A stretch of 64,000 nucleotides of DNA from contig CBDETK010000013.1 in the NCBI GenBank assembly GCA_965242865.1, forward strand, positions 3,008,001 to 3,072,000, given 5' to 3'. The stretch's first letter is position 1. Each line of letters starts with the position of its first letter. The stretch is from Candidatus Latescibacterota bacterium (GTDB lineage: Bacteria; Latescibacterota; UBA2968; UBA8231). Position numbers and translations under genes: made by a program. The notes below the pieces were generated by a model. It made no database searches, had not been told where the DNA came from, and saw nothing but the letters and a program-made list of their open reading frames with translations. Shown here in pieces: positions 1 through 64,000 of the stretch.

Positions 1-1
1 T

Positions 2-3000
2 CCACACCGCATTGACCGTGGCGAGCTACGGGCCGAGGGCCTCGGCGACAGTCTGAGGGCCGCTTTGCAAGCCTCGTTTGCCTTGGGGCTGAAGCTGCCG
101 CGGCCTTTGCAGGTGGCGGCCGAGGCCACGGTACAGGCCGATTCTGCGCGAGGCTCCCTAGCAGCGGAGATCGGCGGGGCGTTGACGCCGCTGCAACTGC
201 GCGGGACGCTCCGCGGGCAAGGTCGTGCGCCAGCAGTCTCCGCAGTGGATCTTCGCGGGCGCGTACAGGCCGACAGTACGCGCTTGGTGCTAGACTCGCT
301 GCTCGTCTCTTTGTTCGACGGCACCCTGACGGGCGGCGCGACCTATTTTCTGGGCCGCGACAGCTTGCAGGCCGAGCTGCGGGGCGAGGGATTTGATCTC
401 GCACGAGTGGCTCCCTTGGGCGGGCGGGCGGAATTCGAGCTCGCGGCTGGGGTGAATACCCAGCACCAGCGCTATGCAGCGGACTTTGCCGGCCTCCTGC
501 GCGACGTGGACTTTTTTCCCGATCGGCCGTTCGACGCCGAGATAACGGCACGGCATCGGCCCGATGGAGCGACCCGGCTCGACCTGCAATCGCCCTTGCT
601 GGAGCTTGTCGCCACTGGCTCTTCGAGCTTGGCGGACTACGATCTCGCGCTAGAGGGCGCGGTGCTGGCGGCGTTCTTTTGGCGCGGTGCAGCCCCCGTA
701 GCCATCGCCGGGCAGGCTACGCCCGACACGCTGGCGTTGCAGCTCGCGACTCCCCAGCTCCCCGGCGAATGGGGCGCAGAGTTCGGGCCGCTCGCGGCGG
801 ATCTTCATCTAGTGGCCAACCGCTATCTCACGACCGCGCTGCGCTTAGAGCGCGATCTCTTGGTGGCGCGGGCGGACATCGACCTTGAGACCGAGGCGGT
901 CGATACGCTGGTCGCGGCTGTGAACGGACTGGTGCTGGAGCGGGTCATGCCCGGGTTGAGCGGGCGGCTCGACGCGAATTTGCGCGGGGGGGGCGGGCTG
1001 TCGCTCAACGAGCTGCGGTTGGCCGGGCGCACCGCGACTACGCCGCTGGCGTACGCCGGGTGGCAGACCGGCGAACTCGCGCTGGACATGGGCTGGGACC
1101 AAGGCGCGGCGCGGCTAGCCGGCGGCGGGCCGGGCGTCCGCGTGCTGGCCGCACTCGACGCGGCCGGGCACCTAACGGCCCAAGCGGATTTCGCCGATAC
1201 CTTGTTGCGAGGCGCCGATGATGCGGTGGCCACATTGAGCGGTGTTTTGCGGTGGGAGGGGCCGTTGGACAGCCTGTCCGCGGCCCGAGGAAGTCTCGCG
1301 CTCGACTCGCTCTTGCTGCGGCCGGGGACATGGGCCTTGCAAAGCTCCGGGCCGCTCCGGGCCGACTACGGCGACGGGCGCTTGGACCTCGCCGCGATGC
1401 ACTTGCAAACGCCGGTCGGCCTAGTGAGCCTTTCCGGGCAGCTCGGGCGGGATTCGCTCGCGGCGACCGTGGAGCTGCCGGGCCTTGCGCTGTCCAATCT
1501 CGTGCCCGACCTCAGCGCGACGGGCAGCGGGCAACTGCGGGTTGGCGGGACGCTGGCCAGACCGGAGGCCCAAGGGGTGGTGACGCTGGCGGAGACGCGC
1601 CTCGACACCTTTGCCCTCGGTCGTGCCGAGCTGCGCCTCGCGCTGGCGGATTCGCTCCGGGCCGAGTTCACGGCCGATGCCGGTGTGCGCCTCGCGCTCA
1701 CCTGTCCAGCCGCCTCGCTCTTCGGGCCGGGGGAAGCCCCCGCCCAACTCGCAATCGCGGCGGTCGCGGCCGACTTGGGGCCGGTGCTCAGTTATGCTTT
1801 GGGACGCCCGCTACACGGGCGGCTCGATCTCGCTGGGCACTTAGAAGCGGGCTTGGGGGGTTCCATGCCGAGCTGGCGCGACGTGGCCGGGCACATCGAG
1901 GTGCGCGGCTTGACCCTCCAGTCGCAAGCGGCCGACTCGCTGCGGCTGGGCCTCCGATCCGGCGGGCGATTCGCGCTCAACGCGGGCCGCGTCCTGCTGG
2001 ACTCGGTGGCGATTGGCTTGTGGCGTTACGACCGCGACCACCTCGCCCTACAGCCAGCCGGCACCTTGCGATTAGCGGGCCAATTCGCGGACGCCGACCG
2101 CTCGCAGATTGAGTTGGCCCTTGAAGACTTAGACTTGGCTTTCTTGGGCGGTCCTAGGGGGCTGGTCCAGCTCAACGCCGAAGTCAGCGGCACGACGACC
2201 GCTCCCCAACTCGCCGTCGATCTGGACGTGGCAACCGAGGACTTAGGGGGGCTGCGCGGCCGGCTCAGCGGCGATGGGCGCGGCGGCGATTGGCACTTGA
2301 ACTGGACGACCGCACTCGACGACAGCCTCATCGTGACCGGCCAAGTGCCTTGGGATTTGCCGGCCGGCGAACTTGCTCTAGACGAGGGCTGGCTAGCGGC
2401 GCGGTCCAACGGCATTGGCCTCGGCTTCCTCGGCGATCTAATCGCCGAACTGGACCATCTCGACGGCCGGATTAGCGCGGACCTCCGGGCCGACGGGCTG
2501 GACTCAACGCTCTCGCTGCGAGGCCAAATAGGGGTCGCAGCCCTCGAATTTGCCCTGCTCGATCTCGAGCCGATTTACGCCTTGCCCGACGGGCAGGTGC
2601 AATTCAAGGGCCGGGAGGTCGAGTTGGTGGGGTTTGCCGTTGAGAAAGAACCCCAGCGGGGGTTTCGCAGCGCGTCGCTCGCCGGGCGGGTCGATCTAGC
2701 GCAGCTCGACGACCCCCGCTTTGACTTGCGGCTCCAAGCCGAGCGGATGACCTCCTACTACGAGGCGGCCGCCCAGTCCTTTGCGGCCGATGACATCGAC
2801 TTGGATCTAGCTTTTTCTGGCTCAGTTAGCGCGTCCGAGTTGGCCGGGCGCATCCGCATTGACCGGCCGCGGTCTGAGGCGAGTCTCGTGGCCCTCACGC
2901 TTCCCGTGCCGCCGCCACCGCCGGCCTTGCGCGACGAGTTCTTGGAAAACATGGCCCTCGCGGTCGAGATCGATCTCCGCGGCCTCGCCCTCGACAGCGA

Positions 3001-3748
3001 GCTCGCCGAGGTCGAAGCGTCCGGTGCGGTCGAGGTCGGCGGCACCTTCTACAAGCCGCTCTTCCAAGGCGACATCACCATAGACGAAGGCACGGTCTTC
3101 GTCCTCAACCAGCCGTTTGCGATCACGAGAGGGCGCGTCGTCCTAAACCGCCTCGCGCCGACAAAGTCCATCCTCGACGTGATGTACGACCCCCTTGAAC
3201 TGAACCCCACTCTCGATGTGCAGGCCACGGTCGCGGACATCGAAGACATTCAGACCGGCGCGAAATACGACGTGACCTTGACGCTGCAAGGGCCGACTGA
3301 GAAAATCGTGCCAGCTTTTTCCTCGGCTTCAGAGGACCCAGACTTGGACCCGCTGGACATTCCGGGCATCGTCAACCTGCTGGCCTTTAACATGGCAAAC
3401 CCCGACACCATCGCGTCCTTTAATACCGCGGCCGTGGCCTTTGGCACGGCCGCTGGCCAGCTCTTGAGCAAGCAAGTCGAAAAGGTGGGACTCAACGAAT
3501 TCACGGTTCTGCCGTCGAGCGCGATTGTCGGGGCTTCGCCCGGGGATCCCGTGCTCCGCGCGGGTAAGTATCTCGGCGGGTTGCCGCTGCCGCTTTGGGT
3601 GCGCTACGAGGCCCTGCTAAAAGACATGGCGGCCGGCGAGGTGCAGGTCGAACACAAAATCAAGTCCTTTCTGACCATCGTCGGCTCGGCCCAAAGCCGG
3701 TACGAAAGCTATGGGCTGGGCATCGGTCTGAAGCGAGAGTTCCGGTGA
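2..3748 (+). CDS. tamB: TamB-like translocation/assembly module protein (DUF490 C-terminus), 5'-truncated by window edge
   Basis: Frame is open from position 2. Long Gly/Leu/Ala-rich beta-taco-like sequence, with TamB-like C-terminal motifs (V.GT..P...G.I.I.EG, P.LDV.A) and a terminal beta strand GIGLKREFR. Adjacent to an Omp85 gene. Confidence 0.8.
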   Translation, partial: PHRIDRGELRAEGLGDSLRAALQASFALGLKLPRPLQVAAEATVQADSARGSLAAEIGGALTPLQLRGTLRGQGRAPAVSAVDLRGRVQADSTRLVLDSLLVSLFDGTLTGGATYFLGRDSLQAELRGEGFDLARVAPLGGRAEFELAAGVNTQHQRYAADFAGLLRDVDFFPDRPFDAEITARHRPDGATRLDLQSPLLELVATGSSSLADYDLALEGAVLAAFFWRGAAPVAIAGQATPDTLALQLATPQLPGEWGAEFGPLAADLHLVANRYLTTALRLERDLLVARADIDLETEAVDTLVAAVNGLVLERVMPGLSGRLDANLRGGGGLSLNELRLAGRTATTPLAYAGWQTGELALDMGWDQGAARLAGGGPGVRVLAALDAAGHLTAQADFADTLLRGADDAVATLSGVLRWEGPLDSLSAARGSLALDSLLLRPGTWALQSSGPLRADYGDGRLDLAAMHLQTPVGLVSLSGQLGRDSLAATVELPGLALSNLVPDLSATGSGQLRVGGTLARPEAQGVVTLAETRLDTFALGRAELRLALADSLRAEFTADAGVRLALTCPAASLFGPGEAPAQLAIAAVAADLGPVLSYALGRPLHGRLDLAGHLEAGLGGSMPSWRDVAGHIEVRGLTLQSQAADSLRLGLRSGGRFALNAGRVLLDSVAIGLWRYDRDHLALQPAGTLRLAGQFADADRSQIELALEDLDLAFLGGPRGLVQLNAEVSGTTTAPQLAVDLDVATEDLGGLRGRLSGDGRGGDWHLNWTTALDDSLIVTGQVPWDLPAGELALDEGWLAARSNGIGLGFLGDLIAELDHLDGRISADLRADGLDSTLSLRGQIGVAALEFALLDLEPIYALPDGQVQFKGREVELVGFAVEKEPQRGFRSASLAGRVDLAQLDDPRFDLRLQAERMTSYYEAAAQSFAADDIDLDLAFSGSVSASELAGRIRIDRPRSEASLVALTLPVPPPPPALRDEFLENMALAVEIDLRGLALDSELAEVEASGAVEVGGTFYKPLFQGDITIDEGTVFVLNQPFAITRGRVVLNRLAPTKSILDVMYDPLELNPTLDVQATVADIEDIQTGAKYDVTLTLQGPTEKIVPAFSSASEDPDLDPLDIPGIVNLLAFNMANPDTIASFNTAAVAFGTAAGQLLSKQVEKVGLNEFTVLPSSAIVGASPGDPVLRAGKYLGGLPLPLWVRYEALLKDMAAGEVQVEHKIKSFLTIVGSAQSRYESYGLGIGLKREFR

Positions 3749-5832
3749 CCGCGTTCGCGGCCGTGCTCTGTCTGGCCCTCGCCGGCATGGCCGCGGCCCA
3801 AGAGGACCTGCGCGGAGCATCGGTCCGCCAAGCCGATGGCCACAAGGTGGCCCAAGTTCGCTTCGTTCACCGCGGCGAAAAGCGCATCAAAGGCGAGACC
3901 TTGCGCTCGGCCATGCTAACCCAAGAGGGCCAGCGCTTCCACCGCCGCTTCTTCAAAAACGACCTGAGCCAACTGGTCAACCTCTACCGCAGCAAGGGCT
4001 ATCGCGACGCCGAGATCGTCCGCAAGTACCTGCGCTTGGACGCCAAGGACCGAGTCCACATTCACATCGAAATTGACAGCGGCGCGCTGTGGACGGTGCG
4101 CCGCCTAACGCTCGTAGGAGGCGCGCCCTTTGCGGCCGACACCCTGCGCGCTCAGGTCAGCTTGCGCGCGGGCGCACCCCTCGACTACGGCAAGGTGCTC
4201 GAAGGCGAGCGCCAGCTCCAAGCCTTCCTCAATCAGCGCGGCTATCCTCACGCGACCGTGCGCAACGAGTGGGTGGAAGACGATCTCGCCGGCCGCAGCA
4301 CCGAGGTCGTCTTCCGCATTGATCCTGGGCGCAAGATGTACTTCGGCGCAGTGGAGGTCGAAAACCTCGACCAGCTATACACGCGCAAGGTGCTGATCGA
4401 TCGCTACATGTACTTTGAGCCGGGGGACGTGTACGATCCCGAGCAGCTCGCCAAAAGCCGCGAGCAACTGGCGCGGACCGGCCTGTTCCGCTCGGTCTTT
4501 TTGCTCACGCCCGAGACGGGCGACAGCTTGCAGTCGGTCGTGGTGCGCTTGAGCGAAAAAAAGCGCATCTCCTTCAGTACCTACGCCTTTTTTAGCAACA
4601 TCAATCCGCGCCTGACAGGGGCCGTGCAGCACAACAACTGGCTGGGTCGCGGCGCGCGGCTAAGCCTCGACGCAAGCTGGGGCCAGCCGGAGCAGGGCGT
4701 CACCGCGTCCTTTACCGAGCGCAATGTGCTGGGCACGGGCGCGGACCTCGTGCTGTCGGCCGGGGTCAGCGACGAATGGGAAGACAACCGGAGGCGGTCC
4801 GGCGACCCAAACGACCAGCGGCAATTCGCGCTTTTGACGGCCAACGACTCCATACTCAACGGCCTTTTGTTATTCTCCGGGGAAGTAGATGCGCGGGAGT
4901 ACATCAACACGGCCACTTTCAGATACCGCTCGATTGAGCACTTGTGGAAAGCCGAAGCAACGCTCACCAAAGGCTGGCGCGAAATCTATCAAGTCCAAGT
5001 CTCTCTGAGCGGAGAAGACTCGCGCATCCGGCCCGATCCGAGCGAGCGCATAGCCTACGCGCCCAATCCCGACGCCGGCGGGGCAAGCACCGGCGATGAG
5101 CCGACCGATGCGGACGATCTGTTTAGCGACGACGATTTCGACTTCGCTGGCAAAGGCCGTTCCCTCGCCCAAGACGAGGTCATAGACTACAGCGACGGCA
5201 AAATTCCAGTGACGGCGGATTGGCTGCAGATTCTGACCGAACGCGAGCGCTCGGTCAATTTGAAGACCGAGTTTTTGCGCGACTCGCGCGACGACCCCTT
5301 TGCCCCCACCCGCGGCGCGTTTTTGCGGTTGACCGGACTGTACGCCTATTCGTTCATTCTCGGTCGGCATCAGACCTATGTAATCGACGGCGAGGCCGAG
5401 TTTATATACTACCAACCGCTCTCGCGCCGGCTGGTATTGGCCTTAGCCCTGCAAGGGACGCGGACGGGCTCGCTGCGTCAAGGACGCGCCCTGCCGCAGA
5501 AGTACTGGAAGGCGTATGGCGGCGAGGGCTCGGTGCGGGGAGTCGAGTACGAGGCAATACAGGCGACGGGTGGCGGCCGCCTCGGCCTGAACATGCGCGG
5601 GGAGTTGCGCTATCAGCGCAACAGCTTCGGCTTGGTTGGCTTTTGGGACCGGGCGCAGGTCTGGCGGCGGCCAAGCGAGGCGACCTTGCGGCCCATGGTG
5701 GATGGCTATGGGGTGGGGTTGCGCTACGTCTTGGGGTTTCCCCTCCGGCTCGACCTAGCCTTTAACGATGGTGCCCTCAACGGCGAATCGCGGCGGATTC
5801 GGTTTTACTTTTCTATTGGCCAAGCCTTTTAA
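3745..5832 (+). CDS. Omp85/TamA-BamA family outer membrane protein with POTRA domains
   Basis: GTG at 3745 overlaps the tamB TGA and gives a signal peptide (TAFAAVLCLALAGMAAA). POTRA-like motifs (YRSKGYRDA, RGYPHA, LARTGLFRSV), GGEGSVRG loop motif, C-terminal FYFSIGQAF. Confidence 0.85.
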   Translation: MTAFAAVLCLALAGMAAAQEDLRGASVRQADGHKVAQVRFVHRGEKRIKGETLRSAMLTQEGQRFHRRFFKNDLSQLVNLYRSKGYRDAEIVRKYLRLDAKDRVHIHIEIDSGALWTVRRLTLVGGAPFAADTLRAQVSLRAGAPLDYGKVLEGERQLQAFLNQRGYPHATVRNEWVEDDLAGRSTEVVFRIDPGRKMYFGAVEVENLDQLYTRKVLIDRYMYFEPGDVYDPEQLAKSREQLARTGLFRSVFLLTPETGDSLQSVVVRLSEKKRISFSTYAFFSNINPRLTGAVQHNNWLGRGARLSLDASWGQPEQGVTASFTERNVLGTGADLVLSAGVSDEWEDNRRRSGDPNDQRQFALLTANDSILNGLLLFSGEVDAREYINTATFRYRSIEHLWKAEATLTKGWREIYQVQVSLSGEDSRIRPDPSERIAYAPNPDAGGASTGDEPTDADDLFSDDDFDFAGKGRSLAQDEVIDYSDGKIPVTADWLQILTERERSVNLKTEFLRDSRDDPFAPTRGAFLRLTGLYAYSFILGRHQTYVIDGEAEFIYYQPLSRRLVLALALQGTRTGSLRQGRALPQKYWKAYGGEGSVRGVEYEAIQATGGGRLGLNMRGELRYQRNSFGLVGFWDRAQVWRRPSEATLRPMVDGYGVGLRYVLGFPLRLDLAFNDGALNGESRRIRFYFSIGQAF

Positions 5833-6680
5833 TGCTCGAAATAATCCATCACGCCACGGCCAGCGAGTTGCTTGCGCTTGCAGGGGCTTGCCTCAAAGCG
5901 CACGAGAGCGAAAACAACTTGCCGCTCGGCCTTGCGTACGCGCTCGCCACCGATCCCCAGCGCTACGGCCCTGAGCCACCGCTGTTATTGAGTGTTTTGG
6001 AGCGAGGGGAAGCGGTCGGCGTGGCCGTAATGACGCCGCCGCGGCGGCTCGTCCTGAGCAAGTTTGCGGCGAGAGGGGCCATGGCCCCTCTCGTGCGCTA
6101 CCTGCTCAACGCGGCCGCGCCCATTCCGGGCGTCGTCGGGCCGGCGTCCCAAGCGCACGCCTTTGCCGCTTGCTGGGCCGAGGCCCTGCCGAGCGCAGCA
6201 CCTCGGGTGGCCGCCCGGATGCGCGTATTTGAGGCGCGAACGGTTGCCAACGTGCCCCTTGCGGCGGGGGACCTGCGCTTGGCCCGCATGGACGACTACC
6301 CGCTCATGGCGCAGTGGATGGCCGCCTTTTCGCAAGAGGCGTTGGGTGCCGACCCCAACCGGGCCGAGCAAGAAGCCGAGCGGGCCATCGGCGACGGGCA
6401 ACTGTACGTGTGGGACTGCAACGGGCCGGTCTCTATCGCCAAAGCCTCGCGCCCGCTGCGAACCGGCACGACGATCAACGCGGTGTACACGCCGCCCGCG
6501 CAGCGCAACAAGGGATATGCCACTTCATGCGTGGCGTCCCTGACCGAGAAGCTGCTCTCAGAGCGCTATTCGTTTTGCAGCCTATTTGCCGATTTGTCCA
6601 ATCCAACCTCCAACGGCATCTACGCGAAAATCGGCTATGTGCCTTTGGGCGATGCGTTGGAATTTGATTTCGCTACCTGA
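5832..6680 (+). CDS. GNAT family N-acetyltransferase (FR47-like C-terminus)
   Basis: VYTPPAQRNKGYA acetyl-CoA motif and NPTSNGIYAKIGY; TAATG overlap with the upstream gene. Confidence 0.85.
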   Translation: MLEIIHHATASELLALAGACLKAHESENNLPLGLAYALATDPQRYGPEPPLLLSVLERGEAVGVAVMTPPRRLVLSKFAARGAMAPLVRYLLNAAAPIPGVVGPASQAHAFAACWAEALPSAAPRVAARMRVFEARTVANVPLAAGDLRLARMDDYPLMAQWMAAFSQEALGADPNRAEQEAERAIGDGQLYVWDCNGPVSIAKASRPLRTGTTINAVYTPPAQRNKGYATSCVASLTEKLLSERYSFCSLFADLSNPTSNGIYAKIGYVPLGDALEFDFAT

Positions 6681-6698
6681 AACCCGGAAAGGGCTTTT

Positions 6699-8540
6699 AT
6701 GCAGTCATTTCGCAGCAGTACCACCACCCAAGGAAGGCGCATGGCCGGAGCGCGGGCCTTGTGGCGCGCCACCGGCATGAAGACCGAGGATTTTCAAAAG
6801 CCCATCGTCGCCATTGCCAATTCCTTTACTCAGTTCGTGCCCGGGCACGTGCATTTGCACCCCATTGGCCAGCAGGTCAAGGAAGTGATCGACCAGCACG
6901 GCGGCTACGGCGTGGAGTTCAACACCATTGCCGTAGATGACGGCATTGCCATGGGCCACGACGGGATGCTCTACTCCCTACCGAGCCGCGAGCTAATCGC
7001 CGACAGCGTCGAATACATGGTGCAGGCCCACAAGGCCGACGCCCTCGTCTGCATTTCCAATTGCGACAAGATCACCCCGGGCATGTTGCTGGCCGCGCTC
7101 AGGCTCAACATCCCGGCGATCTTCGTCTCTGGGGGGCCGATGGAGGCCGGCAAGGCCGAGCTGTCAACCGGCCGCGCCAAGCTCGATTTGATCGACTCCA
7201 TGGTCGCGGCGGCCGACCCCAATTTGAGCGACGAGGACGTGGCCAAGATGGAGGAACAAGCCTGCCCGACTTGTGGCTCGTGCTCGGGCATGTTCACCGC
7301 CAACTCCATGAACTGCCTCAACGAGGCCATCGGCCTAGCCCTGCCGGGCAACGGCACCATCCTCGCCACGCACGAGCTGCGCTGGGAGCTTTTTGCCGCG
7401 GCCGGCAAGCGGATCGTCGAAATGGCCCAAGCATTTTACTTAGAGGGCAACACTTCGGTGCTGCCGCGCAGCATTGCGACCTTCTCGGCCTTTGAAAACG
7501 CCATGAGCTTAGACATTGCCATGGGCGGCTCCACCAACACGGTCCTGCACTTGTTGGCCATGGCCCGCGAGGCCGAAGTCAATTTCACCATGGCCGACAT
7601 CGACCGGCTCTCGCGGCAGGTCCCCTGCATCTGCAAGGTCGCACCGGCTTCGCAGGAGTTTCACATCGAGGACGTCGCCCGCGCCGGCGGCATTATGAGC
7701 ATTCTCGGCGAGCTGTTGCGCGCCGGCAAAATCCACCCCGAGCCAAACACCGTTGCCGGGCCGTCGCTGGGCGAGCTGATCGCCGCCAACGACATTCGCG
7801 GGCCGGGCGCGGTGGCGGCGGCGGCCAAGCAGCGGGCCTTGGCGGCCCCGGGGAACGTGCGGACCAAGGTCGCCTTCTCCCAAAACAACTTTTATCCCGA
7901 GCCGGACACCGACGATCAAACCGGCTGCATCCACTCGGTCGCACACGCTTATTCGCAAGACGGCGGGTTGGCCGTGCTTTTCGGCAACATCGCCGAGGAG
8001 GGCTGCATCGTGAAGACCGCCGGCGTCGATGAGTCGGTCTGGGTCTTTGAGGGCACGGCCCGGATCTTTGAGTCGCAGGACGAAGCATGCGAAGGGATCC
8101 TCAGCGGCAAGGTCCGCGCCGGCGACGTAGTAGTAATCCGCTACGAGGGCCCCAAGGGCGGGCCGGGGATGCAGGAGATGCTCTACCCAACGTCGTATCT
8201 CAAGTCCATGGGGTTGGGCAAGACCTGTGCGCTGCTGACCGACGGCCGCTTTTCCGGCGGCACCTCTGGCCTGTCGGTTGGCCACGTCTCCCCAGAGGCG
8301 GCCGAGGGCGGGGCACTGGCCCTCGTAGAAACCGGCGACCGGATTCGCATCGACATTCCCAACCGCAAAATTGACGTGTTGCTCGCCGACGCCGCACTCT
8401 CGGGCCGACGGCAAAAAATAGACGCCTATCGGCCCCGCAACCGCCAACGGCACGTCCCCCAATCGCTGCGGGCCTATGCCGCCCTGACGACGAGCGCGGC
8501 GCACGGGGCGGTGCGAGACGTGGGACAACTGCAAAAATAG
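6699..8540 (+). CDS. ilvD: Dihydroxy-acid dehydratase
   Basis: Signature motifs [39 protein letters not shown] and [11 protein letters not shown]. Confidence 0.97.
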
Positions 8541-8562
8541 CGTTGCAACCAAAAGGAACCTT

Positions 8563-9519
8563 ATGAAGATCACAGTACTAGACGGACATACCCTAAACCC
8601 CGGCGACAACCCTTGGGATCCGGTCTCGTCATTGGGCGAGTTTGCGGTACACGACACCACGCCAGACGACCTAATTTTGGCGCGGGCGGCGGACGCCGAC
8701 GTGATTTTGACCAACAAGGTGCCGCTGACGGCCGCGACCTTTGCCCGGCTACCCAACTTGCGCTTTGTGTCGGTTATGGCCACCGGGTACAACATCGTCG
8801 ATGTGGCCGCGGCGCGCGCCCGCGCCATTCCGGTGTCAAACATTCCGGTGTACGGCACCGATTCGGTCGCTCAATACACCATGGCCCTGCTGCTCGAACT
8901 GTGCCACCGAATCGGGCATCACGACGCGGCCGTGCATCGAGGCGAGTGGGCTGCATCGGGTTATTGGTGTTTTTGGGAGACTCCGCTGATGGAGCTCGTG
9001 GGGAAAGTTATCGGCCTGGTGGGCTTTGGGCGCATCGGCCAGCGCGTCGGCGAGCTAGCCCACGCTTTTGGCATGGAGGTCTGGGCGTATGCGCCGTCGC
9101 CCAAAGCCCCACCGGGGTACGCGCCGTTTGCCCTCAAGAGCACGGCCGAGATTTTCGCCGGGGCCGACGTGGTCAGCTTGCACTGCCCGCAGACCCCGGA
9201 CAACACCGGCTTTGTCAACGCCGAGTTGTTGGCAACCATGAAGGAAGGGTCGCTTTTTATCAACACGGCGCGCGGAGCACTCGTCGATGAGCAGGCCCTT
9301 TTGCAGGCCCTGCGCGCTGGCAAGCCCCGGGCCACGGCGACCGACGTGGCTTCGGTCGAGCCGATGGCCGGCGACAACCCGCTCTTACAGGCACCGAATC
9401 TACTCATCACGCCGCACATCGCTTGGGCCACGCTAGAGGCGCGCAAGCGACTGATGCAAATGACCGCAGAAAACGTGCGGGCCTTTCTGGCCGGTGCGCC
9501 GATCAACGTGGTGAATTGA
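8563..9519 (+). CDS. D-2-hydroxyacid dehydrogenase (glycerate dehydrogenase/HprA-like)
   Basis: LDGHTLNPGD N-terminus, GLVGFGRIG Rossmann motif, INTARG, TPHIAW. Confidence 0.9.
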   Translation: MKITVLDGHTLNPGDNPWDPVSSLGEFAVHDTTPDDLILARAADADVILTNKVPLTAATFARLPNLRFVSVMATGYNIVDVAAARARAIPVSNIPVYGTDSVAQYTMALLLELCHRIGHHDAAVHRGEWAASGYWCFWETPLMELVGKVIGLVGFGRIGQRVGELAHAFGMEVWAYAPSPKAPPGYAPFALKSTAEIFAGADVVSLHCPQTPDNTGFVNAELLATMKEGSLFINTARGALVDEQALLQALRAGKPRATATDVASVEPMAGDNPLLQAPNLLITPHIAWATLEARKRLMQMTAENVRAFLAGAPINVVN

Positions 9520-9545
9520 CATTGCGCCCGATTTTCGGTTATTAT
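9516..9545 (+). promoter_or_regulatory. Sigma70-type promoter of ssrA
   Basis: TTGACA (9516-9521, overlapping the upstream stop codon), 18 bp spacer, TATTAT (9540-9545), just upstream of the tmRNA 5' end. Confidence 0.7.
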
Positions 9546-9553
9546 TTTCAAAA

Positions 9554-9912
9554 GGGGGCGACACGGCTTCGACGGGGTCGGAGAAGCCCAAATTGCGTGC
9601 CGAGGTCCCGACACCTCGTAAATCCTCGGGAAACAATTAAGCGACGAGAATAACACGTACGCTCTGGCTGCCTAAATTTAGCGCAGCCCATTGGGATCTG
9701 TTGAGCCTGCGCGGCAGGTCCCAATGCCATCTCTTAGCAGGCTGGTCCCAAACCTTTGCCCGAGGGAATGGGGCGAGATTTTTCGGGCTGGCTTGTTGCG
9801 CGGCCCGTCGGCCGGCAACGCAACAGGCGAGATTATTAAGGCCGACTACGCACGTAGCATATTTCGGTAGACTCGGTCTCGGACGCGGGTTCGATTCCCG
9901 CCGCCTCCACCA
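9554..9912 (+). ncRNA. ssrA: tmRNA; tag peptide (A)DENNTYALAA at 9643-9675
   Basis: 5' GGGGGCG pairs with 3' CGCCTCC-ACCA including the G3.U wobble; T-arm GGTTCGATTCC; internal tag ORF ending YALAA-TAA. Confidence 0.97.
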
Positions 9913-9917
9913 TCTTT

Positions 9918-9952
9918 AAGCGCGACTTCTGCACATTGAGGTCGCGCTTTTT
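9918..9952 (+). terminator. Rho-independent terminator after ssrA
   Basis: AAGCGCGAC...GTCGCGCTT stem followed by a T-run. Confidence 0.8.
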
Positions 9953-9960
9953 GTGTTTAC

Positions 9961-10069
9961 CTGCGAAAGAGAGACCATGAAGATCACGCCCTCCCTCGGT
10001 GCTGAAAACCGCCACTGGTCCTTGCTGAAAATTTTTACGGACGAAGGCACTGTCGGCCTCAGCGAGAGG
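9961..10069 (+). pseudogene. Duplicated 5' end (upstream region + first codons) of the enolase-superfamily gene at 13390
   Basis: Matches 13373-13497 with a 15 bp deletion between AAGATCAC/AAGGTCAC microhomologies; reads MKITPSLGAENRHWSLLKIFTDEG. Confidence 0.9.
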
Positions 10070-13000
10070 CTTCGTCGAGCAAACGGTCCTGTGTTTTCCT
10101 GATTTCTTCAATCACTGAGTCCGTTTCCTCGTGGCAGCACCACGCCGGTATCCGTAGAATCGTCCAACCGAGATTGCCTAGGACGCGGTCTCGTGTAATA
10201 TCTTGACGCCGTTGTCGGCCTCTGGCGTCAAGATGCTGATCGCCGTCAACCTCGATGTTCAGCTTGATTCCTTGTTCCAGCAGCGCAAAGTCCAGCTCGT
10301 ACCCCTCTACCTCGAGCTTGCCGTAAGGTAAGAGGCCCTGGAGTTGCATGGCATCGAGCAGGATTTTCTCAGACGTGCTGTCTGTGCGGAACCCGGCGGA
10401 CGGCAAACCAGTGCCCTCATTCCGGGCGACCTCATCGCGCAGATAGACCCGCAGAGAGGCCAAGGTTGGACTCCCCAAATCTCCCATGAGCGGGTGACCG
10501 AGGACGATTAGCACTCGACGAGCACGGGAGACAGCCACGTTGAGGAGATTTCTCTCTTTTTCTATCCAACGGGCACCGCTCTTGGACATGCTGGGCGAGA
10601 GCACGGAAGAAAGAACGATCGCATCGCGCTCGTCTCCCTGCAGGCGGTGTGCGGTTCCGCTTACAAAATCGAGGTCGTCTAAGAGGTCTTGGCCGAATTG
10701 CGTTTTGGCTATCTGATCAATGAGGCGCGCCTGTGCGGTGAACGGAGTTACCACGCCAACGGTTTTGTAACCGGATTCGATTACGCCACGAAGTTGCTTC
10801 ACGGTTTCCACGGCCTCTGCTTGGTTTAGCCAGCTTCCAGCGGCGGGCCGTACTGCCGCACCGTCAACATCGCACCAGTAGATGGCGCGATCGCGCTGGG
10901 ATATATCGGAGACATCCGTCAATACGGCGAGTTCGCCCCTGTAGAACGTCTTGTTGAACCAACGGGCGATGTGTGGGTGGCAGCGGTAGTGCTCGTTGAG
11001 AAAAACTGGTGTTTGGGGTCTTGCGGCAAACTCAAAGGCGGAGTACGCCGAACCGTCTTTGTGGTGAATGCCGCGGGCGCGTAGATCGTCGTTGTCGAAC
11101 CCCGTCTGCGTGGCGATCTCCTGTAAGAGCCCATCGCTGAGGGAAATGATCGGATTCAGTTGGTATGGGTCCCCCACGACCGCCAAACGTTTTGCTCGGT
11201 AAGCCAACGGCAGTACGGCCGCAAGGCTGCACTGGCTGGCCTCGTCGACGATCACGAGGTCAAACAGTCCTGATTCCAAGGGGAAGTTGGAATGCGCTGT
11301 TAATGCCGTGCATGCCCAGCCTCGTAAGTGGTGAAACGAATTGCCAATCGCTCTTCTAAAGCGGTCGCCGTTGGCGGGGATTGCGCCGAAAACTGCTAGA
11401 CGGTCAGCACCGGCAGAGACTCGCGTTGCCGTGTCCATGCGAATTGCACAGAGGCTTGCATCTGCCCATTGCTGGTCTGCTTCGCGCACACGAATCGCAG
11501 GGTCGCCCACCGCGGATTTTAGTTGTTGACGTTCAGTTCGTCCAATTTCCAATTGGGAGGTCAGCTTTGCTATGCGCTGATCAATTTTTGCCCAAGTGAC
11601 GAGTTGCTCCAATGGAGCGTTGTCAAGGCAACTAAGTCGCTGGCGGAAGCGACGCGCACGAAAGCGACGGAACAACCACGCCTTCAACAACTGGCTAGTT
11701 CGTCGTTCTATTTCGTGGGAACCAATGGGCAGTTCAGGAGGGCTCGCGTCAGTCCAGAGCGTGTGCGCCGCCTCTTTCAAGGCTGACCTGAGTTCCTCCT
11801 GCTCCTCTACAATCTGCAACAGTTTCGCATCCAGTTCGTCCAGCCGCGCCAGTTGCTCCATTAGCTGGGTGCGCTCAGTGGCGGCTCGCTTCAACTGGGC
11901 GTACGCTGCGGCTTGGTTGCCTCGGTGCGCTGCCACCTGAGCCGAGGCCGCGGCGATGCGATCCGGGACCTGCTCGCGTACGCCGCGATTGCCGGTGCGG
12001 ACTAACAAGCCGCTACTCACGTCCTTTTCCGCACGGTCGACGGCCACGTCAACCGCACCATTGTTGGTCGAGGTCACCAAGACTTTGTCGCCATCTAGCC
12101 ACGCATTCGCGACCGCGTTGACTACGAGTTGCGTCTTGCCGGTCCCAGGGGGGCCGGTCACGACCGTCAGAGGTTCTCTGCGGAGACGCTCGAGTGTTTC
12201 CTCTTGTGATTGGTTGCATACAAGCGGAGCCGCAAGAGGCCCGGATGGGGGGCGCTTGTTTTCCTTTTGCGCGAAACCGTTGCAGAGAAGATGGGCCGCA
12301 GCCGTAGTTGACCAGTCTTCTCGGGTCTGTAGTTGTCGCAGTTCCTCGCGAAGGGTGCTGGTATAGCCAGACCACTCTGCCACAACCGAAATCGCGGCGT
12401 TGTAGATGCCCTTTTTGCGCTCGATGTTCGGTGCGAGGATTCTAGCGTTGAGAGGCGACGCGAGTTGGAGTCCGAGCAGGTCGGCCGTTCGTTGGGCGAG
12501 GTCGCCAAAAGCGTCGGCATCTCCGAATGGCAAGCCGAGACTTAACAGGTCGCTGATGTCTTCGGCGACCGAGGGATCGAAGATGCCGCTTGCCGTGATG
12601 GCCAAATTGAACTCTGGCTCTGTAGTAGCGCGAAGTTCCCATTGGTGGTTGGGGCCTTGTTCTGGTTCGATCTGGACAGCAAAAAGAGGGGCAACCTTGG
12701 GCATGTGATCGCGGTCAGTTACGACGACAGTCGGCCAGCCGTAGATGATTGACTGCGTACGAGATCGCAGTTTATCGGGAAGCCCGCTAGGCGCCGGCGT
12801 CGAGTCGCTTTGCCCGACCACCAGTTTCTCTTCTCCAAGGTGTGAGAACCACAGAGCGTTCTCCTTGACGTATGGAACCAGTGATTTCGCTGCTTCCGCT
12901 TCAATGCACCGTTGCGCATAACTGCATAGTTGCTGCCAAGGAGTTTGCCCGCTGTTGGCAGCCGGCTTTGAAGAGATCGAACCGCTGGGGCCTGCGTGTG

Positions 13001-13193
13001 CGGCCGTATTCCGCGAACTGCCTGCTGGGACTCGGACCGAGGAACTCTCGCCACTCGCGCAGTCAATACACCAGACCTCTTTTGACGATGGCGACCACTG
13101 AGCGCGCTGGCCCGCCTCTAGCCTTACTGCACACGATCGGCAGCGTCCGGCGAACTTCAGCCGGATGAAACGCAGCTCTTTGGGAAGTTTCAT
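10059..13193 (-). CDS. SF1 (DNA2/NAM7-like) helicase with N-terminal CxxC..CxxC motif and C-terminal DUF559/Vsr-like nuclease
   Basis: GPPGTGKT, DEASQ, GDPYQL, QGDERD, NVAVSRAR; C-terminal ELDFAL..IEVDGDQH..DITRDRVLGNLGWTILRI. ATG at 13193 has an upstream GGAG. Confidence 0.85.
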   Translation of the reverse strand: MKLPKELRFIRLKFAGRCRSCAVRLEAGQRAQWSPSSKEVWCIDCASGESSSVRVPAGSSRNTAAHAGPSGSISSKPAANSGQTPWQQLCSYAQRCIEAEAAKSLVPYVKENALWFSHLGEEKLVVGQSDSTPAPSGLPDKLRSRTQSIIYGWPTVVVTDRDHMPKVAPLFAVQIEPEQGPNHQWELRATTEPEFNLAITASGIFDPSVAEDISDLLSLGLPFGDADAFGDLAQRTADLLGLQLASPLNARILAPNIERKKGIYNAAISVVAEWSGYTSTLREELRQLQTREDWSTTAAAHLLCNGFAQKENKRPPSGPLAAPLVCNQSQEETLERLRREPLTVVTGPPGTGKTQLVVNAVANAWLDGDKVLVTSTNNGAVDVAVDRAEKDVSSGLLVRTGNRGVREQVPDRIAAASAQVAAHRGNQAAAYAQLKRAATERTQLMEQLARLDELDAKLLQIVEEQEELRSALKEAAHTLWTDASPPELPIGSHEIERRTSQLLKAWLFRRFRARRFRQRLSCLDNAPLEQLVTWAKIDQRIAKLTSQLEIGRTERQQLKSAVGDPAIRVREADQQWADASLCAIRMDTATRVSAGADRLAVFGAIPANGDRFRRAIGNSFHHLRGWACTALTAHSNFPLESGLFDLVIVDEASQCSLAAVLPLAYRAKRLAVVGDPYQLNPIISLSDGLLQEIATQTGFDNDDLRARGIHHKDGSAYSAFEFAARPQTPVFLNEHYRCHPHIARWFNKTFYRGELAVLTDVSDISQRDRAIYWCDVDGAAVRPAAGSWLNQAEAVETVKQLRGVIESGYKTVGVVTPFTAQARLIDQIAKTQFGQDLLDDLDFVSGTAHRLQGDERDAIVLSSVLSPSMSKSGARWIEKERNLLNVAVSRARRVLIVLGHPLMGDLGSPTLASLRVYLRDEVARNEGTGLPSAGFRTDSTSEKILLDAMQLQGLLPYGKLEVEGYELDFALLEQGIKLNIEVDGDQHLDARGRQRRQDITRDRVLGNLGWTILRIPAWCCHEETDSVIEEIRKTQDRLLDEASR

Positions 13194-13389
13194 CTTCGGT
13201 CTCCAGAGGACAGCGGGTTGTTGGTCGACACGCCCTGATTGTCGAGGCCATAGAATAGGGCTATTATAAACTCGGCTAAACTGAAAGGGGAGCAAACCTT
13301 CGCCCAGGGAATGCCCTAGACTACGGTCAACCCACCAGCATCATTGGTTCACTAAACCGCATTGATTTTAAGCTGGAGAAAGCGAGAAC

Positions 13390-14550
13390 ATGAAGATCAC
13401 CGACATTAAGGTCACGCCCTCCCTCGGCGCTGAAAATCGCCACTGGTCCTTGCTGAAAATTTTCACGGACGAAGGCCTTGTCGGCCTCGGCGAGTGGACC
13501 GCTGGAGGCCCCATCGAGCAGCTCAAACAAATGCTCATCGGCCGCGACCCGACCAACATCAATCGGCTGCACTACGACCACCTGTGGCAGATGCAGGGCC
13601 GCGGCGCCGGCGTGGAAATCGCCCTGTGGGACCTGCGCGGCAAGCAGCTAAACGTGCCCATGCACGAGCTTTTGGGCGGCAAACTGCGCGACCGCGTCCG
13701 CGTGTACTGCGACTGCCACTCGGGGGCACACTGGACGAGGGAAGACTACGAGCGGCGCTGGCAGGAGACGCGAGCCAGCGGGCAATTGGACCCGGTGTAC
13801 GAAACCAGCGCCTACGTGTCCATGGCCCAAGAGGTGGTGGCCGAAGGATACACCGCGGTCAAGTTCGACCTCGACGTGCCCAACCCTTGGAAGCTCGACG
13901 CGTACGACCGCTCCATCAGTCGTCGGCAGCACCACCACATCGTCTCCACCATCGAAAGCCTGCGCCAAGCGATTGGCCCTTACATCGACCTAGCTATCGA
14001 TTTGCACGGTTCCTTCAACTTGGCCGACGCCCTCCGCATCTGCAAAGACGTAGAACACCTCGACCTGCTTTGGTTGGAGGATCCCATTCGCTGGGAATGG
14101 GGCAATGTCGCTGCATTGGCCAAAATCTGCCGACAGACTGAAACGCCGATCTGCACCGGCGAGATTTTCTACGGCGCCAAAATGTTCCGCGAGCTCATGG
14201 AACAACAGGCTTGCGACCTGCTCGAACCGGACATCCCCCACAGCGGCGGCGCCATTGAAATCCGCCGCATCGCCGAGTTGGCCGAGATGTACCACACTTC
14301 GCTAGCACCCCACTACATGCGGAGCGCGGTTACGGGCATGGCCGCAGTCCACATCTGCGCCACCCTGCCCAATTTCCTCGCCTTAGAGCACCACTCGCGC
14401 AACATCCCCCTGTGGAGCACCATGCTCGACATCAAGAACCCCATTCAGCAGGGTTACATCGCCGTGCCCAACGGCCCAGGCCTAGGCGTCAGTCTAGACG
14501 AAGAAGCCATCGCGGCCGCGCTGCCTGCCGGGGTGCCGCTGTGGTCCTGA
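13390..14550 (+). CDS. Mandelate racemase/muconate lactonizing (enolase superfamily) enzyme, probable acid-sugar dehydratase
   Basis: IALWDLRGK, KxD motif (AVKFDL), DLHG, WLEDP, TGE, APH. Confidence 0.9.
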   Translation: MKITDIKVTPSLGAENRHWSLLKIFTDEGLVGLGEWTAGGPIEQLKQMLIGRDPTNINRLHYDHLWQMQGRGAGVEIALWDLRGKQLNVPMHELLGGKLRDRVRVYCDCHSGAHWTREDYERRWQETRASGQLDPVYETSAYVSMAQEVVAEGYTAVKFDLDVPNPWKLDAYDRSISRRQHHHIVSTIESLRQAIGPYIDLAIDLHGSFNLADALRICKDVEHLDLLWLEDPIRWEWGNVAALAKICRQTETPICTGEIFYGAKMFRELMEQQACDLLEPDIPHSGGAIEIRRIAELAEMYHTSLAPHYMRSAVTGMAAVHICATLPNFLALEHHSRNIPLWSTMLDIKNPIQQGYIAVPNGPGLGVSLDEEAIAAALPAGVPLWS

Positions 14551-14578
14551 GCCACTGCCTATTTCATTAGGAGCTTTT

Positions 14579-16030
14579 ATGGAATTTCAAAACTACATCG
14601 ACGGCCAGTGGGTTGGGGCCTCGGACGGACAGACCTTTGTCCAGCGCAATCCAGCCGACCTAACGCACGTAACCGGGGAGTGGCCCCAAGGCACCCGCGC
14701 CGACGCCGAGCAGGCCATTGAAGCGGCCCACGCGGCGTTTCCAGCGTGGGCCGACCTGGGGGTGTACCAGCGGGCCGAGTACTTGTCGCGGGCAGTGGCC
14801 GTGCTAAAGGGACGGGCCGAAGAAATCGCCGCCATCCTCACCGCAGAAAACGGCAAGACGCTCGACGAAGCGCGCACCGAGGTGGGGTCGGCCGTGCGCG
14901 AGATGGAGTTCCAAATCGCCCAAGGGATCTCCTCCTGCGGCCAGACCGCGCCCTCGGCCCAAGCAGGGGTGTTTGCCTACAGCGTGCGGCGGCCCCTCGG
15001 GGTAGCGTCGATCATCAGCCCTTGGAACTTTCCGTTCAACGTGCCGGGGCGCAAGTGCATGCCGGCCCTGATCAGCGGCAACACCATCGTCTTCAAGCCA
15101 GCGAGCCTGACGCCCGGAGCGGGGCGGGCTTTCGTGGATATTTTCGTCGAGGCCGGGCTGCCGGCGGGCGTGCTGAACTTCGTCTGCGGTGGGGGGAGTA
15201 CGGTCGGGGAAACCATGATCACGCATCCATTGGTGCAGTCGATTTCCTTTACCGGCTCGACCCAAGTGGGCCGGGGCATTCAGCAGCGCGCGGCCCAAGG
15301 GCTAATCCGCACCCAACTGGAGATGGGCGGCAAAAACCCCGCGGTGATCTTGGCCGACGCCGATCTCGACATGGCGGCCGATGCCGTCGTCAAGGCGGCC
15401 TACGCCTGCGCCGGGCAGTGGTGTACTTCGACGAGCCGGGCCATTGCCGTGCGCGAGGTCGCGGCCGCCTTTACCGACAAGGTGCTAGAGCGCGTCGAGC
15501 GAATTCGGGTGGGGAATGGGCTGGATGCTGGGGTGGATATGGGGCCGGTGTGCGGCACGGACCAGCTCGCAACCATTGAGGGCTATATCGAGATCGGCAA
15601 GGCGGAAGGGGGCTGCATCGCGCATGGGGGCGAGCGTCTGACCGCCAACGGGCTAGACCGAGGGTGTTTTATCGCGCCGACGGTCTTTACCAAGGTCCAG
15701 CCGCCGATGCGGATCGCGCAGGAGGAAATTTTCGGCCCGGTATTGTGCCTGATGGTCGCCGCGGATTTTTCTGAAGCCCTAGCAATCGCCAATGGCGTGG
15801 AGTTTGGGCTGGCGTCGTCCATTTTCACGCGGGACCTTGGGCGGGCTTTTGAGTTTTTGGAGAAAACCGACGTGGGGCTGACGCACGTAAACATGATGAC
15901 GGCCTACCGCGAGCCTCAGCTCTCATTTGGCGGGGTAAAGGCTTCCGGGCACGGGATTCCGGAATCGGGCGACACCGGGATCGAGTTCTTCACCGAGCAC
16001 AAGGTCGCTTTTATCAATTACCTCCAATAG
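14579..16030 (+). CDS. Aldehyde dehydrogenase (alpha-ketoglutaric semialdehyde dehydrogenase-like)
   Basis: PWNFP, FTGST, LEMGGKNP, GQWC catalytic Cys, EEIFGP. Confidence 0.92.
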   Translation: MEFQNYIDGQWVGASDGQTFVQRNPADLTHVTGEWPQGTRADAEQAIEAAHAAFPAWADLGVYQRAEYLSRAVAVLKGRAEEIAAILTAENGKTLDEARTEVGSAVREMEFQIAQGISSCGQTAPSAQAGVFAYSVRRPLGVASIISPWNFPFNVPGRKCMPALISGNTIVFKPASLTPGAGRAFVDIFVEAGLPAGVLNFVCGGGSTVGETMITHPLVQSISFTGSTQVGRGIQQRAAQGLIRTQLEMGGKNPAVILADADLDMAADAVVKAAYACAGQWCTSTSRAIAVREVAAAFTDKVLERVERIRVGNGLDAGVDMGPVCGTDQLATIEGYIEIGKAEGGCIAHGGERLTANGLDRGCFIAPTVFTKVQPPMRIAQEEIFGPVLCLMVAADFSEALAIANGVEFGLASSIFTRDLGRAFEFLEKTDVGLTHVNMMTAYREPQLSFGGVKASGHGIPESGDTGIEFFTEHKVAFINYLQ

Positions 16031-16802
16031 GCTGGTAGGTCGGGAAGACGCACGGGAAGGCGCGGCCCGTGGTCGTTTGGCGGGTGGCCGCGTCAATGTA
16101 GCAGACGCTGAATGCGCGGCGCGGCCGGTTGGTGGTATTCGTCTCCGAGCGGTGCAAGGTCCAGTTGTGCAAGAGCACCGCCTCGCCTTTTTCCATTTCC
16201 AAGTAGAGCCGCTGCTCGTCGGGTGCGTGCAGGGCGCGCTCGCCCGCCGAAAGCAGGTCGCCCGTTGCGGGGATCATGCTGTGGTGCGATCCGGGGATGA
16301 TTTGCAGGCAGCCGTTGGCAACGCACGTGTCGTCGAGCGCGGTCCACACCGTGACTTGGGGAGGAATGCTCAGGTGCCAGCCGCCCGCGCCATCTTGGTG
16401 CCAGTTGATCGTGACGCCTTGCTCGGCCGGCTTGTTGAAAAACATGGCGCGGAAGATCGCGATCTCCGCGCCGATAATTTTGGCGGTTAGGTCGCGGAAG
16501 AGCGGCTTTTGCAAATAGCCCAAGAACAGCGGATCCTGCTCCAAGTCCTGAATTTTGCGGTACTTGAGCGAAGACCCCTTAAACTCCTTGGTCTGCCGCG
16601 CAAGCTCGGGATTGCCGACCGAAGGACACAGCTGCATGAGCATGTCGTCGTAGCGCACTTGCCCGAGCATGATCTGGTCGATGCGCTGGCAGAGGGCGTC
16701 GATTTCGGTGCGCGGGGCCACGTGGCCGAGGCGCACGTACCCCTGCCCGTGAAACTGATCGAGTTCGGCGGCACTGAGCGCGGGGGCGTGGAGAACGGTC
16801 AT
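16014..16802 (-). CDS. PhyH family Fe(II)/2-oxoglutarate dioxygenase
   Basis: WHQD, VWTALDD, NGCLQIIPGSH, LHRSETN..RRA. Confidence 0.9.
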   Translation of the reverse strand: MTVLHAPALSAAELDQFHGQGYVRLGHVAPRTEIDALCQRIDQIMLGQVRYDDMLMQLCPSVGNPELARQTKEFKGSSLKYRKIQDLEQDPLFLGYLQKPLFRDLTAKIIGAEIAIFRAMFFNKPAEQGVTINWHQDGAGGWHLSIPPQVTVWTALDDTCVANGCLQIIPGSHHSMIPATGDLLSAGERALHAPDEQRLYLEMEKGEAVLLHNWTLHRSETNTTNRPRRAFSVCYIDAATRQTTTGRAFPCVFPTYQPIGGN

Positions 16803-16830
16803 GGCGAGCTCCTTGGGTCTTAGGTTTCAA

Positions 16831-17472
16831 TTAAGCGAGGCGAGCGAGCGCGTCTTGCCGGCTGATGCGGCGGAAGGATTGTTCGAGGACGGGGCCGTGC
16901 CAGCCCTCTCCGCAGCCGCTGTCGGACACGGACTCAACGACGCTTTGGCACCAAGCGGCGAGCGGATCTGCTGGGCAGCGGATGACCACGTCGGGGTCGG
17001 CAACCGCTCCGGTGGCCGAATACGCATAGCAGGTTTCGATGAGCCGCTCGGCCGCGGCCACCTGCTGCCGCTGGTACTCGTGCGGGGCCGGAGGGCCGTC
17101 GGGCACGAGCAAGATGTTGACCGCGCGGTCGGTGACCGCGTTGAGCCGCGCGGCCGCGGCCGCGCCGACCAACACGTCTTTGTGCGCCGGCCAGATGTCG
17201 AACATCCCGTAGGCCGCCTTGGGCGCACGCGATTGGAAGGTGAAGTAATCGGGGTACGCGAAGAAATCCTCGCCGAGGGCACGGTACGCATTGTAAAAGG
17301 CGGTCGCGTGGGCCATGACCAAATTGACGGCTCCGACGCCTTCGAGGCGATTGGGCGCGAGCAGCCCCAGCCTTTTGGTGTGGGTAAAGCCGCGAAAGTA
17401 CTCGGCCAGCGCGACCGGGCGGCCGCGGACGATCATCTCAAAGTCGCCGTCGCGGAGTTTTGAACTGTGCAT
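16831..17472 (-). CDS. Hypothetical protein
   Basis: 213 aa ORF with host-like codon usage, co-oriented between the SDR and PhyH genes. Confidence 0.65.
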   Translation of the reverse strand: MHSSKLRDGDFEMIVRGRPVALAEYFRGFTHTKRLGLLAPNRLEGVGAVNLVMAHATAFYNAYRALGEDFFAYPDYFTFQSRAPKAAYGMFDIWPAHKDVLVGAAAAARLNAVTDRAVNILLVPDGPPAPHEYQRQQVAAAERLIETCYAYSATGAVADPDVVIRCPADPLAAWCQSVVESVSDSGCGEGWHGPVLEQSFRRISRQDALARLA

Positions 17473-17482
17473 GGGGGAAGTC

Positions 17483-18268
17483 CTACTCCAGCAAAATGCC
17501 GCCGTCGAGGACGATGTTTTTACCCGTCATCGACGGGGTTCTACACAGCATTTCAAAAACATAGAGCAGATGCACAGGGGGAACTTCCTGCTTCCACACC
17601 TTCATTAAGTCTTTGACCCCGTCAATGGCTTCGCGGGGCGTGTTGGAAATCATCTGGCCGCTGACAATAACCGGGCTGATGGAATTGACGCGGATGCCAA
17701 ATTCCCTACCGGCTTGCACCGCATAGTTGCGGCTGAGGCCGAGCAGGGCCGCCTTGCTGCACACGTAAGGCGCTCCCACGTACAGCCCGCCCACCAATGC
17801 GGCCAGCGACACGATGTTGATGATTTGCCGGTCGCCGCGACCGTCTTTCATCAGGCCGACCGCGCCTTGGCTCATAAAGGCCGCGCCTTTGGCATTTACA
17901 TTGAGGACGCGGTCCCAGTTGTCCTCGGTCATGTCGAGGAGCTTTACCTCGCTGAGAAGCCCGGCGTTGTTGATGAGCATGTCGAGGCCGTCGTGCTGGT
18001 CGGCTATTTCAGCGTACAGGGATTTGATCTGGGCCACGTCGCTGAGGTCCACGCGATGGACGCTGTACTCGCCGCCGTAGGCCGCGACCGCCTCCACCAC
18101 GTCGTCTTGGGGCGCGACATCTACCAGAATGGGGATCCCGCCGCACGAGGCGATAAAGGTCGCAAAAATTTTCCCAATCGTCCCACTAGAGCCGGTGATA
18201 ATGCAGCGTCGGCCCTTGAGGTATTCTTGCATCGTCACGTACTGCTCAAGCCCTGTACTCCCGTTCAT
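17483..18268 (-). CDS. Short-chain dehydrogenase/reductase
   Basis: TGSSGTIG, NNAG, YVCSK (YxxxK); AGGAG RBS. Confidence 0.88.
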   Translation of the reverse strand: MNGSTGLEQYVTMQEYLKGRRCIITGSSGTIGKIFATFIASCGGIPILVDVAPQDDVVEAVAAYGGEYSVHRVDLSDVAQIKSLYAEIADQHDGLDMLINNAGLLSEVKLLDMTEDNWDRVLNVNAKGAAFMSQGAVGLMKDGRGDRQIINIVSLAALVGGLYVGAPYVCSKAALLGLSRNYAVQAGREFGIRVNSISPVIVSGQMISNTPREAIDGVKDLMKVWKQEVPPVHLLYVFEMLCRTPSMTGKNIVLDGGILLE

Positions 18269-18316
18269 ATCGCATCTCCTAGCGTTTGGATTAGCCCTAT
18301 TCCCCGCGCCGCACCT

Positions 18317-19900
18317 TCACATACCCCACACGGTGACCTGCGCCGCGCCCACGCCTTCCTCGCGGCGGAATATCTTGTCGTCCCACGCCACCCCGGCCGT
18401 GCGGTCAAAGATCACGAGGTGGCCTTCGCTTGCAGCGCAGCGATCCATATAGGCGCGGGTTTGGTCGAGGCCAGCGACGATGGTCTGCTCCAAGCTCTTG
18501 TACAGCAGCTTGCATTCGATCGCCACCCGCTGCACCGGAGCGTGGCCGGGCATCGGCCATGCGATCAGCAGATCCGTGCGCCGCCGACCCAAGCCATACT
18601 CGCGCTCAATGCGCCCGCCGCTGTTGACGATGCGCTGCAAGAACGCCTGCAATAGCAGTTGGGGGCCAGCTTCCTTGTACTGGAATCGCTCGACCCAGTG
18701 CTCGGAGTGTTCGCGGAAAAACCCTTGGAACGCAGTCAGCAAGTCGTCGAGGCGCAGCCGCCCGTCGGCATCTATGTACCAAGCCGGATCGTGGGCTAGG
18801 TATTCCTGCGTGGTGTAAGTCAGGTCGCGGGGGATGACCTCCGCGTAGATCGGGTTGGCAATGGCGATGGGGCCTTGCCGGCGCAACAGGCCCAAGTCGC
18901 GCACGTATTGCAAATCGTCTTGGGGGATCGCCTCGTCGGATTCGGCCCCACTCAACAGCGGCTCGACCACGCGCCGCACGCGCTCCTCTTGCAACTTGTC
19001 GGTGAGCTGGTCGAGGTGCGTTTCGCGCCGCAGGATGAGCTGCTCGCGGGCGTCGCATATCGCCTCGGCCGCGATCGGACGACTGCGATCTCGCCCGGCC
19101 TTGTTCCTAAAACACGCTTCGTACGCCAAGGCGTTCACCAGCCACGGCTGGCCCTGCGTCAGTTGCCAAACCTCGTCTTGCGCGTCCTCGGCAAACGCCT
19201 GTCCGGTGGTCTCGGTGTGTTGCGCCAACAGCGCCTGCACTTCGCCCGGTGAAAAATCGCCCAAGCGCAGGGACTCGGCGCGGATGTTGAACGCGCTGCC
19301 GCCGGCGATAATTGCGTTCTCGGCAGTAGATTGGATGCGATAATCGCGCACATCGCGCACGCCGCACAGAACGACCGTCTGCGGGTAGTGCTGCGGCCGG
19401 TCGGGATAGCCGGCGCGCAATTGCCGCAGCACGGCCAAGAGCGTGTCGCCGATTAGCGCGTCGATCTCGTCGATCAGCAGCACCAGCGGCTTATCATCGG
19501 CTGCCGACCAGCGGCTCAACGTCCCTTGCAGTGCTTGGTGCGGGCCAAACGCCGCTAGCGCGTTGAGGCTTATATCCCGGAGCGTCAGGTCGCGCAAAAC
19601 AAACTCCGCCTTTAAGGCGAGCTGACCGAGAATGGCCCGGATGGCCTCCCCCACATCCTCCCGCGCCGACTGGCCGATCTCGACGTTGATGCACAGACAG
19701 CGATACCGCCCGCTGGCGTTCAGTTCGTCCTGTAGTGCCAGCAGCGCGGAGGTCTTGCCCGTCTGCCGCGGCGCGTGTAGCACAAAGTACCGCTGTTGCT
19801 CGATCAGCCGCAGGACTTCGTCGCGGTCGAGCCGCTCCAGCGGCGGGATGTGGTAGTGATCGGCCGCGACGATGGGGCCGGCTGTGTTAAAAAAGCGCAT
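18317..19900 (-). CDS. AAA-family ATP-binding protein with C-terminal PD-(D/E)XK nuclease-like domain
   Basis: MRFFNTAGP start, APRQTGKT Walker A, LLIDEID Walker B, C-terminal EREYGLGRRRTDL..IECK..Q..Y. Confidence 0.85.
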   Translation of the reverse strand: MRFFNTAGPIVAADHYHIPPLERLDRDEVLRLIEQQRYFVLHAPRQTGKTSALLALQDELNASGRYRCLCINVEIGQSAREDVGEAIRAILGQLALKAEFVLRDLTLRDISLNALAAFGPHQALQGTLSRWSAADDKPLVLLIDEIDALIGDTLLAVLRQLRAGYPDRPQHYPQTVVLCGVRDVRDYRIQSTAENAIIAGGSAFNIRAESLRLGDFSPGEVQALLAQHTETTGQAFAEDAQDEVWQLTQGQPWLVNALAYEACFRNKAGRDRSRPIAAEAICDAREQLILRRETHLDQLTDKLQEERVRRVVEPLLSGAESDEAIPQDDLQYVRDLGLLRRQGPIAIANPIYAEVIPRDLTYTTQEYLAHDPAWYIDADGRLRLDDLLTAFQGFFREHSEHWVERFQYKEAGPQLLLQAFLQRIVNSGGRIEREYGLGRRRTDLLIAWPMPGHAPVQRVAIECKLLYKSLEQTIVAGLDQTRAYMDRCAASEGHLVIFDRTAGVAWDDKIFRREEGVGAAQVTVWGM

Positions 19901-20007
19901 GGTGTGCAAACCTCATTCACCGAATCCGTTCCAACTGCTCCACGAGCCAATTGCCGCGCAATAATGCCCAATTCTATTGCTGTGGACAAGCTCTCCGAGG
20001 ACGCTAC

Positions 20008-20100
20008 TCAGTGCGACCTCCTTGACCGGGATGCAGAATGCGCGGCGCGCGAGGCCCGTAAATCCGTAGTGCCGATCCAACACACCAGAACCCTTTTCAT
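20008..20100 (-). pseudogene. N-terminal remnant of an RtcR-like sigma-54 activator
   Basis: Strong GGAGGAG RBS, then MKRVLVCWIGTTDLRAS, which resembles the N-terminus of that family; stops after 30 aa. Confidence 0.5.
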
Positions 20101-20128
20101 CGCAGCACCCTCTCCTCCCCGTCCATTC

Positions 20129-20590
20129 CTAACCCGATATATCGAGCAGGGCCTCTTCACTGGCCAAGGCATCGCCTTGTTCGAGCAGGTCGGCGAGGGT
20201 TGTGCGCGATAAAACTTGATCCACGGCCTGCTGCACTTGCCCCCACAGGGCGCGCACCGAACACGCGGAGAGCGAGTGCGTACAGCAATCCGCGCTGCCG
20301 GCAAAGTGATCGCAGAAGTCGTCGTCGAAGAGGCGACCGCCCAGCGTGGCGAGCGCGTCGGCCACGGCGATTTGGCGAGGGGGCCTAGCGAGGGCGTAGC
20401 CGCCTTGCTGGCCGCGGGCACTGGCCACAAAGCCGCCTTGCCGCAGAATGCGCAACAGCTTGGCGACGTTGTGATGCGTGATCCCCTCGGCTCGGCTGAT
20501 TTCCGGGATGGTCAGGCTGTGGCCGGCCGGCTGGCGCGCCAGTTGCAACAGGCAGCGCAAGCCGTATTCTTCGCGCGAACTGAGCTTCAT
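20129..20590 (-). CDS. Rrf2 family (IscR-like) Fe-S transcription regulator
   Basis: EEYGLRCLL, SARGQQGGYALARPP, C-terminal Cys cluster. Confidence 0.92.
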   Translation of the reverse strand: MKLSSREEYGLRCLLQLARQPAGHSLTIPEISRAEGITHHNVAKLLRILRQGGFVASARGQQGGYALARPPRQIAVADALATLGGRLFDDDFCDHFAGSADCCTHSLSACSVRALWGQVQQAVDQVLSRTTLADLLEQGDALASEEALLDISG

Positions 20591-20591
20591 G

Positions 20592-20930
20592 TCACATCAT
20601 GCCTAGTTCGAGTTTGGCTCCTTCGGTCATCATGTCTATCGTCCACGGCGGGTCCCACACGACCTCGACCGAGGCCGTGGCAATGCCCGAGACATGGGCC
20701 TTGATTTTGTGCTCAATTTCCGGCGGCAGCGTACCGGCCACCGGACAGGCCGGCGAGGTCAAGGTCATGGTCACGTGGACGTCCTGCGAGTCGCTGACCG
20801 CAACGTCGTAAATCAGGCCGAGGGCAAAGATGTCAACCGGGATCTCGGGGTCGTAGCAGGTCTTGAGCACGGCCACCACTTTGGCCTCGGTCGAGTCGGG
20901 GGGAAAGGTCTTTTCGTGCAACAGTTCCAT
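20592..20930 (-). CDS. sufT: SufT/DUF59 Fe-S assembly protein
   Basis: YDPEIPVDI..LGLIY, MTLTSPACP, VWDPPW. Confidence 0.92.
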   Translation of the reverse strand: MELLHEKTFPPDSTEAKVVAVLKTCYDPEIPVDIFALGLIYDVAVSDSQDVHVTMTLTSPACPVAGTLPPEIEHKIKAHVSGIATASVEVVWDPPWTIDMMTEGAKLELGMM

Positions 20931-20972
20931 GAGAATCTCCTTTGGGGCTGCAAGGGACAGGCCGCTATTCAG

Positions 20973-21425
20973 TTATTCCGTGGATGCGGGCGACGGGTCT
21001 TGTTCGATGGCCGCTTTGGCGGCGTGCCAAGCGAGAGTTGCGCACTTGACGCGCATGGGAAACTCGCGCACCCCGGCAAAAACGGCCATCTTGCCCAAGG
21101 CTTGGTGATCGACGGGCGCGTCTGGCTCGGCGGTCACCATCTGCTGGAACTGCTCAAACAGCGCGACCGCTTCGTCGGGGTGCTTGCCCTTGAGGGCCGC
21201 GGTCATCAGCGAAGCCGAGGCTTTGGAAATGGCGCACCCCGATCCCTCAAACCGAATGTCGGCAATGCGCTCGTCGGCCACGTGGAGATAGATGGTCAGG
21301 TGATCGCCGCACAGGGGATTGTGCCCCTCTTGCATGCGATTGGCTTCGGGCAGCTTGCCGAAGTTGCGCGGATTTTTGTTGTGATCGAGGATGATCTGCT
21401 GGTACAGCTCGCGCAGCTCAGTCAT
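20973..21425 (-). CDS. sufU: SufU Fe-S assembly sulfur-transfer protein
   Basis: LYQQIILDH, NPLCGD, GCAISKAS, RVKCATLAW. Confidence 0.95.
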   Translation of the reverse strand: MTELRELYQQIILDHNKNPRNFGKLPEANRMQEGHNPLCGDHLTIYLHVADERIADIRFEGSGCAISKASASLMTAALKGKHPDEAVALFEQFQQMVTAEPDAPVDHQALGKMAVFAGVREFPMRVKCATLAWHAAKAAIEQDPSPASTE

Positions 21426-21456
21426 AGTCGAAATTCCTCATTCATGGTGTGAATCC

Positions 21457-22686
21457 CTATCCCCCAAACACCTTCTTGACTTGGTGTAACGCCGCGACGA
21501 GGGCATCTATTTCCTCGTGCGTGTTGTAAAAAGCCAACGAGGCGCGCACCGTAGCCGGCACTTGGTAAAACTGCATGGTCGGCTGGGCGCAATGGTGGCC
21601 GGCGCGCACGGCAATGCCCTCGACGTCGAGGACGGTGCCGATGTCGTGCGGGTGAATGTCGTTGAGCACAAAGGACAAAACGGCCACGCGCTCGCGGGCC
21701 GTGCCAATCAGGCGCAGGCCCGGGACAGCGGCGAGGGCTGCGTCTGCGTACGCGAGCAAGTCGGCCTCGTACGCGGCGATCTGCTCCCGGCCTATGGCGT
21801 TGACGTAATCAATGGCGGCTTCCAAGCCAATGCCGCCGGCAATGTGCGGCGTACCGGCCTCAAACCGAGCCGGCGGAGCAGTATATGTGGTGCCGGCAAA
21901 GCTCACCTTCGCGATCATGGAGCCACCGCCTTCGTATGGCGGCATGGCGTTTAGCAGGGCCTGCTTGCCGTAGAGCACGCCAATGCCGGTGGGGCCGAAG
22001 AGCTTGTGGCCGGAAAAGGCGTAGAAGTCGCAGTCGAGGTCCTGCACATCCACCGGCAGGTGAGGCACTCCTTGCGCTCCATCGACGACGACGATGGCGC
22101 CGTGCTGATGGGCCAAGGCGGTGATTTCCTTTACCGGCAGGATGGTGCCGAGGGCGTTGGAAGCGTGGGCGACGGCCACGATGCGGGTGCGCTCGGACAG
22201 CAGCCGCTCGTATTCGTCGAAGAGGAACTCGCCGGTTGGGCTGATGGGCACGACCCGCAGGTGCGCGCCCTTTTCCTCGCCCAGCATTTGCCACGGCACA
22301 ATGTTGGAATGGTGCTCTAGCTGGGAGACGATGATCTCGTCGCCGGGGCCGAGCTGGGGCCGGCCGTAGCTGTGGGCGACGAGATTGATCGCCTCGGTGG
22401 TGCCGCGCACAAAAACGACTTCGCTGCTCTCGCGGGCATTGATAAACTGGCCGACTCGGCCGCGCGCACGCTCGTATGCAAAGGTCGCCTGCTGGCTGAG
22501 GAAGTGGACGCCGCGGTGGATATTGGCGTTTTCGCGGGCGTAGTAGCGCTGGAGCGCGTAGAGAACCGTCAGCGGCTTTTGGGTGGTCGCGCCGTTGTCG
22601 AAATAGACGAGGTTTTTGCCGCGGATTTTCTCGCCGAGTATTGGGAAGTCGCGGCGGACCTTGGCTACGTCAAAGGAAGCGGTCAT
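21457..22686 (-). CDS. sufS: Cysteine desulfurase
   Basis: DNGATTQKP, EHHSNIVPW, FSGHK, RAGHHCA. Confidence 0.97.
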   Translation of the reverse strand: MTASFDVAKVRRDFPILGEKIRGKNLVYFDNGATTQKPLTVLYALQRYYARENANIHRGVHFLSQQATFAYERARGRVGQFINARESSEVVFVRGTTEAINLVAHSYGRPQLGPGDEIIVSQLEHHSNIVPWQMLGEEKGAHLRVVPISPTGEFLFDEYERLLSERTRIVAVAHASNALGTILPVKEITALAHQHGAIVVVDGAQGVPHLPVDVQDLDCDFYAFSGHKLFGPTGIGVLYGKQALLNAMPPYEGGGSMIAKVSFAGTTYTAPPARFEAGTPHIAGGIGLEAAIDYVNAIGREQIAAYEADLLAYADAALAAVPGLRLIGTARERVAVLSFVLNDIHPHDIGTVLDVEGIAVRAGHHCAQPTMQFYQVPATVRASLAFYNTHEEIDALVAALHQVKKVFGG

Positions 22687-23966
22687 AGGGCTACTCCGGC
22701 CGCCGCTTGGTCCAGCCGACGATCTACGAGCTGGGTGAGCTCGGCTTTGAGAGCGGGGATGCGCACGCGGTCGAGGACTTCACCGGCAAAGGCGCGCGTC
22801 AGCACGCGGACGGCCTCGCGGTGGCTAATGCCGCGGGAGCGCAGGTAAAAGAGCGCGTCTGGGTCGAGTTGGCCGATGGTCGCGCCGTGCGAACACTTGA
22901 CGTCGTCCGCGTAGATTTCGAGTTGGGGCTTGGTGTTGATCTGCGCGGTCTCCGAGAGCAAGAGGTTTTGGTTGGCTTGGTAGGCGTCGGTTTTTTGCGC
23001 GGCTTGGTGAACGTGGATTTTGCCGCGGAAGACGCCGGTGGCTCGCCCGCCGAGGATGCCCTTGTAGAACTCATGGCTCTGGCAGTGCGGCTCGGCGTGT
23101 TCGATGAGCGTATGGTTATCGACGTGTTGGCCCCCGTCCTCGATGTAAAGGCCGTTGAGCGTGGAGTCAACGCCTTCGCCCACGAGAGCGGTGTGGACGT
23201 GGTGGCGGGTCAGGCGTCCTCCCAAGGTGATGGCCGTCGAGCGGAATTGGGCGGCGCGTTCCTCGCGCACGTGGGTCGCCGCGATGTGGTAAGCGGCGGC
23301 CGCCTCGCGCTGGATTCGGTAGTGGTCGATCACGGCGTTGGCCCCGACGAAAATTTCGCTGACGCTGTTGGTCAGGTACGGTTCCGACCCTAAGCCGACG
23401 TAGCTTTCGACGACGGTTGCTTGGGTGTTCGGCCCGGCGAGCACGAGGACGCGCGGATGGGAAACGACGTTGGCGCGTTGGCCGGTGGATACAAACAGCA
23501 AGTGGATGGGCTGCTCGACGACGGCGTCCGGGGGCAGATAGACGACCGCGCCGTCTTGCAAAAAGGCGGTGTTGAGCGCGGTAAACGCCTCGCCCTCGGT
23601 GGCCGCGACTTGGCCGAGGACCGCGGTGACGATGATGGCGCCGGCGACGATGCTCAAACGCTCGACGAACGCCCCGGTGGGCAGGCCGCTGAGTTGAGAC
23701 TGCGCGCCGGCGAAGTGCCCATCGACAAAGACCAGCCCATGGAGGCCATAGCGGTAATCTTCGACAGCGACAGGCGCGGTCGTGGACTCGGCCAGCTCGA
23801 AGTTGGTCCGAGTTAGCGGGGCGATGTTGGTAAAAGCCCAGTCCTCGTCTTGGGTCGTGGGAAAGCCCGCAGCCGCGAAGTGCTCAATGCCCCTTTGCCG
23901 CTGCTCCCGCAGTGCCTCAGTGCTGACCAAGTCGTTGAAGCGGGATTGGTAATAGGAGACGCTCAT
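22683..23966 (-). CDS. sufD: Fe-S cluster assembly protein SufD
   Basis: FPT..EDW.FT, KPQLEIYADDVKCSHGAT, FYLRSRGI. Confidence 0.96.
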   Translation of the reverse strand: MSVSYYQSRFNDLVSTEALREQRQRGIEHFAAAGFPTTQDEDWAFTNIAPLTRTNFELAESTTAPVAVEDYRYGLHGLVFVDGHFAGAQSQLSGLPTGAFVERLSIVAGAIIVTAVLGQVAATEGEAFTALNTAFLQDGAVVYLPPDAVVEQPIHLLFVSTGQRANVVSHPRVLVLAGPNTQATVVESYVGLGSEPYLTNSVSEIFVGANAVIDHYRIQREAAAAYHIAATHVREERAAQFRSTAITLGGRLTRHHVHTALVGEGVDSTLNGLYIEDGGQHVDNHTLIEHAEPHCQSHEFYKGILGGRATGVFRGKIHVHQAAQKTDAYQANQNLLLSETAQINTKPQLEIYADDVKCSHGATIGQLDPDALFYLRSRGISHREAVRVLTRAFAGEVLDRVRIPALKAELTQLVDRRLDQAAAGVAL

Positions 23967-24712
23967 TGGACAGCCTCCTTGACCCAGTCGTAGCCCTTTT
24001 CTTCTAGCGTCCGCGCCAGTTCCTTGCCACCGGACTCGACGATGCGTCCCTCGTAGAGCACGTGGACGAAGTCCGGGACTATGTAGTTGAGCAGGCGCTG
24101 ATAGTGGGTGACGACGACGACGGCTTTGTCTGGGGCGTGGAGTTTGTTGACGCCTTGGGCGACGATCCGCAGCGCGTCGATGTCGAGGCCGGAGTCGGTC
24201 TCGTCGAGGATCGACAGCTTGGGTTCCAACACGGCCATTTGCAAAATCTCGTGGCGCTTTTTCTCGCCGCCGGAAAAGCCTTCGTTGACCGACCGCTTGA
24301 GGAAGCTCTCGTCCATTTCCACCAAGGCGAGCCTTTCGCGGATTAGCCCGAGAAAGTCGATGGCGTCGAGCTCCTCCTCGCCGCGTTGCTGGCGGATTTC
24401 GTTGTAGCTTTGGCGGAGGAAGTACGTGGAGTTGACGCCGGGGATTTCCACTGGATACTGAAAGGCGAGGAACATTCCGGCGTGTGCCCGTTCTTCCGGC
24501 GCGAGTTCGAGCAGGTCTTGGCCGCAGTACGCAACCGCCCCTTCGGTGATGTCGTAGCCTTCCCTGCCGGCTAAGACTTGCGCGAGGGTGCTTTTGCCCG
24601 AGCCGTTAGGCCCCATGATGGCGTGGATTTCCCCGGGTTCTACTTTCAGATTGACGCCGCGCAGGATGGGGGTGTCTTCAACGGCGACGTGGAGGTTTTC
24701 GATGTGGAGCAT
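23963..24712 (-). CDS. sufC: Fe-S cluster assembly ATPase SufC
   Basis: GPNGSGKST, NEGFSGGEKKR, LDETDSGLDIDAL, THYQRLL; ATG at 24712. Confidence 0.97.
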   Translation of the reverse strand: MLHIENLHVAVEDTPILRGVNLKVEPGEIHAIMGPNGSGKSTLAQVLAGREGYDITEGAVAYCGQDLLELAPEERAHAGMFLAFQYPVEIPGVNSTYFLRQSYNEIRQQRGEEELDAIDFLGLIRERLALVEMDESFLKRSVNEGFSGGEKKRHEILQMAVLEPKLSILDETDSGLDIDALRIVAQGVNKLHAPDKAVVVVTHYQRLLNYIVPDFVHVLYEGRIVESGGKELARTLEEKGYDWVKEAVQ

Positions 24713-24750
24713 GACGTGCTTTCGGTTAGGGTTGTGTGGTATGGGTTCGT

Positions 24751-25233
24751 TTAGCCCTGCAATGCTTTGGTCAGCGGCGAGCCGCACCGCACCAGTTTAA
24801 TCGGCACTCGCTTCCTGCGAAAAACGACTTGATTGGCAGGTTTTAGAAAACCGTCGCGCTCAATGCGTTTAAGCTCGCCATTGTATGCGGCGATGGGGCG
24901 AAACCTGACTTGGACATCCTGCGGCAGCAGTTTATCCGCAATCTCGGCACCTGCGCGTAGTTGGGGCAGGAATTTGCTGACCCGAGCGGCACTTGCGGTC
25001 AATTCTACGGGTGCAACCCACGGCCCTTCTTTTTGGTCGCTACCTCCAACAAACAAATAGTCACAATGTGTCTGCCTTTCTTTAACCGGCGCGGCCTCGT
25101 GTTCCAAGCTGATTAGGACTGACGGCTTTGGCACTCCTCTCAGCGATAGGGAGCAACGGTCGTCGCGGCATGTTGTGGCGTGACATTGCGCGTTGGTTTT
25201 TGTTCGGACCGTTTCCACCACTGTCACTCGCAT
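24751..25233 (-). CDS. Hypothetical protein, possible PD-(D/E)XK nuclease-like partner of the upstream ATPase
   Basis: CDYL...VELT...Q motif pattern; TAATG coupling to the ATPase gene. Confidence 0.55.
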   Translation of the reverse strand: MRVTVVETVRTKTNAQCHATTCRDDRCSLSLRGVPKPSVLISLEHEAAPVKERQTHCDYLFVGGSDQKEGPWVAPVELTASAARVSKFLPQLRAGAEIADKLLPQDVQVRFRPIAAYNGELKRIERDGFLKPANQVVFRRKRVPIKLVRCGSPLTKALQG

Positions 25234-26771
25234 TATCCCCCCTCAATTCGAGTGGAAATTTCCGACCAGCGGTTATAGAGCGATTCCGTGACCAGCCCGA
25301 AGCCAGCCGGGAAAGTCGAGGACTCGGTATCGAGCGCAATTTCCCGCACTGTTGAGCCGTTTCCCTCTGAATTCGGCTCGAAAAACCACGCGCCTACTTG
25401 GTCGGGGCTGAGCACTACATCCTCGTCATCGATTCCCGTGCGTCGCTCCTTGGGCAGATCTGATAAGCGAACCAGATTGGCCAATTCTTCCAACACCCAC
25501 TCGCTGTGAGTGGTAATGAGGATGCGGACGCCTGCTTGTACTGCGGCCGCGAGCTGGCGAGTGAACTCCACCTGCATGGCCGGATGTAGGTGCGACTCAG
25601 GCTCTTCAATGATGAGCAGGTCGCCCGGCTGAACGACGTGGCGCAGGTACAGCACTACAGGTGCCAATTCCGACACCATGGATGACGCATTCATCAAGGG
25701 CAAATCTCGCTTCCAGTCATCCGGCCTATAGACAAACGAAGGGTAGTTGATCTGAGATTGTTCGACGCGGACAGCCCCCCGCAGAAGTGTCTGTTCCAAA
25801 TTCTGGGCGAGAGGATCGTAATCCTCATTCTGTGCCCGTCGCCGTGGCTCGGCCAATGCGACAAGCTGATCCAGAAAGTCGCCCAAAACCCCGGAAAGTA
25901 CGGGCATGGGCGAATCGCGTCGCAGTCCGGTACGCGAGGCACTTGCGATTAAGCCTCGCACGGCTACTTGATGCGCGTGCATGACACCAGCGCGGTCGGC
26001 GGGAAGGTAATATGCAGGATGACTCAAGGAAGCAACCATATTGGAAACAACGGCATTGGCAAGCCCGACCAACAATGCTTCAGCAACCCTCTCTTCGTCT
26101 AGCTCACTCTTGTTAATCCAGTCCTCGGGAGATAGTGTGCTATCTACTCTAATTTGCCGGGATAGGGTATTTGGAATCGAAGCAGCTATTTTAGTTCCAC
26201 TATTGGTCAACTTAACGTTGTTCGGAATCGAAGCAGTTATTTCAATCCCACTATTGGTCAACTCAACGTTGTAGCGAAATAGATCGTTGAGTCCAGATTC
26301 CGAGAAATTTCTCCAAAGGGAAAATAGGGTTTGACTATCACTCGAATGACGAATTAAGTCTTTGGATTTGTCCATCCCAAAGCATCTGACGAGTTCGCTC
26401 TCCAAAACGTCCCCCGAATGTTTGATATTGCGAAGAAGGAGAGAGCGTACCAACGTCTCAATAGACTCCGGCAGTTCAATTAGAGAAGACTGCTCGCGTT
26501 TTGCTCTTTGCAAGGTTGAATACGTTTCCCTTACCCAAGCTAAAGCGGTTGCAATATCTTTATTCGACAAATTGAGATTCATATCTTGCCAGTACCAATA
26601 AGAGTAGGCATTAAAAAACCTATGCAGTGCGTAAACAAGAGCCGCCATGTAGGACTTGCCCGTGTTACTCGGCCCCACGAATACGGACATTGGACGTAGT
26701 TCGATATTCGCCTCGGCGATGGGGCCGAAGTTAGAGACCGTTAGCTCAAGAGGCTTTGTGTTGGGTTGCAT
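25233..26771 (-). CDS. AAA_15/AAA_21 (ABC-type) ATPase
   Basis: NFGPI, GPSNTGKS, ASSMVSE signature, IIEEPESHLHP, TTHS; ATG at 26771. Confidence 0.88.
   Translation of the reverse strand: MQPNTKPLELTVSNFGPIAEANIELRPMSVFVGPSNTGKSYMAALVYALHRFFNAYSYWYWQDMNLNLSNKDIATALAWVRETYSTLQRAKREQSSLIELPESIETLVRSLLLRNIKHSGDVLESELVRCFGMDKSKDLIRHSSDSQTLFSLWRNFSESGLNDLFRYNVELTNSGIEITASIPNNVKLTNSGTKIAASIPNTLSRQIRVDSTLSPEDWINKSELDEERVAEALLVGLANAVVSNMVASLSHPAYYLPADRAGVMHAHQVAVRGLIASASRTGLRRDSPMPVLSGVLGDFLDQLVALAEPRRRAQNEDYDPLAQNLEQTLLRGAVRVEQSQINYPSFVYRPDDWKRDLPLMNASSMVSELAPVVLYLRHVVQPGDLLIIEEPESHLHPAMQVEFTRQLAAAVQAGVRILITTHSEWVLEELANLVRLSDLPKERRTGIDDEDVVLSPDQVGAWFFEPNSEGNGSTVREIALDTESSTFPAGFGLVTESLYNRWSEISTRIEGG
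26169..26270. repeat. 51 bp in-frame tandem duplication inside the ATPase gene
   Basis: Encodes NVELTNSGIEITASIPN / NVKLTNSGTKIAASIPN. Confidence 0.9.
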
Positions 26772-27924
26772 ACTCAAATACCTTTCGGTAAACAGTGCTT
26801 TCCATTCGACTGTGAATAAAGGTTTCGAGCGTCCCTGCCTTTTTTTGATCGCGCACTCGCCTCGCCTCAAAATTGAATGCGTATAGATTGTGGCAGGCCC
26901 GGCGATGAACGTGGTTTATTCCATCGCGGTCTTCAAGATAGTCTAAGTAAGAGAGCGCAGCGCGTTCATCACAAATTGACCAATCTGTCCCGTCGTCCCA
27001 GTCTTTGACAGCGAAGCTCTCTTCAGTCGTCAATCGCAGCATACGTTGAGCAAAGGCACGACGGCTTTGTTCATATTTGGCCGGGTCTTTTTCGGCTTCA
27101 CGGCGAGAAAAGCGGGTCAAGTGAACGCCGGGCAACTGCACTTGTTTGAAGGCCGCGCTCATAATCCAAGTCTGTGAATCGACGGTATCTGCGCCGCAGT
27201 AAAAGGCGAATAGCATCAGCAGGGCAGAACCCAAAGAGAAACAGTGAATGTGAGTGTTGGGGAGCAGTTTTCGTGCCGTGAGAATAACGTCAACCACTGT
27301 GCGTTTACTCCCATTGAGAGCAAGTGGTGCCAAACTTCCAATGCCGACGATGGCAGGCTCTCGACCCCATATTTCGACAATAGTATCTAAAGCACGCGAG
27401 AGTGTTTTTTCGTCATGGCCGTGAAGGACAGGGATGAGTGTTGGGCGAGGCGAGGCGTCGGACTCTTTTAATGCCTCAAACATTGTACGGGTGTTCTCCA
27501 CGGTATTCGACCAACGCACATCTATTTCTTTCGGATCAGATTTAGGCATGAAGGGATGGTCAAGCACAACCGACATATCAGCCCCTAACTCAATTCCAAT
27601 CGACAGGACGTCAAGAGGTGTAATACTGATTTCAGCATGTTGTAGAAAATTGAAGGCACCAGAATCGAGCATAAGTGGACCATCAAATTCGACGTACTCG
27701 TGCAGCTTGCCTTTCATATTGCGGATTTCTTCGGTAAACTTATGAGTTCGTCTATTAGCTAGCAGATCAAAGGCATTGAGCAGAATCGCTTGGGTATCGG
27801 TCATTTCCCATGGATGGCAACGTAGGCCAGCACGTGGATAGTCGTATATGCGATAGCTGGCAAACAGGTTCGGTGCCTCTAGGAAATCTGGCGAGACAGG
27901 GTTTTGTGTATCATTTTGATTCAT
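26746..27924 (-). CDS. tRNA-guanine transglycosylase (TGT)-like protein, aTGT/DpdA-like
   Basis: LMLDSGAF, VVLDHP, IPVLHG, GIGSLAPL, HIHCFSLG, ADTVDSQTW, HNL; no CxCxxC zinc motif. Confidence 0.85.
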   Translation of the reverse strand: MNQNDTQNPVSPDFLEAPNLFASYRIYDYPRAGLRCHPWEMTDTQAILLNAFDLLANRRTHKFTEEIRNMKGKLHEYVEFDGPLMLDSGAFNFLQHAEISITPLDVLSIGIELGADMSVVLDHPFMPKSDPKEIDVRWSNTVENTRTMFEALKESDASPRPTLIPVLHGHDEKTLSRALDTIVEIWGREPAIVGIGSLAPLALNGSKRTVVDVILTARKLLPNTHIHCFSLGSALLMLFAFYCGADTVDSQTWIMSAAFKQVQLPGVHLTRFSRREAEKDPAKYEQSRRAFAQRMLRLTTEESFAVKDWDDGTDWSICDERAALSYLDYLEDRDGINHVHRRACHNLYAFNFEARRVRDQKKAGTLETFIHSRMESTVYRKVFEYATQHKAS

Positions 27925-27927
27925 CAG

Positions 27928-29100
27928 CTAACCTTCTTCGACAATCTGCTTTATTCGTTCTTTCATGCGTGGTAGAAAATACCCCGGCAAAACATTGAGT
28001 TCTGCTTTCTCAACCTTTTCTTTTAATGAACCGTACTCCTCTTCAACAATTTGCTGTTCCAGAGGTTCTAAATGTTGGGGACGATCTTGTTGGGATTGCT
28101 TTTCATTTTCTTCGCGCTCTTTAAGATAGCGTTCATACTTGTCGCGTCCACTGTTCAAGTAGTCCGATACGTATTCAATGGCGAGGTCTTTATTCTCTAT
28201 AGGCTGGAGTTCCGCCGGCTTACCTAAGCGTCGTTCAATTGCAGGATATTGTGCTAGGTCTCTTGGGTCTGGAGTGGTTGCAACCACAAAGAAGACGGAT
28301 TCCGTTAGCATATCGAAAAGATGGCGCAAATCTTGCGCGTATCGAGATTGACGCGAACGATGTAGCCCTTCAAAAATCTCCTCAAACTCGTCGAACAGTA
28401 GAATGATGCCATCGCACAAGTCAAGCTCTTTTAGCACGGCGAGCAATCCATTTAAGAATCGCATGGCGAGTGAAGGGCTAGTAATATCGGAGATGGTGTT
28501 TTTTCCATCTTCGGTTAATCGTCTTTTGTCTGTTGCTGGAAGTTTTTGTCCTTTCAACCAGCGGATTAAGGTATCTTTATGCCGCTCACCATAAATGGTA
28601 AATAGACTATCGGGCTTAACTAGTGTTTTGATAACTACTAGGAGTTCGGATGCGGACCTAATTTTTTCCGAAAGAATATCAATTTCTTTTGGCTCTGATT
28701 TTAGCCGCTCAAACAGATCGCCTAAGAACAACTCAGACAGTCTATCAATAATTTGTCCATGAATATCGTAGTAACTCTCTCTAGGATCAGAGACATAGAT
28801 TGGATATAGGTTTTCAATAAGCTTATTTCGCCTAGCTTCGTCAGTCAGTTTTTCAAAGTACCGCAAGATATTTGTCTTGCCGGCACCATTTTCTCCGTTA
28901 ATACGCAATCGCTTGGCGTCTGTGGAAAAGTTCATCAAGGTGGAGACAAATTTATCTTTTAGCTCGTCTTGGTCCGTACAGACTTCAAATTTAGGGTCTC
29001 CATATCCAGGGAATGGATTTTCAAGGAGAAAATGCTTTTCGTATGGATTAAGTTCTTGGTGATCAACTTCAAACCGAGAAAGATCTTTCGTCAGTGTCAT
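27928..29100 (-). CDS. P-loop ATPase (AAA+/ExeA-like N-terminus)
   Basis: Y....L.ENPFP, GENGAGKT, IILLFDEFE; ATGA overlap with the upstream gene. Confidence 0.8.
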   Translation of the reverse strand: MTLTKDLSRFEVDHQELNPYEKHFLLENPFPGYGDPKFEVCTDQDELKDKFVSTLMNFSTDAKRLRINGENGAGKTNILRYFEKLTDEARRNKLIENLYPIYVSDPRESYYDIHGQIIDRLSELFLGDLFERLKSEPKEIDILSEKIRSASELLVVIKTLVKPDSLFTIYGERHKDTLIRWLKGQKLPATDKRRLTEDGKNTISDITSPSLAMRFLNGLLAVLKELDLCDGIILLFDEFEEIFEGLHRSRQSRYAQDLRHLFDMLTESVFFVVATTPDPRDLAQYPAIERRLGKPAELQPIENKDLAIEYVSDYLNSGRDKYERYLKEREENEKQSQQDRPQHLEPLEQQIVEEEYGSLKEKVEKAELNVLPGYFLPRMKERIKQIVEEG

Positions 29101-30017
29101 TTTGCTATCTCCCATCGAATTAGTTTGACCAGTTTGCCGTTCACTCGCATCCCATCCTCCAAATAGCGGCGTTCAAGCCATTCTGGAGACGATGCTTTAT
29201 CTGGCAGCAATTCAGTAGAAAGCCGTTCGCTAAGAATCTCTTTCCTTGGCCGTATTGAGGTGATTTGTAGATTCCCAGAAACTTCTCGTCGAATCGTCGC
29301 GGGTGCGAGTCTAATTTCGCCTAGATAGGTTTTTACAAACTCGTTCATCTTCATCTCAAAAGCCTGAAAAGAGATACTCAGTTCCTTACAAACAGTATGC
29401 GCTAAAATACCCAAGTTCGCATAACCAGATGTTTTCTCTGTCTGGCAATAACTCTCCCGGCAAACTGTTTTGAAGCATTCCAACAAGGGCATCTCTTCAT
29501 CCCACTCTCCGCCCCAATAGATAACTTCTTCAAAAGGCGAACGGTATGCGTGTCCTACGGATACTGCCCATCTCCAAAACGTATCAAGGGCAACGAAGGT
29601 GATATTATATTTCTGTTTTAATCTATGCCCTAAATTCCTGCGAGCCTCCTTATCCTGACGCTGGGGAATTTCAATCTCTCTTTCGTGCTCCAGACAGTTG
29701 AGGAACCGCGCATAAGGTGGATAATTTTTCAATCCTTGATTCATCGACAATAAATAGTCTCCAGAGTTCCAAGCGCGAATAAAATTATGGAAATCCTCGG
29801 TTAAACACAATATATCCTGATTTTGCTTACTTTGAACTAACCAGTTCGATGCTTCAAAGACGCGCAGGATGTCTCTCACTCGTCGTGCGAGGCGTTTTAT
29901 GTTTCCCTGACTCTCAATAATTCTGTGGAATGTGTTCAGTGAGAGTCGGCTTTCGACACGGTGAGTCTCAATAGCGTCGGCAACAGACAGCAATTTATTT
30001 ATAGTAATCGGGTCCAA
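29097..30017 (-). CDS. Hypothetical protein, possible winged-helix DNA-binding
   Basis: 306 aa ORF with TTG start, tightly coupled to its neighbours. The N-terminal RRVRDILRVFEASNWL..LCLTE looks wHTH-like (weak). Confidence 0.65.
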   Translation of the reverse strand: MDPITINKLLSVADAIETHRVESRLSLNTFHRIIESQGNIKRLARRVRDILRVFEASNWLVQSKQNQDILCLTEDFHNFIRAWNSGDYLLSMNQGLKNYPPYARFLNCLEHEREIEIPQRQDKEARRNLGHRLKQKYNITFVALDTFWRWAVSVGHAYRSPFEEVIYWGGEWDEEMPLLECFKTVCRESYCQTEKTSGYANLGILAHTVCKELSISFQAFEMKMNEFVKTYLGEIRLAPATIRREVSGNLQITSIRPRKEILSERLSTELLPDKASSPEWLERRYLEDGMRVNGKLVKLIRWEIAK

Positions 30018-30020
30018 TCC

Positions 30021-31103
30021 TCAGAACTCCCGTATTTCCATCACGTCGTAAGCAAAGAATCCTCCACGCGCTTGTGAATAGTAAACGAGTTCATATTTGC
30101 GTTTTTTATTCTCAAGACGAATCGTACTGAAGACCTGAGCCAAATCCCACAGTAGATAATGTACAGGCGTCAGGACCACCCTGCTGTTATGAGAGTAGTA
30201 TCGAATAGATCTAAGCTTTGAAGGTAGTGATGGAACGCCGATGTGAAGACTTCCTTGGTTCTCTAAGGTCGCAAGTGAAGCCATATCCTTGTCCCCAGTG
30301 ATAAGATAGGATCCTTGGATCAACTCCCGGTCTCGCTTGAGGGTCTTCAGACTTTCGATAATCAGTCGGTCAATGTTTGAGTTACCATTGGACTGACCTA
30401 GGTGTTCAGAGAGGGTCGTTAGCATCTCTACGGGTCGCCACTGGCGGATATGATTCAATTCTCGGCTAATGACTGAGACCTGTGGACGCTTCTCGAGTAC
30501 GTCACATTTCCCAAGGTGAGGCTTCTTACCGCTGTCCGTTTCTCTCCATATCTTATTCAATTCGCTTACCTGTCGTTGCACTTCGATCATGACGAAAACC
30601 GGGACGACGGTCCAAATTAGCACGTTGGATAGGGTTTTGTGCAAGAAAGAGATCACTGCCCGGCGCAAGGCACTTGTGTCAGCGACAAGTATTAAATAAC
30701 CATGCTCTGAGAGTTTTTTCATCACTTTCCGAAACTCCATCTCGACGCCTTGATCTTTCATTAGGCAAAATTCCGGGCGTAGAAGTCCAGTCCGTACCAT
30801 GCTATCGGCGAGTTGATCGAGTATGATTGTTTGTGCTCGATTCGCTTGTTTTTGTTCATCTTTTTTCTTTTCAGCCAACTTAGAGAAACGACTTTTGATT
30901 TTTTTATTTGACACAGGCGAAAAAGTAAAAGGTAAAATCGGATAGCGTCGTACAATTTCCTCATCTGCATCAATTGTAATATCGCCAAGTTTCACATATT
31001 CTTTTTCAGGCAGGTGTGTACCATCTGTGTAAGAAACTTTCCATTCACCCCAGAGTGGGTATCTGGCAATGAATTCGTCTAAATTGAGTGATCGGCTATC
31101 CAT
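30021..31103 (-). CDS. PIN-like domain protein
   Basis: ILVADTSAL, VVPVFVMIEV, DRLII, LITGDKDM: the acidic tetrad of PIN nucleases. Confidence 0.7.
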   Translation of the reverse strand: MDSRSLNLDEFIARYPLWGEWKVSYTDGTHLPEKEYVKLGDITIDADEEIVRRYPILPFTFSPVSNKKIKSRFSKLAEKKKDEQKQANRAQTIILDQLADSMVRTGLLRPEFCLMKDQGVEMEFRKVMKKLSEHGYLILVADTSALRRAVISFLHKTLSNVLIWTVVPVFVMIEVQRQVSELNKIWRETDSGKKPHLGKCDVLEKRPQVSVISRELNHIRQWRPVEMLTTLSEHLGQSNGNSNIDRLIIESLKTLKRDRELIQGSYLITGDKDMASLATLENQGSLHIGVPSLPSKLRSIRYYSHNSRVVLTPVHYLLWDLAQVFSTIRLENKKRKYELVYYSQARGGFFAYDVMEIREF

Positions 31104-31509
31104 CAGTGATTCTCACTTCGTATTTAGAATGCGGGAAATGATTCTGCAAAATTTCTGTTACGACAGCGGATAGTACCGTGCTTGATTTCAACTTCAACAT
31201 GAAAACTCCTTCAGATCCCTCTTCCGAGTCCATTTGCGACTTTAGTTGGTCAAAAACTTTCTCTTTTAGCGAAGTTGGCAAATAAAAATCGACCTCTCTT
31301 TCATCCGAGACAGGTTCTTGGGTTTCAGGGTCCACCGAATCTAGTGTTGCCACGGTATCTGAAAGACAATCCAAATTAATCGTAACCTTGTTTTGCTCTT
31401 TCCATTCCTGAAAGTCAAGCATAGATAAATCAGGCACGGAGTAGGTCGCAATGGGGTCCTGTTTCGAGCATTCAATAAATTCAAAAATTTCAATAATTTC
31501 CAGTTTCAT
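31096..31509 (-). CDS. Hypothetical acidic protein
   Basis: ATG at 31509, overlapping both neighbours. Confidence 0.6.
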   Translation of the reverse strand: MKLEIIEIFEFIECSKQDPIATYSVPDLSMLDFQEWKEQNKVTINLDCLSDTVATLDSVDPETQEPVSDEREVDFYLPTSLKEKVFDQLKSQMDSEEGSEGVFMLKLKSSTVLSAVVTEILQNHFPHSKYEVRITDG

Positions 31510-31981
31510 CGAAGTTCCTTTCGTCAAGAGCGTAGGGATCTTCTCCCCACAGCCATTTTTTAAGTTGCGTCTGCCTTTTACCCATCGGGCCGTAAGCAAC
31601 AATTGCTTCCCTATGGGCTTGCAAGCCCTCAAGTGCCTTCAGATAGGCTTTACCCAGTACAAAACAGACTGAAATGTAGTTGTCGCGTCGAATATCTGAA
31701 AATACTGTGGCGATTTGAGGCCGTAATTCTGCGATACGCGATGTATTCAGCTTGCGGTCGTACAATGCGGTTGAGAAATCGCCCGGAATAAGCCCATAGG
31801 CTGCGGATAAGATATATACATCAAGCAGCCTTGCTTGACGGGGACGTTCGCGAAGGAAACGACGTAATACGAAGAATAACGGGCCGTTGTATCTATCAAT
31901 CGCCGGTAATGGCTCGTGTGAAGCGCGTTTGCGTTGCGAGCACGATAGGATAAGTAAGCGTCGTTTTCCATTCATGGTCAT
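31490..31981 (-). CDS. YaaA/DUF6884-like protein (DpdC-like fold)
   Basis: LLILSCSQRK, PAIDRYNGPLF, YILSAAYGLI, YD..L, LGKAY; start at 31981 or 31975. Confidence 0.75.
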   Translation of the reverse strand: MTMNGKRRLLILSCSQRKRASHEPLPAIDRYNGPLFFVLRRFLRERPRQARLLDVYILSAAYGLIPGDFSTALYDRKLNTSRIAELRPQIATVFSDIRRDNYISVCFVLGKAYLKALEGLQAHREAIVAYGPMGKRQTQLKKWLWGEDPYALDERNFDETGNY

Positions 31982-32000
31982 TCTACAGATGCAATTTCCG

Positions 32001-32372
32001 CTACCGTAAGTTGCGGTTGGTTTCGGGTTGCCAAGCGCGGATGATCGCGGCCTCCAGCTCGCGAGTCTCCTCTTCACTCTCGGTGAATGTTACTGAGAAT
32101 TTTACTAGATCGGGGAACATGCGGAGTTGGCGTCGGAGTTTGGGATTGGTCTCGTTTGCCAAGTGCTCCAGCAAGCGGCGGCGGACGCAAGTTGCGGACA
32201 TGCCGATGTAGAGCCGTTCGGGGGCACTTTCTCCGGGCAGCCACAGGGCGTATAGGCCGCAACAGTCCTTTGGTAGCGTTTGCACCTCCTCTCGGTTGAA
32301 TGGGCGCAAGTTGTTTTCTAGCTGATACTTCTTGGCGAACAAATTATTGGAACGGCAGATCACCTTGTGCAT
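32001..32372 (-). CDS. GIY-YIG nuclease
   Basis: GLYAL..LYIGMS..VRRRLLEH..ELEA.II..QP..N; start uncertain. Confidence 0.8.
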   Translation of the reverse strand: MHKVICRSNNLFAKKYQLENNLRPFNREEVQTLPKDCCGLYALWLPGESAPERLYIGMSATCVRRRLLEHLANETNPKLRRQLRMFPDLVKFSVTFTESEEETRELEAAIIRAWQPETNRNLR

Positions 32373-35169
32373 CTTCTTTCATCCTTGAGAGGGCAGAAAG
32401 GACGTTTTGCCACTCGGTGACGAGGTTGTTGAAGACGACCGCGTTTTGTGCGTCGCCTTTGCGGTCGTAGTGGTTGTAGAGAATGCGCGCCAAGCGCTCG
32501 ACGGATTCGACGTTGCCATTCATTTCCCGCGCCACCACACCCGCACCCTCGATCCCTCGGCCTTCCTCGTGGTTTAGGTGGTACGCCATGCGGAAGCATC
32601 CTTCCCACGCGGTTCCATTGCCGAGGGTCAGTGGGCGGCTGTCGCCAAATTCATCGAGCGGCAACAGCTTTACCCGGCCCCCTTCGGCCGTGAGTAGGCC
32701 GTCCAAATTTTGCAGTTTGCTGATGGCTACGTTTTTGGCGCGGGATAGCGTCTCGGCCTCGCCGTACTGGCCTTCTTCGTAATCGTGCTGTTTGAGCCAG
32801 TCGAGGCAGAAGCGGCTCTCTGCATCCAAATCGCCTTCCTGTCGCTCGTCGTAATCGGCGATGGCTCGGTTAATGGCCGCTAGGGCCTCGCGCACTGGCA
32901 CTGGCTCGCCGCTGATGGTCTCGACCCGTGCGTAGCGCGAGTAGATTTGCATTCCGGGGCCGATGGCGGCTTGTGCTAGATCGGTTGGGGCAATGTGTCT
33001 TTGTTGCGTGAGTTGGTCGAGGGCTTCGGGCAGTTCTTTCGCCAGCGCGTCAAAGAATTGGCGGCGCGTGGCAATGGGCGCATCCTTAGAGCGTGGACGG
33101 CAGACGAGGACGACGGACGAGGCGAGGGCGTTGGTATTCATCGCATTGGATCGGTTTCCCATCTCAGTTCGCATGGGCCAAGTGCCGATCATTTCAAAAC
33201 CAGCCGAGACAATGGCGGATAGCATGGTTTCCCAGCCGGTGGAGGCTCTGCCTGCGCGTTCCTCCTCCTGCTGTTTGTAGGCGTAGAAAATGGACGATGG
33301 GAACTCAGCCGAGCAGCGTTCCCGTATCAACCGCAACGTCTTACTTAGCTGTTGCTCAAATTGTTGGCTGTAATTTTCAAAACGGAATCGATTGGCAACC
33401 ATTTCTTCGCTTTTGGGGGTCAGTATGCCAGCAAACATATCGGGGTAGGCGTTGCGGAGTAGCGGGCGCAGCCAGACATAGAAAAAGTCGGATGAATCGG
33501 CGTAGTGGATGTTATCGTAGTAGGGGGGATCGGTGACGATGACGGGACCGTTTTGCGCGTGAATGGTGGTAGATGCGTCGGCTTGGTGTGCTTCTCCGTC
33601 GTTCGCATCGGCGGGAAGGCGGTCGACGGCTTTAGCTATCCACTCGATTTGGCCCGTCCAGTTCTGCGTTGAAGTCGAGAAGATATTCGCTTCGGCAAAA
33701 TCCCAAACCATCCCAATCCCTTGACGCGAGAAAACCCCTTCAACCTTTTCCCCGGAATTGTGCCAGTGGGTGAAACTGCAACCACTGTTTGCAGTCCTAC
33801 CAAGGGCAAGCGCAAGATACGTGCAGATCGCATCGGCGTATTCTCCTTCCACCTCATCCTGTTTGATTTGATTACGAACCTCTCCCAGCAAGTCGCTGAA
33901 TGTAGTCAGCGCGGTTAGCTGGCGTTCCGTGAAAAGCTGGTGCCACTGTGTAAACCCATAAATTTGTACACTAATGCTTCTTGCTTGTTCAGGCAGGCTG
34001 CCACTAGGCCGCCAAGCAGGGGTAGCTTTCTGTGCAACCTTGATATGCTCGTCCACCGGCGAAAGAAACAGTCGCTTGCGGCTCCCCTCGGCGACAATCG
34101 CCGTCATAACCTCCCCTATGTTGCCCGCTCGCCCTTGCTCGCGCACATAAGGCAACTTCACCACACTGCCGCAGCCGAGACAGGTCGCGCCGTTGCGGTT
34201 CACCGTGCCGCTTTCGGGAACGTCGGCGTTGTGGTTCTGTACCACAAAGGCGATGCTGTTTCTCTCGCGATCAATGACGGGCCTAGTCCAATGTTCGTTG
34301 CCTTTCTTCTTCGACAATTGAAACGTGGCCATCAGCGGCATGGCAATGCGACACGCCGGATTCGGACAGGGCACAGTCCGCGCCCACAGCCACGCGATTA
34401 CAGTAGCATTCGTTCCGTCGGACAATCTCACCTGCGGATACAAATGCCCGATCCGCTTGAACGCCTCCTCGCGCATCCAGCGACCATAGTAACGGATGTC
34501 GTCGGCCAACCCCGCCGCACCGCGCCACGGAACGCGCCGCTTCCTGCCCTTGCCCACGGTCATACCCATCCGATCCGCATCCGGGTTGACCGGAGGTTGG
34601 CCGCTGAATTTCGGCGGCAGTTCGATCAACGCCTTGTTAATGAGCACCGCCACCGGGTTGAGATCAGAGGCGACCGCTCGCAGCCCAAGTCGTTGCGCTT
34701 CGAGCGGTATGGAGCCGCCGCCCGCAAAGGGGTCGTAGATCGGACGGACCTTGTCGTTGAGATAGCGCAGCACTTCCGCCGGATCGGTGGGCGCAGTTTC
34801 GCCGCGGGTACGCGCCACCGAGCGAGCAATTTCGTATCGCGCTTCCGCCAAGCGTTCCCTACCTGCAGTCTTACTTTCGTCGGTGCTCTCCCACTTAACA
34901 AGCTCCCGGATGATGCCATGCAGCCGCTCGCGCTCGGCCCGTTGGGCCTCCTCCGTAGGAAACTCGTCAGAACAATCGGCCGGGTCGTCCACCATGCTAG
35001 CAAAAATGACGGCGCGACAAGCCGCCAGCGGACGCCGCGCCCACCACAAATGCAGCGTCGAAGGATGGCCGTGCCGAATGGATTTCTCGCGGGCGGACTC
35101 GTGGTTGATGACGTCAAGAGGCAAGTCCACCTCAATGAGCTTGCGACGATATGGGGTTTGAGCGGTCAT
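32344..35169 (-). CDS. DUF1156 adenine-specific DNA methyltransferase
   Basis: LHLWWARRPLAACRA, DPFAGGGSIP (SAM-binding), TDPPYYD catalytic motif. Confidence 0.92.
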   Translation of the reverse strand: MTAQTPYRRKLIEVDLPLDVINHESAREKSIRHGHPSTLHLWWARRPLAACRAVIFASMVDDPADCSDEFPTEEAQRAERERLHGIIRELVKWESTDESKTAGRERLAEARYEIARSVARTRGETAPTDPAEVLRYLNDKVRPIYDPFAGGGSIPLEAQRLGLRAVASDLNPVAVLINKALIELPPKFSGQPPVNPDADRMGMTVGKGRKRRVPWRGAAGLADDIRYYGRWMREEAFKRIGHLYPQVRLSDGTNATVIAWLWARTVPCPNPACRIAMPLMATFQLSKKKGNEHWTRPVIDRERNSIAFVVQNHNADVPESGTVNRNGATCLGCGSVVKLPYVREQGRAGNIGEVMTAIVAEGSRKRLFLSPVDEHIKVAQKATPAWRPSGSLPEQARSISVQIYGFTQWHQLFTERQLTALTTFSDLLGEVRNQIKQDEVEGEYADAICTYLALALGRTANSGCSFTHWHNSGEKVEGVFSRQGIGMVWDFAEANIFSTSTQNWTGQIEWIAKAVDRLPADANDGEAHQADASTTIHAQNGPVIVTDPPYYDNIHYADSSDFFYVWLRPLLRNAYPDMFAGILTPKSEEMVANRFRFENYSQQFEQQLSKTLRLIRERCSAEFPSSIFYAYKQQEEERAGRASTGWETMLSAIVSAGFEMIGTWPMRTEMGNRSNAMNTNALASSVVLVCRPRSKDAPIATRRQFFDALAKELPEALDQLTQQRHIAPTDLAQAAIGPGMQIYSRYARVETISGEPVPVREALAAINRAIADYDERQEGDLDAESRFCLDWLKQHDYEEGQYGEAETLSRAKNVAISKLQNLDGLLTAEGGRVKLLPLDEFGDSRPLTLGNGTAWEGCFRMAYHLNHEEGRGIEGAGVVAREMNGNVESVERLARILYNHYDRKGDAQNAVVFNNLVTEWQNVLSALSRMKEDAQGDLPFQ

Positions 35170-35200
35170 ATCAGCTTATTTTGCCGCTGGTCTAACTGAA

Positions 35201-36172
35201 TTAGTTCGGTTGGTTAGGGCTACCAAGATCCATCTGAGCCGTTTGTGGAGGGGGGGAAGGGACATGCTGCTTGATAAACGCCCGACCAGTATAGTTTTCA
35301 ACGATCTTTATCGCAGCAGTCCCGGTAAACGTATGAGTAGCTGCATGAAATACCGATAGACTGAGGTCTTGTAACATATTATCATCTTCAAGCGCAGTCA
35401 CCTTCAGTTGGTTCTCCAAGAGATCTTTTCGTGATATGTGCCGGCCATGGCTCTTGAAATTCTTGTGGTTGGCAAGCCATTTAGAGATTGACGATGCCTG
35501 CTTCGAGCGGTCGGGACAGTTTTTGAACATGTAGGTTTCCAGCCATGTCTTTACGAGTTCCTTAGACAACTTCAACGCTTCTTCACACTGCACCAAGAGA
35601 TCGGGACCGTATTGGTTCAACATTGGCAGCCAAGCCGATAGTTTTGCCGGATCAGAGCATTCTCGCTGGGCTCTGTCGAACTGATCTAAAACGGCCTGTG
35701 CTGGGACGAATCGTGCTCCTAGAGGAGTAGTGAGCGGAATCTGCGGGTCGGTTGGTCCAAGAAAAGAATGCTTGCCCAGCACAATCTCATCAGCGGCACA
35801 TGAAATCATAGTCGCCGCCGACATTGCAAGGTGAGGAACGATTACTCGGATATGAGAGAATCGAGACCTTAGATAAGAGACTATAGCCTCGGCCGCTTCA
35901 GGAGAGCCCCCAGGGCTATGTAGAATCAGGTCGAGGGCACCGCTTAGTCCCCACGTTACTTCCATGAGGGCGTGAACATCCTCGTCGCTGATCGAAATAG
36001 AAGCCGCCGGCACTTCCTTCTGAATCCATCCCGAGGCATACAGGATAACATTACGTCCAGTGTGCCGGTGGAGTTGCAGGAGATATTTTCTTCGAATGCC
36101 GTCAAAATCGGGGGCGGCATCCTGTCGGCTGGGCGCAGCAAGTTCAGCTAGAATTTCACTCCATATTGGCAT
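35201..36172 (-). CDS. SDH-family Clp-fold serine protease
   Basis: LILHSPGG, AMSAAT, LGPTDPQ, SHGRHI. Confidence 0.85.
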   Translation of the reverse strand: MPIWSEILAELAAPSRQDAAPDFDGIRRKYLLQLHRHTGRNVILYASGWIQKEVPAASISISDEDVHALMEVTWGLSGALDLILHSPGGSPEAAEAIVSYLRSRFSHIRVIVPHLAMSAATMISCAADEIVLGKHSFLGPTDPQIPLTTPLGARFVPAQAVLDQFDRAQRECSDPAKLSAWLPMLNQYGPDLLVQCEEALKLSKELVKTWLETYMFKNCPDRSKQASSISKWLANHKNFKSHGRHISRKDLLENQLKVTALEDDNMLQDLSLSVFHAATHTFTGTAAIKIVENYTGRAFIKQHVPSPPPQTAQMDLGSPNQPN

Positions 36173-36196
36173 GGATAGGCCCTTCCTTATACAGGC

Positions 36197-36406
36197 TTAC
36201 CGGGCGTTAGCATGGTCCGTCGTTATTACAACTTCCGGGTGTTTGGTTGCAAGACGGTACGGTTCGAGGCCCTTATCCGCCTTCTGGTAATTTTGGTAAA
36301 CCTGCATAACTTCCCGGACACCTGGACGGGCTAGTGCCTCCTTTAGCATAGCAGCATGTTCTTGCTCACGGTTGGAACCTTGAGGCTTTGCTGTGTGTTT
36401 AGCCAT
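36197..36406 (-). CDS. Small hypothetical protein upstream of the Clp-fold protease
   Basis: 69 aa ORF with an AAGGAG RBS. Confidence 0.65.
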   Translation of the reverse strand: MAKHTAKPQGSNREQEHAAMLKEALARPGVREVMQVYQNYQKADKGLEPYRLATKHPEVVITTDHANAR

Positions 36407-36451
36407 AGAGAATCTCCTTTTGAGTTGGGTCAGTATTCGCTATCTCGCTTC

Positions 36452-36674
36452 CTAAACGTTGGGCTCTGCCTTGTTTAGGTTCATTTCTTTAGCCCAGCGC
36501 AGATCGTGGCCGACTCCGCGCAGACGAGAGACGATGTGTCCCGATATATTTTCGTCGGCCAGTATCCTCATGGTCTTTCGCCGTTTTGCCAGATCATCTT
36601 GTATCGGCCACCTATTGCGGCGTCGAGTTCCTCCGAACTGATCTTACCCGCTCTATATATTGGGCCATGTCCAT
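36452..36674 (-). pseudogene. Decayed DUF433/DUF5615(PIN-like) toxin-antitoxin pair
   Basis: 36571-36452 reads MRILADENISGHIVSRLRGVGHDLRW then stops at 39 aa. Upstream fragments MDMAQYIER and SEELDAAI, in different frames, resemble DUF433. Confidence 0.65.
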
Positions 36675-36686
36675 AGTTTCCTCTGT

Positions 36687-37271
36687 TTACTTGTACAATA
36701 CAGCACAGCATTTTTTGTATTTTTCCCCACTGCCGCAAATACACGGATCATTTCTGCCGATTTTCTCTAAGTCTTGTCTGTATTCTGCAAAGCCTTTTCC
36801 ACCATGTGAGTATTCGCCACATGGTGGTATTTTTCTGTATTTATCAAAATATGCTTGCCAAACAAAGTAGGGATAAACTTTATTAAGGACGAATTTTCGT
36901 AGCGTTATATTGGTATTGAAATCTATGCCCAAGCAACAGCTATTATTACTTGGGTAAATATGTAAATCTATGATTGGTTTTCCAATTTCCGCTGCTAGCT
37001 TTTCTATTCTTCCTCCAGTTTCAAATACTTTTGGCCATTCGCTTTGGGTATCATTGAGAAGGATTTTAATTTCGTAACAATCGCGTAGGCAGTCGCTACC
37101 AGATGAACAAGGGATGATTTCCCAAATATCCTCTCCTTTCTTTTTTGACTGTTTTTGATAGCGAGCACTAAAATTCAATTCACCCCTGATACAGTTCTCC
37201 TTCTCATCGTAATAAAGATTTGGGAAATATTTTTGAATCTCTGTGAATTCTTCTAGAGTATATTCAATCAT
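36687..37271 (-). CDS. Prokaryotic E2-like protein with C-terminal SEC-C motif (CBASS ancillary)
   Basis: [10 protein letters not shown]...HIY....CCLG E2-like motif; [22 protein letters not shown] motif; overlaps the cyclase stop. Confidence 0.75.
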
Positions 37272-38217
37272 AACTATAAGGTTTGGTCGCACCAACTGCG
37301 GGTATCGAAGAAGTCGATTCATTCAGTTCACCAAAGTCGTCGCCGAATAGCTTTCGCCACTTATTAACACTCTCGTTGTGATCTTTTTCCTCAAATGCCT
37401 CATTGATCCTTGTGTTATAGGAATCAAACTTGTCTCGGAAATTAGCATATTTCTTTTGATCCCAATGCCTATTGAAATCCTCTTCGGGCAACACAGGATT
37501 TTTCACAGTTGGCATTGATTTATTGTCTCTCAGGAAGTCATTTATCCGATTGGAAAGAGTCTTCAATGTCGTCGGCAAATCGGAAAAGTCGCTAGAACCC
37601 TTATCGAGGGTACTAATTTGATTCCCCAAAAGGGTCGTCAGCAGTATAGATTTCACAGAAAAATTGTCTTTATGGTCACGTAAAAACTTGATAAGACTAG
37701 TTGTTTTTCTAAAATTATTATCCCCAACAACTTTGTTTTTATTTCTTAGCCAAGTTGTATATCCGTCGCCATCTGTCTTCTCATGTCGTTCTTCGTCTTT
37801 ATTACAAATGTAGCAAAATTCTCCATACTCAATACAAGGAACAACATCTAAGTGAAAATCACCAGCATAGTCAACAGTCACACATCGTGAATTTATCCTA
37901 ACTATGTCCTTATAGGTATTATTCTCTTTGAACACGTCATGTACTTTTTTTACATAATCGGTGAATGTATTCGGATCAAAGTCGTCGTCTTTGACAAAGA
38001 CTAGTATATCAGCATCGAACTCATCATTTTCTCGGACTGGCTTGATTATGGTCTGATGGGCATAAGAACCTTGTTGGCTATATTTTTTATAACCACTGAG
38101 TTTGGCCTTGAGCAGATCAGTGATTGTTTTTACTCGCCTATCTAGTGTACTTTCCCTAGACTGGTTCAGGTTGACATGATCGGCTAAGAAGTCGTTGAAA
38201 TACTGTTTGTGTTTCAT
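37264..38217 (-). CDS. CD-NTase (cGAS/DncV-like, SMODS) nucleotide cyclase
   Basis: [48 protein letters not shown]. Confidence 0.9.
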
Positions 38218-39143
38218 TTTTTGGCCTCCAAAGCTAGGAAATTTGAGATTTTTGTATTATCTCGGGTGAATTCGGATTTTGCTAACTCTATTAATGTAGG
38301 GATACATCGATAATCGTCAAGTTCACAGTAATCGATAGTAGGATTGACCCTAAAAATCATCTTTTGATTAATCAAGGACAAAACCTTCTGAGGGTATTCA
38401 GTCTGGCATGACATTAAAGAATTTATCAGTTTTGATTTTTTCCATCCATTTAGAAATCCCCATCTTCTAGCAGCCTGATAGACTTGTCTTGCCTGTCCAG
38501 CTCCCAAAGACAGAACCCTGATGCTATCTGGATTTACGCAAAATTTTCCTATTGCATCAGTATAACCTACTAGCGAAGGATTGTTCGCCCATATCCCCCC
38601 ATCGCAAACCAAAGTACCTTCTATATCTACCGGATCAAAATAGATCGGTGCTGAACAAGAAGCTAAGACGGCCTTATACAAAGGCACTTCTCCATCTCGT
38701 ACATAATCTTCTTTCAGTTGTCTTTTTAAGTAAGATGACTTAAAAAGATGGAGCTCTCCTATACTTATATTTGTAGCATTGATAATAAGAGGCTTTTCTA
38801 TTTCTCCTAATTTAATATCTCCCAATTTTTTGTTGAGAAACATAGAGAGAGATTTGGAATCATATTTAGATCTGAGAAGCCCAAAGAAATTAAATCTTTT
38901 TTGAAAAATTTCTGAAGCATTTTTTTGATAGTCATCTACGAGTTGAGACAAATCATATTTTACTGCGATAGCCGCAGCTACGATACTTCCAGTACTAGTA
39001 CCCACAATGAGATCGAAGACCTCATGTATATTTAACCTAGCCTCCATAAGTGACAACATTTTTGCGGCAAAGACCCCACGTACTCCACCGCCATCAATGC
39101 TTAAAACCCTAAACACCTTTTGAGGCAGGTTTTGATCGTCCAT
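38214..39143 (-). CDS. Patatin-like phospholipase, CBASS effector (CapV-like)
   Basis: DGGGVRG, GTSTG, SAPIYF, DGGIWANNP; ATGA overlap with the cyclase. Confidence 0.9.
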   Translation of the reverse strand: MDDQNLPQKVFRVLSIDGGGVRGVFAAKMLSLMEARLNIHEVFDLIVGTSTGSIVAAAIAVKYDLSQLVDDYQKNASEIFQKRFNFFGLLRSKYDSKSLSMFLNKKLGDIKLGEIEKPLIINATNISIGELHLFKSSYLKRQLKEDYVRDGEVPLYKAVLASCSAPIYFDPVDIEGTLVCDGGIWANNPSLVGYTDAIGKFCVNPDSIRVLSLGAGQARQVYQAARRWGFLNGWKKSKLINSLMSCQTEYPQKVLSLINQKMIFRVNPTIDYCELDDYRCIPTLIELAKSEFTRDNTKISNFLALEAKK

Positions 39144-39154
39144 AGCTTACCTCT

Positions 39155-42100
39155 CTAGCTGTCTGTGCCGGAAGAGGTCAGGTCAATGCCAAGCTGTCCA
39201 CTGTTCTCCCGCACGGCCCGCGCCGTGCTCTCGGAGAAGCCATCGGCCTTGTCCGCCGCGATGGTAATGGTAACTGTTACCGCACCACCGCCATCGCGTA
39301 GGGTGCGGATAATCTCCTCGCGCAACTGGTTGACGTCGTCCAACGATACGTCGTTTGCGGTTGTCTTGCTGGCGACGATGCGCGTAGGGCCGTGCGGTGC
39401 AGGGAGCGGCGTCCCCGAATCGACGATTGTAGTAGGTTCAGCGGGGCCTGTGTCGTCGGTCGAGGATTCCAAGTCTTTTGGTGTCTCCTCACCTTCCGCG
39501 ACTACCAACTCCGCCATCTCGGGATTGACCAGCAACGTCGCGCTGCGCTCGCCCGCATTAGACGACGAGCTACTGATCGGCTCGCGGAAGCGCATCCCCT
39601 CGTACTGCTCCCCGTCGTAGGACTCGGCGTAGCCGAAAGCCCCGTCGGGCACCCCTTGTTCGATACAACGTTGCAGGACCGCTCTATTTCGCAGGCGGTG
39701 CATGTACACATAGCGGGTCATCATGTCCCACAAGCCATCTATGCTAATGTGGTCTTGGTGGTTGGGATTGTTCCATACGTACTGCTTCAACAGGGTGGCC
39801 AACGCCGAAGGGCTTATGTGTTCTACGAGGGCCTCGTCCCCGATGAACTTGGCGAAAGCATTGTCAATAATCTCGCCGTCCGTCGCACCAACCTGAGAGA
39901 CGGCCAAGCGATATTCAGCCTTCTGCGGATCGTCTTGAACCGGGGCGATGGCCCAGCGGTACGCCCCAATTAGAGCAGCCCGCACCTCGGATTCCGCTGT
40001 CCTGAGACTGCTCTGAGCCTGTTTGAGCCGGTCGCCCGAGAGGTTTTCAATGCGACGGTCGCCGTTGACGATGGAATGCCAAGCGAGGAACGTCTTAACC
40101 CGGTTGTTCAGATCGCGAATCTCGTCTTTTTTCGCGGCCAGAAAGAGCAGGGTATTCCTGCGGACCCGGAGGGCGTCGCCACAGTGTTGTAGCATTTGCT
40201 GCACCGCTGGCTCGGCGTGGTCTTTCTCGCTGGCGCGGCTCGGCAGCGACCTATCAGGGAGCAAAAGCACGAGGCGCACCGCATCGGCGTCGGGCACGGC
40301 CTTTGAATCGGCTGGGCAGACGATGACGTCTGAGCGGCGTCCAACCGCCTCTTGCAACTGCGCGACGATGTGGTCGTTAATGTCTCGGCCGCTCAGGGCC
40401 GCGGCGCGATCGGTGGCGACCTTGTTGAGGTTTTCCTCGGCGTGGAAGTAGTACCGCCCCTCGCTACTGTAAAGGTAGTAGAGATCGCTGCTGATTTGGC
40501 CGAGGGCATCGTTGTACACCGAGACTCCGTGTTTGGGCTGTACTACGCCGAGGCGAATCTGCCGAGCATCAATGCCTTTGACGGCCCCGCTGCCGGAACT
40601 GCCGAGGAAAATTGTGCGGGCTAGGCGTCGAGCGGCTCCGCCGACCTCGCCAAATCGCTGGGACGCCCGGTCTATGTTGTCGGTTCTGAAGTTGTTGCCA
40701 TCAACCTCGGACAGGACTGGCCCCCATTGGCTACCCAGCAGCCTGACAAACTCGTTGGCCAAGGCCGTATCGCTCAAGGTCAGATTCGCCGGCATGATCA
40801 GCGGGGAAGCATCGTTGTCTAAATACAGGCGGCTGACGCAGTTGGCCATCATCCGCAGGACGCCGCGCGTGCGCTGGAACTGGGTAATAGACGACCAATC
40901 CAAATAGAGGCGGTCGAAAATCTCTGGGTGAATGGGGTAGCAGGCTCGCAGCCGCTCGAGGTAGTGATGCTCGCTGACCTCGCGGGGGTACTCGTTGCGC
41001 GCCCGACTGTACATAGCGGCAAAGGCTTCGCAAGTGCGATCCCTAGCGGCCTCGTCCATGTCGTTTCCAAACAGTCTGCGGCGCACCACTTCAAACGCTT
41101 CGTTGGTCTCAAGCGGTTCCCACACGGCCTCAATGCGCCCCAAAAGGTGCTCTAGCCGGTTGAGGGCCTCCATACCGGCCTCGCTTCCCGCCTCAACGCT
41201 GCTTTCGGGCAGGGTTACGACGAGGGCCGCGTTGTTGTTCCTGCGGACGGCTTGGGTGAGGGCTTGGACGAAGGTTAAGATGTTGTCCTGTGCGTTCCCG
41301 GCATTGCGCGCGTATGCCACCAACTCGTCGATGAGGATGACGCACGGCCCGACGTGGGCGAATAGCTGGTCGAGCTGGGCACCGCCGGGCGCGGTCCCCT
41401 GTCGCGCCGCTTGGCCGACTAAATCGTAGGCGTCTTGACCGCCGAGTTGGTACGCCATCGCGCCCCACAGGGTGTTGAGCGGATCGCCGTTGGGGGTTTG
41501 GGCGGCATCGGTGGGCGAAAGGTACGTGCCGTCGAGCACGGCGACGCGGGCCTGAACGCCAAGAGTTGGGGCCAGCCCGGCCTCTTCTATAATGCCGCGG
41601 ATCTCGTTGTAGGGCTGCTCGGATTGTCCCTTGCCGCTCGGATTGGTCAGGGCGTCGGTGCTGTTTACTAGATGATAGAGCGCGATGAGGCTGTGCGTCT
41701 TGCCGCCGCCAAAGCCCGTTTTGGTCTGGATAACCGGATCGCCCCCGTTGCCACTGAGCCGCTGCAAGGTGTTCACTAACAGGGTGCGGATGCCCGGGGT
41801 GATGTACGTGTGGTTGAAGAAGCTGACTGGATTGCCGTATTGAGTGGCGTCGGCGCGCCCGTCGTGGACTTGTTGGAGATCGGCCGCAAACTCGGCCTCT
41901 TGGAAGGTGCCTAGGGCCACATCGGGATTGGGACGAATGACCGTCCGCCAAGGAGCGAGATCGCCGGTCGGACGGGATGCTGGCGGTGCGGGTTGGCGCT
42001 GGGTGGAGGTCTCGCGTTGGCTGGCCGGGCTGTCGAGTTGGTTCCGAATCGTTTCTACGGCCTGCTTCTGCTTGGGTGCATTGATTTTGCCGATCACATC

Positions 42101-42497
42101 GGCGATGAGAAACAGGTGGGTTCGGACGAACTCGGCCTCTAGGTCTTGGGGGCCGGGATGAGCCGCCTTGTCGCGGGCTTCCTTTATCAGCCATAGCGCG
42201 TTCTGGACCCCCCGCTCGTCGCCAAAGGGCTGTTGGAAGAGGCCGCTCCACTTTCTGCTGATGAGGTGGGGAAAGTCGCCAATGTCTATGGAGGCCGCTG
42301 CATCGCGCCCGTTCTTGCTCAGGTTGAGGCTGAACTGCTCGGCCTGTCTGTGATTTAGCCCCTCGCGGATCACCTCTTCAACCTGCTGGCCCCGCACCTT
42401 CTTTAGCGAGCGGACAATAAACGGGCGCATGGCGTCGCGGTAGATGTCTAGCCCCTTGTTGAGCGCGTCCCTGTTGGGGCGGTCTATCGTCGTATTC

Positions 42498-42508
<11 letters not shown>
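39155..42508 (-). CDS. DUF499 AAA+ ATPase with N-terminal Swt1/HEPN-like domain
   Basis: [43 protein letters not shown]; N-terminal RDKAAH motif. GTG start lies inside the sufB 3' end. Confidence 0.9.
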
Positions 42509-43961
<1,453 letters not shown>

Positions 43962-43994
43962 GTTGGCTCCTTGTATCTAGATGCGGTCTCAAGA

Positions 43995-44025
43995 ACTTAG
44001 AAATCTGTACAAAAAAGTCAAGTTT
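43995..44025 (-). promoter_or_regulatory. Putative suf promoter with overlapping Rrf2/IscR-like operator
   Basis: Minus strand AAACTTGACTTTTTTGTACAGATTT is an imperfect dyad containing a TTGACT -35-like hexamer, about 40-60 bp upstream of sufB. Confidence 0.45.
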
Positions 44026-44041
44026 CGGGGCGAGGTGGGTA

Positions 44042-44941
44042 CTAGCCCATTTTTTTGCGCTGCGCCAAGTACCGAGATAAGGCCACGTCAAAGGGGGTCG
44101 CCGTGTCGAGCAGGGCGTAGTCAATGCCGGCCTCGGCGCACCCGAGCCGATAGGTCTGGATTAGATCGTCCATCAGGGCGCGGTACTCGTGCTGGATGTG
44201 CCAAGGTTGGGTGGTGAGGGTTTGGGCCGGGTCTTCGAGGTCGTAGAAGCGGGTCTGATCGCGGAAGGCGAGGTCGCGCTCGCGGGGGTCGAGCAAGTGG
44301 AAGACGATCACTTCGTGCCGCAGGTGGCGGAAGTGGCGCAACCCTTCGAGGACTTGGTCGGGCGCGTCGAGTAGGTCGGAGAGCACGATGACGAGGCCGC
44401 GGCGGCGAATGCGCTCGGCGAGGTCGTGGAAGGCCGGGGCCATGGTCGTCTCGCTGTGCGGACTCGCTTGGTCAATGGCCTTGAGGAGGACTTGCAGGTG
44501 GCTTTGCACCGAGCGCGGCGGCACGTACACCTCGGTTTGGTGGTGGTAGAGCAACAGGCCGACCGCATCGCGTTGCTTGAGCATGAGATAGGCCAACGCG
44601 CCGGCCAAAGAGGCTGCGTAGCGAAACTTGCTCAGGGGCGCACCGGCCGCAAAGTCCATGGAGCCGGAGACGTCGAGCAGCAGGTAGGCTTTGAGATTGG
44701 TCTCCTCCTCGTACTGTTTGACGTACAGGCGGTCGGACTTGGCATACGCCTTCCAATCAAGGTCGCGCAGCGGGTCGCCCGGCAGGTACGGACGGTGCTC
44801 GGAGAATTCGACCGAGAAGCCGTGGTACGGGCTGCGGTGTAGGCCGGTGATAAAGCCTTCCACCACGAGGCGCGCAATCAGGTCGAGGCGCGAGAGGCGC
44901 GAGATGGTTTCCGGGTGGAGGTAGGAGGCCGCTTCGCTCAC
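44042..44941 (-). CDS. DUF58 (vWA-like) protein
   Basis: GLHRSPYHGFSVEFSEHRPY.PGD, DWKAYAK, LDVSGSM. Confidence 0.92.
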   Translation of the reverse strand: MSEAASYLHPETISRLSRLDLIARLVVEGFITGLHRSPYHGFSVEFSEHRPYLPGDPLRDLDWKAYAKSDRLYVKQYEEETNLKAYLLLDVSGSMDFAAGAPLSKFRYAASLAGALAYLMLKQRDAVGLLLYHHQTEVYVPPRSVQSHLQVLLKAIDQASPHSETTMAPAFHDLAERIRRRGLVIVLSDLLDAPDQVLEGLRHFRHLRHEVIVFHLLDPRERDLAFRDQTRFYDLEDPAQTLTTQPWHIQHEYRALMDDLIQTYRLGCAEAGIDYALLDTATPFDVALSRYLAQRKKMG

Positions 44942-44942
44942 G

Positions 44943-45932
<990 letters not shown>

Positions 45933-45965
45933 GTACTTCCTTTCGGGACAATGGACGGTTGAATT

Positions 45966-46043
45966 GGCAGAAGATATGGGCGGAGGTGCCGCTTGGCCAG
46001 TTTGCAAGCTGGCGATCTTCGCAGAGGACGCACCTGTTTGACA
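45966..46043. repeat. moxR upstream segment X, second copy at 50211-50282
   Basis: GGCAGAAGATATGGGCGGAG...TCTTCGCAGAGGACGCACCTGTTTGACA occurs in both places, with a 6 bp indel. Confidence 0.9.
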
Positions 46044-46056
46044 TGGATTCACAATT

Positions 46057-46290
46057 CTAAGATTCGCAACCGTTGAACCTGATTGAGCAGTAGGGCAGCG
46101 GCATCCCCCGCATGTTTCGCGAGGCGGAAGGGCTGGGGCTACCGGAGTTACAGATTGCGGAACGGTCTTAGATACCGGCCTCGTTGAAAGGACGCAGCCC
46201 GAGTCGCCGAGGAGTCCCAAGCAGAAGTATCGCCTAACCGCAAGGGGGAAGAAGGTGCTTTTCGAGGGCGATCCAGCGGGAGTTGGATGA
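46057..46290 (+). pseudogene. Fragmented remnant of an ATP-binding protein with RecG-C/HATPase_c_4 and Fic-like C-terminal wHTH
   Basis: SKIRNR / LNLIEQ*GSGIPRMFREAEGLGLPE (probable TGG to TAG) / GLVERTQPESPRSPKQKYRLTARG, in shifting frames. Confidence 0.7.
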
Positions 46291-46442
46291 CAGGGTGCTT
46301 TGCGTGGTCTGGGCTGTTTTGTGCCGATGAGCCGAGCAATCGCTACGATACGGCGCAAATAGTAGCTGGTTCCTATCGCCTGTTCCAGATCGCCAGCCCA
46401 TCGCCTCAACGCCATGCAAGCCGGGCAGGTGATCCTCCATGA

Positions 46443-48185
46443 CTACCGAATCTCCAGCGCGATGGTCGATGGCGTCGTCAATCCCATGTAGATGAGGTCT
46501 GTGACGCCTGAGCCATCGAGGTTGGCATACTGAATCTTTCGCGTACTATAGTCAGCCCAGTACATCTTTTTTTCGCCCGCCATATCCGGCGGCCCCAGCG
46601 CGATGCCAAACGGATCAATCAATCCCCTGTTGGAGACGAGGGTTTCGACGTTTCTGCCATCGAGGTCGGCCCGCTGAATTTTTATTGAGTTCAGGACCGA
46701 ACTATTGCCCCGGTCCGTCCAGTACATCTTTCTGCTCCACAGATCCAGCGCGATGCGCCCTGGCCTAAACAACTCATTTGGTCGAAACATAGTACGGAGT
46801 GTTGAGCCTTCCGTAACGCCCTCTAAGGTGACGAGGATTTCGTCGTTTCTGCCATCGAGGTCGGCCCGATGAATGTTATTCCAACCCTGGTCTGTGAAGT
46901 ACATCTTTCCGCCCTCCACATCCAGCGCGATGCCCGATGGATCCGCCAATCTCATGGTGCCGAGGGTTTCCATGTTGTCGCCACTTAGGTCGGCCCGCCG
47001 TATCCTATTTCCGCCCGTTTCCGCCCAGTACATCTTTTTGTTTTCGCTCTCCAGATCCAGCGCGATGCCCGATGGCCAATCCAAGCCCGTTTTGATAAGG
47101 GTGTCGACGTTTGCGTTTTCGCCATCTAGATCGACCCGATGAATTTTATTCCCCGTTAGGTCCGTCCAGTACACCTTTCTGTTCGCCAGATCCAGCGCGA
47201 TGCCCGATGGATTCGATCCCGGGATGAAGGCGAGGGTGTCGACGTTATCCGGGTCGGCAGGGTCGGCACGATGAATCCTACCCGTGCCATAGTCCGTCCA
47301 GTATAGGGCGATCAGTTCGCGGATTGGTTCCTGCGGTCCCGTCGGTTCTGGTTCTTCTGGATAGACTTGGACGGTTTCGACGCGGGGGTATTTCTCTATT
47401 ACCGCTACGACGCGGAGGCCGCTTGCCATTGAGGCGGCGAGTTGCTGGTTCGCGGCGTGCTGGCTGAGGGCGTTTTCCATCACGCCCAGCCATTGCAAGT
47501 TCGTCAGGCTGGCCAAGGGACTGACATCCGCAATCTCGTTGTCTCCTAGCTGGAGCCATTGCAGGTTCGTTAAGCGAGCTAACGGCTGCACGTCGGTAAT
47601 CGCGTTGCCCCACATATCCAGTTTGCGCAAGCGGATCAGGCTGGCCAGCGGGCTCGCATCCGCCACCTTGTTACCCCACAACGACAACGTTTGAAGGTTG
47701 ATCAAACTGGCCAACGGCTGCACGTCGGTAATCGCGTTGCCCCGTAGATACAGCGTTGTCAGTGCTGTTGCGTGTTCGAGGCCGGCCACGCTCTCAATGT
47801 TTTTATAGCTCGCGTCGAGTTCGGTCAGGGCGGCCAAGTCCGCCGGGGTCAGGGTCCCTTGCGGGCGATCCAGTGCCTCCCGCACCGCCCGCTCCAAATT
47901 GGCGTCGGCGAACTCCACGGTGGCCGCTTGGGTGCTGTCAGCATCAGCTTCGGTCTGGGTGCTATCGGCGTCAGCGTCGGTCTGGGTGGTGTCGGGGCTT
48001 TCGGGGGCGGGCAGCCCGTCGGTAGCGGTGTAGGCGTCGTCGCCCAAGAACTCGCACAAGGAACAAGTGGCTTTGCCGACCGGCCGAGAAGCCACCGGCG
48101 CGGAGTCCGAGCAGCCCGTCCAAGCAGCGACGATGCCCAAAAGGACGAACGCAAACAGGGTTTTGAGAGATTTCAACGAAAGCAT
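46443..48185 (-). CDS. Lipoprotein with internalin-like LRRs and YWTD (LDL-receptor class B) beta-propeller
   Basis: Lipobox WTGC; FADANLERAVR cap; 22 aa LRRs (L.L.GN.I.DV.PLA.L.NL); YWTD/YWAE/YFTD repeats. Confidence 0.9.
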   Translation of the reverse strand: MLSLKSLKTLFAFVLLGIVAAWTGCSDSAPVASRPVGKATCSLCEFLGDDAYTATDGLPAPESPDTTQTDADADSTQTEADADSTQAATVEFADANLERAVREALDRPQGTLTPADLAALTELDASYKNIESVAGLEHATALTTLYLRGNAITDVQPLASLINLQTLSLWGNKVADASPLASLIRLRKLDMWGNAITDVQPLARLTNLQWLQLGDNEIADVSPLASLTNLQWLGVMENALSQHAANQQLAASMASGLRVVAVIEKYPRVETVQVYPEEPEPTGPQEPIRELIALYWTDYGTGRIHRADPADPDNVDTLAFIPGSNPSGIALDLANRKVYWTDLTGNKIHRVDLDGENANVDTLIKTGLDWPSGIALDLESENKKMYWAETGGNRIRRADLSGDNMETLGTMRLADPSGIALDVEGGKMYFTDQGWNNIHRADLDGRNDEILVTLEGVTEGSTLRTMFRPNELFRPGRIALDLWSRKMYWTDRGNSSVLNSIKIQRADLDGRNVETLVSNRGLIDPFGIALGPPDMAGEKKMYWADYSTRKIQYANLDGSGVTDLIYMGLTTPSTIALEIR

Positions 48186-48546
48186 TTTTTGCTCCTTTGT
48201 ATGGTTGGGGAAGAAATGGTATGCAGGTTGGAAGAGGGGCAGGACGCCCCGAAAGAGGCGGAGCTAGCCCTAGGGCTAACGTGGAGTGCTCAGGACGCGC
48301 CCCTTGCTGTGGGTGCGCCTTTGCTAGTGTTCTCGCGGTGTCTGGGTCGAAGAGATTCCGCTCTCGGTCCTTGGCAGACGGGTTGCGGGGGTGGTGCAGG
48401 AAACGTGGATCAGCACAAAGGCCGCACGGCAGCGTGAGCTTTGGATCGTGCGGCCAGACCGACGCGCCGCCCAACAGCCGCGCACGAGCCGTCGGCCTAT
48501 GTAGAGAAGTAGAGAGTTTAGTGCTTGGTGCTAGAGAAGAATTTTC

Positions 48547-48566
48547 GGGGGGGGGGGGGGGGGGGG
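48547..48566. repeat. G20 homopolymer tract
   Basis: 20 consecutive G residues, directly visible. Confidence 0.9.
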
Positions 48567-48592
48567 TAAGTTGTTGTTTTTCAAGGACTTAC
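48566..48592. other. Imperfect palindrome GTAAGTTGTTG-N5-CAAGGACTTAC
   Basis: 11 bp arms with 9/11 complementarity, abutting the G tract. Confidence 0.6.
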
Positions 48593-48716
48593 GACGCATT
48601 AAATCCGACGATGAATCCAAGCACCCAACAGGGTTTTGCCCCACAGCAAGGCCCCTGCCTGATATGAAATGCTTAACCATCGTCTCGTTCATCTGCCAAC
48701 CCCAAGTGGGCCGCTG

Positions 48717-48783
48717 TAACGGGCAGGCACGGGGGCCTGCCCCAACGGGATTCTAACGGGCAGGCACGGGGGGCCGCCCCTGA
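48717..48783. repeat. Two tandem GTAG-type REP-like palindromes
   Basis: TAACGGGCAGGCACGGGGG occurs twice; the minus strand reads GTTGGGGCAGGCCCCCGTGCCTGCCC, a hairpin. Confidence 0.7.
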
Positions 48784-48853
48784 TTGTAGGTTCTTTGCCG
48801 TCGGGCCGTAATTAAAAGCCTAAACGCAGAAGCCGCAACCTGCGTACTTCTAC

Positions 48854-48965
48854 GGCATGTTCAAGCGCCAGCGGGATCGCCTTAAACGATTGTTCGGCAA
48901 TCTCGTCCCCGGCAAATAAGAACTCTTTAAGGTCGTCTATGGGCACAGGCCGATAGATTTCATCG
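48854..48965 (-). pseudogene. Duplicated 3' end of the hicB-like gene (copy of 50346-50457)
   Basis: 112 bp with 3 mismatches, all synonymous in the hicB frame. Confidence 0.92.
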
Positions 48966-50099
48966 GGCACCCAAAACCGCTGGCACCTCCGGCAGCGGCA
49001 GTGCCGTAATGCGCTCGTCGAGCCGATAGCGCGCTTTGCCCGGATACACCACCCACAAGTGTTCTAAGTCGAGTTCAGTGCTGGCACTCCGCATGGATCG
49101 GGTCAAGCGGGGCGCGTCCGCAAACTTGCACTCCACCGCCCAGTTGCGGCCGCTTTTCTGCCAGAACAAGTCGACCTCGGCCCCGGTGTGGGTGCGCCAG
49201 AAATACAACTCCTCGTCGCGCTTTTCCAAGGCCCGACACGCACACTCTAGGGCAAAGCCCTCCCACGAAGCCCCTAGGCGGTTGTGCCCCATGAGCTGCT
49301 CCATGCTATCAATCGCCAGCAGCGCGTGGAACAGCCCCGAGTCCCGCAGATAAATTTTGGGCCTTTTCACCAGCCGCTTGCTGGTGTTGGAGTGCCAAGG
49401 CTGTAGGATGCGCACCATGAACGTACCGGCGAGAATATCTATGTACCGCCGCACCGTCACATCCGCGATGCCGAAATTGCGGGCGAATTCGGCGTAGTTC
49501 ACGACTTGGGCGTGGTAGTGGCACAGCATGGTCCAGAACCGCCGCAAGGTGGGGGCGGGGATGTTGATGCCCAGTTGGGGAACATCGCGCTCTAGAAAAG
49601 TGCTAATGTAGTGCTCGCGCCACCTAGAGCTAGCGGCCTCGGAAGGGGCGGTGTAGGAGCTGGGAAAACCGCCGCGCCACCACAGCCGCTTCCAGTCGGA
49701 CCGCTCGATATCGTCGAGCCGCAATCCGCCCAAGTGGTAATAGGCGATGCGGCCCGCTAGGGATTCGCTGCTCTGGCGTATCAAGTCCCAAGAGGCACTC
49801 CCTAGGACGAGGTATTTCTGGCCGGGCTGGGTATCGACTAGATACCGCAGTATGGGGAACAGGTCTGGCACCCGCTGGATCTCGTCGATGGCGACCAGCC
49901 CGGACAAATCCTCTAGAGCTAACTGCGGCTGCTCCAGTCGGGCTAGATCCCGTGGATTTTCCAAATCGAAGTAGTGCTCCGTGGGGAATTGTCGCGCTAG
50001 CGTTGTTTTGCCGCACTGGCGCACGCCGAGGATAGCCGTGACCGAGAAAAGACCAATGAGTTGTTCAAGACGCTGAATATCTTTCGGACGCGGGATCAC
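48960..50099 (-). CDS. AAA_14 + DUF4143 ATPase/nuclease
   Basis: GVRQCGKT, IDEIQ, RGGFP, KRPKIYLRDSG, EVDL..AVECK; GAGGAGG RBS with GTG start. Confidence 0.9.
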   Translation of the reverse strand: MIPRPKDIQRLEQLIGLFSVTAILGVRQCGKTTLARQFPTEHYFDLENPRDLARLEQPQLALEDLSGLVAIDEIQRVPDLFPILRYLVDTQPGQKYLVLGSASWDLIRQSSESLAGRIAYYHLGGLRLDDIERSDWKRLWWRGGFPSSYTAPSEAASSRWREHYISTFLERDVPQLGINIPAPTLRRFWTMLCHYHAQVVNYAEFARNFGIADVTVRRYIDILAGTFMVRILQPWHSNTSKRLVKRPKIYLRDSGLFHALLAIDSMEQLMGHNRLGASWEGFALECACRALEKRDEELYFWRTHTGAEVDLFWQKSGRNWAVECKFADAPRLTRSMRSASTELDLEHLWVVYPGKARYRLDERITALPLPEVPAVLGAR

Positions 50100-50118
50100 G
50101 AGGCCCTCCTCTGCGGCA

Positions 50119-50163
50119 TTATCCCTGAAATATCAACACCAATATATGAAATTTCAGGGATAA
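50119..50163. promoter_or_regulatory. 13 bp perfect inverted repeat upstream of the AAA_14-DUF4143 gene
   Basis: TTATCCCTGAAAT-N19-ATTTCAGGGATAA. Confidence 0.6.
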
Positions 50164-50164
50164 A

Positions 50165-50208
50165 TACTCAGGTCTTGCGTTTCTTTTTTTAGTCGCTGGG
50201 AAGAGCAC
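50165..50208 (-). pseudogene. Diverged copy of the 3' end of the gene at 50746-52005
   Basis: GTGCTCTTCCCAGCGACTAAAAAAAGAAACGCAAGACCTGAGTA versus GTGCTCTTCCCGGCGGCCAAGAAAAAGGAGCGCAAGACCTGAGTA (50743-50787). Confidence 0.85.
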
Positions 50209-50282
50209 TCGGCAAAAGATATGGGCGGAGATGCCGCAGTTTGCAAGCGGGTAATCTTCGCAGAGGACGCACCTGTTTGACA

Positions 50283-50350
50283 GCGGAAAGTTGGATGCCG
50301 ATCTGCTCCAATATCCAAGCCACATCCCTGTTGGATAGGTTCTTAGGCAT
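50283..50350 (-). pseudogene. Truncated HicA-like toxin N-terminus
   Basis: MPKNLSNRDVAWILEQIGIQL overlaps the hicB stop, then runs into repeat X. Confidence 0.55.
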
Positions 50351-50621
50351 GTTCGAGTGCCAGCGGGATCGCCTTAAACGATTGTTCGGCAATCTCGTCC
50401 CCGGCAAACAAGAACTCTTTAAGGTCGTCTATGGGCACAGGCCGATAGATTTCATCGCGGCGATTCTCAGCAATCATGTACTCTAGATAGGCTTCGGCCG
50501 CGTCTCTCAAGCCGTCCAGTGCTTCTTTTTTGTTTTTACCGCAAGAAGCAATATCCAGTTCGACGCACAGCGAAGCGTACTGACTGCCTTCTTTTTTGAT
50601 TAAACAAGTAAGTGGTTTCAT
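50343..50621 (-). CDS. HicB-like antitoxin
   Basis: YASLCVELDIASCG...EALDGLRDAAEAYL; GGAGG RBS. Confidence 0.8.
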   Translation of the reverse strand: MKPLTCLIKKEGSQYASLCVELDIASCGKNKKEALDGLRDAAEAYLEYMIAENRRDEIYRPVPIDDLKEFLFAGDEIAEQSFKAIPLALEHA

Positions 50622-50745
50622 GGCAGACCTCCTCCAGTTAGAAAAAGTTGTTCAAGAACTGATGGAACTGTGTGCTTACACTACAAACAAGCAGATCGCG
50701 ATAGAACGGCATTTCCCGTAGGAAAAACGGTTTCACCGCTACTAC

Positions 50746-52005
50746 TCAGGTCTTGCGCTCCTTTTTCTTGGCCGCCGGGAAGAGCACATTGTTTAAGATC
50801 AGCCGGTAGCCGGGCGAATTGGGATGCAGGGTGAGGTTGGTCGGCGGGTCATAGACGTGGTGCCGGTGGTCCTCCGGGTCGTGGCCGGCATAAAAGGTAA
50901 ACGTGCCCTTGCCGACGCGGCCGTGGATGTACTTGACGCTATCGGTGCCGTCTTCTTGGCCGAGGAGGATGACCGAGTCCTTGATCAGGGACTGGCGGAA
51001 GGCCGTGGTCTGGCCGAGAAAGCCATCGACGATGTTGGTGTGGCACTGAGTGAGCATCGTAGGCACAGGGTCGTATTTGGCCGAGAACTCAAACAACGTG
51101 AAATACTCGGCCTCGGCCGTGCGGATCCGGCGCATGTCGGCGGGCGTGGTGTCGATGTTTGAAAATTCGTACACCAGCGGGTTGGTTTCGAGGACAAAGT
51201 TTTCAAAGGCCACAGTGCGGCTGAAGTCGAGCTGGGCTTGGGCGTTGGGGTCGGCCGCGTCGCCATCGAAGACTGCGTGGCATATATCCACGGCGAGCGC
51301 GGCGAGGGCAATGTCAAAGGTGTCGGTGGCCGAGCACATCGCGAAGAGAAAACCTCCGGCCGCCATGTACTCGTAGATCTTGACCACCACGGCCTTCTTT
51401 TGCTCGGAGACCTTGGCATAGCCGAGGCGGCGCGCCATCTGCTCGTACGCGGCCTGCTGCTGGCGATACCAAGGCTGATTGCTGTAGGAGCCATAGAACT
51501 TGCCGTACTGGCCGGTGAAGTCCTCGTGGTGCAGGTGTAGCCAATCGTAGTCGTCGAGCGCGCCTTGGAGCACTTCGTCGTCCCAGATTTTTTCGTAGTC
51601 GATTTGGGCGTATTCCAGCGAAAGCGTCACTGCGTCGTCCCAAGGCTGTTTGTTGGGCGGCGTGTACACGGCGATCTTCGGCACCTTTTCCAAGCGCACG
51701 ACCTCCATGTTGGACGCATCGATCTCCGCGTAGATCTGGGCGACTTGGGCCTCGGAGATGCGCTCGGTGCTGACGCCGCGCAGAATGGCTTCGCTGGCGA
51801 TGAGGTCGCGTGCTTCCACGAGGAACGCGCCCCCTCGATAGTTGAGCAACCACTCGACCGGAATGCCGCGCTCCAAGGTCCAGAAAGCAAGCCCGTAGGC
51901 CCGGAGGTGGTCGCGCTGGGAGGAATCCATGGGCACGAGGAGCTGCTCGGCGCGGGCCGGAAAAACGGCGAGGGTGCAAAGGGCTAGGGCAAAGAGAATG
52001 GGCAT
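50746..52005 (-). CDS. Conserved secreted protein (family often annotated 'asparagine synthetase B' in FCB-group genomes)
   Basis: Signal peptide; HLRAYG, WLLNYRGG, DWLHLHHEDFTGQYGKF, MCSATD, GHDPED, SPGYRLILNN. Confidence 0.8.
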   Translation of the reverse strand: MPILFALALCTLAVFPARAEQLLVPMDSSQRDHLRAYGLAFWTLERGIPVEWLLNYRGGAFLVEARDLIASEAILRGVSTERISEAQVAQIYAEIDASNMEVVRLEKVPKIAVYTPPNKQPWDDAVTLSLEYAQIDYEKIWDDEVLQGALDDYDWLHLHHEDFTGQYGKFYGSYSNQPWYRQQQAAYEQMARRLGYAKVSEQKKAVVVKIYEYMAAGGFLFAMCSATDTFDIALAALAVDICHAVFDGDAADPNAQAQLDFSRTVAFENFVLETNPLVYEFSNIDTTPADMRRIRTAEAEYFTLFEFSAKYDPVPTMLTQCHTNIVDGFLGQTTAFRQSLIKDSVILLGQEDGTDSVKYIHGRVGKGTFTFYAGHDPEDHRHHVYDPPTNLTLHPNSPGYRLILNNVLFPAAKKKERKT

Positions 52006-52007
52006 GG

Positions 52008-52808
52008 TCAGCCTCCTTCGCGCAAGAGTCGGAGCCGCTCAATGTGCAGGCGCACCTGTGGAGCGAGGGCGTCGAGCGGGTGTTGGAGGAGCGCGGTCTC
52101 ACAAGCCTTGAGGGCCTGCTCAATCGCGCCTTGGCGCTCGTAGAGCGCGGCGAGCCCGAGCTGGGCGGCCACGATGTGTTCGCCTTGGGGAAAGTGGGCG
52201 ATTTGACGCTGGTACAGGGCTAGGGCCTCGTCGAGCCGACCTTGCTCGGCGCGCAATTCAGCGCGGGCGAGCAAGCTCCACTCGGCCAGGCCTGGGGCGG
52301 CGCGGTCTTCAAGGGCCGCCCAGTGTGCGTCCGCCTCCTCGCTCAGCCCCTGCCGTTCTAAAAGCTGGGCGCGGCTGAGATCGGCGAGGCCATCGGATGT
52401 TGCGTATTCCTCGCTGGTGGCCAGCAGGGCGAGGGCGTCATTGGCAAGGGCATGGCCCGGGTCGGCCGCGGCCAGCGCGGCCAAGGCGGCACCCGCCGCG
52501 GCAAAATCGCCGCGGAAGTAGAGCAGCTCGGCGCGGTGATAGCGGGCCGCGTACGCAGCCGGACCGCCGCGTTGTTCCACATCCGCCCAAAAGCGATCGG
52601 CGCAGTCTAGGTCGCCCAAGCGCAGGCTGCACTCGGCGAGCAGCATCAGGGCGTCCTCGGCCTGCGGGGCTTCAACCACCGCTTGCAGGGCCGTACAAAC
52701 ACCTGGGGCGTCGGCGTGGCGTTCTAGCAACAGGCGCGCTTGGAGGTCAGCGGTCGCGTGGGCCGCGCTCCACAGGCCGAGGACGCCGATGAGGACGGGT
52801 ATGTTCAT
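52008..52808 (-). CDS. TPR-repeat periplasmic protein
   Basis: Signal peptide MNIPVLIGVLGLWSAAHA and TPR-like helices; an alternative in-frame start exists at 52961. Confidence 0.75.
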   Translation of the reverse strand: MNIPVLIGVLGLWSAAHATADLQARLLLERHADAPGVCTALQAVVEAPQAEDALMLLAECSLRLGDLDCADRFWADVEQRGGPAAYAARYHRAELLYFRGDFAAAGAALAALAAADPGHALANDALALLATSEEYATSDGLADLSRAQLLERQGLSEEADAHWAALEDRAAPGLAEWSLLARAELRAEQGRLDEALALYQRQIAHFPQGEHIVAAQLGLAALYERQGAIEQALKACETALLQHPLDALAPQVRLHIERLRLLREGG

Positions 52809-52970
52809 GGGGCGTCGCGGATTGCGAGGAGGGCGATCGTCATTCCCGCAAAAGCGGGAATCCAGCTCTGTACGGGACGGCCTCCGTGCCGTCCCTCCCG
52901 TCATTTGTATGTTGTCGATTCCTCCCTCGCAAGCGGGAATCCAGACAGCGGGTATGTTCATGGGGCGTCG
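52796..52970. repeat. Composite palindromic element (ATTCCC-N8-GGGAAT units + GTAC REP) flanked by a 22 bp direct repeat
   Basis: GTCATTCCCGCAAAAGCGGGAATCCAG at 52839-52865; GTACGGGACGGCCTCCGTGCCGTCCC at 52870-52895; degenerate unit at ~52914-52944; direct repeat CGGGTATGTTCATGGGGCGTCG at 52796 and 52949. Confidence 0.88.
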
Positions 52971-55900
52971 TGCGGTTGTAGGTCTTGGTAGATTTGGTCG
53001 TAGTAGCGCCGGAGCACGGCTCGGTACTCCTCGGGATAGGGACCGGCGAGGGCTTCGCGCAACGCGTCGCGCCACAGGTCGGGCGGCTGCCCGCGATCGG
53101 TGGGCAGGGTGGTTGGGCCGGCGTAGGGCGGGGTGGTGCCGGCGATGCTGCGCCGCTTTTCTTCAAAGCCGCGGCTGTGGATGGAGCGGCTGGCATCGAG
53201 CATGCGCTGATAAAGGCGCTCCTGATTTTGCCGCGTGCGCTGGGTGAGCCGCCCCCGCTGCAAATCGGCCAGTACGTCCTCCATTTCCTTCTGGATGGTT
53301 CGCACCCGCTGTTGCGCCCCTCGGTGCCCGCGCAGCGAGCGGGCGATCTCCCCGAGGGCCTGCATGAGACCCTGCTGTTGGGTGCTGAGACGGGCAATTT
53401 GCTGCTGGAGTGCAGGGCCTGACATCTGGCCGAGGGCCTGCTCGGATGCTTGGTTGAGCTGGCTCTGCTGCTCGGAGAGGCCGAGCAACTGCTGCATGGC
53501 CTCGGCAAAGGCCGAAGGGGTCTGGGCTTTGGCGAGGTTGTCGAGGCTCTCGCGCAGAAGTAGAACGGTCTCGTTGAGATAGCGCATGGCCTTTTGCTGG
53601 GGATTGCGCGCCCCCTGCGCGTCGCGCTGGCCGAGGCGTTGGGCTGCGTCGTGCATCTGGCGCAGGGCATAGCCGATGGTCGCGCTCAAGTCCGGGGCCA
53701 AGGCCAAGGTGCGTCGGCCCACGGCCGCGACGCGCTCCACGACCTGACTGGTGCCTTGCAGGAGCGCGAATTGCTCTTGCGCGCTGGCCTCGGCAAGCAG
53801 GCGCTCTTGGCGTTGGGATAGCTCGGCGAGGTCGCGCAGGGCGCGGCGCAGGGCGCGGCTGAGCTGGTCCTTTTCTGCGGCGAGGTACTCGTCTTGAAGC
53901 TGCTGCAAGTCCTCGGCCAGCGAGTCGAGGTCGGCGGCCAAAGCCTGCCCGGTCTGCTGGGCCGCGTCTGGGGATTGGGCGCGTAGCTGGCGCACCATCT
54001 GGCGCATCCGCTCGGCGAGGGCCGCGCGCTCGATGTGCTCGGCGCGGCGCGCTAGCTGCTCGGCAAACGCGGGCTTTTGCTCGGTTGTAGCGGCACTCAG
54101 CTGCTGGAGCTGCTCGGCGAGCCGCTCGGTGTCGCGCTGCAAACTGCCTTCCTGTAGCTGCTGGCGCAGGCCGCTCTGGCCGGCCGCGAGCTCGCGGTTG
54201 ATCTGGCTCTGGCGGCGGGCGAGCTCGGCGGCTTGCTCGACAATGGCGCGCAGCTGCTGCTCGGTCCGCACCTGTTCGAGGAGGGCAATGGTGCGGTCGA
54301 GCCGCTGCTGGAAGGCTTGCTGGTCTTGGCTAAAGCGCTTGAGGGCGTCGGCGAGGGCTTGGGGGTCTGGATCGCTGGCGGCTTTTTGCAGGTCGGCGAG
54401 GGCCTGCTGCATTTCGGGGGTGGCGATGTCGCCCATGAGCTCGCGGATGTGGTCGAGCTTGTCGAGCAGTTGCTCGGCAGCCGTGCCCTCGGCCTGCATG
54501 GAATCAATGGTTTTCTCCAATTCGGCCGCCAGCTCCTCCACGGCGCGGGCGCGCTCGGCCTCGGCTTCGAGCGTCGCTTCGAGCTCCTTCTTTTGTTCCC
54601 AGCTCAGCTCCTCGCTTTTGAGCAACTCGCGGCGCACCCGCTCGATGTACTCCTGATGGGCCTGTCCACCAGCCGCCAGTTCCGCCAAGGAGGATAGCTG
54701 TTCGCCTTGGGCTTGGTCGGCCTCTGAGTAGAGTTCGTACAGGGAGGGAAAGCGCAGCACGTACTGGCGGCTCTGCCCTTTTTGCGGGCCGGATACTTGG
54801 TTGTTGTCGAGGGCCTCTAGGTGGTACAAGATGCGGTCTTCGGGCAAGAGGGTGGCGGCTGACAGGTTCCAGACGTGGCTGACGCGCACCTCGCGCTGGG
54901 GATTGATGGGCAGGGTTTGGCGCTGTTCGGGGCCGTCGTTGACTCGATAGACTAAGGCTACTTCCTCGACGGAAAAGTCGTCGCTGGCCTCGGCTTTGAG
55001 CAGCACCTTGAGGGACTCGGGTAGGTCGCTGTCGTGGCCGGGTTCGACGAGGGCGACGGCCGGCTTTTGGTCTTGGCGCACTTGGATGGCGTAGCGGATG
55101 GGGTCGCGGTTGGTCGCCCCTTGGCGATCGACGAGGGCGATGTGGTACGCCCCCGCACGCTCGATTTGGCAGGCGACGCGGGCGACCGCGCCGTCGAGTT
55201 GGGCCGAGAGGGTGTCGTCGTCGAGGACCAAGGAAGCCTTCGAGAGGGCCTTGTTGGCCGCGATTTCCAAGGCGACGCGGGTGCCGAGCAGGCCCTGTAT
55301 GTCGCCGCCGTCCTCTTCGATGCGGTCGGGCAGCCGGCTGTACGCAGGATACTGGTAGTGTAGGCGCATGTGCTGGACCGCCGGTGGATCGATGACGCGC
55401 ACCTCGTATTCGGGCGAGCGGTCGTCGCCGACCGCAATGGCGTAGCGGAAGGGCCGCTGCACTCGGGGAAAGGTGTACGCGACCGAGTCCGCGCGGTCGA
55501 CCACCAGTTCTTCGCTCTGGTAGGGTGCTGCTGGGCTCGCACGGCGCACGATGTGTGCGCGGCGCGGCTTGTGGCCAGCAAAATGCACGTGCAGGGTGGC
55601 GTCTTCGCCCTTGACGACTTCGAGGTCGCCGGGGTCAACGGTGATCCGGGTGCGCGGGGGCCGCTCGTACGCGGTGAGGGGATGGGCGCAACGCTGGGCG
55701 GCCGCGGCGAGGCTATCGCCCCCCAACGCACCGCACAGGAGCGCGACGCCACTTATCCCGCCGAGCAGGCGCAGGTGGGCGTAGAGCGGCCGATAGTCGA
55801 GGATTTGCGCTGGCTTGGCGGCGCGCAACAGCGCCGTGGCTCGTTCCCGCGCGGCCGCAAGCAGGGCCGGCGAGTGCAGGGCGGGGTCGGCATCGGATAG

Positions 55901-56218
55901 CTCTAGCGCGCTAATTAGCCGCTGCTGGAGCGGGGGGCAGCGCCTTTCGACGAAGAGGGCAAAGCGGTGCCACGAGAGGACAACGGGCAAGCGCCGCTTG
56001 AGGGCAACCGCCAGCACCCCCCCGGTACTCAACAAGGCCAACAGGCCCACGCCCACGCGCCAAGGCGGCGACAGAAAGAACAGGGCTTCGAGCAACACCC
56101 ACAGCAGGCCGAGGCCCAACCCGACCGCGAGGGCGAGAGCGACCCCAGAACCGAGGGCGAGGGCGAGGGCGCGGCGGCGGAGGGGGGCGAGCAGGGCGGT
56201 GACGTGCGTTGCTCCCAT
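52958..56218 (-). CDS. DUF4175-like membrane-anchored Ig + coiled-coil protein
   Basis: N-terminal TM helices, Ig-like segment (Y.YPAY, ASDDFSV), long Gln/Ala-rich coiled coil, C-terminal PEEYR....YY. Confidence 0.8.
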   Translation of the reverse strand: MGATHVTALLAPLRRRALALALGSGVALALAVGLGLGLLWVLLEALFFLSPPWRVGVGLLALLSTGGVLAVALKRRLPVVLSWHRFALFVERRCPPLQQRLISALELSDADPALHSPALLAAARERATALLRAAKPAQILDYRPLYAHLRLLGGISGVALLCGALGGDSLAAAAQRCAHPLTAYERPPRTRITVDPGDLEVVKGEDATLHVHFAGHKPRRAHIVRRASPAAPYQSEELVVDRADSVAYTFPRVQRPFRYAIAVGDDRSPEYEVRVIDPPAVQHMRLHYQYPAYSRLPDRIEEDGGDIQGLLGTRVALEIAANKALSKASLVLDDDTLSAQLDGAVARVACQIERAGAYHIALVDRQGATNRDPIRYAIQVRQDQKPAVALVEPGHDSDLPESLKVLLKAEASDDFSVEEVALVYRVNDGPEQRQTLPINPQREVRVSHVWNLSAATLLPEDRILYHLEALDNNQVSGPQKGQSRQYVLRFPSLYELYSEADQAQGEQLSSLAELAAGGQAHQEYIERVRRELLKSEELSWEQKKELEATLEAEAERARAVEELAAELEKTIDSMQAEGTAAEQLLDKLDHIRELMGDIATPEMQQALADLQKAASDPDPQALADALKRFSQDQQAFQQRLDRTIALLEQVRTEQQLRAIVEQAAELARRQSQINRELAAGQSGLRQQLQEGSLQRDTERLAEQLQQLSAATTEQKPAFAEQLARRAEHIERAALAERMRQMVRQLRAQSPDAAQQTGQALAADLDSLAEDLQQLQDEYLAAEKDQLSRALRRALRDLAELSQRQERLLAEASAQEQFALLQGTSQVVERVAAVGRRTLALAPDLSATIGYALRQMHDAAQRLGQRDAQGARNPQQKAMRYLNETVLLLRESLDNLAKAQTPSAFAEAMQQLLGLSEQQSQLNQASEQALGQMSGPALQQQIARLSTQQQGLMQALGEIARSLRGHRGAQQRVRTIQKEMEDVLADLQRGRLTQRTRQNQERLYQRMLDASRSIHSRGFEEKRRSIAGTTPPYAGPTTLPTDRGQPPDLWRDALREALAGPYPEEYRAVLRRYYDQIYQDLQPHDAP

Positions 56219-56287
56219 ATCGGTTCCTTTCTTTGAGGCTGCTCGGTAGAATTTCCAAGACCGCCCTAGGCAAGTCAACAGCCGCCG

Positions 56288-58237
56288 CTACCAGATCATC
56301 ACTGCGTTGCCGCTCTCGCCGGCCCAGTAGTCAATGGCGTACCAGAGGCCGGCCGTGACGAACTGGCCGAGAATCAGCCCCATGAAGAAGGGCCGGGTCT
56401 TTAAGTAGAGCACCGGGCCGCCGTAGCGGAGGACGAGGCCCTTGCAGAGCCAAGCGAGGAAGACGCTGAAAAACATGGTGCCGAAAACCGCGCTGATGGG
56501 AAACCCCAACGGATGGAAGGGCCACCAAAACAGGTGTTGCCGCGCCGCGAGCAAAAGCCCCATGACCCCGGCGCCGAAGGCGGTGTAGAGCCAGTTTTGC
56601 CAGTGCGGCCCATCGAGGGCTTGCAGGCGGGCGGCCGCATTGTCAAAGGGATAGCGCGCCGCGCTGCCAAAGAAGAACGGATCGGTATTGATCCCACCGT
56701 AGCGGTAGCCCAAGTCGAGGATGGCCCAGATCGAGCTGCCGAGGGCGACGAAAATGGCGAGGAGCATGGCCCAGAAGATGAGGCGACGCCCCTTTTTTAT
56801 GGTCTCTTCGGCCAGCTTGAGGCCGTTGGCGCAGGAGGCCATGACAAAGGTGAGGATGTCGCTGGCCCATACATACGTAAAGGCGAGGGCGGTGACGCCG
56901 GACGCGCCAATGGTGCGGGTGCCGAGGCCGGCCGCGACAAAGTCCGAGGCGATCATGGGCGCGAAGATAAAGGCCAACCCCCCTTCGGCCACTACGCGGG
57001 TGATGCCGATGAAGAGCACAAAGGCGAAGAACAGATAGATGGGAGTGACCCAAGCCGGCAGGCCCGATTGCCACAGCCAGACGCCCATAAAGGCGAGGCT
57101 ACTAGCCAACATCAATAAAGCGGCCCGGTAGGAGAGAATTTCTTTGGAGTCGTCGATGTCCGGCGCGGCAAAAATGGCCTTGCGCGCCACGTCGCGCAGG
57201 TGGCGGCGGGCGGTCCACAGGCCGAAGAGCACCAGGGCGATGACCGCGCCAAACCCTTGGTGGACGATGATGGAGCCGGTGTACGTGCTGTACGCGCCGA
57301 GCACCGGGTCGATTTTCTGTACCCCGAAGATGTTGAAAATGCCCTGTTGAACGGTGTTGAGCAGGTAGAAGAAGCACAAGCCAAAGGCGATGTCGCGGTT
57401 GACGAAGTAGGAAAAACCGAGCATCTGAAAGCTCAGGCGGAGCGGGATGTGGATGCTGTCGCGGAAGAGCGGAATCGAGTGATCGAGGCTGATGCGGGGG
57501 AAGTACGGAAAGTAGTGATGCAGCCCGTTGGCACTCTGGACGATGGCGGGGATGGCAAAGCCGACCCACAGCAGCGGGTTTTTGAAAAAGGCGTTGAGCA
57601 CCCCCGGGCGGGCGTCGTCGTCTTGGAGCATGGCAATCGGCAGCTGGACCAGCGGAAACACCAAGCGCTCGTTTTCGATCCACTGCTTGCGCAGCACCAC
57701 CATCAGGGAAATCATCGCCAAGTAGAGGGCCAGCACAAAGGGCAGCCAAAACGCCAGCGGCGGCAGCCACAATTCCCAAGGGATGCCCGTGCCTTGGGGC
57801 GCCCCTTCGTAGAAGTTTTTGATTTGGTCGAAATCGCGATGGGGGATGAGCCAGTCTGGGATGAGCGGATGGAGCAGCTCGGCCCAGTTGTTTTCGGGCG
57901 TGGCATAGTAGATGACGCTGGTAATATCGGGCAACAGGAAGGCGGTAAGCCCCCACTCGGGGATGGCGGTGGCGACGATCCACATGATGTAAATCAGGGC
58001 CAGCTCGGCCCGGCTCAGCATCCAAGCGCGACGCACCAGGCCCAGCAGGGTGTTGACGACAAAGACTAGGGCGAAGAAGAGGATGATGGCCGCGGGCGTG
58101 TTGAAGTACGAGGCGATCCGGGAGCCGTGCAGCACCATGTTGCAATACGGAACGCCGGCGCCAATGGCCCAAGCCCCGGCCGCGCCGACGAGGAGGGCGC
58201 GGAGGCCGAGCCGCTGGGAAGTGGGGGATGGCGGCAT
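56288..58237 (-). CDS. Polytopic membrane protein (DUF6785/DUF6784-like)
   Basis: Many TM segments; RKQWIENERLVFPL, WWPFHPLG, LRYGG..LY...PFF.GLILG. Confidence 0.8.
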   Translation of the reverse strand: MPPSPTSQRLGLRALLVGAAGAWAIGAGVPYCNMVLHGSRIASYFNTPAAIILFFALVFVVNTLLGLVRRAWMLSRAELALIYIMWIVATAIPEWGLTAFLLPDITSVIYYATPENNWAELLHPLIPDWLIPHRDFDQIKNFYEGAPQGTGIPWELWLPPLAFWLPFVLALYLAMISLMVVLRKQWIENERLVFPLVQLPIAMLQDDDARPGVLNAFFKNPLLWVGFAIPAIVQSANGLHHYFPYFPRISLDHSIPLFRDSIHIPLRLSFQMLGFSYFVNRDIAFGLCFFYLLNTVQQGIFNIFGVQKIDPVLGAYSTYTGSIIVHQGFGAVIALVLFGLWTARRHLRDVARKAIFAAPDIDDSKEILSYRAALLMLASSLAFMGVWLWQSGLPAWVTPIYLFFAFVLFIGITRVVAEGGLAFIFAPMIASDFVAAGLGTRTIGASGVTALAFTYVWASDILTFVMASCANGLKLAEETIKKGRRLIFWAMLLAIFVALGSSIWAILDLGYRYGGINTDPFFFGSAARYPFDNAAARLQALDGPHWQNWLYTAFGAGVMGLLLAARQHLFWWPFHPLGFPISAVFGTMFFSVFLAWLCKGLVLRYGGPVLYLKTRPFFMGLILGQFVTAGLWYAIDYWAGESGNAVMIW

Positions 58238-58302
58238 ATAGCAGCCCTAAATGACTTGAAAGCACGGAATGTTCATCGGTACTGTCTTTTTGCCTAGGAG
58301 AA

Positions 58303-58329
58303 GTCATTCCCGCGAAAGCGGGAATCCAG
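58303..58329. repeat. ATTCCC-N8-GGGAAT palindromic element
   Basis: GTCATTCCCGCGAAAGCGGGAATCCAG, same family as the unit at 52839. Confidence 0.85.
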
Positions 58330-58346
58330 TCTTAAAAAGGGTGCTG

Positions 58347-61300
58347 TCAGTACGCCACCCCGATTAGGCGCGTCTCGCTGGTGTGGGACGCAGAAGCCGC
58401 ATCGACCTCGGCCGCTATCTTGCAAAGGTACGTCCCCGGCGGCACGAGGTGCCCGTCGTCGCCGCGGCCATCCCACGTGAAGACCTGTTCCCCAAAGCCC
58501 TGCCGACGCCCGCTCCACACGGGATGGCCGGCCAAGTCAAAGACGCGCACCCAGATGGTGCGCTCGGCGTTGAGGTTGCCGAGCGCGAAGCGGATGTGGG
58601 CGCGGTCGTTGGTGCCGTCGCCATTGGGGGTAAACGGGTTGGGCGCGATGGCAACGCCCTGCACGACCCGGTTGGACAAGGGCACGGAGATGCTCAGGGC
58701 GGTGCCGGGCGTCAGAAGCGTGGCGTCGCCCGGATCGACCTGCTGGTAGGTGTCGGGAAAGGCCGAATCGCGGATGGCGGCATCTACGGTGGTGCCGTTG
58801 AGCAGCACCGAGGCGCGGAAGCGCACCCGCACCAACTCGCCGACGGCCGCGATGGACCCGCGCTGGCGCCGAGGCAGGGCGTTGTACGCGGCTTGGTTCA
58901 AGGGATTCCCCTGGCGGTCAAACGGAAATTCGCCGCCCTTGCCGATCAGCCGGCGAAAGTAGCGAATCTCGCCTTGCAGCGAATCGGCCAAGCTCCGATA
59001 GGCGAATTCCTCTACGGCTTCGATGTCGCGGCCCCCCCGAGCAAAGTAGAGGATGTCGCCCTGCTCCTCGACCGGCAGGCCGAGATAGGTTAGCTCGTTG
59101 AGGACGCGACCGTCGCCGTCAACGGGCACCTGTTCGCCCTCTTCGGTCACGACTCGGTAATAGGTGCGGGTGTCGTCGTCGGCCGCCTGCAAGGCCACCT
59201 TTTCGGGCAGGAGCAACCGCAGGGGGGTGCCTGGGGCCGCCGGGAAGATCTGTAGGGAATCGCCCGTGGCCGCGTCGATGAGCACGTCCGCGCTCGCGCC
59301 CGCAGCGGAAAAGAGGCGGCGGGGTTGGTCGCGGGCCAAATCCTCCTCCCGGCCGAGTGCCACATCGGCGATGGTGAGTGCCTCTATGGGGGCGGCGTCG
59401 AGCAAGATTTCGTCAAAGCGCCGGCTGGGCGGCCCCCCGGGCTGGTGCTCTACAAAGGTCGGTTTGAGATAGAGCGCGAACTCGCGCACGGTGCGCGGTT
59501 CGACCGTATTGGGCCAGATCTCAGCCACCGTCCGGTGGGCTACCGGGGGCAGAAATTCCACGGCAATAGAGCGCAGGCTGGCCGCGGCGGCGGGCGAAGT
59601 GGAAAGCAGCCGCGCTTGGAGTTGCAAGAAGCGGCGCGGGCTGGGGGAGGTCACGAACTGGCCCGAGCGGGTGTAGCGCTGGCTCCAGCTGGTCCAGCCG
59701 CCGCCGGGTTGCAGCCGATTCACCACCGGCCCCTTAAAGCTGGTCGGCAGGTTTGCGTAATCGGTTTCGGTTTTGCGGTCGCCGCCGTTGCCGTAGTACT
59801 CGACGATCTCCACGAGGCGGTCGCCGGTGCGCGTACGGATCTGGACATCGACCTGTGCTGAGTCCGGTAGGTCGGCTTCCCATTCAATGCGGCCGAGAAT
59901 GACCGAGCCGGGCAGCTCGATCATCGGCGAGGTGAGCGTGACCTCCGAGGGGTAGCCCTCGCCGAACAACTGCACCTCACGGATGCGGTCGCCGGTGTTG
60001 TACCCGCCGGCGCGGCCCGCTTGGCTGGTGTATATCTGGCTGGTGAGGTAGCGCACCGGCTCTAGTTGTTCAAACTCGCTCTCCACAGTGCCGCCGGTTT
60101 GGCGGTGCATCTCGCGCCACTTTAGGCTGCCGTTGGAATCCCGGGTGCCGTCGGAGATGCGGACGACCATTTCATCGACGCCGCTGATGTCGCCGACCAT
60201 GCGGAAGTAGTTGAGCCAGAAGCGCGCCCCCAAGTCAACAGTCATAATGCCGCGGTCTTCAAAGCGCGGGTCGGGCGACCAGACGAATTGGAGGAAGTTG
60301 CTCTCGTAGCGACCATCGAACCCGGGCAGGCCGCCGAAGGTGCCGGTCAGCTCGACGCTGCCGCCGCCGTTGATGACGTCGAGGGCGATGTTGTCGCCTT
60401 GGGTGAACACCTCTATGGCTGCGAGGCGGGGCCGCTCGCGCCGGTAGTGGATGAGGCGACCGCGCCGCTGGGGATCGACGTCCTCGTATATGCTGCGGGC
60501 CACCTTGGTCTCCGTGCCGGCCGCGTTGACGATGTGGTAGTCAATGCCGCCTTGCTCGTCGAGCGGCAGGGCCGCGAACTCGGCTTCGGGCACGACCGCG
60601 AACTTGTCCAGCTTGCTGTCCGTAACCGCGATGCGGAGGATGTGGAGCTGCTGGTACGCGCCTTCGTCGTCCGGGTCGAGGTTGAACTCCACCGAGGTTT
60701 GGTGTTCGACCGGGGCAATGGTGCGGTCTATGAGCGATAAATCCGCCCCCCGCGCGTCCGAGGATGTTCCGAGCAAGCGCACTTGGCGGAAAGGCTCGCC
60801 CGCGCTGGGGTCGAGGAAGCGCAGCACCACCTTGGCGACCGGCACTAGCCGGCCCAAGTCGATATCGACCGTCCAATTTTCGAGCGAGTGGCTGTGGTAT
60901 TCCACGCGGCGATCCCCCAAGGCGGCCGCGGTGTATGCGGCCTCATCGGCCCGCCGCTCTACGCCATCGTCGCCTTTGACGATAAAGTAAATCGGCCCCT
61001 TGACCGCCGGCGCGAGGTCGTCGTACTCGGCGCGGGAGACCAAGGTGCTGGGCTCCCAGTAGGTCGTCGGGTCCCCGTCGAGAATGGCCGTGGCCGTTTC
61101 GATGCGGGTGCCGGCGTGGCGGATGCCGCCGTGATAGTAATACCAGATAACCGGATCGCCGACCTCGATGTTTTTCTTTTTGTTGGCCTTTAGATAGACG
61201 ATCGGCACCCCGGCCACCGTGGCCTTGGCCGGGCGGATGTTGAGGGGTATGGGGCGGTCGGCGCGGTTTAATTCCTTAACCAGCTTGTCGTACGCACTCT

Positions 61301-61556
61301 GATTGCCGATCAAGGTCTGAAAGCGGTCGAGGTCGCGGATGGCGTCGGTCGCTTGGCCGATGCGGCGCGGCGTGAGGGTGTGGGTTTGGCGATCGATGTA
61401 GATGGCGTGTTTGGGCCGCGTCCAGTGTTCCCATTGCGCGGCGCGGTTGATGGTCACGCCAGCGGCGGTTAGCTCAAAACCTTCCTGTGCTTCGGCTGGG
61501 TGCAAGAAAAGGAGCAACGGCAGGCTCCAGCGTAGGGGGGTGCGTTGGCTGATCAT
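58347..61556 (-). CDS. Large secreted protein with C-terminal FlgD-Ig domain
   Basis: Signal peptide; DGDPTTYW and IDLG discoidin-like motifs; PNPFTPNGDG.ND..WDGR...G..VPPG.Y. Confidence 0.82.
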   Translation of the reverse strand: MISQRTPLRWSLPLLLFLHPAEAQEGFELTAAGVTINRAAQWEHWTRPKHAIYIDRQTHTLTPRRIGQATDAIRDLDRFQTLIGNQSAYDKLVKELNRADRPIPLNIRPAKATVAGVPIVYLKANKKKNIEVGDPVIWYYYHGGIRHAGTRIETATAILDGDPTTYWEPSTLVSRAEYDDLAPAVKGPIYFIVKGDDGVERRADEAAYTAAALGDRRVEYHSHSLENWTVDIDLGRLVPVAKVVLRFLDPSAGEPFRQVRLLGTSSDARGADLSLIDRTIAPVEHQTSVEFNLDPDDEGAYQQLHILRIAVTDSKLDKFAVVPEAEFAALPLDEQGGIDYHIVNAAGTETKVARSIYEDVDPQRRGRLIHYRRERPRLAAIEVFTQGDNIALDVINGGGSVELTGTFGGLPGFDGRYESNFLQFVWSPDPRFEDRGIMTVDLGARFWLNYFRMVGDISGVDEMVVRISDGTRDSNGSLKWREMHRQTGGTVESEFEQLEPVRYLTSQIYTSQAGRAGGYNTGDRIREVQLFGEGYPSEVTLTSPMIELPGSVILGRIEWEADLPDSAQVDVQIRTRTGDRLVEIVEYYGNGGDRKTETDYANLPTSFKGPVVNRLQPGGGWTSWSQRYTRSGQFVTSPSPRRFLQLQARLLSTSPAAAASLRSIAVEFLPPVAHRTVAEIWPNTVEPRTVREFALYLKPTFVEHQPGGPPSRRFDEILLDAAPIEALTIADVALGREEDLARDQPRRLFSAAGASADVLIDAATGDSLQIFPAAPGTPLRLLLPEKVALQAADDDTRTYYRVVTEEGEQVPVDGDGRVLNELTYLGLPVEEQGDILYFARGGRDIEAVEEFAYRSLADSLQGEIRYFRRLIGKGGEFPFDRQGNPLNQAAYNALPRRQRGSIAAVGELVRVRFRASVLLNGTTVDAAIRDSAFPDTYQQVDPGDATLLTPGTALSISVPLSNRVVQGVAIAPNPFTPNGDGTNDRAHIRFALGNLNAERTIWVRVFDLAGHPVWSGRRQGFGEQVFTWDGRGDDGHLVPPGTYLCKIAAEVDAASASHTSETRLIGVAY

Positions 61557-61573
61557 GAATTTGCTCCAAGGGT

Positions 61574-63325
61574 TCACTCGCGCGGTAGCGGTACTAGGCT
61601 GGCTAGCAGCGAATCGGGCAGAGCGGCCGCGAGTTGCTCGGGGGAGATGTCGATTTCGTCGCGGTATGTTGCTCGCAACGACGCAATCCATTGGTCAAAG
61701 CGCGCTCGTTCGGCCTGCTGCACGAGGGCCGCTCGCGCCCGTTGTCGCGCCTGCGGTGCCGGCTCGGGCTGGGCCGGCTCGCGGCGGACCACCGCGAATA
61801 AGGCAAATCCCTCGCGGGTTTGCACCGGGCCGGTTAGGACGCCGACCTCGGCGGCTTGCAGGGCGCGCCAGAGCTGGGGGTACGGGACGCTGTTGTAGCG
61901 GTGCATGCAGACGAGGCCATCGGCGCGCCGCGGGCGCAACGGGAAGCCGCGCGCTTTGGCTAGGGCGGCCAAATCCTCTTGGCCGGTCAAGGAGTCTTTG
62001 AGTTGCTGCGCCGCTGGCCGGCTGGGCGCGATCAACTCGTCAAAGCAGATAGACTCCGGGATGGTGAATCGCGCGGGATGCGCGGCGATATAGCACTCGA
62101 CATCGGCTGGGGCGACGGCGACCGAGTCGCTTACGTGGCGTTGGTACGCGGCTTTGAGCAGCCATTCTTCGTCGGCTTTGGCCAGATGCGCGGCCGCCTC
62201 TTGCTCTTGGTGGTAGCCGGCCTTTTCGGCCGCCGTGGCCAACGCGAGCTCCGGCAAGATGGCGCGGCGCGCAAAGGCCGCAACGGTCGCGCTGTCTTGC
62301 CGCGCTTCGGGCCGCGTCACCTGATGCTTGTGCAGCATTTCGCGGTATTCTTCGGTGGAAACCTGACCGCCCTCGTAGGTGAACAAGGGCGCATTCGCTT
62401 GCGTTGGCAGGGCGGCGAGGCCCGACGCAGTCATGGCCCAGCCCAATTCATAGGCGAGGAGCTCGACCTGCTGCCGCTCGACTTCCCGCCTTTTGGCTTT
62501 GGCCAGCTCGCGGGCGAGCAAGTCCCGATAGCTATCGACCTCTACTTGGCGCTCCTCCACAAAGCGCACCAAGTGAAAGCGCCGGCCCAAGGGCAACGGC
62601 TCGGATACGACGCCGGTCGGCTGGTGATCAAAGACGACTTCTGGCACTCCGAGGCGGCTGGCCATGGAGCGATTGACAAAGCCGATGCGCCCGCGCTGGG
62701 CCGCGGCGCGGGGGTCGAGCGTGTGTTGGGCCGAGAGCTCGGCAAAGGAAGCCCCGGCTGCGAGTTGGTGCGCGATTGCTTGGGCTTCGGCCTTGGTTTG
62801 GACCAAAATGGCCGTCATAAGGCGCTCGCGTCCAAGGCCCTGCTCGGCAAAAAAGCGGTCAATGTCCGCGTCCGCAACGCGCGTTTCGGGGTGCAGGTCG
62901 CGCTTTCGGTAGAGGTTCGCCAGATAGGCGCGCCGCTGGAGCAGCCGCGCAACCCGCACGGCCGGCTCGCGGTCCAGGCCCATTTCGCGGGCTTGGCGCA
63001 GCATGAGTTGGCGGTCGATCAAGGTCTGCAAGTAGGATTGTCGCGCCGCTTGCCCCTGTTGGGTCGGGCGCAGCCCAGGCAGCACGTTCGCGGCAAATTG
63101 GCGCAACTGCACGGCCGTGATGGGCACATCGCCGACCCGCGCTACCGGCGGTGCGTCTGGCCGACTGCATGCAAGCGATAAAATTAGGGCCGCCACGCTT
63201 ACGCTTAGGATCGTCCAGCGGGTTTTGTTTGTGTGAGGCTGGAAGATCAACGTCGCCGCGCACGCGAGCACCTCTCCTAGTGCCGTTTCGATTTCTCGAC
63301 CTAATGAGGTACGTTCCGTTGTCAC
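61574..63325 (-). CDS. PpiC/SurA-like peptidyl-prolyl isomerase lipoprotein (start uncertain)
   Basis: Lipobox SLAC; VARVGDVPIT; two parvulin-like domains (GASFAELSAQHT, GVVSEP, GPVQTREG). Confidence 0.8.
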   Translation of the reverse strand: MTTERTSLGREIETALGEVLACAATLIFQPHTNKTRWTILSVSVAALILSLACSRPDAPPVARVGDVPITAVQLRQFAANVLPGLRPTQQGQAARQSYLQTLIDRQLMLRQAREMGLDREPAVRVARLLQRRAYLANLYRKRDLHPETRVADADIDRFFAEQGLGRERLMTAILVQTKAEAQAIAHQLAAGASFAELSAQHTLDPRAAAQRGRIGFVNRSMASRLGVPEVVFDHQPTGVVSEPLPLGRRFHLVRFVEERQVEVDSYRDLLARELAKAKRREVERQQVELLAYELGWAMTASGLAALPTQANAPLFTYEGGQVSTEEYREMLHKHQVTRPEARQDSATVAAFARRAILPELALATAAEKAGYHQEQEAAAHLAKADEEWLLKAAYQRHVSDSVAVAPADVECYIAAHPARFTIPESICFDELIAPSRPAAQQLKDSLTGQEDLAALAKARGFPLRPRRADGLVCMHRYNSVPYPQLWRALQAAEVGVLTGPVQTREGFALFAVVRREPAQPEPAPQARQRARAALVQQAERARFDQWIASLRATYRDEIDISPEQLAAALPDSLLASLVPLPRE

Positions 63326-63370
63326 TCGGATTTCTCCTCTTCCTTGATCTCTGCCACCAATTCTCTCGCG

Positions 63371-64000
63371 TCAGATCTTCACCGTCCGCTGCCCCTTCCC
63401 CGCCCGCAACACCGCCGTCGCCACCGCCAAGGCGGCGATTCCGTCGTCCCCGGTCACCAGCGGCTGTTCGCCCTTGGCAAAGCACCGGACGACGTGTTTG
63501 GCTTGTTCGGCGAACATGTCCTTGAGCGGATAGGTGTACACCCGCTCGCGGCCCTCGCCCGTCTTGAGCGTAAAGGCCCCGCTTTTTTGCGGGTTGAAGC
63601 GCGCCGGGGGCCGCTGGGCGGTCATGCCGAATTGCAGGGTGCCGGCCGGGCCAATCACGTCGTTGAGGCTCGCCACGGGAGCACCAGCGGCCACGCCCCA
63701 CGACCAAATCAGGGCGTGTTGATCGCCGCGGGCGAAGTTGAGGATGACGCTGGCGGTGTCAGCGCCGACGCTGGTGGGATCGAATTGCAGGGAAGAGGCT
63801 TGGACCGACGCGACCGGGCCGAAAATCTGCAAGGCGAAATCGTAGTTGTGTACAGCGCCGTCCATTAGCGGACCGCCGCCTTTGTTCTCATCGCGGAACC
63901 ACGGCCGGGCCGGGCGGCCCCCCGCAGCAAAGCGCCACACGACCGGCTCGCCAACAGCACCGGATTGGACGATTTCCTTGAGCTTGCCCCACTGCGCGTC
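63371..64000 (-). CDS. Gfo/Idh/MocA oxidoreductase, 5' part outside window
   Basis: GGGPLMDGAVHNYD motif; frame is open to the window end. Confidence 0.85.
   Translation of the reverse strand, partial: DAQWGKLKEIVQSGAVGEPVVWRFAAGGRPARPWFRDENKGGGPLMDGAVHNYDFALQIFGPVASVQASSLQFDPTSVGADTASVILNFARGDQHALIWSWGVAAGAPVASLNDVIGPAGTLQFGMTAQRPPARFNPQKSGAFTLKTGEGRERVYTYPLKDMFAEQAKHVVRCFAKGEQPLVTGDDGIAALAVATAVLRAGKGQRTVKI

Follow-up and report, generated by a model that had tools for sequence, protein, structure and literature searches.

The six genes at positions 26746–31981 of the window (the 64,000-nucleotide stretch of DNA analysed) form a 5.2 kb operon, for which we see an even chance that it belongs to the Dpd type of 7-deazaguanine restriction-modification, as a compact variant without DpdB, putatively modifying DNA and acting in defence. 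The genes are:

G1, 31490–31981, minus strand: DUF6884/DpdC-family (YaaA-like) protein, 163 residues, pI 9.9
G2, 31096–31509, minus strand: small acidic protein of no known family, 137 residues, pI 4.3
G3, 30021–31103, minus strand: PIN-domain nuclease with a beta-rich amino-terminal part and a carboxy-terminal beta domain, 360 residues
G4, 29097–30017, minus strand: protein of three tandem winged-helix domains, 306 residues
G5, 27928–29115, minus strand: ORC/Cdc6-type AAA+ ATPase related to BrxD, 395 residues
G6, 26746–27924, minus strand: divergent TGT-fold base-exchange enzyme, 392 residues

Together, these open reading frames fill the interval exactly. G1 and G2 overlap by 20 nt, G2 and G3 by 8 nt and G4 and G5 by 19 nt, while gaps of 3 nt separate G3 from G4 and G5 from G6. 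The tight, co-oriented packing described in a first-pass annotation is confirmed, and its family guesses for the encoded proteins were all borne out by profile and structure searches.

The operon, probably acquired horizontally, is seated in a defence island, as had been proposed for the latter. It is a low-GC insert (43–47% GC versus about 58–64% a few kb away), flanked by HmaB on one side and by a PD-T4-4_A-like ATPase on the other, with HmaC, an AAA_15 system and a CBASS of the separate E2/phospholipase type also in its surroundings. It occurs in six of 61 related genomes (G000 counted; one of the six holds a 67-residue remnant only), and near-identical copies are present in different phyla. 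A housekeeping or metabolic queuosine-salvage cluster without a role in defence would account for the families involved, as TGT, QPTR and QueC all belong to the queuosine pathway. Such a cluster is very improbable given the low GC content, the patchy distribution, the near-identical copies, the embedding between Hma genes together with CBASS and the AAA_15 system, the nuclease, helicase and HerA partners of the relatives and the presence of a separate housekeeping Tgt (548 bits) in the host genome. The latter also bears out that G6 is a paralogue rather than the housekeeping enzyme.

G6 matches the TGT family PF01702 with an E-value of 1.3e-22. In profile searches it stays below the family cut-offs for DpdA, arcTGT, bTGT and Cap10, with 79.8 bits against TIGR00432 (cut-off 350), 26.7 bits against TIGR00430 (cut-off 306.75), 20.9 bits against the NCBIfam DpdA model NF041059 (cut-off 200), 16 bits against the PADLOC DpdA model and 11.8 bits (E-value 0.025) against the PADLOC CBASS TGT model. 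Its best sequence matches are archaeal tRNA transglycosylases (arcTGT); among PDB entries, arcTGT (1iq8) is matched with an E-value of 3.2e-17 and DpdA (7ui4) with 0.095. The arcTGT match spans the catalytic barrel only (392 residues for G6, compared with a chain of 582), and the carboxy-terminal part of arcTGT has no counterpart in G6. The motifs LDSGAF (at 86), VLDHP (at 120), PVLHG (at 165), GSLAPL (at 196) and VDSQ (at 248) are present, while a CxCxxC zinc site was not found in the G6 sequence, so that the first description of its catalytic-type Asp motifs, PVLHG, GSLAPL and missing zinc site holds throughout. Residues D87, D122 and H168 align with Asp95, Asp130 and His181 of DpdA, the latter being replaced by Gln in arcTGT, and D249 aligns with the nucleophilic Asp of arcTGT and DpdA; the catalytic residues are invariant. 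In a TGT tree (a quick search with long branches, without arcTGT, Cap10 or phage DpdA references), G6 lies apart from both the DpdA clade and the host Tgt. Judged by sequence, G6 appears to represent a separate clade with a distant relationship to DpdA, and it is predicted to be a DNA-guanine transglycosylase inserting preQ0, with DNA as the presumed substrate.

G1 matches DUF6884 (PF21818) above the cut-off, with an E-value of 1.4e-10, and the PADLOC model of the untested candidate PDC-M57A with 1.7e-9. G1 matched no DpdC model in PADLOC at E-values up to 0.1, nor one in NCBIfam, while its orthologues in loci L034 and L012 match the PADLOC DpdC model (3e-11 and 1.1e-4, respectively). It carries the CxxxK and LSAxxG motifs that are described in the literature (PMC11701544, excerpt); all 40 orthologues keep CxxxK, and 32 of the 40 have LS[AG]xxG. 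The conserved core of the related loci is TGT plus DUF6884, found together in 42 of 59 (41 by tblastn and L034 by Pfam); of the 17 loci where DUF6884 was not detected, 12 have less than 4 kb of sequence upstream of the TGT. In locus L002, the TGT and the G3–G5 triad are present, but the 8 kb to each side contain neither a DUF6884 nor an acidic gene. DpdC is itself a DUF6884 protein (PMC11888242, excerpt), and the core can thus be read as a modification pair like DpdA and DpdC. By analogy with DpdC, G1 is predicted to act on inserted 7-deazaguanine, turning the nitrile into an amide. In the same genome (C13:783882–785600), a bona fide DpdA (330 bits with the PADLOC model) carries a fused DUF6884 domain; there the two activities are linked by fusion, which supports G1 and G6 working on one substrate. 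The fusion differs from our operon in its canonical DpdA and in its neighbours, which are a methyltransferase-like protein, a UvrD/GajB-like helicase and a Cas4-like nuclease, without the PIN, winged-helix and AAA+ set.

G6 and G1 had been suggested beforehand to modify or sense guanine bases; in relatives, the link to preQ0 is a direct one, via preQ0 genes inside the operon. A QPTR/Vut_1 transporter is encoded in 15 of 59 loci, type-A loci included, mostly directly upstream of the DUF6884 gene; this family (PF02592) is known to transport preQ0 and preQ1 (PMC11130926). QueC is present in two of 59 loci, and L034 also has a QueE-like gene. The window's operon contains neither a transporter nor a que gene, in agreement with the initial report of no recognisable preQ0 gene; the genome-wide search extends that report, as queC and a queE-like gene lie 3–4 kb outside the start of the window. 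The host genome has QueD, a QueE-like gene and two matches to QueC, and the host probably makes preQ0; its Tgt is encoded separately. Operons that import or make preQ0 imply consumption of the free base, i.e. insertion, and the earlier suggestion of a TGT that removes modified bases from phage DNA fits poorly with them. For the same reason, and because the genome fuses DUF6884 to a true DpdA, we give only a small probability to a type IV-like modification-dependent defence, where the TGT would recognise phage 7-deazaguanine and exchange or remove it, with DUF6884 and PIN proteins processing the damaged site. Excerpts of the literature lend this some plausibility: TGTs exchange bases reversibly via a covalent intermediate (PMC10164549), phages use dPreQ0 and dADG to evade restriction (PMC6884629) and YfjM, a DUF6884 member, is reported to be one of the proteins that bind abasic and RNA-base lesions (PMC11701544).

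G5 matches PF10923 (BrxC_BrxD) with 31 bits (cut-off 22.2), the PADLOC BrxD model partially (1.1e-7) and NF033438 (BrxD) with 30 bits, which is below the family cut-off of 350. Its Walker A motif GxxGxGKT (G74/G77/G79-K80-T81), the Walker B residues D242-E243 and R264, R295 and R296 do not vary among the 16 orthologues aligned. G4 has no match in Pfam, PADLOC, NCBIfam or PHROGs, and none of its 179 homologues bears a name. Its AF2 model (pLDDT 90.1, pTM 0.87) contains three winged helices in tandem. Foldseek gives weak matches only (best E-value 4.5e-3), all to multi-winged-helix proteins, among them UFL1/DDRGK1, Dcc1, the FokI recognition domain and MukE/F. In a wide VIA comparison, all 50 listed rows are winged helices with Z-scores of 6.7–8.7, middling values under 9 of a kind common for single winged helices. 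G4 is predicted to bind DNA and to partner both the ATPase and the TGT, and G5 to be a motor that helps the TGT reach its base in duplex DNA, standing in for DpdB, or else a sensor.

On haloarchaeal plasmids (L069, L072 and L073), a small TGT, a hypothetical protein of about 295 residues and a "BREX ATP-binding" protein, homologues of G6, G4 and G5, are adjacent to each other and located beside QueD, QueE and QPTR in all three loci examined. G4 aligns with its counterpart over 218 columns (hhalign probability 85.7%, E-value 5.4e-6) and G5 with its own over 328 residues (BLASTP E-value 2e-16). We found no characterisation of these clusters, which differ from our operon in gene order, in having neither PIN nor acidic gene and, in two of the three, in a second, large TGT upstream. 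Their PIN-free association suggests that ATPase and winged-helix protein are better read as partners of the TGT than of the PIN nuclease. Loci of types B and C have no G4 or G5, so the TGT is not strictly dependent on them.

The six genes had been taken for one unit, and their conservation upholds this. The PIN, winged-helix and AAA+ triad adjoins the TGT in 23 of the 59 related loci, with four more cut by contig ends, in MAGs of Latescibacterota, Poribacteria, Chloroflexota and Acidobacteriota and in metagenomes. That this gene order recurs in further phyla, each time between different neighbours, puts it far beyond chance. G3, G4 and G5 are all present in each of the 23 complete type-A loci, partial triads occurring only in the four truncated ones. 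In place of the PIN set, 25 of the 59 loci have HerA and p627, and nine a DruE/DpdJ-like helicase-DUF1998-PLD protein. The locus types are interleaved on the TGT tree (L012, for example, is beside L043 with a support of 99); effector modules around the TGT/DUF6884 core have been exchanged repeatedly.

The G3 sequence itself has no Pfam match; orthologues match PF13638 (PIN_4) at 4.3e-9 and 2e-4. Its AF2 model (pLDDT 84.7) is related by Foldseek to PIN domains with a probability of 1.00 (5f4h, 3ix7, 9jxx and SMG6). VIA Z-scores to PIN domains are 7–12, including 10.2 for 3i8o and 12.3 for 9jxx_C (r.m.s.d. 4.2, 231 aligned residues over model residues 1–360). The best whole-protein match is the cA4-binding SiRe_0806 (residues 150–398, Z-score 12.3). 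Residues D142, E174, D245 and D271 are invariant in 15 of 15 sequences, and G3, whose acidic site is intact, is predicted to be an effector. As a restriction enzyme, a PIN nuclease would be unusual, and most of the nearest structural relatives of this PIN domain are RNases or factors of RNA decay (SMG6, Nmd4, Rrp44, VapC and Utp24). Combined with the arcTGT matches of G6, this relationship would suit an RNA-directed system, with a TGT that alters tRNA or other RNA and a PIN RNase that brings about abortive infection by degrading RNA in the infected cell. We consider this quite unlikely, given the confinement of the arcTGT match to the barrel, the full Tgt already in the genome, DNA as the substrate of DpdC (PMC10164549, excerpt) and the DNA motors and DNA nucleases of the sister loci. 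The swap of the PIN set for HerA or helicase-PLD there leads us to favour DNA over tRNA as the target.

G2 has no match in Pfam, PADLOC, NCBIfam or PHROGs. All 16 type-A loci checked have an acidic reading frame (pI 4.3–5.2, 111–188 residues) at its position, and these form a weak but alignable family with a mean column identity of 29%. Its gene, between those for DUF6884 and PIN, reaches 8 nt over the PIN start, and G2 may possibly be a regulator or inhibitor of the nuclease. This overlap resembles the VapB-VapC layout and, with the VapC domains among the G3 matches, the repeated swapping of effector modules and the PIN-free haloarchaeal clusters, raises the idea of two co-travelling units: a restriction-free marking pair of TGT and DUF6884, perhaps with G4 and G5, and a separate toxin-antitoxin-like or abortive-infection module of G2 and G3. 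That division is unlikely, since G2–G5 lie between G1 and G6, interleaving pair and PIN set in one overlapping operon, the 23 complete loci keep G3 with G4 and G5, and G2 matches no DNA-binding antitoxin family in the databases searched.

Under the preferred reading of a compact Dpd variant, the host QueC/QueD/QueE pathway would supply preQ0, with which G6 would replace guanine in the cell's DNA. In this reaction, D249 would be the nucleophile and D87 the general acid/base, and the base would be read by D122 and H168. DNA binding by G4 and the AAA+ activity of G5 may provide ATP-driven base access, the role filled by DpdB for DpdA, which requires that ATPase (PMC10164549, excerpt); no DndB/DpdB-like gene was found in the host genome (93.6% complete). 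G1 would turn the inserted nitrile base into the amide (dADG) or a related derivative, and G3, perhaps restrained by G2, would act against nucleic acid without the mark. The operon is most likely a small new Dpd relative, one that would mark the cell's own DNA with 7-deazaguanine and attack invaders without the mark.

The Dpd system of Salmonella Montevideo consists of DpdA-DpdB-DpdC for modification and DpdD-K for restriction (PMC10164549, excerpt). Our operon shares with Dpd the TGT-fold enzyme with a DUF6884/DpdC-family protein, the three active-site Asp residues with the DpdA His, preQ0 from the queuosine pathway (or from a QPTR transporter beside the genes in its relatives) and ATPases and nucleases in defence islands, with DpdJ/DruE-like helicase-PLD proteins in sister loci. 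It differs in the separate clade and low DpdA score of its TGT, in the lack of the zinc motif, in its size of six genes and in having the acidic, PIN, triple winged-helix and ORC/Cdc6-type AAA+ proteins G2–G5 instead of DpdB and DpdD-K. The proposal of an undescribed system stands insofar as no PADLOC 2.0.0 system model matches the six-gene set and we found no published description of it; given the DpdA/DpdC-like pair, however, the system is not of an entirely new kind. Type IV CBASS also has a TGT-fold protein (Cap10) in a defence context, with Cap9 being a QueC; the operon differs from it in having no QueC-like gene or cyclase and in the marginal score of G6 with the CBASS TGT model. BREX-related capture (BRC) is defined by PglZ, DUF6079, STAND NTPase, DUF4007 and HerA, none of which is encoded in the operon, and its authors report no DpdC homologue (PMC12839542), whereas the operon has a DpdC-family gene. 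BRC with TGT/GNAT (PMC12839542) is similar in that a TGT is recruited to an ORC/Cdc6-type ATPase defence system, with a HerA translocase in related loci.

The six genes G1 to G6 fill the region 26746–31981 as open reading frames on the minus strand, transcribed in this order; an ORF map bears out the coordinates and gene list of the first-pass annotation exactly:

31490–31981, minus strand: G1, DUF6884 protein, 163 aa
31096–31509, minus strand: G2, acidic protein, 137 aa
30021–31103, minus strand: G3, PIN protein, 360 aa
29097–30017, minus strand: G4, winged-helix protein, 306 aa
27928–29115, minus strand: G5, BrxD-like AAA+ protein, 395 aa
26746–27924, minus strand: G6, putative transglycosylase (TGT), 392 aa

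Neighbouring genes overlap at three junctions, by 20, 8 and 19 nt, and are 3 nt apart at the other two. The GC content of the operon is 43–47%, against about 58–64% a few kb away. The best reading of the operon is a compact variant of the Dpd (DpdA–DpdK) 7-deazaguanine restriction-modification system that lacks DpdB and carries a new set of accessory genes, a reading based on the observed protein families, conserved residues, co-occurrence of the genes and a link to preQ0 genes.

G6 passes the Pfam TGT family PF01702 with 80.8 bits (gathering score 26.3). It stays below the cut-offs of archaeal TgtA (TIGR00432, 79.8 bits, cut-off 350), bacterial tRNA Tgt (TIGR00430, 26.7 bits, cut-off 306.75) and NCBIfam DpdA (NF041059, 20.9 bits, cut-off 200), reaches 16.3 bits (E 7.9e-4) with the PADLOC DpdA model, and does not pass the PADLOC model for the CBASS TGT, Cap10 (11.8 bits, E 0.025). 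In a profile search of the PDB, the E-value is 3.2e-17 for arcTGT and only 0.095 for 7ui4, a DpdA structure. The nearest sequence relatives are tRNA enzymes, which counts against a Dpd-type reading. The active-site residues match those of DpdA: all 17 sequences compared have D87, D122, H168 and D249, the three aspartates align to the catalytic and recognition aspartates of arcTGT and DpdA, and H168 aligns to His181 of DpdA, where arcTGT has a glutamine. In DpdA, PMC10164549 assigns Asp95 as general acid/base, Asp130 and His181 to reading of the base, and Asp256 as the nucleophile. No CxCxxC motif is present in the G6 sequence. On a tree from a quick search, from which arcTGT, Cap10 and phage DpdA references were left out, G6 lies apart from the DpdA clade, and the host has its own Tgt, scoring 548 bits on PF01702; G6 is a paralogue.

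G1 is a DUF6884 protein (PF21818, E 1.4e-10, passing Pfam) and retains the CxxxK and LSAxxG motifs, which the Pfam paper names for the YaaA-like DUF6884 family (PMC11701544); among orthologues, CxxxK is kept in 40 of 40 and LS[AG]xxG in 32 of 40. DpdC is itself described as a DUF6884 protein in PMC11888242. G1 reaches no PADLOC or NCBIfam DpdC model; its orthologues from two related loci, L034 and L012, match the PADLOC DpdC model (3e-11 and 1.1e-4). G2 has a pI of 4.3 and no match in four family libraries, and an acidic reading frame of 111–188 aa occupies its slot in 16 of 16 loci checked of type A, the type with the PIN/winged-helix/AAA+ set beside the TGT.

The G3 sequence itself has no Pfam match; its orthologues match PIN_4. 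The AF2 model of G3 (pLDDT 84.7) matches PIN domains with a Foldseek probability of 1.00 and VIA Z-scores of 7–12, the best VIA match being residues 150–398 of SiRe_0806 (Z 12.3, rmsd 4.2, 231 aligned). Four acidic residues, D142, E174, D245 and D271, go with the PIN fold and do not vary in the 15 sequences compared. The structural neighbours of this domain are mostly RNases, a second point against the Dpd-type reading. G4 has 179 homologues, all unnamed. Its AF2 model (pLDDT 90.1) consists of three tandem winged helices; the Foldseek matches are weak (best E 4.5e-3), every one of them a multi-winged-helix protein, and VIA finds winged helices in 50 of the 50 rows listed (Z 6.7–8.7). These matches to a predicted model support the fold only. 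An assignment of G4 as DpdG-like was discarded: the sole pointer is an ESM Atlas lead of 0.81, below the trust level, and the PADLOC DpdG models give no match at E≤0.1. G5 passes the broad Pfam family BrxC_BrxD with 31 bits and matches the BrxD equivalog NF033438 partially, with 30 bits against a cut-off of 350; its Walker A and Walker B motifs, together with three arginines, show no variation in 16 of 16 sequences.

Relatives of the TGT were collected from 59 loci, 13 from a scan of one genome per species and 46 from a metagenome scan. The 13 genome loci are in MAGs of Latescibacterota, Poribacteria, Chloroflexota, Acidobacteriota and Oligoflexia. In 23 of the 59 the TGT has the PIN, winged-helix and AAA+ genes beside it, and in four more, at contig ends, some of them, so that the gene neighbourhood, whose conservation had been put forward as a check, does recur. 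The flanks of the window's operon, HmaB and a GIY-YIG gene, are common to the loci L006 and L023 only, other loci being flanked differently, and the TGT is present in six of 61 related genomes, the window's own included, one of the six copies being a 67-aa remnant. Among 1.84 billion cluster representatives there are 27 matches at E≤1e-30, 195 at 1e-10 and 519 at 1e-3. No relatives are present in 152 candidate stretches of viral contigs, and phage records contain only TGTs of Sulfolobus viruses, 24–27% identical. From the locus counts, the differing flanks, the patchy distribution among genomes and the lack of viral relatives in these stretches, it therefore follows that the six-gene set is a real, conserved and mobile operon, a rare cassette moving horizontally. 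The stretch or part of it is contained in 22 sequencing runs, with no RNA run among those listed.

DUF6884 accompanies the TGT in 42 of the 59 loci (41 by tblastn, and L034 by Pfam); 12 of the 17 loci with no DUF6884 call have less than 4 kb upstream of the TGT. What else accompanies the pair varies. In 25 loci a HerA ATPase is found with a partner of about 620 aa, and eight of these loci are also of type A; in nine loci there is a DEAD helicase-DUF1998-PLD protein of about 1800 aa with a 426-aa partner. The large protein scores 446 bits with PADLOC DruE and 128 bits with DpdJ. The locus types are interleaved on the quick TGT tree, with for example L012 adjoining L043 (support 99); the TGT/DUF6884 core has therefore stayed in place while the accessory modules around it were swapped. 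Types B and C do without G4 and G5, which speaks against the Dpd-type reading.

The HerA and its partner, p627, a conserved pair, accompany the TGT in L043 (4230–7949), where HerA scores 332 bits with the PADLOC model, and in 24 other loci; in eight the pair lies directly downstream of the type-A operon. No Pfam match to p627 is found at E≤0.001, nor a PDB sequence match with a nine-sequence profile. In L002 (4358–9197), the TGT is 80% identical to that of the window, the PIN, winged-helix and AAA+ proteins only about 30%, and the DUF6884 and acidic genes are missing, which suggests recombination within the operon; the missing DUF6884 is a further point against the Dpd-type reading. In L003 (4166–5036) and L008 (4261–5664) an insertion interrupts the PIN gene; it contains a reading frame of 263 aa in L003 and of 439 aa in L008, and may be a mobile element.

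A gene for a Vut_1/QPTR protein is present in 15 of the 59 loci, type A included, mostly directly upstream of DUF6884; its family, PF02592, is a known preQ0/preQ1 transporter family according to PMC11130926 and PMC5372724. L034 contains a row of QueC, a QueE-like radical SAM gene, a 123-aa reading frame, DUF6884 and TGT, and L062 also carries QueC. The first-pass annotation had proposed looking for preQ0-pathway genes elsewhere in the host genome. Two QueC matches are found there, one of them 3 kb before the start of the window (TIGR00364, 163 bits), together with QueD and a full housekeeping Tgt; QueE is represented by a QueE-like gene adjoining the near-window QueC, which at 86.5 bits is below the cut-off of its model. 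Vut_1 and a DndB/DpdB-like gene (PF14072) were both searched for in the whole host genome, 93.6% complete, and neither was found. Rfam gives no family, and hence no preQ1 riboswitch, in window 24000–36000 at E≤0.1, and none at gathering scores in 11 related loci (L038 and L044 left out). The host also has a second Dpd-like locus (L022:7882–9600, minus strand, corresponding to 783882–785600 of contig C13), encoding a 572-aa fusion of a DUF6884 domain with a canonical DpdA that scores 330 bits with PADLOC DpdA; its neighbours are a 967-aa methyltransferase-like protein, a UvrD/GajB-like helicase and a Cas4-like PD-(D/E)XK nuclease.

On three of three haloarchaeal plasmids examined (L069, L072 and L073), a small TGT is followed by a hypothetical protein of about 295 aa and a protein annotated as "BREX ATP-binding". 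In L069, the former matches the G4 profile (hhalign, probability 85.7%, E 5.4e-6) and the latter matches G5 (BLASTP, 2e-16). These TGT clusters also have QueD, QueE or a queuosine-precursor transporter next to them, and they contain no PIN gene. Since the clusters keep the TGT with G4-like and G5-like proteins and no PIN, the association of the TGT with G4 and G5 is older than that with the PIN protein. Insertion of preQ0 by DpdA requires the ATPase DpdB, as stated in PMC10164549; from this requirement and the companionship with the TGT, we infer that G4 and G5 do the job of DpdB. It is possible, if somewhat doubtful, that the TGT, the triple winged-helix protein and the ORC/Cdc6-type AAA+ protein together carry out a DpdB-independent, ATP-driven guanine exchange in duplex DNA in bacteria and on haloarchaeal plasmids, and that in this operon a coupled PIN protein restricts DNA that lacks the 7-deazaguanine mark; the six genes would then be a self-contained restriction-modification system, the first with a PIN restriction enzyme. 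L072 and L073 also have a second, large TGT upstream, while L069 has an EVE-domain gene and a PD-(D/E)XK nuclease nearby.

Among known systems Dpd is the closest, the core pair of TGT and DUF6884 protein and the use of preQ0 apparently being common to both. The operon falls outside Dpd proper by its DpdA model scores and by the missing DpdB and DpdD–K: DpdB has no match in the window proteins scanned (10 and 26, in two scans), and none of the DpdD–K restriction genes (SNF2/DEAD helicases, PLD and others) is present in the operon or the scanned neighbours, a DpdJ/DruE-like helicase-PLD protein occurring in sister loci only. Type IV CBASS does not fit, with neither Cap9/QueC nor a cyclase among the six genes, and for a BREX context PglZ, PglX and BrxC were not found among the scanned neighbours. 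The parts of the BRC system named in PMC12839542 are HerA/FtsK, PglZ, DUF6079, a STAND NTPase and DUF4007; judged by these, the operon is not a BRC system, no defining part being present in the six genes or scanned neighbours. With PADLOC 2.0.0 only G1 matches a PDC-M57 model, the candidate PDC-M57A (1.7e-9), and G2 to G6 match no other PDC-M57 model. PDC candidates are described in 10.1101/2024.01.29.577857; the literature search found no paper using the name PDC-M57, and no description of this gene set.

In the mechanism that we favour, a compact Dpd-type restriction-modification system, DNA would be the substrate of the TGT and G1 would make the amide, while G4 and G5 would power the base exchange. 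The PIN protein G3 may restrict unmarked nucleic acid, and G2 may regulate it.

No restriction-modification system known to us is larger than Dpd, whose need for so many parts calls for an explanation. With six genes and 5.2 kb, this relative is small enough for a laboratory strain to express all of it. It retains the base-swapping and DpdC-like enzymes, with the AAA+/winged-helix pair in place of DpdB and the PIN protein in place of the helicase/PLD restriction genes. It would make testable what a DNA transglycosylase minimally needs for access to a base in duplex DNA, how marked and unmarked DNA are distinguished, and whether 7-deazaguanine marking extends beyond what the DpdA models indicate, with sponge-associated phyla, soil phyla and haloarchaeal plasmids as possible examples. 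This TGT clade also escapes the defence-finder models now in use.

The surrounding defence island (about 24751–42508) is located inside a suf operon, whose genes all share one strand and are overlapped by the genes at the two ends of the island:

42498–43961: sufB, on one side of the island
39155–42508: HmaC, with an N-terminal HEPN_Swt1 domain
38214–39143: CBASS phospholipase
37264–38217: CBASS cyclase
36687–37322: CBASS E2
35201–36172: SDH-type serine protease, after the CBASS
32344–35169: HmaB
23963–24787: sufC, on the other side of the island
22683–23966: sufD, on the same side as sufC
21457–22686: sufS, on the same side as sufC

PADLOC matches to "mad3" and "SspA/DndA" downstream are not defence genes but SufC and SufS of this operon. 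In L006, reading frames of 274 and 427 aa follow the island and match suf reading frames of the window in length. HmaC and HmaB are separated by the very low-GC CBASS, and no HmaA helicase is present among the reading frames scanned. The GIY-YIG nuclease gene (32001–32372, 123 aa) runs into the end of hmaB and stops 19 nt short of G1; L006 and L023, the closest relatives, have it together with HmaB. It was not seen in other loci, and is therefore not part of the module. After the TGT gene, 24751–26771 contains an AAA_15 ATPase (PADLOC PD-T4-4_A, 1.3e-36) and a 160-aa gene that matches no family, probably a separate two-gene system. Outside the island proper, at 10059–13295, a 1078-aa AAA_11/AAA_12 helicase with a carboxy-terminal REase_MTES_1575/DUF559 nuclease domain matches MkoC and MkoA in PADLOC.
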